Positions 1-26,252 of a stretch of DNA of 26,252 nucleotides are shown piece after piece. Source of the DNA: a virus (Duplodnaviria; Caudoviricetes); the IMG/VR virus record IMGVR_UViG_3300044624_000767, positions 1 through 26,252 of that record. One strand, written 5' to 3'. The position numbers and the translations under genes are program-made. The notes below the pieces were generated by a model, which searched no databases, was not told the origin of the DNA, and was given only the letters and a program-made list of their open reading frames with translations. Position 1 is the first letter of the stretch; every line of letters begins with the position of its first letter.

Positions 1-2
1 AT

Positions 3-455
3 CCGAACAACGCGCGGACGCACGACGCCGACAACCTCGCCGCCATCGCGGCGAGTCTGAAGGCATTCGGGCAGCAGAAGCCGATCGTCGTTGATACCCG
101 GGGAGTGATCCTCGCCGGGAACGGGACGCTCGCCGCGGCGCGCTCGCTTGGGTGGACCGAAGTCGACGTAGTCGAAACCGACCTCGAAGGGATGACCGCC
201 GCCGCCTACGCGATCGCCGACAACCGGACGGGCGAACTCAGCCAATGGGACTACCAAGCCCTCGCCCTCGCGCTCGAGCAACTGCCTGAAGGATTGACGC
301 TCGCGACCGGATTCGAGTCCGGGGCGGTGGAAAGCATTACCACACTCGCGCAGCGAATCGAAGAGGAAGCGGCGAGCAAGAAGCCGAAGCCGCAGACCTG
401 TCCGCAGTGCGGGGCAGAGATCAAGGAGAATACTGATGACGCCGGAAACGATTGA
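3..455 (+). CDS. ParB/Srx-like N-terminal domain protein, paralog 1 (5'-truncated)
   Basis: The frame is open from position 3 (PNNARTHD..IAASLKAFGQQKPIVVD..ILAGNGTLAAA..IADNRT), the typical phage ParB-like motif set. C-terminal CPQC knuckle. The ORF-track start at 105 is internal. Confidence 0.85.
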   Translation, partial: PNNARTHDADNLAAIAASLKAFGQQKPIVVDTRGVILAGNGTLAAARSLGWTEVDVVETDLEGMTAAAYAIADNRTGELSQWDYQALALALEQLPEGLTLATGFESGAVESITTLAQRIEEEAASKKPKPQTCPQCGAEIKENTDDAGND

Positions 456-939
456 TCCGCACGAGTTGCGATTCAGCGAAACGAACGCTCGAGCGCACGG
501 CGAGCGAAGCATTCGCGCCATGATGAAGAGCCTCGAACTCTTTGGGCAGCAGAAGCCGATCGTCGTGACGCCCGAGCTCGAGGTAATCGCCGGGCATGGA
601 ACGCTCGCGGCCGCGATGCGCCTGAAGATGCCGCGGGTATGGATCGTTCGTTCGACGCTGAGCGCGGACGATGCCGCCGCCTATGGCATCGCAGACAACC
701 GAACCGCCGACCTCGCGAAATGGGACGACGCGGTCCTTCGATCCACGCTCGCGAGCATCGCGGCGTCGGATCCTGATCTGCTCGCCGGGTCCGGCTTCTC
801 GAAGAAGGAGACGGAGGCGCTGCTCGCGGCCGCGGCGCAGGCGCCGCTCGCGACGCTCGGCGAGGCGTACGACGAATCCGTTGCGGACGAAGTCGAGTGG
901 CGATGCTGCAAGGAGTGCGGACACCGATGGCCGAAGTGA
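436..939 (+). CDS. ParB/Srx-like N-terminal domain protein, paralog 2
   Basis: NARAH..FGQQKPIVV..IAGHGTLAAA..IADNRT and a C-terminal CKEC knuckle. AAGGAG RBS at 423-428. Confidence 0.85.
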   Translation: MTPETIDPHELRFSETNARAHGERSIRAMMKSLELFGQQKPIVVTPELEVIAGHGTLAAAMRLKMPRVWIVRSTLSADDAAAYGIADNRTADLAKWDDAVLRSTLASIAASDPDLLAGSGFSKKETEALLAAAAQAPLATLGEAYDESVADEVEWRCCKECGHRWPK

Positions 940-1922
940 AGCCATTCTCGGTCGTGAGCACCTTCGCCGGATGCGGCGGGTCATCGCTTGGGTACAAGCT
1001 CGCCAGAGGAAACGTGCGACTCGCCGTCGAGTGGGACGATGGCGCCGCGGCGATCTACCGAACGAACCATCCCGGGACCGACCTGTTCCATGGGGACATC
1101 GCCGACCTCTCGGTCGAGGACGCGCTCGCGCGAATCGGGTTGAAGCCCGGCGAACTCGACATATTCGACGGGTCGCCGCCGTGCCAAGGATTCAGCATCG
1201 CGGGGCGAAGGAACATCGAGGACCAGCGAAATCAACTCTTTCGGGAGTACGTCCGACTGCTTCGCGGGCTCCGGCCGAAAGCGTTCGTGATGGAGAACGT
1301 CGGCGGAATGGTTGTCGGCAAGATGCGAATCCTGTTCGCCGAGATCCTGCGCGAGCTCAAGGCAAGCGGCTACCGAGTCGCCGCGCGCAAACTCAACGCC
1401 GCCGACTACGGGGTTCCGCAGTCGCGCGTGCGCATGATCTTCATCGGCGCGCGAGAAGACCTCGAGATCGATCCGACGCATCCTGCGCCGACGCATGCAC
1501 CAGTATCCGCCGCGGCCGCGGTACAAGGACTGCGCCTGGACGAAGCCGAAGTCGCGCGATTGATCGAGATCGGCAACACGCGCAAGGCGTACAGCATGTG
1601 GGAGTTCCTGAAGCCGGGGCAGAACCTCACGAAGATCGGCCTGAAAGTCGGGTTCAACGGGGTGCGCGTGAACCCGATGCGCCCATGCCCGACCGTGACG
1701 AAGAGCCTCGGGCAGCTCGGCATGTATGGGTTGATGCACTGGGCAGAGCGCCGAGCATTCACGATCGCCGAGTTGAAGCGATTCAGTTCCTTCCCTGATG
1801 AGTTCGACTTCGGAAACGACTACACGAACGCGGCCGAGCGACTCGGCAACACGGTGCCGCCGTTGCTGATGAAGGCTATCGCCGCGCATATCCGCACGAC
1901 TATCCTCGAGAAGACCCGATGA
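927..1922 (+). CDS. DNA (cytosine-5)-methyltransferase
   Basis: Motif I FAGCGG, motif IV GSPPCQGFS, motif VI ENV, motif VIII QSRVR, motif X GNTVPP. Start uncertain: ATG 927, or GTG 936 overlapping the upstream stop. Confidence 0.93.
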   Translation: MAEVKPFSVVSTFAGCGGSSLGYKLARGNVRLAVEWDDGAAAIYRTNHPGTDLFHGDIADLSVEDALARIGLKPGELDIFDGSPPCQGFSIAGRRNIEDQRNQLFREYVRLLRGLRPKAFVMENVGGMVVGKMRILFAEILRELKASGYRVAARKLNAADYGVPQSRVRMIFIGAREDLEIDPTHPAPTHAPVSAAAAVQGLRLDEAEVARLIEIGNTRKAYSMWEFLKPGQNLTKIGLKVGFNGVRVNPMRPCPTVTKSLGQLGMYGLMHWAERRAFTIAELKRFSSFPDEFDFGNDYTNAAERLGNTVPPLLMKAIAAHIRTTILEKTR

Positions 1923-2398
1923 GTGGACCCCCTCCGAAGCCGACCGCGATGCTGAAGCTCTCCGGGAGTTGGCGTGCTCGCACCCGTAAGGGTGAACCAA
2001 CGCCGACCACAACGCGACCGAAGCGCCCGACGTGGCTCGACGAAGAAGGCACGAAGGCGTGGGATCAGTTGGTTCCGATCCTCGAGCGAATGCGCGTGCT
2101 GACCGAAGCAGACGGCTTCGCGCTCGCGGTGCTCTGCGAGGCATGGTCGCGTTACCGTCGAGCCACCGACATGCTGAACCAGTACGGAGACGTTTACCCC
2201 GTCAAGAACCCCGACGGCTCGCTGAAGATGCTCCGACGTTCGCCGTACTCCGCGATGCAGATGGAACTCGCGCTCAACGTACGACGCATGCTCGCCGAGT
2301 TCGGTCTCACGCCGTCCGCGCGCGGTCGCCTCATCGCACTCCCGGAGGTCAAGGACAATGGCAAAGCGTCGTACTTCTCGCGCAACGCGACCGCCTGA
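1919..2398 (+). CDS. terS: Terminase small subunit (P27-like family)
   Basis: GPPPKPTAMLKLSG N-terminus, PTWLD, and EFGLTPSAR C-terminal motif. Lies immediately before terL, with an ATGA overlap with the methyltransferase stop. Confidence 0.92.
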   Translation: MSGPPPKPTAMLKLSGSWRARTRKGEPTPTTTRPKRPTWLDEEGTKAWDQLVPILERMRVLTEADGFALAVLCEAWSRYRRATDMLNQYGDVYPVKNPDGSLKMLRRSPYSAMQMELALNVRRMLAEFGLTPSARGRLIALPEVKDNGKASYFSRNATA

Positions 2399-4001
2399 TC
2401 CGTGGGCGCCGGAGGCGTTCAACACGATCCCGGGCTTTGACGCGATCGCGACGCGCGGCGACGCGATATGGAACGCGAACGCAGCGAAGCATGCGATCGG
2501 ATTCATCGAAGGTCTCTGCACCTTCGCGAAGGGAACATGGGCAGGGCAACCCTTCCGGCTACTTCCTTGGCAGCGCGGCGTAATCGGCAACCTGTACGGG
2601 TGGTCGCGCCCTGACGGGACCCGCCGATTCAGAGAATGCGGGATCTGGATTCCGCGAAAGAACGGGAAGACGGAGCTCCTCGCGCCGCTCGGCCTGTATC
2701 ACCTTCTCGCTGATGATGAGCCGACGCCCGAGGTCGTGTCGTTCGCTGCCGACCGAAAGCAGGCGAAGCTCGTGTTCGAGCGCGCGCGAACGATGATTCG
2801 CGCCGAGCCCGAGCTCGAGTCGCGCGTCGAGGTCTATCAGAATCGAATCGTCGCGCCGTCGCTCGGCGGCGTCTGGGCAGCGATGAGCAGCGACGCGCCG
2901 ACGGCGCACGGCCTGCACGTGTCGTTCGCCATCGGCGACGAGATCCACGCCATGGGGAATCGCCGAGAGTTGTGGGAAGCGATCCAGACTTCGATGGGCG
3001 CGCGCATGTCCCCGCTCCTCGTGTCGATCACGACGGCCGGAACGCTTCGAGAGTCGCTCGAATGGGATCAGTACGACTACGCATGCAAGGTCCGCGACGG
3101 CATCATCGAGAATCCCGCATATCTTCCGGTCGTCTACGAGGCGCCGGAGTCGATGGACTGGCGAACGCCCGAGGCGTGGATGACGGCGAATCCGTCGCTC
3201 GGAACGTCGCTTCAAGAGCGATGGATCGCCGAAGAGTGCAAGCGAGCCCAAGAGCAACCGTCCTACGAAACGCCGTTCCGAACGCTGCACCTGAATCAGC
3301 ACGTGACCGCCGACGTGCGATGGGTTCGCATGTCGGACTGGGATGACTGCATGAATGCGGTCGAAGACGACCGACTCATCGGCTTGCCGTGCTACCTCGG
3401 CATCGACCTCGGGGAAGTGAGCGACCTCACGAGCCTCACGGCCGTGTGGCTCGACGGGGACGAAGCGCACGTTCGATCATGGTCGTATGCGCCGGAAGAC
3501 GGCGCCGAGCGCAGACAGAAGCGAGACCGCGTGCCGTACCTTGATTGGTCGCGGCAGGGGTGGCTGAAACTTACGCCCGGCGACGCGACCGACTACGAGT
3601 TCCTTCGCGCCGAGATCAAGCGCCTCGTCGAGCGGCACAAGGTGACCGCCGTCGGGTATGACCCGAACAACGCCGGAGGACTGGCGCAGCAGTTGCAGAA
3701 CGACGGGCTCACGCTCAAGCGCGTGCCGCAGTCATTCCTCCACATGAGCGGTCCGACGAGACGATGGGAGGCGGCGATCGTCGGGAAGAAGATGCACCAT
3801 GACGGGAATCCGGTGCTCACGTGGGCGATGAGCAATACCGTCGTCGAGCTCGACTACAACAACAACCCCCGACCATCGAAGCGCCGATCGGTCGAGAAGA
3901 TCGACCCGGTTGTTGCGGGGATCATCGCTCTCGCGGTAGCGTTGGACGGCGCCCCGCTGATACGCTCGCCGTACGAGGACCGCGGTATCCAATGGCTCTA
4001 A
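2358..4001 (+). CDS. terL: Terminase large subunit
   Basis: LLPWQ, Walker A IPRKNGKT, Walker B IGDEIH, ITTAG coupling motif, nuclease motifs LGIDLG, YDP and KIDPVVA. Confidence 0.97.
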   Translation: MAKRRTSRATRPPDPWAPEAFNTIPGFDAIATRGDAIWNANAAKHAIGFIEGLCTFAKGTWAGQPFRLLPWQRGVIGNLYGWSRPDGTRRFRECGIWIPRKNGKTELLAPLGLYHLLADDEPTPEVVSFAADRKQAKLVFERARTMIRAEPELESRVEVYQNRIVAPSLGGVWAAMSSDAPTAHGLHVSFAIGDEIHAMGNRRELWEAIQTSMGARMSPLLVSITTAGTLRESLEWDQYDYACKVRDGIIENPAYLPVVYEAPESMDWRTPEAWMTANPSLGTSLQERWIAEECKRAQEQPSYETPFRTLHLNQHVTADVRWVRMSDWDDCMNAVEDDRLIGLPCYLGIDLGEVSDLTSLTAVWLDGDEAHVRSWSYAPEDGAERRQKRDRVPYLDWSRQGWLKLTPGDATDYEFLRAEIKRLVERHKVTAVGYDPNNAGGLAQQLQNDGLTLKRVPQSFLHMSGPTRRWEAAIVGKKMHHDGNPVLTWAMSNTVVELDYNNNPRPSKRRSVEKIDPVVAGIIALAVALDGAPLIRSPYEDRGIQWL

Positions 4002-7000
4002 GAGACCTCCTTCTTCGCATGCTTGGTTCGTCGGAAGTCCGTCAAGACTTCCAGGACAACACTCCCGTCGGCATGCCTGTGTCGTCGGGGATTCAGTCCT
4101 ACGTCGTCAACTGGGCAGAGACCGGGCGATTCATCACGCCGGAGATCGCGCGCTCGAGCCCAAGCGTCCACGCCTGCACGATGCTCATCAGTCAAAGCAT
4201 CGCGCGCATGGAATGGAAGGTATTCCTCGAGCGAGACGATGGGCACCTGCAGCCGACGCCGACGCATCCCCTCTATCGCCTGCTGAACACCGAGCCGAAC
4301 CCGTTCATGGGCGCGCTCACGTGGCGACAGAGCATGCTCCTCGACTGTCTCCTGTACGGGAACGGATACTCCTACATCGAGCGAGATCCGACCGGTCGAC
4401 CGATCCGCCTCGAGAAGTTGCGTCCCGACCTGATGCAAGCGATGCGCGCATCAGACAACTCGGTGATCTACTCCTACGCGGCGGGCACGACGGGCGCGCG
4501 CACATTCCCCGCATACGACATCTTCCACCTCATCGGTCCGAGTGCTGATGGTCTGCTCGGCGAGCCGCCGATCTACCTCGCTCGGCAGTTGATCGGTATC
4601 GAGATCGAAGCCGAGTCGTTTGTCGCGTCGTTCTTCCAGAACGGCGCGCGACCCGCGGGCGTGCTCGAGGTGCAGGGGACGCTATCGCCTGACGCATGGC
4701 AGCGACTTCGCCAGTCGTGGCAAGACATGCAGGGCGGCGCGCGCAACGCCGGACGAATCGCCGTCCTCGAAGCCGGATATCAGTTCAAGCCGATCACGAT
4801 CAATCCGGACGATGCGCAGCTCATCGAGCTGCGACGATATTGCCGCGAGCAGATCGCCGCCGCGTTCGGCGTCCCGCCGCACATGGTGGGCGATTCAACG
4901 AAGCAGTCGTACGCGTCTGCCGAGCAAGCCGACCTCGAGTTCACGAAGCACACTCTCGGAACGTGGGCGAGCCGACTCGAAGAGGAGTGCACGAGGAAAC
5001 TCCTTCGCGATGGCGATCGGATGCGAACGTCCATCAGTTTCGACGCGCTGACGCGCGGCGACTTGGGCGGCCGATTCTCCGCGTATGCGACCGCGTTGCA
5101 GCACGGGTTCCTGACGATCAACGAGGTCCGCGCTCGCGAAGGACTCGCGCCTGTTGATGGAGGGGAATCGCTCCGCGTGCCGCTCCAACTTGGGCCGCTG
5201 CCGACCGCGAAGAACAAGACGCCGACGCAGGCGGAACAGCAAGCCGCGGGCGTCGGGCAACTCCAAGCGATGACCGCGCTCGCACAAGCGGCCGCCTCCG
5301 GTGCCGTTCCTGCTGATGCCGCGAAGGGAATCATCGCCGCCGCGTTCCCCGCCATGCCGAGCGACGCCGTCGCCGGGATCGTCGAACCGCTCGCGCAAGC
5401 CGCCGAGGAAGCCGCCAAGGCGCCTCCCCCGGCAGAACCCCCTCCGGCCGCCCCGGCGCCGCCGGACGCCTCTGGGGGCGATTCTGCCCCGCCACCGACC
5501 GCGCCACCCGCGACCGACGGCGCGACGGTCGAGGGACGAAGTGCGCGAGACTGCGGAACCGGATCCGGCGGCTTCCAACCCGGCAACGAATGCGGAAAGG
5601 GAGAAGGGGGCGTCGGCGCTGATGCAAGCGGCGCGGGCGAAGACGGCAGCAGCGCGATCCCTGATGCAAGCGAACTGAAGACCGTCGGTCGCCTCGGCGG
5701 ATCGACGGGCGCCGTCCTTACCGAAGACGCTGATGGAAACCAGTACGTCGTGAAGGGCGGCAACAGCGCCGACCATATCCGCAGCGAAGCCGCGGCGAAC
5801 GACATCTACGCCGCGGCGGGGGTCCCGATCCCCGCGCATCGACTCGACGAAACGAACCCGGACGCGCCGAAGCAGATCACCAAGTTCGTCGAAGGAAAGC
5901 CGATCGGTGATCTAAAGGGCGAAGCGTTCGCCGCAGCAGCGGCCAAACTCTCCGAGAACTTCGCGACTGACGCGCTCCTCGCGAACTGGGACGTAGTCGG
6001 AATGAGTGGCGACAACGTGCTTGTCGCGAAGGATGGAACTCCGATGCGAGTCGACAACGGCGGCTCGCTCGCGTTCCGCGCGCAAGGCGGTCCGAAGACA
6101 TTCGGAGACAAGGTTGGCGAGCTCGAGTCGATGCGCACGAGCGATCAGGGGCGGCGCGTATTCGGCAAGCTCACGAACCCGCAGATCGCGTCGCAGATTC
6201 GCGACCTCGGCCGGCGTAGGGCGTCGATTCTGCGAGCGACGCCGAAGTCGTTGCGCGGGACGATCAGTGCTCGCCTCGACTACATGGAGCGATGGGCGAA
6301 GGAGAACGGCGCGCGATCAGCAGATGACGCGATCACCTTCGCCGTCGTTGACGATCGCACCATGCGCGACTGCGTCGAAGACAAGATCAAGATCCTCGTT
6401 GATGAAGGATACGAGCAGGATCAGGCGATCGCGATCGCGCTCGATTATTGCGGTGACGAGGACCGCGACTGCGGCACGGGCGCGGGCGGCTTCCAGCCCG
6501 GCAACGAATGCGGCAAGGGAGAAGGAAGCGGCGGCGAAGGCGGCGGAAGTGCAAAGCAGCCGGGCGAATGGGTGAACAAGAAAGGATCCGAGTACGCGGC
6601 CGCAGTGAAAACAGCCGGAGATGCGAAGCTCCATGCGTGCCTCGTTGCGCAGCATCAAGCCGATGGCCTGTCGAAGAAGGAAGCGATGACCGCGGCGACG
6701 CAGGAACTTCTGACGAGCAGCGCCGAATCCAAGGCGATCGCAGCGAAGGAGTTCGGCATCAACATGTCTGCGGAGGAGAATCAGGTCGAAGCCAAGTCGC
6801 TGAAGAACGACCCGGGCATCTACGCGAAAGAGAAGGCGATCGCGGCCGGATACATCACGGCAGCGCAGTCGGGCTCGCAGGCGAATGTTGCGCCGATCAA
6901 GGCAGATCCGACCGCGCCGCCGACGCAGCCGAAGGTAGTTCCAGTTGCGCCGACGGCGCCGAAGGATCCATCGAAGGAACCTGCGATCCAGCCGCCGAAG

Positions 7001-7645
7001 GATCAAGCGCAGTCGAGCAGCACTCCCGGCGTTCCGCCTCCAGGAATCCTCCCGACCGGACATGCTCAAGGATGGGTCGATCAGGAAAAGCCGAAACCGA
7101 CCGACGCGCAGTTGAAGGTGATGGCGAAAGTGCCGCTCGCGAAGGAAGCCGTAGAGGCATACTCGGGATCGTCGTATGAAGGCCTCAACGCGAAGTTGAG
7201 GCAGGGCGAATACCCCTACGGCGGATTCGGAGTCGTTGAAGGCATGTCACCAAAGCAAGCCGCAATGGTTGGCGCGCTCGACGTACTGACGCGAATCGAT
7301 CAGCGAGATCCGCCACCTGCGACCGTCTATCGCGGAGCGGGAGCAACCGTGGCACGAGAACTCGACAAGCTTGGCGTCGGCAACACTTGGACGGAACTCG
7401 GATATCTGAGTACCTCCACCGCCGTGAACACCGCATCGGGATTCGGCTCGAAACACGGTGGCGTGATGATGCGAATCCGAACGCGACAAGGCGTTTCGAT
7501 TCAGGACCTCAGCGGCTTGCCGGGCGAGCGCGAAGTGCTGCTACCTCGCGGCGCACGTTTCCGTGTTACGTCGAAGGAATGGCGATACTCGAAGGGCGTC
7601 GGTCCGCGACTGTATATCGACCTCGAACACATAGACACCAACTGA
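3992..7645 (+). CDS. HK97-family portal protein with long C-terminal extension (kinase-like and ADP-ribosyltransferase domains), ~1217 aa
   Basis: Probable start ATG 3992 (MALRDLL), overlapping the terL end. Portal motifs HPLYRLLNTEPNPFM, LLYGNGY, FFQNGARPAGVL, IAAAFGVPPHMVG and TINEVRAREGLAP run to about 5200. Then a Pro/Ala linker, a kinase-like region (~5675-6300) and an ART region (~7140-7642), all in one uninterrupted frame. Confidence 0.93.
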   Translation: MALRDLLLRMLGSSEVRQDFQDNTPVGMPVSSGIQSYVVNWAETGRFITPEIARSSPSVHACTMLISQSIARMEWKVFLERDDGHLQPTPTHPLYRLLNTEPNPFMGALTWRQSMLLDCLLYGNGYSYIERDPTGRPIRLEKLRPDLMQAMRASDNSVIYSYAAGTTGARTFPAYDIFHLIGPSADGLLGEPPIYLARQLIGIEIEAESFVASFFQNGARPAGVLEVQGTLSPDAWQRLRQSWQDMQGGARNAGRIAVLEAGYQFKPITINPDDAQLIELRRYCREQIAAAFGVPPHMVGDSTKQSYASAEQADLEFTKHTLGTWASRLEEECTRKLLRDGDRMRTSISFDALTRGDLGGRFSAYATALQHGFLTINEVRAREGLAPVDGGESLRVPLQLGPLPTAKNKTPTQAEQQAAGVGQLQAMTALAQAAASGAVPADAAKGIIAAAFPAMPSDAVAGIVEPLAQAAEEAAKAPPPAEPPPAAPAPPDASGGDSAPPPTAPPATDGATVEGRSARDCGTGSGGFQPGNECGKGEGGVGADASGAGEDGSSAIPDASELKTVGRLGGSTGAVLTEDADGNQYVVKGGNSADHIRSEAAANDIYAAAGVPIPAHRLDETNPDAPKQITKFVEGKPIGDLKGEAFAAAAAKLSENFATDALLANWDVVGMSGDNVLVAKDGTPMRVDNGGSLAFRAQGGPKTFGDKVGELESMRTSDQGRRVFGKLTNPQIASQIRDLGRRRASILRATPKSLRGTISARLDYMERWAKENGARSADDAITFAVVDDRTMRDCVEDKIKILVDEGYEQDQAIAIALDYCGDEDRDCGTGAGGFQPGNECGKGEGSGGEGGGSAKQPGEWVNKKGSEYAAAVKTAGDAKLHACLVAQHQADGLSKKEAMTAATQELLTSSAESKAIAAKEFGINMSAEENQVEAKSLKNDPGIYAKEKAIAAGYITAAQSGSQANVAPIKADPTAPPTQPKVVPVAPTAPKDPSKEPAIQPPKDQAQSSSTPGVPPPGILPTGHAQGWVDQEKPKPTDAQLKVMAKVPLAKEAVEAYSGSSYEGLNAKLRQGEYPYGGFGVVEGMSPKQAAMVGALDVLTRIDQRDPPPATVYRGAGATVARELDKLGVGNTWTELGYLSTSTAVNTASGFGSKHGGVMMRIRTRQGVSIQDLSGLPGEREVLLPRGARFRVTSKEWRYSKGVGPRLYIDLEHIDTN
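5546..5608 (+). repeat. Intragenic 21-codon repeat, copy 1 (RDCGTGSGGFQPGNECGKGEG)
   Basis: 20/21 aa identical to the copy at 6464-6526; nucleotide differences are mostly synonymous. Confidence 0.95.
6464..6526 (+). repeat. Intragenic 21-codon repeat, copy 2 (RDCGTGAGGFQPGNECGKGEG)
   Basis: Matches the copy at 5546-5608. Confidence 0.95.
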
Positions 7646-7845
7646 TGGCAACACCAAGCGACAATCCCGAAACGGACTCGAGCATCATCAACGAAACGAC
7701 GGATGATGCTGATGCGAACTTCCGACGCTACCTGCAGAACACGCTCGTCCTGCGAGACATCGCGCGCCGAATCAGCGAAGGCGTCGATCCAGAAGAAGCC
7801 GTAAGGCAGGCGAAGGCAGTTGCCGAAGGAAAGCCCGATGAGTGA
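7645..7845 (+). CDS. Small acidic hypothetical protein (66 aa), candidate immunity or partner protein
   Basis: TGATG coupling to the portal-ART stop (MATPSDNPETDSS...). Fills the gap up to the protease gene. Confidence 0.7.
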   Translation: MATPSDNPETDSSIINETTDDADANFRRYLQNTLVLRDIARRISEGVDPEEAVRQAKAVAEGKPDE

Positions 7846-8725
7846 TGGACATAAGCCAACGGCCGGAATGCGCGAAGAAGCCGAGCGCGGGCTCGCGTGG
7901 CGGCGCGAGTTCAATCGCGGCGGGACTGCCGTTGGGGTCGCGCGAGCGAGAGACATCGCGAACGGAAAGAACCTGTCGGACGACACCGTTCGACGGATGC
8001 ACTCCTACTTCGCGCGGCATGAAGTCGACAAGAAGGGCGAAGGATGGAGCCCCGGGGAACCCGGCTTCCCGTCGGCCGGACGAATCGCGTGGGCTTTGTG
8101 GGGCGGCGATCCGGGCAAGTCATTCGCGGAAACGATTACCACTCGACTCAAGAAGAACCAAGGAAGAACCGACATGAGCGCCATCGAAATCCGCACCCGC
8201 ACCGGAACCATCGAGCATCGCTGCCCGACCGGAGAGCGAGGCATCCTGCGCGGCTACGCCTCCACGTTTGACGAGCCGTACGACATGGGGCGCTTCGACG
8301 AGGTGATCGCGAGAAGCGCGTTCGCGCGAACCCTCCGCGAGCAGCCCGACGTAGTCGCACTCGTGAACCATGACAGCGCCAAGCCGATCGCCCGAACGAC
8401 TAACGGGTCGCTCCGATTGTTCGAGGACGAGCACGGGCTCGGGGTCGAAATCGAACCGATCGCGACAACCTACGCCGCCGACCTGATGGAAGCCGTCCGA
8501 GCGGGGGTCGTGAACGCGATGAGCTTCGGCTTCAACGTGAAGGCCGACCGATTCGAGCAGCGCAGCGGCAAGGTTACGCGAATCATCGAAGACGTCGATC
8601 TGCATGAAGTCTCGGTCGTTTCCTTCCCGGCGAACCCGGCGACGAATATCAAGCTCGACGCGCGAAGCTTCGAGCGATGGATCGAATCCTCGCGTCGTCG
8701 ATTCTTCCTCATCCCGCAGGATTGA
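7838..8725 (+). CDS. HK97-family prohead protease with ~112-aa N-terminal extra domain
   Basis: GAAGGA RBS before ATG 7838. Protease motifs LRGYASTF, FDEVI, ALVNH, EDEHGL, MSFGF and LHEVSVVSFPA from 8174 onward. Confidence 0.92.
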   Translation: MSDGHKPTAGMREEAERGLAWRREFNRGGTAVGVARARDIANGKNLSDDTVRRMHSYFARHEVDKKGEGWSPGEPGFPSAGRIAWALWGGDPGKSFAETITTRLKKNQGRTDMSAIEIRTRTGTIEHRCPTGERGILRGYASTFDEPYDMGRFDEVIARSAFARTLREQPDVVALVNHDSAKPIARTTNGSLRLFEDEHGLGVEIEPIATTYAADLMEAVRAGVVNAMSFGFNVKADRFEQRSGKVTRIIEDVDLHEVSVVSFPANPATNIKLDARSFERWIESSRRRFFLIPQD

Positions 8726-8758
8726 CCTGCGAACATCCTTCCCCATAGGCTGCGCACC

Positions 8759-9838
8759 ATGTTCGACGAGATGGAACTCGACCTTCCACGCGGCACGACC
8801 GCGACCGACCTCGACCATCTAGCCCGCAAGGCGATGATGCGAGGGCAGAACTCGCTCACGTACGCAGAAGCGCGCGCGCTTGGCGAAGCGACGGGCAAGG
8901 GCGTGACCGAGAACGGCTTCTACCTCGCGCCGAGCACCTTCTCGAAGGAGTGCTTCTACAAGATCCGATCGCTCAACCCGCTGCGAAAGCACGGCGCGCG
9001 AGTGTTCCGAAACGTCGGCTACAGCTTGCGCGTGCCGACCGTGTTCACCGACATCGGCGCGCGCAACACGATTCGCGACACCGACAACGCGGTGCCGATG
9101 ACGGAATACACGACGACGCCGAAGTTCTCGCTCCCGCTCGACGGAACGAGCGACAGTGACGGTGTCATCCTGTATCCGAAGCAGCAATACGTCTACTTCC
9201 GTGCGAGCATCGAACTCCTGCAGGACACGAGTGAGGACAACGGTCCCGCGCTCGAGCGACTGCTCGGAGACATGGCGGCGCAGGCGTTCGTTGCAAGCGA
9301 AGTCGAGCAGATGCTTCGCGGCGCGCTCGCGCCCGATCCGATGAGCGACAAGCGCATGGGCCTCTCGCTGCAGTTGACTGATTCCGCGCGATTGAGCAGC
9401 GCCATCGGTACGGGACTTGGCGCGTTCACCGCCCTCGAGCTCGCGCAGATCATCGAGCGATTCAGCAGCGGTCGATACGCGCGCGCGTTCCATTGGTGGC
9501 ATCCGCGCATGCTCGGAATCCTCGCGACGAGCTTCGACGCCATGTTCTTCGGCACGAACTTCGACAAAGCGAAGGACGACACGCTGATGATGCTCGCCGG
9601 GCGGCCGCTCTATCTGGAGCCGCAGATCCTCGCAGCAGGCACCGACTTCATCGCCGGGGCGAAGGCGGGCTACGTCATCGACCCGACCGCATACGTCATC
9701 GCGGAAAGCGGACCGCCGGTCGCGCTGCGACGCCTCGACGAACTCGGCGCCGCGAACGGGCAAGTCCTGTTCCAAGCGAGCCGCCGCATCGACTTTGCCC
9801 TCGCCGACGTGGATGCGGCGTTGGCGATCGTTCTCTGA
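8759..9838 (+). CDS. Divergent HK97-fold capsid-like protein (minor capsid paralog)
   Basis: Motifs parallel to the downstream MCP: RALGE..GFYLAP, ASIELLQD, LAGRPLY, RRLDELGAANGQVLFQASRRID. Confidence 0.8.
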   Translation: MFDEMELDLPRGTTATDLDHLARKAMMRGQNSLTYAEARALGEATGKGVTENGFYLAPSTFSKECFYKIRSLNPLRKHGARVFRNVGYSLRVPTVFTDIGARNTIRDTDNAVPMTEYTTTPKFSLPLDGTSDSDGVILYPKQQYVYFRASIELLQDTSEDNGPALERLLGDMAAQAFVASEVEQMLRGALAPDPMSDKRMGLSLQLTDSARLSSAIGTGLGAFTALELAQIIERFSSGRYARAFHWWHPRMLGILATSFDAMFFGTNFDKAKDDTLMMLAGRPLYLEPQILAAGTDFIAGAKAGYVIDPTAYVIAESGPPVALRRLDELGAANGQVLFQASRRIDFALADVDAALAIVL

Positions 9839-9878
9839 ATCCACCCAACACGCACCACCACCTACCAAGGAAATCAAG

Positions 9879-11165
9879 ATGGACGACACCGCACCCGCTG
9901 CCGCCCCCGCCCCCGAAGGCGGCGACCAGTACCGCACCCTCATCGAGGAGATGGGCAAGCTCTACGAGCGCATGCGCGCCCTCGTCGAGAAGGCCAACCG
10001 CCAGGGCGAGATGAGCTCCGACGAGGAAGAGGAACTCGCTCGCATGCAGAAGAAGTACGATTCGATGCGCAGCCTCAAGGAGCGCAACGTCACGCTCATG
10101 CGGATGGCCGCCGAGCACCGCGAGTCCGCTCCGGCTCCGACCGTCAACGTCGGCGTCGCTCGCCAGTCGCAGAAGACCTCGCACTTTGCGCAGACCAACG
10201 AGTACCGCGACGCGTTCATGGCCTACCTCAAGGGGCCCCGCTTCGTGGGTGACCTCGAGCGCCGCGCGCTGAGCGAAGGCACCGACGCCGACGGCGGCTA
10301 CCTGCCGTCGCAGGACTTCTACTCGACCCTCGTGAAGGTGCTCGAGCAGCAGGTGATCTACCGCCGCATCGCGAACGTGATGAGCCTCGGCGCGTTCAAG
10401 ACGAACATCGCGCTCGAGAGCTCGATCGCGACCGCGTCGTGGGGCGCCGAAGCGGCGGCCATCAGCGAGACGACCCCGCAGTTCGGGCAGCTCGTTCTGC
10501 AGCCGCGGCGCCTGAGCGCCATCGTCAAGTCGAGCGTCGAACTCATCGAGGACGCCCCCGCTCGCGGTCCCGGCTTCTCGGTCGAGTCGATCGTCGCCGA
10601 TCAGCTCGGCCGCGCGTTCGCGCTCGCTGAGGAGAACGCGTTCTCCACGGGCGTCGCCGCGTCGAATCAGCCCGTCGGAATCTTCACCTACACGAGCTCG
10701 GGCATCAGCGACGGCAAGACGTGCGCCTCGACGAGCGCCATCACGGCGAACGAGCTGCTCGACTTCGTGTACTCGCTGCCCCGCCAGTACCGCGAGCAGA
10801 AGTCGACGTGCATCGTCACGAGCGACGCCGTGCTCGCCCTGATCCGCAAGCTCGCGAGCCCCGGCACGAACACGTTCCTGTCCTACCTGTGGCAGCCGTC
10901 GTTCCAGCAGGGCGAGCCGGATCGCCTGTCGGGCATCCCGATCTACGCGACCCAGTACGCGCCGTCCATCGCGGCGGGCGCTCGCGTCGCGGTGATCGGC
11001 GACTTCTCGCGCTACCACATTGGCGTGCGATCGGGCATGAGCGTGAAGGTGCTGCGCGAGCTCTACGCGGGCAACGGGCAGATCGGCTTCCAAGCGATCG
11101 CTCGCCTCGACGCGGGATGCTCGATCTACAACGCGTTCCGCTACCTCCGCATGGCAGTGTCCTGA
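9879..11165 (+). CDS. Major capsid protein (HK97 family)
   Basis: AAGGA RBS and ATG 9879. Coiled-coil delta-like N-terminus, RALSEGTDADGGYLP, SVELIED, YLWQPS..GEPDRLSGIPI, GDFSRY, LRELYAGNGQIGF. Strongly C/G-ending codons. Confidence 0.96.
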   Translation: MDDTAPAAAPAPEGGDQYRTLIEEMGKLYERMRALVEKANRQGEMSSDEEEELARMQKKYDSMRSLKERNVTLMRMAAEHRESAPAPTVNVGVARQSQKTSHFAQTNEYRDAFMAYLKGPRFVGDLERRALSEGTDADGGYLPSQDFYSTLVKVLEQQVIYRRIANVMSLGAFKTNIALESSIATASWGAEAAAISETTPQFGQLVLQPRRLSAIVKSSVELIEDAPARGPGFSVESIVADQLGRAFALAEENAFSTGVAASNQPVGIFTYTSSGISDGKTCASTSAITANELLDFVYSLPRQYREQKSTCIVTSDAVLALIRKLASPGTNTFLSYLWQPSFQQGEPDRLSGIPIYATQYAPSIAAGARVAVIGDFSRYHIGVRSGMSVKVLRELYAGNGQIGFQAIARLDAGCSIYNAFRYLRMAVS

Positions 11166-11184
11166 TCCTCGCCTTCTTCTGCGA

Positions 11185-11218
11185 GCAGGGGCGAGGTCGT
11201 TCGCGACCTCGCCCCTGC
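11185..11218 (+). terminator. Perfect 15-bp stem-loop after the MCP gene (partial terminator or mRNA stabiliser)
   Basis: GCAGGGGCGAGGTCG-TTCG-CGACCTCGCCCCTGC. No clear U-tract, so the function is uncertain. Confidence 0.6.
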
Positions 11219-11238
11219 CCCCTTCGGAAAGGACTCAT

Positions 11239-11433
11239 ATGAAAGTGCGCATGCTTGAATGCCTCGCCGGAATCGACCTGACGCTGAACGCGGGCGATAT
11301 CGTGGAACTCGCTGATGCGACGGCCGAGCGATACGTCGCGGCGGGCATCGCCGAACACGTGAGCGAGCCGACCGACGAGCCGAAGCGAGAGACCGCCTCG
11401 AAGCGATCGACGAGTCGCGCGATCAAGGAGTAA
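11239..11433 (+). CDS. Small head-associated hypothetical protein
   Basis: AAGGA RBS. MKVRML..GDIVEL..AERYVAAGIAE pattern is typical of small genes following an HK97-type MCP. Confidence 0.8.
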   Translation: MKVRMLECLAGIDLTLNAGDIVELADATAERYVAAGIAEHVSEPTDEPKRETASKRSTSRAIKE

Positions 11434-11435
11434 CC

Positions 11436-12053
11436 ATGCCGACGATCCTCGACGGCGCGACGTACCTCTCTCACGCGGCAACGTCGCTTCCCGCGACGGA
11501 GCCCGTTACGGTCGCCGAGGCGAAGGCGCACTCCAACATCGACCACACGATCGATGACGCGTTGATCGCGGCGCAGTTGATTGCCGCTCGAGAGTATGTC
11601 GAGGCGCTTATCAAGTCGCCGCTGATGCAGCGAAGTTTCCGACTCAGGTTGGACCAGTTCCCGATCGGGAATGCGCTGATGCTGCCCGCGTACCCGGTGC
11701 AAAGCGTGACCGCGGTGCAGTACGTCGATTCTGCAGGGGCGACGCAGACGCTCGCCAGCGCCGCCTACACGCTCGACACCGACTCGGCGACGGCGCGAGT
11801 AACGCTGAACCGCGGCTACAACTGGCCCGGCGTCGGCGTCGAGTACGGCGTGTGGGGCGCGCAAGTGACCTACGTCGCCGGATACGCGCTCGCTGCGGAC
11901 GTTCCTCAAACGCTGAAGCAGGCGATCCTGTTGGTGTTCGGGCACTGGTACGACAACGCGCGCGAGACCGCAACGGCGGAAAACCTCCGCGAGGCGCCTC
12001 ACGCGGTCGACGCGCTCTGCAAGACGTTCGTCCGGACGAGGTGGTTCGCGTGA
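11436..12053 (+). CDS. Head-tail connector protein (gp6-like)
   Basis: EPVTVAEAKAH, DDALI..AAREYVE, VPQTLKQAILLVFGHWYDN, plus synteny. Confidence 0.9.
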   Translation: MPTILDGATYLSHAATSLPATEPVTVAEAKAHSNIDHTIDDALIAAQLIAAREYVEALIKSPLMQRSFRLRLDQFPIGNALMLPAYPVQSVTAVQYVDSAGATQTLASAAYTLDTDSATARVTLNRGYNWPGVGVEYGVWGAQVTYVAGYALAADVPQTLKQAILLVFGHWYDNARETATAENLREAPHAVDALCKTFVRTRWFA

Positions 12054-12397
12054 GCCTCCGCGCCGCGACGATGCGATTCGCGCTCACGGTGCAGAATCCC
12101 GCGAGCGGCGTTGATGCGACCGGACAGCCGTCGCGTTCCTGGACGGACGGCGCGACGATCCGTGCGGCGATTGAAACGATGCAGGGCAACGAAGGACCGT
12201 ACGCGGGCGGGCAGCAAGCCGCGTGCTCGCACAAGATCACGATCCGAGCATGGGCGCATGGCGTCACGACCGGATCGCGATTGAAGTTTGATCGCGGAAA
12301 CGGGGCAGCGGTTCGATACTTCGAGGTCGTGTCGATCACGGATCCGACGGAGATAAAGCACTACCAACTCGTCCTCGCGAAGGAGGTGGTCGCATGA
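12050..12397 (+). CDS. Head closure / head-tail adaptor (SPP1 gp16-like)
   Basis: GTGA overlap with GAGGTGG RBS. DATGQ..W, HKITIR, YFEVVSI, plus synteny. Confidence 0.85.
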   Translation: MSLRAATMRFALTVQNPASGVDATGQPSRSWTDGATIRAAIETMQGNEGPYAGGQQAACSHKITIRAWAHGVTTGSRLKFDRGNGAAVRYFEVVSITDPTEIKHYQLVLAKEVVA

Positions 12398-13029
12398 ATC
12401 GTTTCGCGGCGATGACGAAGCAGGCATACGCGAAAGGGTTGAAGCTCAACCTCGACGCCGTACGCGTGCAGCTGCAAGGCATCGAAGGCATCGATGACAC
12501 CATCGCGGCGCTGAGTGCGTTGCCGGGAAGGGCGCAGACGAACCTCTATCGTCGCGCGATCAGACCCGGCCTGATGGCGGTGGCGAAGGAAGCGCGCGCG
12601 TTGGTGCACAACATTCCGATCCGCAGCGGGCTCGAATCAAGGGAAAGCAAGCGAGACGAAGATGGATCGGTGCGCGACGAAATCGCGCGAGCGATCAAAG
12701 TTCGAGTCGGAATCAAGCCGAAGAGAGGCGTATACGGGAACGTCGCGGTTCGATATCCGAAGCGACAGAAGAACATGAACAAGGTGCCGCCGGGGCGCAA
12801 GGCGCAGCTCGCGCACCTCATCGAGTTCGGATGGACGCTCAAGGTCGCCTATCGAGGCAAGCCGCGCGCGCAGCCGATCGAAATCGAAGGCTCCGAGTTC
12901 ATGTCGAGCGCATTCGACCGCGTCGCCCCGCGCGCTCGACGGCTCGTGCAGCAAGCGATCGCGGCGCTCGCGCGAGATCCATCGCTCTCGAAGAAGCAGT
13001 TCGCAAAGACGATTGAGGCGGTGATCTGA
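12394..13029 (+). CDS. HK97 gp10-like neck/tail completion protein
   Basis: Basic protein with LQGIEG, AHLIEFG and FMSSAFD; expected position. Confidence 0.75.
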   Translation: MNRFAAMTKQAYAKGLKLNLDAVRVQLQGIEGIDDTIAALSALPGRAQTNLYRRAIRPGLMAVAKEARALVHNIPIRSGLESRESKRDEDGSVRDEIARAIKVRVGIKPKRGVYGNVAVRYPKRQKNMNKVPPGRKAQLAHLIEFGWTLKVAYRGKPRAQPIEIEGSEFMSSAFDRVAPRARRLVQQAIAALARDPSLSKKQFAKTIEAVI

Positions 13030-13442
13030 TGGCAGTCCTCGAGCAAGCCATCTACACGCTGATGAACACGAAGGGCGTAACCGACCTCGTGCCGCTCGCG
13101 TCGATCACGCCGGACGTTCGCCGCAAAGACGGAACGCTCCCCGCGCTCGTCTATCGCATCGGATACGGCGAGCCGATCAAGACGCTCGCCGGGCCGCACG
13201 CCTCGCTCACGCGGACCGACGTGACGATCACGGCATACGCGACTACGCGCCTTGCGTGCCGGAACATCCTCAACGCCTGCGGGGTTGTATTCGACGGGTA
13301 CAGCGGGGAAACTGCCGGAGTGGTCATCCGCGGCCTGACGCTAGATTCGTTCGAGACGGCATACTTCGAGCCGATCGCGGGCGAGAACCAAGGCGTCTAC
13401 GCGGCGGCCCTGACGATCCGCGTGATGCACGAGACTCTCTGA
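13029..13442 (+). CDS. Tail terminator / tail completion protein (gp17/DUF3168-like)
   Basis: LEQAIYTL, LPALVYRI, size and position. Confidence 0.75.
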   Translation: MAVLEQAIYTLMNTKGVTDLVPLASITPDVRRKDGTLPALVYRIGYGEPIKTLAGPHASLTRTDVTITAYATTRLACRNILNACGVVFDGYSGETAGVVIRGLTLDSFETAYFEPIAGENQGVYAAALTIRVMHETL

Positions 13443-13900
13443 TGCCGCTCCTCTCGCAAACGACCTACGTGAAGTTCGGCGCGACGTTCGATACGTCGGG
13501 CGGTGGGCTCACTGTGGCGCAAGTCGTTTCGTGGTCGTTCAATCCCGCAACGACGCGAAATGAGTTCATCGCCAACGACCTGGACACGACCACGGTATCC
13601 CCGAAGCTTGCGACGCTCGACTACGGGACGCTCGAGCTGCAAGTGAATATCGACGGCAACGCAAAGACGCAGACGACCGCGTTGTGGAGTGACTATCAGG
13701 GGCAGCGATTGACCTATGCCGTCGCGATCACGTGCCCGGACAATCCGGCCGGAGACCGCTATCAGCAGTTCTCGTTCGACGGCATCCTTCGCGATACGTC
13801 ACGCGAAGCGGCCGTCGATACGCAGCTCACGCAGACGCTCACGATCCGAGTGATGACGTACATCACGACGAAATACCTCAGCGCGTTGATCTTCGACTGA
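13442..13900 (+). CDS. Divergent tail-tube-like protein (paralog 1)
   Basis: TGATG coupling (MPLLSQTT). TRNEFIANDL, LDYGTLELQVN and FSFDG..AAVDTQLTQTLTIRV parallel the next gene. Confidence 0.65.
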   Translation: MPLLSQTTYVKFGATFDTSGGGLTVAQVVSWSFNPATTRNEFIANDLDTTTVSPKLATLDYGTLELQVNIDGNAKTQTTALWSDYQGQRLTYAVAITCPDNPAGDRYQQFSFDGILRDTSREAAVDTQLTQTLTIRVMTYITTKYLSALIFD

Positions 13901-13940
13901 GGACCTCCATCAGCACCTACACCCAAAAGGGGATACCAAC

Positions 13941-14339
13941 ATGGCAGCGAACAGTTCATACAACACGATCATCAAGAAGGGCGCGACGACTCTCGGAGAC
14001 ATCACGGCGATCAGCCTGTCCGGCATCACGAGGACGGAGATCGACGTGACCGCGCTGACCGACACCGCAAAGACCTACCTCATGGGCACCGTGGATTCCG
14101 GCACCGTGGAGGTGAGCTTCAACTACGACGACACGCTCGACGACTACATCCCGGCGAGCGCCGAAACGACATCGTCCTCATGGTCGATCGTCTATCAGGT
14201 CGGCGCGAGCAAGACGCAGACCGTGTCCTTCAACGCCTTCATCCAGTCCTTCAGCATCGAAGCGGGTGTCGATGCCGCGCTCACGGGAAACCTGACGCTC
14301 CGCATCGATGGCGTCGTGACCTTCGCAGCCCCGGCGTAA
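13941..14339 (+). CDS. Major tail tube protein
   Basis: TRTEIDVTALTD, DSGTVEVSFNYD, VSFNAFIQSF..GVDAALTGNLTLRIDG. Own RBS; followed by the chaperone genes. Confidence 0.85.
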   Translation: MAANSSYNTIIKKGATTLGDITAISLSGITRTEIDVTALTDTAKTYLMGTVDSGTVEVSFNYDDTLDDYIPASAETTSSSWSIVYQVGASKTQTVSFNAFIQSFSIEAGVDAALTGNLTLRIDGVVTFAAPA

Positions 14340-14378
14340 CGAGTTGCGAAACGGCGTCGCAAGCATTACGATGGGGAC

Positions 14379-14756
14379 ATGAATACCTCGGCCGCATCGC
14401 ATGCTTCCAAAGACGCCATCCTCGCACTTGCGCGCAGCACGAGGATCGAGCGCGTCGAGATCGACGGTCTCGACGCGCCGATCTTCGTGCGCGGCCTGTC
14501 TGCTCGAGAGCGAGACGCATTCGAGGCGTCCTGCATGGCAGGCAAGGGCAAGGCGCGCGGACTCAACATGGACAACGTGCGAGCGCGCCTGCTCGTGCGT
14601 TCCATCTGTGACGCGAATGGTGAGCGGATCTTCGGCGATCACGAAGCCGACGCGCTCGGCAACGTCCCCGCCGCCGTCATCGACCGCCTGTTCACGATCG
14701 CGCAGCAGCTCTCGGGACTCAGCCCGACGGACGTGGAAGACCTCGCGGGAAACTGA
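14379..14756 (+). CDS. Tail assembly chaperone (gpG-like)
   Basis: VRGLSARERDAFE, ARLLVRSICDANGERIF. Ends in the slippery sequence G GGA AAC TGA. Confidence 0.88.
   Translation: MNTSAASHASKDAILALARSTRIERVEIDGLDAPIFVRGLSARERDAFEASCMAGKGKARGLNMDNVRARLLVRSICDANGERIFGDHEADALGNVPAAVIDRLFTIAQQLSGLSPTDVEDLAGN
14747..14753 (+). other. -1 programmed ribosomal frameshift site GGGAAAC
   Basis: XXXYYYZ heptamer in the correct phase at the gpG end. The -1 frame is open (GKLKARPGRRFVFRLAAQLG) and joins ORF 14807-15079. Confidence 0.88.
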
Positions 14757-15079
14757 AAGCGCGCCCGGGGCGGAGATTCGTATTCCGCCTCGCGGCGCAG
14801 CTCGGGATGACGGTCGAGGACATGCTTGCAAAGATGAGCTCCGAGGAACTCTCGGAGTGGATCGCGTTCGACCGCCTCGAGCCGATCGGATGGGCGCGAG
14901 TCGACCTCGTCGGCGGCTTGCTCTGTTCCTTGATCGCGAATCAGAATCGCAAGCGCGGCTCGAAGGCATTCAAGCCGGGCGACTTCATGCCGTTCCTCGA
15001 GCGCGAGACGCTCGACATCAGCGACCCGGACGCACTGATGACGGCCTTCGGCGCGCTCGTGAAGAAGCCGTCGCGTTGA
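14747..15079 (+). CDS. gpT-like part of the gpGT chaperone (via -1 frameshift)
   Basis: RLAAQLGMTVEDML..SEELSEWIAF..LEPIG..DFMP; immediately before the tape measure gene. Confidence 0.85.
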   Translation, partial: GKLKARPGRRFVFRLAAQLGMTVEDMLAKMSSEELSEWIAFDRLEPIGWARVDLVGGLLCSLIANQNRKRGSKAFKPGDFMPFLERETLDISDPDALMTAFGALVKKPSR

Positions 15080-15118
15080 TGGAAATGGTTACCACTGGGA
15101 AGCAGGGGGCCTACTGAT

Positions 15119-17665
15119 ATGGCGACGATCGGAAATCTGTTCGTCAAGATCGGCGCAGATACGAAGCCGATGGAGAAGTCGCTTGCCGAAGCGAAGGGAC
15201 GCCTCGGGCAATGGGCGGCCTCGATCGGCGGCATCGCGATGGGTGCGGGAGGAATGCTCGCCTCCGTGCTTCCCGGAGACCTCGGCGCAGGAGCCGCTCG
15301 CATCATGAGCGGCCTTCAGGGAATCGCGAACGTCGCGCAAGGAGGCTCGAAGTTTGTCGCCATGTTCGGCGACTCCATCGCGCTCCTCGCGAATCCGTTC
15401 ACTGCCGCGGCACTCGCGGCGACCGCGGCCGGCGTCGCGATCGCTGCCGTCGGGGCGGCGATCGTGATGGCGACGCTGAAGGCGGCCAAACTCGGCGACC
15501 AACTCAAGGAAACCGCCGACGAACTCGGAACGACTGCGGAAGGGTTCCAACGCCTGGAATACATCGGCACCGCGGCGGGAGCGGGACCCGAGAAGATCCG
15601 CGCGTCGATCACGAAGATGCAGTTCGCGCTCGCGAGTGCGGCGCAGGGAAGCCAAGAGTCGGCCAAGGCATTCGAGCGCCTCGGGCTCGACATCGGCAAA
15701 CTCAACACGCAAGACGCGACCGCTGCATTCGAGCAAATCATCGGAAAGATCCGCGAGCTTCCGACGCATACCGAGAAGGTCAAGGCGTTGCGAGATATCT
15801 TCGGCAAGGGGGGCGCCGGACTCGCTGGTATGGTCAAACTCACCGCGGAGGAGATGGAGCAACTCAACAAGGAAGCGGCGGCCTTCTCCATCAGGGAAGG
15901 AAGCGTGCAGGCGCTCGCATCGCTGCAAGACTCCGTCGATACGCTCGGACTCGCGTTCCAGCGACTGCTTGCCGAAGCCGTTGCGCCGTTTGCGCCGTTG
16001 CTGCAGAAAGTCACTGATGGTCTGAAGGAACTGCTCTCGCAGAACGCGGACGACTTGTATCAGGCGATGAGTGGTCTCGCGCGATTGACGGCCGCATTCA
16101 TCGACGGACTACGCCCGGCCTACGAGCTGCTGATGGGCATCCTGAACGTGCTGCAGACGATCAACGGATTCGTCGCGGGCGTCATGCTCGACGTGATCGG
16201 AAAGGTGCTTCGCACGATCCTTGGGATCGTCGAAACGATCAACCTAATCCCGGGAATCGAGATCCCGACGGCCGGATTGGAAAGCCTGACGGGACTCGCC
16301 GACAAGTTGAAGACCGACGCGTTCAATCGCTCGGCGCAAGACTTCAACGATGCCGGAGATCGCTTCGCCGCGTTCGCGACCTCGTGGCTCGCGAACGCAA
16401 AGGGTGAAGCCGGAGAACTCGCCAAGGCGCTCGAAGCGTTCGAGGCGGCTCGCAAGAAGGCTGCTGAAGCACCTGCGGCCGCGGCGGCTCCGGCGCCAGT
16501 CATCGATCCGAAGGCGATCGCGAAAGCCGAGGAAGTCGGGAAGATCATCAGCAAGCTGCGTGATGACATTGCCAACGTCGGCGCGTTGCCCGAGCAAATG
16601 CTCGAGCGGCAGCTCTCCACGCTCAACGCAACACAAGCGCAGATCGCGGAAGCGATCACGCTGCAGAAGCAGCTCAACGAGGCACAATCCAAAGCCGAGA
16701 ACGCGAAGCAGATCGCCAAGACGATGGAGGACCTCGCGTCCAAGTACGACCGCCTCGTGCTGAGCGAAGAAACGATGCTCGAGCTCGAGCTTCGACGCCT
16801 CGGCGCGACCGAGGCGCAAGTCAAGGCGGCAGAGGATTACGCGCGAGCGATCAAGGATGCGGAGAACGCGAACAAGATCACCGCGCAGCTCGAGGAGATG
16901 CGAAAGAAGGTGGACGAGTTCGGCAAGAGCGCGAGCGAACTTGCCGCCGCGCAGCTCGCATCGTTGGGCGCTACGCAGGCGCAGATCGATGAAGCGATCC
17001 GTCTGCAAGGCGAACTCGCCGCGATGGAGACCGCGGCGAACAACGCGGCCGAGGTCGAGCGCATCCTCGAAGACGTTGCGCGCGCCGCGGATGACGCCGG
17101 GAAATCAGAGATGGAACTGATGCGGCGCCGCCTCGAGGCGCTGAACGCGACCGAAGACCAGATCAGCAAGGCGCTCGGTGCTCTGCGCGATACGCAGGTC
17201 GGGAACATGCTTCGCGACCTCGAAGATCAAGCGAAGCGCGCGACCATGAGCGAGCGCGAACTTCTCGAAGAACGCCTCCGAGCGGCCGGGGCGACGGCAG
17301 AGGAAATCGCCAAGGGGCTCGCGCTCCAGGACAAGATCGACGCGTCGAAGGAAAAGTCGGCGGCGAAGGAAGACAAAGCCGCCGCGGCGGGACCGGACTC
17401 GGTGCAGACCGCGCTCGGGTCGATCAAGCTTCCCGGCATGATGAGTTCGGTGCGCATCGCCGAGCAGCAGCTCGACGTGCAGAGCACCTCGGCGCGCATG
17501 CTCGAGCAGATCGCCGGAGCAACCGCAACGACCTCGAGCCTGATGGCGGCGGCTGCAGAACAAGGCGGCAGTCGCAACACGGGAACAATGCTTGAAGACC
17601 AGACGCTCTCGGTGCTGAAGCAGATCGAAGCCAATACGCGAGCATTCGCGGGAGTCCTCACCTAA
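15119..17665 (+). CDS. Tail tape measure protein
   Basis: MATIGNLFVKIGADT start; 848 aa Ala-rich helical protein with internal repeats; follows the G/GT genes. Confidence 0.93.
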   Translation: MATIGNLFVKIGADTKPMEKSLAEAKGRLGQWAASIGGIAMGAGGMLASVLPGDLGAGAARIMSGLQGIANVAQGGSKFVAMFGDSIALLANPFTAAALAATAAGVAIAAVGAAIVMATLKAAKLGDQLKETADELGTTAEGFQRLEYIGTAAGAGPEKIRASITKMQFALASAAQGSQESAKAFERLGLDIGKLNTQDATAAFEQIIGKIRELPTHTEKVKALRDIFGKGGAGLAGMVKLTAEEMEQLNKEAAAFSIREGSVQALASLQDSVDTLGLAFQRLLAEAVAPFAPLLQKVTDGLKELLSQNADDLYQAMSGLARLTAAFIDGLRPAYELLMGILNVLQTINGFVAGVMLDVIGKVLRTILGIVETINLIPGIEIPTAGLESLTGLADKLKTDAFNRSAQDFNDAGDRFAAFATSWLANAKGEAGELAKALEAFEAARKKAAEAPAAAAAPAPVIDPKAIAKAEEVGKIISKLRDDIANVGALPEQMLERQLSTLNATQAQIAEAITLQKQLNEAQSKAENAKQIAKTMEDLASKYDRLVLSEETMLELELRRLGATEAQVKAAEDYARAIKDAENANKITAQLEEMRKKVDEFGKSASELAAAQLASLGATQAQIDEAIRLQGELAAMETAANNAAEVERILEDVARAADDAGKSEMELMRRRLEALNATEDQISKALGALRDTQVGNMLRDLEDQAKRATMSERELLEERLRAAGATAEEIAKGLALQDKIDASKEKSAAKEDKAAAAGPDSVQTALGSIKLPGMMSSVRIAEQQLDVQSTSARMLEQIAGATATTSSLMAAAAEQGGSRNTGTMLEDQTLSVLKQIEANTRAFAGVLT

Positions 17666-18438
17666 TGCCTGCCGTCGTCCTCGACATCAAGAAGATCGGC
17701 GCGTCTGCCGGATCAGACGACACCAGTACCTACGTCGAGGAGTTCCTCGCGACCGCAAGCGACGGCTCGGCACTGACGTATGCAGACGTTATGTCGGCCC
17801 TCCCGGCGTTCGGAACTACGGAGACCGTGCTCGGCGTGAATGCGTACCTTGCCTCGAAGCAAGTCGACAGCATCGAAGACACCGCCGGACGCGCATGGTC
17901 CGTGACGTTGTCATACAACTCCGAGACCGTGGACGACGAGTTCGTCGCGCTCGACATGAACAGCAGCGCGACGGCGGTCGACTTCTTCCGATCGGGGGCG
18001 AGCGCGCCTGCGAACCTCAACACGCCGGGCAACAGTGATATCGGAGGGACGCCCATCGATCAGGGCGGGCAGCCGGTCACGACGCTCGTGCCGACGCAGG
18101 AACTGTCGATCACGAACTATCGCGCCGACAACAACGCCTCCGCGATCCGCGCCGCGCTCGGCAAGCGAAACAGCACGACGTGGCTCGGGGCGGCCGCGGG
18201 CTACGTCCTGTTCACGGGCGCAACGGCGAAGCGTGTCGGCATATCGAAGTACGAAGTGCAGTACAAGTTCGTATATGACGACTACGCGCACTGCCGACAA
18301 GTCGCGATTCGAGACCTTGATGCGCGACCGCGTCTGAGCACTCCCGACGGAAGCGGGTTGTGTAACGCGTCGCTCGTCGTTTGGCGGCAGCCGTTCCCAT
18401 CGACGTACAACTTCGGAAGCATGGGGATCATGACCTGA
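17665..18438 (+). CDS. Putative tail-tip / distal tail protein
   Basis: TAATG coupling to the tape measure gene. Assigned by position and composition only. Confidence 0.55.
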   Translation: MPAVVLDIKKIGASAGSDDTSTYVEEFLATASDGSALTYADVMSALPAFGTTETVLGVNAYLASKQVDSIEDTAGRAWSVTLSYNSETVDDEFVALDMNSSATAVDFFRSGASAPANLNTPGNSDIGGTPIDQGGQPVTTLVPTQELSITNYRADNNASAIRAALGKRNSTTWLGAAAGYVLFTGATAKRVGISKYEVQYKFVYDDYAHCRQVAIRDLDARPRLSTPDGSGLCNASLVVWRQPFPSTYNFGSMGIMT

Positions 18439-19082
18439 TGGCGATGAAGCCGACCATCACGACCGGACTCGGGGCGCTTACGCCGTCTGCATGGAAAGAC
18501 CTCGTGCAGGCGGTCGACTACGTCAAGGCGCAGATCGCCGTAACGAACGGGCAACTCGGCAACATTCGAGACGCGCCGCGATGGATCACTGTTGAGATCG
18601 GCGAAGCGACGAAGATCGAAAGCGTCGCGCGATGGGAATACGCGTGGACGCAAGTTCGCCGCGTCGCAGCCGAAACGACCTATGGGGCGGACGCACTCTC
18701 GGCGCTGACGGATACGACGCCGGGAATGAGCAAGGCGCTCAACACGCTCGAAGCGGGCAACACGGAAGCACTCGCGTACGGGTACGCCGTGCTCGAGCCG
18801 GATGGTGTTGAGCTGCAGGAGCACGAAGGCTTCGAGATCCGCCCCGTCCCGGAAGGTGCAGTAGTGCACCTGTTGATGACGCGAGACACCGCGGGGATCC
18901 TGAAGCTTGAGTTCAGCGCGGCGAACCCTATCGACGGAACGTGCCCCGAGCCGCCGCAACCCGTGACGAACGCATACGACTATGGATCGTTCCTCGTGCC
19001 GGACCCGCTCGCGATCCCATACGACGCGGAAACCTTTGCCGCGCCGAACGAAACGATCCTCGACTTCGGAAACTTCACGTAA
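18438..19082 (+). CDS. Putative minor tail protein
   Basis: TGATG coupling (MAMKPTITTG); acidic. Assigned by position only. Confidence 0.55.
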   Translation: MAMKPTITTGLGALTPSAWKDLVQAVDYVKAQIAVTNGQLGNIRDAPRWITVEIGEATKIESVARWEYAWTQVRRVAAETTYGADALSALTDTTPGMSKALNTLEAGNTEALAYGYAVLEPDGVELQEHEGFEIRPVPEGAVVHLLMTRDTAGILKLEFSAANPIDGTCPEPPQPVTNAYDYGSFLVPDPLAIPYDAETFAAPNETILDFGNFT

Positions 19083-19097
19083 CAGCAAGGAGTCCCC

Positions 19098-19775
19098 ATG
19101 TCACTACAGATCCGACGCGGCCTCGAAGCGAATCGCACCTTCATCGCTGATGCAGGCGAGCCGCTATGGGTCACTGATACGGCGCGCCTGTTCATCGGCG
19201 ACGGAACGACGACCGGAGGAATCGCGGTGCAGGCGATCCCCGCGGGAACTGCCGGGGGAGACCTGCAAGGCACGTATCCGAACCCGACGGTCCACAAGAT
19301 CCACACGCACAACGTGCAGTCGGGGACGCCGTCGGAGAAGGACGTGCTGCAGTGGGAAACGGCGCACACGAGATGGAGCCGGAAGTACATCGACCTGTCG
19401 TACGTCGAGTCGTGGCTCACGGCCGGGACCGTCGCACTGAGCGCCAAGAAGTTCACGACGATCGTGACGCTTACGCTGACCGAAGGAACGTGGCTCGTCA
19501 CGGGCAACGTGATGACCGTCGGCGGCGGTGACGCCAATGCAGCCGAGTTCCAGTTGATCGACGCGGCGAACGTGCAACATGGAGGCGGTGCGATCAGCGC
19601 AGTGATCGATTACGGCGCGGCGAGTACGAGCTTCACGACGATCATCACGACGGCGGGCTCGCTCGCGATTACCTTGCAAGGCATCGGATGGGATGGGTAC
19701 GTCGAAGCAGTTCACATATCGCCATCCCAAGAAGTGCCGCGCGTCACGGGTATCACCGCCATCCGAATCGGATGA
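19098..19775 (+). CDS. Tail fiber/spike-like protein with Mtd N-terminal-like domain
   Basis: AAGGAG RBS. LQIRRG..GEPLWVTDT.RLFIGDG is the Mtd_N-type motif; GGDLQGTYPNPTV fiber motif; beta-rich C-terminus. Confidence 0.75.
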   Translation: MSLQIRRGLEANRTFIADAGEPLWVTDTARLFIGDGTTTGGIAVQAIPAGTAGGDLQGTYPNPTVHKIHTHNVQSGTPSEKDVLQWETAHTRWSRKYIDLSYVESWLTAGTVALSAKKFTTIVTLTLTEGTWLVTGNVMTVGGGDANAAEFQLIDAANVQHGGGAISAVIDYGAASTSFTTIITTAGSLAITLQGIGWDGYVEAVHISPSQEVPRVTGITAIRIG

Positions 19776-19806
19776 CATTCACGCACCCCATTGCTACGAT
19801 GAGGAA

Positions 19807-20010
19807 ATGACGAGAGAGGCAGACAACACCGTGAAGCTATCGCTTCGCGATTGGCTCGCGATCGGCGCGCTCGCGCTCACGATCATGGGTTCCGTGCTAG
19901 GGGCATTCCTGCATCACGATCGACTGTTGATGCAGCTCGTCACGCAGCAGCAAGCGGCGAACTCTCGCCTCGACAAGATCGAAAGCAAACTCGAAAGGAG
20001 ACTGCCATGA
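19807..20010 (+). CDS. Small membrane protein with C-terminal coiled coil (lysis-cassette type)
   Basis: One hydrophobic segment (WLAIGALALTIMGSVLGAFL) followed by RLDKIESKLE. Confidence 0.65.
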   Translation: MTREADNTVKLSLRDWLAIGALALTIMGSVLGAFLHHDRLLMQLVTQQQAANSRLDKIESKLERRLP

Positions 20011-20207
20011 GCATCGTGAACGCACTGAAGGACAAGTCGTGGAAGACGACGGGCGCGGGTGTCGCGGCGATCCTCGTCGCTGGCGGCGCAGCACTCACCG
20101 CGCTCACCGACGCGAACCCGCAGACGCAGCCCGATTGGGCGGCGCTCATCGCGGCGATCATCGCGGGCGTCGGCCTGATCTTCGCCAAGGACAACGCGAA
20201 GGCCTGA
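20007..20207 (+). CDS. Putative holin (two TM segments)
   Basis: AAGGAG RBS and ATGA overlap. SWKTT..two hydrophobic helices..GLIFAKD. Confidence 0.65.
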   Translation: MSIVNALKDKSWKTTGAGVAAILVAGGAALTALTDANPQTQPDWAALIAAIIAGVGLIFAKDNAKA

Positions 20208-20208
20208 C

Positions 20209-20400
20209 GTGTATGCCGCGATCCGAGCGATCCTTGATTCGTTGCTCGCATGGGTGCATCGCCTCGTCGAGCGAAAGGGTCAAGCGTCGGACGCGCCTCG
20301 CGATCCCGACATGCTTCGCCGTGCTGGCGCTCGCATTCGCGAATGGATGCACCCGAGCGGTACTCGTGAGCGAGAGCAGTCCGATCAGAACGGGACCTGA
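20209..20400 (+). CDS. Hypothetical protein, possible i-spanin-like
   Basis: GTG start right after the holin-like stop. Amphipathic/hydrophobic N-terminus; overlaps a lipoprotein ORF in the +1 frame. Confidence 0.45.
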   Translation: MYAAIRAILDSLLAWVHRLVERKGQASDAPRDPDMLRRAGARIREWMHPSGTREREQSDQNGT

Positions 20401-20521
20401 TATGCGCGGTCGCGTCTACGTGCGAAGCGCGGATGGGTGGCAACTCTCCGAGAACGCCGTAACCATTCCGGAAGGGTGGTACTGCGTTCCGCCGTCCTAC
20501 GTGGAAAGCGATACCAAGTGA
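20213..20521 (+). CDS. Putative lipoprotein, possible o-spanin-like (start uncertain)
   Basis: KRRTRLAIPTCFAVLALAFANG-C lipobox-like signal followed by a ~57-aa mature region. Stop overlaps the next GTG start. Confidence 0.5.
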   Translation: MPRSERSLIRCSHGCIASSSERVKRRTRLAIPTCFAVLALAFANGCTRAVLVSESSPIRTGPDMRGRVYVRSADGWQLSENAVTIPEGWYCVPPSYVESDTK

Positions 20522-22086
20522 CGCTCGCTCCCGCGTCGTGCTGCTGCGATCAGGAACCCGTAGGACCGTGCGCGCCGCTCGAAACGTATGGGCCGCTCAC
20601 GATCTGCCTGAAGAACAACGCGGGGACGGAATGGAAGTACAAGCTCGAATGGACGGGCGCATGCGACTGCGCCGTTGACAATATCAACGACTGCCCGATT
20701 CCGACCGCATCGGCGCCGACCTACGGAGGCGGATGCTCGATTGTGCAAGGGTACTACGCGTGCGACTGCCCGTTCTCGGGACTGACATGCACGGAACAGA
20801 GCATCACGGCGCAAAGACAGATGCAGGGGTGCTACGCGCTCCCGTTCACGACGAAGGGGCAATACTCGAGCGCCGGGTACTACATCACGCCGGAAGGAAA
20901 CCCGACGACGCTCATAGCGCCGACGGCGGGCATCACCGTGCAGTGGGCGGTACCGATCGAAGAGCGATTCAGTTTCGACAAACAGACCTACGGAACGTGC
21001 GAGCAGTGCGAAACGTGGACGCTGATTCAAGACACGACGGGACTGCAGATGCCGTATCGCGCGCGCTTCTCGGGGCCGCCGTACATCACGAATGGTCCGC
21101 CCGTATGGACGATCCGAAAGCAGACGACGGGAAGCGTCGCAAGCCGATGGGAAATCACCTCGACGGCGTTCAACATCCGCAACTCGAGCGGCGTCATCGT
21201 CTACACGATCGCGCTCGCAGGGCAGACGCTCGGGTCCTTGTTCACGGCGATTGATACGCAGACCGCGGCGCCGGTCGTGCTTGTGAAGCAGTACACGCCG
21301 ATCGGGGTCTACAACGCTGACCTGATGCCGGCAACCTCGCTCGAGCCGCGTGCGCAGTCGCCTGTATTCAGCGGGCTCACGACGCAGACCGTTCGCTTGT
21401 TCGACCTCGCATCGGGCGAGCAGCGACGAATGGCGCTTCCGACCGTCACGCCAGTACCAGATCCGATCCCGGGTGCGGCCGGAGCCGTCAATCCGTGGGG
21501 ATCGTTTCAGTGGCAGTTCGACCACGCGTTCGGGCAAACGACGGCGCCATATACGAACGCGGCGTACAGCGTATTCGCGGCAGACGTCGGCTACTCAGAG
21601 GCAACGGTCGCGGCATTCTGCGGTGGATTCGCGCACTCGTGGGACTGGGATTGGATTCAGAACTTCTACGACGTGCAATGCGCGAACTGGACGCCGGGGG
21701 AGAATCCGCCAGGAAGCCCCCAAATCGGATCCTTCACGCGCACGACTGATCCGACCTCGTGCAACGGATGCCCGTTCGGTGTTGAGAGCATTCCGTGCTC
21801 GTCATATGGCGGTTACACGTTCGAGGACCTTCTGCCGCTGAAGGCGTTCTACGTGCTCGGCACGGAAGGCACGGGGAAAGTGACCTCTGCGGATATGTGT
21901 CTGCAGCAATACGGAGGGACGCGCAGCTACTGGGGATGCGATCCATTCGAAGGTGAAGCAGACTGCTGCTGCCCAGAAGTCAACGGAGACAACTGCTCGT
22001 CGGCCTTCCGCCTATTCTCGGGATGCAGGGCCGTGACCTCGTCGTTTGGGCAGTTCGCGGAGTACGTGTTCTCGGTGTCGAGGTAA
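20518..22086 (+). CDS. Cysteine-rich putative virion/receptor-binding protein (~522 aa)
   Basis: GTGA overlap; N-terminal SCCC. About 27 Cys counted, clustered at both ends; rich in Thr, Gly and aromatic residues. Confidence 0.7.
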   Translation: MTLAPASCCCDQEPVGPCAPLETYGPLTICLKNNAGTEWKYKLEWTGACDCAVDNINDCPIPTASAPTYGGGCSIVQGYYACDCPFSGLTCTEQSITAQRQMQGCYALPFTTKGQYSSAGYYITPEGNPTTLIAPTAGITVQWAVPIEERFSFDKQTYGTCEQCETWTLIQDTTGLQMPYRARFSGPPYITNGPPVWTIRKQTTGSVASRWEITSTAFNIRNSSGVIVYTIALAGQTLGSLFTAIDTQTAAPVVLVKQYTPIGVYNADLMPATSLEPRAQSPVFSGLTTQTVRLFDLASGEQRRMALPTVTPVPDPIPGAAGAVNPWGSFQWQFDHAFGQTTAPYTNAAYSVFAADVGYSEATVAAFCGGFAHSWDWDWIQNFYDVQCANWTPGENPPGSPQIGSFTRTTDPTSCNGCPFGVESIPCSSYGGYTFEDLLPLKAFYVLGTEGTGKVTSADMCLQQYGGTRSYWGCDPFEGEADCCCPEVNGDNCSSAFRLFSGCRAVTSSFGQFAEYVFSVSR

Positions 22087-22090
22087 GGAC

Positions 22091-22468
22091 ATGAAGCAGA
22101 CGATCACGATCAACACGCGCGCACGACGATGGAAGCTCGAGCTCGACGAAGAGACGAGCGCCGTGACCGTGCTCGAATGCGCGGAACATCAGCGACCGAT
22201 CATCGAGCGCGCGGCATCATGGGCGAAGGCAGAAGCAAGCCAACTGATGCAGGGTCCGGTGTCGAGCGAGGAGTACGACGCGCGTATCGCCGTATGCGCG
22301 CTCTGTCCCGAACTTGATGCCGCTCCCGCGCCGAAGGTTGGATGGTGCAAGAAGTGCGGATGCGCGCGCAACTCGCGCGCCGAACTCACGATCAAGGGTC
22401 GCATGCCTGCGGCGAAGTGCCCGCTCGACAAGTGGCCGAAGGTTGCATCGACTCCATCGCCGACGTAG
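22091..22468 (+). CDS. Small Cys-motif metal-binding protein (DUF6171-like pattern)
   Basis: AAGGA RBS. RIAVCALC..CKKCGC..K..CPLDKW. Confidence 0.7.
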   Translation: MKQTITINTRARRWKLELDEETSAVTVLECAEHQRPIIERAASWAKAEASQLMQGPVSSEEYDARIAVCALCPELDAAPAPKVGWCKKCGCARNSRAELTIKGRMPAAKCPLDKWPKVASTPSPT

Positions 22469-22547
22469 GATCGCTCCGTCCGGCGCGGCGCCCTGACGAG
22501 GATCGACGGCATGTGCCGACGAGACTGCCCGACCGGACCTGACCCCC

Positions 22548-22588
22548 GGAAGCGCGCCCCGTAGACCTCGCGGTCCGGGGCGCGTTCC
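22548..22588 (+). terminator. GC-rich hairpin at the end of the late operon
   Basis: GGAA(G)CGCGCCCCG(TA)GACC-TCGC-GGTC-CGGGGCGCGTTCC followed by a pyrimidine-rich tract. Confidence 0.5.
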
Positions 22589-22613
22589 ATTCCCCTCACA
22601 ACCCGCCTACGTT

Positions 22614-22680
22614 GCCCTGTGCGACGTTCCCGCGCGCCCGACGCCCCGTCGCCCTGTGCGACGCCCCGTCGCCCTGTGCG
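22614..22680. repeat. Three GCCCTGTGCG copies, including a 20-bp tandem duplication
   Basis: GCCCTGTGCG at 22614, 22651 and 22671; ACGCCCCGTCGCCCTGTGCG twice at 22641-22680. Confidence 0.9.
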
Positions 22681-22738
22681 CGTTTTCCACGCCCGATAGC
22701 GACCCGGGAAAAAATCTGCGAAATATCTGATGAACCCC

Positions 22739-22767
22739 CTGTACAACTCTACCGACGACGGTATAGT
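22739..22767 (+). promoter_or_regulatory. Putative promoter 1 (CTGTACAAC-N14-TATAGT)
   Basis: -10-like TATAGT, upstream A-tract (22709-22730), and the same architecture as 26066-26094. Confidence 0.7.
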
Positions 22768-22814
22768 TCACCCATCAGCACCGCGCTGATTCGCAACCCC
22801 GAACGGAGACACCC

Positions 22815-23030
22815 ATGACCATCTACACCGCCGAGCTCGAGACCGAACGATTCACCTTCCGCGGAACGGGCCTCACCGCCGCGAGCGCCAAGGGCGCGCT
22901 CGTCAAGGGCCTCGCGAAGCATGCCAAGGATTACGGCCTCGCCTCGAACTGGTGGAAGCCGTACGAGTGCGACATGTTCATCCACCCCGCGTTCGTCGGC
23001 ACGTGCACTCGCGATAACGAAATCCTCTAA
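22815..23030 (+). CDS. Hypothetical protein (71 aa)
   Basis: GGAG RBS; first gene after promoter 1; typical codon bias. Confidence 0.75.
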   Translation: MTIYTAELETERFTFRGTGLTAASAKGALVKGLAKHAKDYGLASNWWKPYECDMFIHPAFVGTCTRDNEIL

Positions 23031-23060
23031 CCGATCACCCCGAACCCAACACCCAACACC

Positions 23061-23981
23061 ATGCCGACCATCGCCACCATGTCCACCGCGCTCCCGACCC
23101 TCCCCTCTGTCAAGACGCTCACCTTCGGCGTCGAAATCGAAACGGGAATCCCGTACTCGACGGGCCTCAACGTCGGCGGCTACCACAACGGACGCGTCGT
23201 TCCGAACATGCCCGAGCGCGGCATCGTGAGCGGCAAGTGGAAGGCGTCCTCCGATGGAAGCATCAACGTCGCCAACATGCAAGGCGTCGAGTTCGTGTCG
23301 CCTGTCCTCCGCGGCGCCGACGGCCTCGACAACGTCGCGATCGCCGTCGAGCGGATTCACGCGATGGGCGCCAAGGTGAACCGCACGTGCGGCGTGCACG
23401 TGCACGTGGCGTTCCCGACCAATGACCTCGCCGCCGTTCGTCGCCTCGTGCACCTCGTCGCGCATTGGGAGTCCGCGCTCTACGCAACGACGGGCACGAA
23501 GTCGCGCGAGCAAAACTCCTACTGCCGTTCGATCAAGACCCCGAGCATGCGCGCCGCGCGATACGGTTCGATGGGCGACGTGCGCACCGCCGTCATGTCG
23601 AACCGCTACCACACGCTCAACCTCATGCCGATCCTCACGGGCTCGCAGCCGACCGTCGAGTTTCGCGTGTTCAGCGGAAGCGTGAACGCCAAGAAGATCG
23701 TCGCGTGGACGATGCTCGCTCTCGCGATCGTCGAAGCCGCGCTCAACGGCCACCGCGCCAAGGCGTTCGACATGCCCGAAACGAGCGTCGAGCGCGAGTG
23801 CGGCGAAGGTCGCGGCGAGCGACTCGTGAAAGCGATGCTCAACGACCTGTTCGTGTGGAACGGGAAGAGCGCGACCCGCGGCCAATACGGGCACGAAACC
23901 TACACCCATGAGTTCATGCGGAAGCAGCTCGGCCGCATGGCAAAGAAGTACGACCTGATCGACGCCACCGAAATCGACTAA
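23061..23981 (+). CDS. Putative amidoligase (Amidoligase_2 / COOH-NH2 ligase, glutamine-synthetase fold)
   Basis: TFGVEIE, DGS, EFVSP, CGVHVHV, RYHTLN, TVEFR. Confidence 0.9.
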   Translation: MPTIATMSTALPTLPSVKTLTFGVEIETGIPYSTGLNVGGYHNGRVVPNMPERGIVSGKWKASSDGSINVANMQGVEFVSPVLRGADGLDNVAIAVERIHAMGAKVNRTCGVHVHVAFPTNDLAAVRRLVHLVAHWESALYATTGTKSREQNSYCRSIKTPSMRAARYGSMGDVRTAVMSNRYHTLNLMPILTGSQPTVEFRVFSGSVNAKKIVAWTMLALAIVEAALNGHRAKAFDMPETSVERECGEGRGERLVKAMLNDLFVWNGKSATRGQYGHETYTHEFMRKQLGRMAKKYDLIDATEID

Positions 23982-24019
23982 TCGACACCCATCACCTCAT
24001 CACGAAAGGATACGACACC

Positions 24020-24754
24020 ATGTGCGGACTATTCGCCCTGTTCACCTCGACCCCGGACGCCACCATCTGCCCCCGCTCGGCATGCCGCCTCGCCGCGGCG
24101 CAAGTCTCCCGCGGGCATCACGCGTGGGGCATCGCGTGGCTCGACACCGTCGGCATCATCCGGTCCTACCGCGCGATCGGCCCCGTGACCGACTCGCTCG
24201 AGATCATCGCCGACATCGCCAACGAAGCGACCGCCCTGATCGGGCATACCCGATGGGCGACGCACGGCGCTGCCGATGACCTCGCGTGCGCCCATCCGTT
24301 CACGTGCGGCGGCGGCTTCCTCGCGCACAACGGCATCATCCCGTCGCACGAACGCATCGCTCGCGAGCACGGACTGCTCTGCACGAGCGAGTGCGACTCC
24401 GAAGTCCTCGCTCGACTCGTCGAATATCACGGCGTCACGGGCCCCGCGGGCGCCTTCCGCGCGGCGATCAACACCGTCCCGCACGGCGCGCCGCTCGCGA
24501 CGCTCGCCCTGTTCGGGGGCACCGACCCGCGCATCGTCTACGCCCGACGCGGCAACCCGCTCGCCCGTACGACGATGACGCACGGCAAGGCGACGCTCAC
24601 GCTCCTTGGCTCGCACGTTGCCGCCGCGCCGTCGATCGACGATGACACCGTGACCGTGCGACACCTGTTCCGACGGGGGGCACCGATCACCCTCACGCTC
24701 GACCGTACCGCGCCGACCATGAAGAACGTCCGCGGCTCAACCCTGTTCGCCTGA
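24020..24754 (+). CDS. Class II (Ntn) glutamine amidotransferase
   Basis: MCGLF with catalytic Cys2, RG, GHTRWATHG, HPF, HNG, DSEV. AAGGA RBS. Confidence 0.9.
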   Translation: MCGLFALFTSTPDATICPRSACRLAAAQVSRGHHAWGIAWLDTVGIIRSYRAIGPVTDSLEIIADIANEATALIGHTRWATHGAADDLACAHPFTCGGGFLAHNGIIPSHERIAREHGLLCTSECDSEVLARLVEYHGVTGPAGAFRAAINTVPHGAPLATLALFGGTDPRIVYARRGNPLARTTMTHGKATLTLLGSHVAAAPSIDDDTVTVRHLFRRGAPITLTLDRTAPTMKNVRGSTLFA

Positions 24755-24776
24755 TTCCCAACGAAAGGATCCTCCC

Positions 24777-25082
24777 ATGTTGACCATCGCTACCGCACTC
24801 ACCCGCCTCCCCGCCATCGACCGCATCCCCGCCGCCATCGCGATCTGCCGCGCCGACCCGACCGCGATCGGCGCCGCCTACCCGTCGCTCGAACTGCGCG
24901 TCGCAAGCGCGCGCCTCGGGCATGTCGACCCCGAACGCGAGCACGAATGGGAAGCGGCGGCATGCGAACTCGAACTCGCCTACCAACGGTGGCTCGCCGC
25001 GATGGGCGACGCTACCCTACCGCCGACCATGCAAGCGACGCTCGCGAACCTCGCGACCGTCCTCGCGGAGGGCACCCGATGA
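24777..25082 (+). CDS. Hypothetical protein
   Basis: AAGGA RBS; fills the operon; ATGA coupling to the next gene. Confidence 0.7.
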   Translation: MLTIATALTRLPAIDRIPAAIAICRADPTAIGAAYPSLELRVASARLGHVDPEREHEWEAAACELELAYQRWLAAMGDATLPPTMQATLANLATVLAEGTR

Positions 25083-25528
25083 CCGAAGTCGCACTCAACG
25101 TCCTCCACCAAGTGCGCCCGTGCGGCGACTGCTCTATGTGCTGCAAGTTGATGGAGATCGACCGCGGCGACGGCACGACCAAGCCGCACGGCCAATGGTG
25201 CGAACACGCGCGACTCTCCAAGCGCGACGGCGTCGCGGAGAACCACTGTGCCGCATACGCGACACGATGGAAGCCGTGCCGCGACTTCGTGTGTGCATGG
25301 GCGGGCGGATTGATGCCGCTCGACGCGACGCCGCGCAAGACGCGATGCGTCGTGCGGACGCACGTGATCGAAGGGCAGCAGACCGTGGTCATCAACGAAG
25401 ACGCGCCGCGCGCGGCCGATCATCCCGAGATCAAGGCGGTGATCGGATTCGCGCTCAAGCGCGGATACCCCTGTGTCGTGATCGCGCCCGATGGGCGACG
25501 CCGCCTCGTGCGAAAGGCGAAGCCGTGA
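25079..25528 (+). CDS. CxxCxxCC (YkgJ-like) Zn/Fe-chelating protein
   Basis: CGDCSMCC..C..CAAYATR..CRDFVC. Confidence 0.75.
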   Translation: MTEVALNVLHQVRPCGDCSMCCKLMEIDRGDGTTKPHGQWCEHARLSKRDGVAENHCAAYATRWKPCRDFVCAWAGGLMPLDATPRKTRCVVRTHVIEGQQTVVINEDAPRAADHPEIKAVIGFALKRGYPCVVIAPDGRRRLVRKAKP

Positions 25529-25848
25529 ACCTGCCCGACGACATGCCGCCGGAAATCCGGCAACTCATCGAGATCCTCGTGAACGGGGAATCGGCCGAAG
25601 TCCTCGAAGTGACGGAGGACCTCATGTCCGAACTGCTCCGCGGGGTGAATGACGACCTCTCGCAGCGAGTCTCGCGCGTGTTCGGGAATCGCATCCGGTT
25701 CGACCGCACCGTGAGCGACACCGAATCCGTCACCTCCGTGACGATGAAAGGGTTCGCGATGCCGTTCGTCGCGACGGACGAAACGCTGAATGCCTTCCTC
25801 ATCGGCATGACATCAGCACTACGACTGATGAAGGAAACGGAGGCGTAA
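25525..25848 (+). CDS. Hypothetical protein
   Basis: GTGA coupling (VNLPDDMPPE...); acidic, ~107 aa. Confidence 0.65.
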   Translation: MNLPDDMPPEIRQLIEILVNGESAEVLEVTEDLMSELLRGVNDDLSQRVSRVFGNRIRFDRTVSDTESVTSVTMKGFAMPFVATDETLNAFLIGMTSALRLMKETEA

Positions 25849-25885
25849 GTTGCCAAAGCGTTCCGCATCGCTTACCCTTCCCGCG

Positions 25886-26065
25886 ATGGAAGTCATTACC
25901 ACGGCGGAAGTCGCGAAGATCCTGCGCGTGAGCGCGCAACGTGTTCGGCAGCTCGCCGAGGCACGGGGCATCGCTCCCGCGATGGTCGTCGGGACTGCGA
26001 AGGTGTGGCACCGTCGCGACCTCTCGCGATTCGAGCGCCGACCTCCTGGTCGACCTCGAGCGTGA
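25886..26065 (+). CDS. Small helix-turn-helix DNA-binding protein (Xis/MerR-like)
   Basis: ITTAEVAKILRVSAQRVRQL HTH and an RPPGRPR tail. Alternative TTG start at 25850. Confidence 0.8.
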   Translation: MEVITTAEVAKILRVSAQRVRQLAEARGIAPAMVVGTAKVWHRRDLSRFERRPPGRPRA

Positions 26066-26094
26066 CTGTACAACCGTGGCGGCGTCGTTATACT
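26066..26094 (+). promoter_or_regulatory. Putative promoter 2 (CTGTACAAC-N14-TATACT)
   Basis: Identical 9-mer and identical spacing to promoter 1. Confidence 0.7.
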
Positions 26095-26122
26095 TCGCGC
26101 CGTGCGGACCGGAATCACCAAC

Positions 26123-26177
26123 ACTACGCCCCTCGCCTGCGGGTCCGCACAACCCGGCGAGGGGCGTGGTTCTTCTC
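26123..26177 (+). terminator. Terminator/attenuator-like hairpin in a leader
   Basis: 15-bp stem 26123-26137/26156-26170 (one G-U pair) followed by TCTTCT. Confidence 0.65.
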
Positions 26178-26190
26178 GGAGATGACTGCG

Positions 26191-26252
26191 ATGACGATCA
26201 CGGAACGACAACTCGCCGCGCGCGACTTGGGCCTTGGCTCAAGTGAAATCGC
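26191..26252 (+). CDS. Start of a probable YqaJ/lambda-exonuclease-family recombinase (3'-truncated)
   Basis: GGAG RBS at 26178-26181. MTITERQLAARDLGLGSSEI resembles the YqaJ N-terminal R..G(I/L)G(G/S)S(D/E) motif. Only ~20 codons are visible. Confidence 0.55.
   Translation, partial: MTITERQLAARDLGLGSSEI

Follow-up and report, generated by a model that had tools for sequence, protein, structure and literature searches.

We found a phage gene in which a portal protein is fused to two enzyme domains, one with a kinase fold and one predicted to be an ADP-ribosyltransferase (ART). It is a single open frame of 1,217 aa on the plus strand of a 26,252-nucleotide stretch of DNA from a lake phage (the window), running from an ATG at 3992 to a TGA at 7645 (Table 1). 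The fusion is real, being intact in other assemblies and conserved among relatives, and the gene is under purifying selection. On balance, we think that the enzymes are loaded as part of the fusion, released by the prohead protease and likely ejected to modify host proteins. The directly observed part of this explanation comprises the fusion, the folds and motifs of its domains, the purifying selection, the swappable cargo and the match between the residue before each tag and the type of head protease.

Table 1. Features of the fusion gene and neighboring head genes (window coordinates)
Feature	Position	Strand	Basis
Portal-kinase-ART fusion gene, 1,217 aa	3992..7645	+	ORF, Pfam, other assemblies, full-length relatives
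N-terminal 17 aa ending E-V-R, possible propeptide	3992..4042	+	E-x-R pattern; putative cleavage
HK97-family portal core, aa 18-400	4043..5191	+	Pfam, TIGR01537, HK97 alignment, AlphaFold model
Three-helix accessory domain, aa ~414-476	5231..5419	+	AlphaFold, pLDDT ~90
Predicted protease site 1 (E514-G-R516 and/or R519), then Cys-Gly tag 1 (D520-C521...C534)	5531..5596	+	
Kinase-fold domain, aa 553-775 (also delimited 552-773)	5648..6316	+	AlphaFold model, structure matches, alignment
Small two-cysteine module ("DCV")	6359..6454	+	Also on enzyme-free portal tails
Predicted protease site 2 (E823-D-R825), then Cys-Gly tag 2	6458..6514	+	
Conserved domain, aa 855-965, accompanies this ART	6554..6886	+	Relatives, portal-free cassettes
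ADP-ribosyltransferase, R-S-E type	7109..7642	+	Pfam, PHROG, motifs
66-aa acidic ORF overlapping ART stop codon; candidate immunity protein	7645..7845	+	Co-occurrence
HK97 prohead protease (S78), extra N-terminal module	7838..8725	+	Pfam, PHROG, NCBIfam
Second, divergent capsid-family gene, E-A-R|A at residue 39	8759..9838	+	Pfam and sequence
Major capsid protein, scaffold (delta) junction E-R-R125|A	9891..11165	+	Pfam and sequence

The fusion gene and its domains

The original prediction placed a portal, a kinase-like domain and an ART in one frame of roughly 1217 aa, and the ORF, the profile matches and the kinase model bear this out. Its end point at 7845 has to be corrected, since the fusion stops at 7645 and the remainder, 7645-7845, is a separate ORF of 66 aa. 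A stop codon or misassembly between portal and extension had been named as a risk, but the frame is intact in contigs of other runs. In this check, made at the level of contigs, those from all four sequencing runs compared show no indel and no joint. One run, possibly the source of the window, covers 3000-9000 with a single piece, and a run not flagged as the source bridges 4633-6879, also with a single piece. None of the substitutions listed within the gene yields a stop codon.

Full-length relatives of the fusion (P0002-P0007; loci L003, L004, L006/7, L014 and L016) are known. The fusion occurs in at least six clusters, with portal identity down to 81%, and also in a distant portal clade; all close relatives with a complete gene retain it. 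The value of pN is well below that of pS in the kinase domain and in both tags, and in the same analysis the ART is the enzyme domain with the greatest divergence. A scan for promoters and terminators gave results at chance level. Programmed frameshifting at a slippery heptamer, which would yield a free portal, was rejected, as six of six genes lack an X-XXY-YYZ heptamer.

The N-terminal part is an HK97-family portal. PF04860 matches it over its full length (residues 58-384, E 1.8e-101), TIGR01537 matches above its cut-off, residues 57-411 align with residues 61-419 of the 424 in the HK97 portal, and the gene lies between the terminase and protease genes. Of 10 portal fusions, 7 have an E-x-R pattern among their initial 25 residues. 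The three-helix accessory domain is also found on portals without enzyme cargo (P0272 and P0273). The tail genes in the window look non-contractile according to Pfam and PHROG. As predicted, the head module has no recognizable MuF gene: no MuF family matched among 25 window ORFs scanned with Pfam or 21 scanned with PHROGs, in a 26-kb window where other contigs reach ~32 kb.

The kinase-like domain (residues 552-773) has no match in Pfam, PHROG or NCBIfam. Its AlphaFold model (pLDDT 96.8) nevertheless resembles protein-kinase-like folds, as had been suspected, with CtkA (Z 12.9, rmsd 3.6, 196 aligned), PI4K-II (12.4), RIO (12.1) and HipA (10.8) as the best matches. The two-lobe fold comes with the conserved Lys, Glu and two Asp of the protein-kinase-like superfamily, and the catalytic residues are intact (Gly loop 569-573, K588, E599, D667, N675, D688). 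D667 and D688 are present in all 60 sequences compared; for K588, E599 and N675 the count is 59. HipA_C reaches E 0.041 in one homologue, the query itself being without a Pfam match, and an Atlas cluster at rank 29 is 46% HipA_2. A PDB sequence search with the kinase alignment matched ARTs alone, which were introduced by full-length rows in the alignment, and so does not bear on the kinase. The domain marks a large phage kinase family that lacks a curated model: it occurs in 4,573 clusters at 50% identity, with no Pfam or NCBIfam model. Among its best 120 matches, 51 are on MuF proteins and 15 on portals (hand count).

The identification of the ART is based on profile matches and motifs, and agrees with the original placement of this domain in the C-terminal region. 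PF03496 (at 1051-1196) and PF01129 both match above their cut-offs, and the R, STS and ExE motifs of R-S-E (Alt/VIP2-type) ARTs are invariant in six of six sequences (R1114, S1140-T-S1142, E1179-x-E1181). The ExE motif of the predicted enzyme suggests arginine targets. For the region of the conserved domain that accompanies this ART (aa 850-970), an ESM Atlas search gave no usable match. The 66-aa ORF is found directly 3′ of the fusion in the window and in five related lineages, and is absent elsewhere among the fetched loci and proteins. The ESM Atlas offers no nameable family for it, and its product may protect the producing cell.

Tags and predicted cleavage sites

The repeated tags in the original prediction correspond to two copies of a 73-nt sequence in direct orientation, one at 5546 and one at 6464, with 85% identity. 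Each enzyme module starts with a Cys-Gly tag immediately after an arginine (R519 and R825). This arginine was not part of the original prediction. By sequence, the sites before the tags match the phage's own capsid cleavage motif; among close capsids, 12 of 12 have a scaffold junction of the form [ED]-x-R.

In other phages, the pre-tag residue stays constant within a contig. In 40 contig groups with multiple tags, the residue before the x-F-C tag is identical in 456 of 476 tag pairs, and none of 5,000 permutations reaches this number (mean 170, maximum 233). P3 is common to 287 pairs against 88 expected, and P2 is near chance (52 against 41). The residue also follows the head protease. A protease was present in the fetched DNA for 36 of 121 groups, and the majority residue matches the protease type in 36/36, although this match spans only five protease types or lineages, the groups are not independent and some of these loci also supplied the seeds of the protease profiles. 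Arg goes with HK97 S78 proteases (17 groups), Asn with DUF2213-like proteases (13), Lys with divergent S78 or XkdF (5) and Phe or Tyr with a Mu-I-like protease (1). The motif [TV]xN is enriched 3.4-fold in N-type protease-scaffolds. E-x-R is enriched 1.7-fold around S78 proteases, yet also 1.5-fold in N-type scaffolds.

There are exceptions. Tags of the window's own type in S78 phages are directly preceded by Arg in 32 of 38 cases and have no adjacent Arg in 6, and a cargo-bearing portal in a Singulisphaera acidiphila DSM 18658 prophage has a tag without an adjacent Arg. Only 28 of 247 kinase-bearing proteins have a Cys tag at most 120 aa upstream of the kinase. At the end of some portals there is a tag-like R-D-x-x-G-R-F motif that no cargo follows, and a motif search in tagged loci for a second header type gave a single case. 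In genome contigs, the tag pattern occurs in 13 stretches; 7 are labelled Planctomycetota, a mere hint of the host.

Because of the pre-tag Arg and the E-R-R|A junction, the constancy within contigs and the match to protease type, we consider it quite likely that the prohead protease cuts the kinase and the ART off the portal inside the procapsid.

Swappable cargo and its possible delivery

Whether the C-terminal cargo varies among homologous portals had been posed as a check, and it does. In portals that are 49-73% identical in their core, the cargo can be a RelA/SpoT-like domain, a divergent ART-like domain, an HExxH metallopeptidase, a coiled coil or a MuF-like remnant, and in every case the same tag precedes it. 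Our portal tree is a quick tree with its long branches flagged, and serves only to show that the cargo is scattered. The same kinase-ART cassette sits on a distant portal and in a portal-free gene. Like MuF polymorphic toxins, the fusion combines a conserved carrier from the head with a C-terminal enzyme that varies; the N-terminal MuF domain is absent. With two effector domains in one head-module polypeptide, it is a portal-fused effector, or polyvalent, protein.

The portal crown faces the capsid interior, and there are 12 portal copies. The inward-facing end would carry the kinase-fold domain and the ART into the procapsid. A release step would be needed: if it were not cut, the cargo would be held on a portal that itself remains with the capsid. 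Cleavage at the arginines just before the two tags would likely free both enzymes, giving a portal of ~53 kDa, a kinase piece of ~32 kDa and an ART piece of ~41 kDa, with at most 12 of each. The freed enzymes would likely be ejected with the DNA and modify host proteins, perhaps in an early role such as host takeover or anti-defence. The original view of the portal as the loading device holds in part: folds, motifs, variable cargo and the inward C-terminus support it, but the portal is not the sole carrier and the release step was missing. For the question of how MuF- or portal-fused enzymes get from a structural anchor into the host cell, this gene supplies exact, testable predicted cut sites and fragment sizes, with a matching protease two genes away.

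A broader and more tentative proposal, which we consider somewhat less likely than not, is that a cut site plus Cys-Gly tag forms a portable unit. Many unrelated phages would use it to string swappable enzymes on portals, proteases and MuF proteins; the pre-tag residue would be adapted to the head protease of each phage, and the tag, once freed, would label the piece for retention and ejection. Here, a small siphovirus would use its essential portal to deliver 12 copies each of the ART and of a kinase from an uncharacterised phage family. The sequence rule offers a way to find head cargo and to infer protease specificity from genomes.

The portal may matter less than this. It is possible, though we rather doubt it, that the tag or its short leader is the packaging signal, and that the portal is part of the protein only because neighboring late genes happened to fuse. 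Single contigs hold up to 11 matches to the tag pattern, which lie on portals and proteases as well as on MuF proteins and small free-standing ORFs. In the portal-free proteins P0008, P0009, P0016 and P0125, a leader of 25-48 aa, an Arg and a tag precede the same kinase or kinase-ART cassette, with the whole tag-kinase-tag-ART cassette in P0008 and P0009. However, close relatives retain the fusion, and the fetched loci contain no fewer than 27 different HK97-type portal ORFs with a tag, which makes portals a favoured carrier. A signal in the tag is compatible with cleavage and injection.

Release might also occur without injection. The cargo could act in the producing cell, late in infection or in a lysogen, as a toxin or in superinfection exclusion, or be discarded like scaffold fragments, but we regard this as unlikely. 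Prohead proteases do cut pieces that are later cleared from the head (PMC9026906), and the small ORF is at a toxin-immunity position, as with Bxa, a MuF toxin with toxicity in bacteria (PMC11699363). On the other hand, folded domains of 32-41 kDa would not easily exit through the shell, a portal fusion would be a costly route to a cytoplasmic enzyme, and phage fHe-Yen8-01 has the same kinase domain in a protein that its depositor annotated as "phage particle associated".

It is more improbable still that virions keep the cargo attached to the portal for a role in head assembly or in organising the DNA, such as the modification of phage proteins. Twelve copies would occupy only ~1-1.6% of a head assumed to measure 50-60 nm, and T4 gp20-GFP indicates that portals tolerate some C-terminal fusion. 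Against this, the tails of close relatives are short or bear very different enzymes, no enzyme domain has diverged as far as the ART, and each module follows a protease-matched site. Finally, an assembly artefact or a lost stop codon that merged separate genes, for which one might cite the separate kinase-ART gene of other phages, is refuted by the contigs of other runs and the relatives with the same fusion; the lack of slippery heptamers also speaks against it.

Comparison with known systems

Predicted portal-borne enzymes are already known, and effector-portal fusions are in print (Iyer 2017, PMC5512222; Iyer 2022, PMC9503650). We found no paper on the tag-and-cut arrangement: the literature covered, mostly outside subscription papers and the Iyer supplements, yielded no account of such tags or of portal cargo freed by a protease.

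The kinase-fold domain has its fold (Z 10.8-12.9) and its Lys, Glu, Asp...Asn, Asp catalytic set in common with CtkA/HipA/PI4K-II-like atypical kinases, but identity is 12-15% and seven residues lie between the catalytic Asp and Asn. The polyvalent-protein kinase, as described in the accessible part of Iyer 2017, has lost its C-terminal subdomain and has an insert between His and Asp. We rejected it as the identity of our domain, whose model keeps a helical C-lobe (four C-terminal helices) and whose catalytic loop is N-W-D.

The polyvalent proteins of Iyer and colleagues are similar in having enzyme domains (ART, 2H, Nudix, PBECR) on a portal, MuF protein or head protease, and packaging and injection are predicted for them. 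In the accessible text of these papers, processing is ascribed mainly to built-in metallopeptidases, with assemblin-like domains only at C-termini, and no repeated tag or protease-matched site is described; both are present here by sequence. Iyer 2022 found cargo of this kind rarer in siphoviruses, which, with the non-contractile look of the tail genes here, counts against our explanation.

MuF polymorphic toxins (Jamet 2017, PMC5576092; Zhang 2012, PMC3482391; Bxa, PMC11699363), as far as the accessible text describes them, likewise have a head-module carrier, a swappable C-terminal toxin that can be an ART or RelA-like, and a small ORF directly downstream. Their delivery is itself still a hypothesis there (PMC5576092, PMC11699363). 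In our case, by contrast, the carrier is the essential portal, with 12 copies and no MuF domain (SPP1 gp7 has 1-2 copies), and it bears two enzymes in series with internal predicted cut sites.

T4 Alt, which like the T4 internal proteins is processed by gp21, is an ART that is loaded into the head, cut by the prohead protease at a short P3-x-P1 motif and then injected. The SPN3US/phiKZ ejection proteins are a further parallel, and the SPN3US portal is itself cut (PMC9026906, PMC10052503). GFP left on the T4 portal C-terminus sits inside the prohead and hindered expansion (PMC10893049). The T4 and SPN3US cargoes are separate proteins whose targeting propeptide is removed by a cut after Glu (same sources as for Alt). 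In the fusion described here, however, the portal is the carrier, the predicted site has Arg at its end, and the released piece would keep the conserved tag.

The fusion gene and its setting

The window is a tailed-phage head-tail module that encodes terminase, portal and protease, a pair of capsid-family proteins, connectors and tail proteins. All 24 listed runs holding it are lake or freshwater metagenomes. In alignment, residues 57-411 of the portal gene product cover nearly the entire HK97 portal, so the extension begins at that portal's end. AlphaFold gave an ordered portal core, a short disordered gap and then a three-helix domain (~414-476). The original prediction of a portal fused to kinase-like and ADP-ribosyltransferase (ART) domains withstood scrutiny of the assembly. 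No indel or joint was found across portal and extension in contigs from four runs, and a run not flagged as source spans the portal-kinase junction in one piece. Given this intact frame, and the recurrence of the architecture in five other protein clusters (portal identity 81-96%), the fusion is real. A slippery heptamer is absent from all six fusion genes.

The second capsid-family protein has a short leader with a conserved terminal Arg before A-L-G-E (E-x-R in four of five). Such a leader makes it a possible substrate of the same protease, with a role as minor capsid or vertex protein. The protease's extra N-terminal module is a mobile head module, as are the three-helix and DCV (small two-cysteine) modules.

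Features of the window and of fetched loci
Feature	Coordinates	Remarks
Two ParB-like ORFs, C5 cytosine methyltransferase	window 3-1922	One ParB-like ORF with weak Pfam match; immediately 5′ of small terminase gene
Portal-kinase-ART fusion	window 3992-7645 (+)	Single frame, 1,217 aa
66-aa ORF	window 7645-7845 (+)	Overlaps ART stop codon
HK97 S78 prohead protease	window 7838-8725 (+)	
Extra N-terminal module of protease	window 7838-8176	phrog_2859-like; portal-fused in other phages (P0334, P0335, P0021)
Second, divergent capsid-family gene	window 8759-9838	5′ of major capsid gene; likewise in L003, L004, L007, L016
Tail-tube-like genes, adjoining pair	window 13442-13897, 13941-14336	Both match phrog_158
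Tail protein with Mtd_N domain, long cysteine-rich ORF (~20521-22086; no family match)	window 19098-22086	Possible receptor-binding region
Amidoligase (PF12224) adjoining class II glutamine amidotransferase gene	window 23061-24754	22815-23030 comes before the pair
Prophage portal, cultured Singulisphaera acidiphila DSM 18658	L360:5870-8650	~900 aa; Cys-Gly tag, long peptide repeat, C-terminal cargo domain
Tagged head polyproteins	L176:7633-12081, L196:2172-7154, L170:8191-12933, L207:4493-8926	Domains: Acb1/2H-like, ART-PolyVal, topoisomerase IB, intein, metallopeptidase

Enzyme domains and swappable cargo

No Pfam, PHROG or NCBIfam model matched residues 552-773. The AlphaFold model of this region is folded (pLDDT 96.8), and its nearest folds are CtkA, PI4K-II, RIO and HipA (Z 10.8-12.9), bearing out the predicted kinase-like domain as a protein-kinase-like fold. 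Both Asp residues at catalytic positions are invariant in 60 of 60 kinase-domain sequences. The domain is widespread among phages, with 4,573 clusters found at E up to 0.001; by hand count, 51 of the best 120 full-length matches carry it with MuF and 15 with a portal. Among cultured phages, Gordonia phage GodonK encodes it in the gene next after the portal, and fHe-Yen8-01 has it inside a protein annotated as particle-associated. The Cys tag lies within 120 aa upstream in only 28 of 247 kinase-bearing proteins.

The C-terminal domain exceeds the Pfam ART cut-offs and its R, STS and ExE motifs are retained in all six relatives, as the ART assignment had it. The ExE motif in ARTs points to arginine targets. 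This is the most diverged enzyme domain, with 53-71% identity versus 80-97% for the portal.

Variation of the cargo among homologous portals, which the original prediction had raised, was found. Related portals carry an HExxH metallopeptidase, a coiled coil, a MuF-like remnant or nearly nothing; motif reading adds a divergent ART-like domain and, with weak XopAD-type matches, a RelA/SpoT-like domain (P0248). The portal of P0007 is merely 31% identical, yet bears the same kinase (62%) and ART (51%), and P0008 and P0009 hold the kinase-ART cassette without a portal. The fetched loci contain at least 27 distinct tagged HK97-type portal ORFs. A close portal relative, P0273, has an AAA_33 P-loop domain behind an Arg, without the Cys tag.

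Tags and predicted cut sites

Both enzyme modules open with the motif D-C-G-T-G-x-G-G-F-Q-P-G-N-E-C, immediately behind an Arg (R519, R825); E-G-R516 lies just N-terminal to the first tag. Proteases of the HK97 type cleave on the C-terminal side of basic residues. Scans of viral contigs yielded an estimated 360 and 250 stretches of two tag variants. Before the x-F-C variant stands R, N, K, L, Y or F, and this residue is identical in 456 of 476 within-contig pairs (permutation mean 170, maximum 233). P3 likewise shows contig specificity, whereas agreement at P2 and at positions farther away is close to chance level; this pattern speaks against simple recent duplication.

Protease type could be compared in 36 of 121 groups, those with the protease inside the fetched DNA. 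The majority pre-tag residue fits it in 36 of 36, a count that overstates independence because these groups represent just five protease lineages: R with HK97 S78 (17 groups), N with DUF2213-like (13), K with divergent S78 or XkdF (5; one also has two R tags) and F/Y with Mu-I-like proteases (1). For the window's own tag type in S78 phages, Arg precedes 32 of 38 tags and is not found before six. Capsid scaffold-junction motifs lend separate support to protease-matched sites. The junction reads [ED]-x-R in 12 of 12 close capsids, among them E-R-R125|A of the window, and N-type scaffolds show a 3.4-fold enrichment of [TV]xN. Around S78 proteases, E-x-R is only weakly enriched (1.7-fold versus 1.5-fold in N-type). 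Judging from these sequence patterns, the tags likely mark cut sites of the phage's own head protease.

The tag is also present on portal-free proteins, and a related motif, R-D-x-x-G-R-F, terminates some portals with no cargo behind. Tag-bearing prophages occur in Planctomycetota, including cultured S. acidiphila.

Proposed release and relation to known systems

Twelve fusion chains would nucleate the procapsid with cargo on the inside; the protease would free a kinase piece of ~32 kDa and an ART piece of ~41 kDa, and these would be ejected and modify host proteins early. We infer this entry, release and ejection from four precedents: the crown is the portals' most internal part (PMC4493910), GFP on the T4 portal C-terminus lies inside the prohead, with expansion hindered (PMC10893049), the head protease of T4 trims the injected protein Alt (PMC9026906), and SPN3US cuts its own portal at a P3-x-P1 motif (PMC10052503). 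For an assumed head size of 50-60 nm, the cargo would fill ~1-1.6% of the volume, which is no obstacle to packaging.

Among fetched loci and proteins, the 66-aa ORF is found solely behind the ART of the portal-kinase-ART type. This matches the position of immunity genes behind MuF toxins (PMC11699363), making it a positional candidate for an immunity-type gene.

A literature search, with supplements and most subscription papers outside its scope, returned no paper on the tag, protease-matched release sites or the kinase family. The core idea of portal-borne, probably injected enzymes is already published: Iyer 2017 and 2022 describe fusions of ART, 2H, Nudix and PBECR domains with portal or MuF proteins and regard their injection as probable (PMC5512222, PMC9503650).
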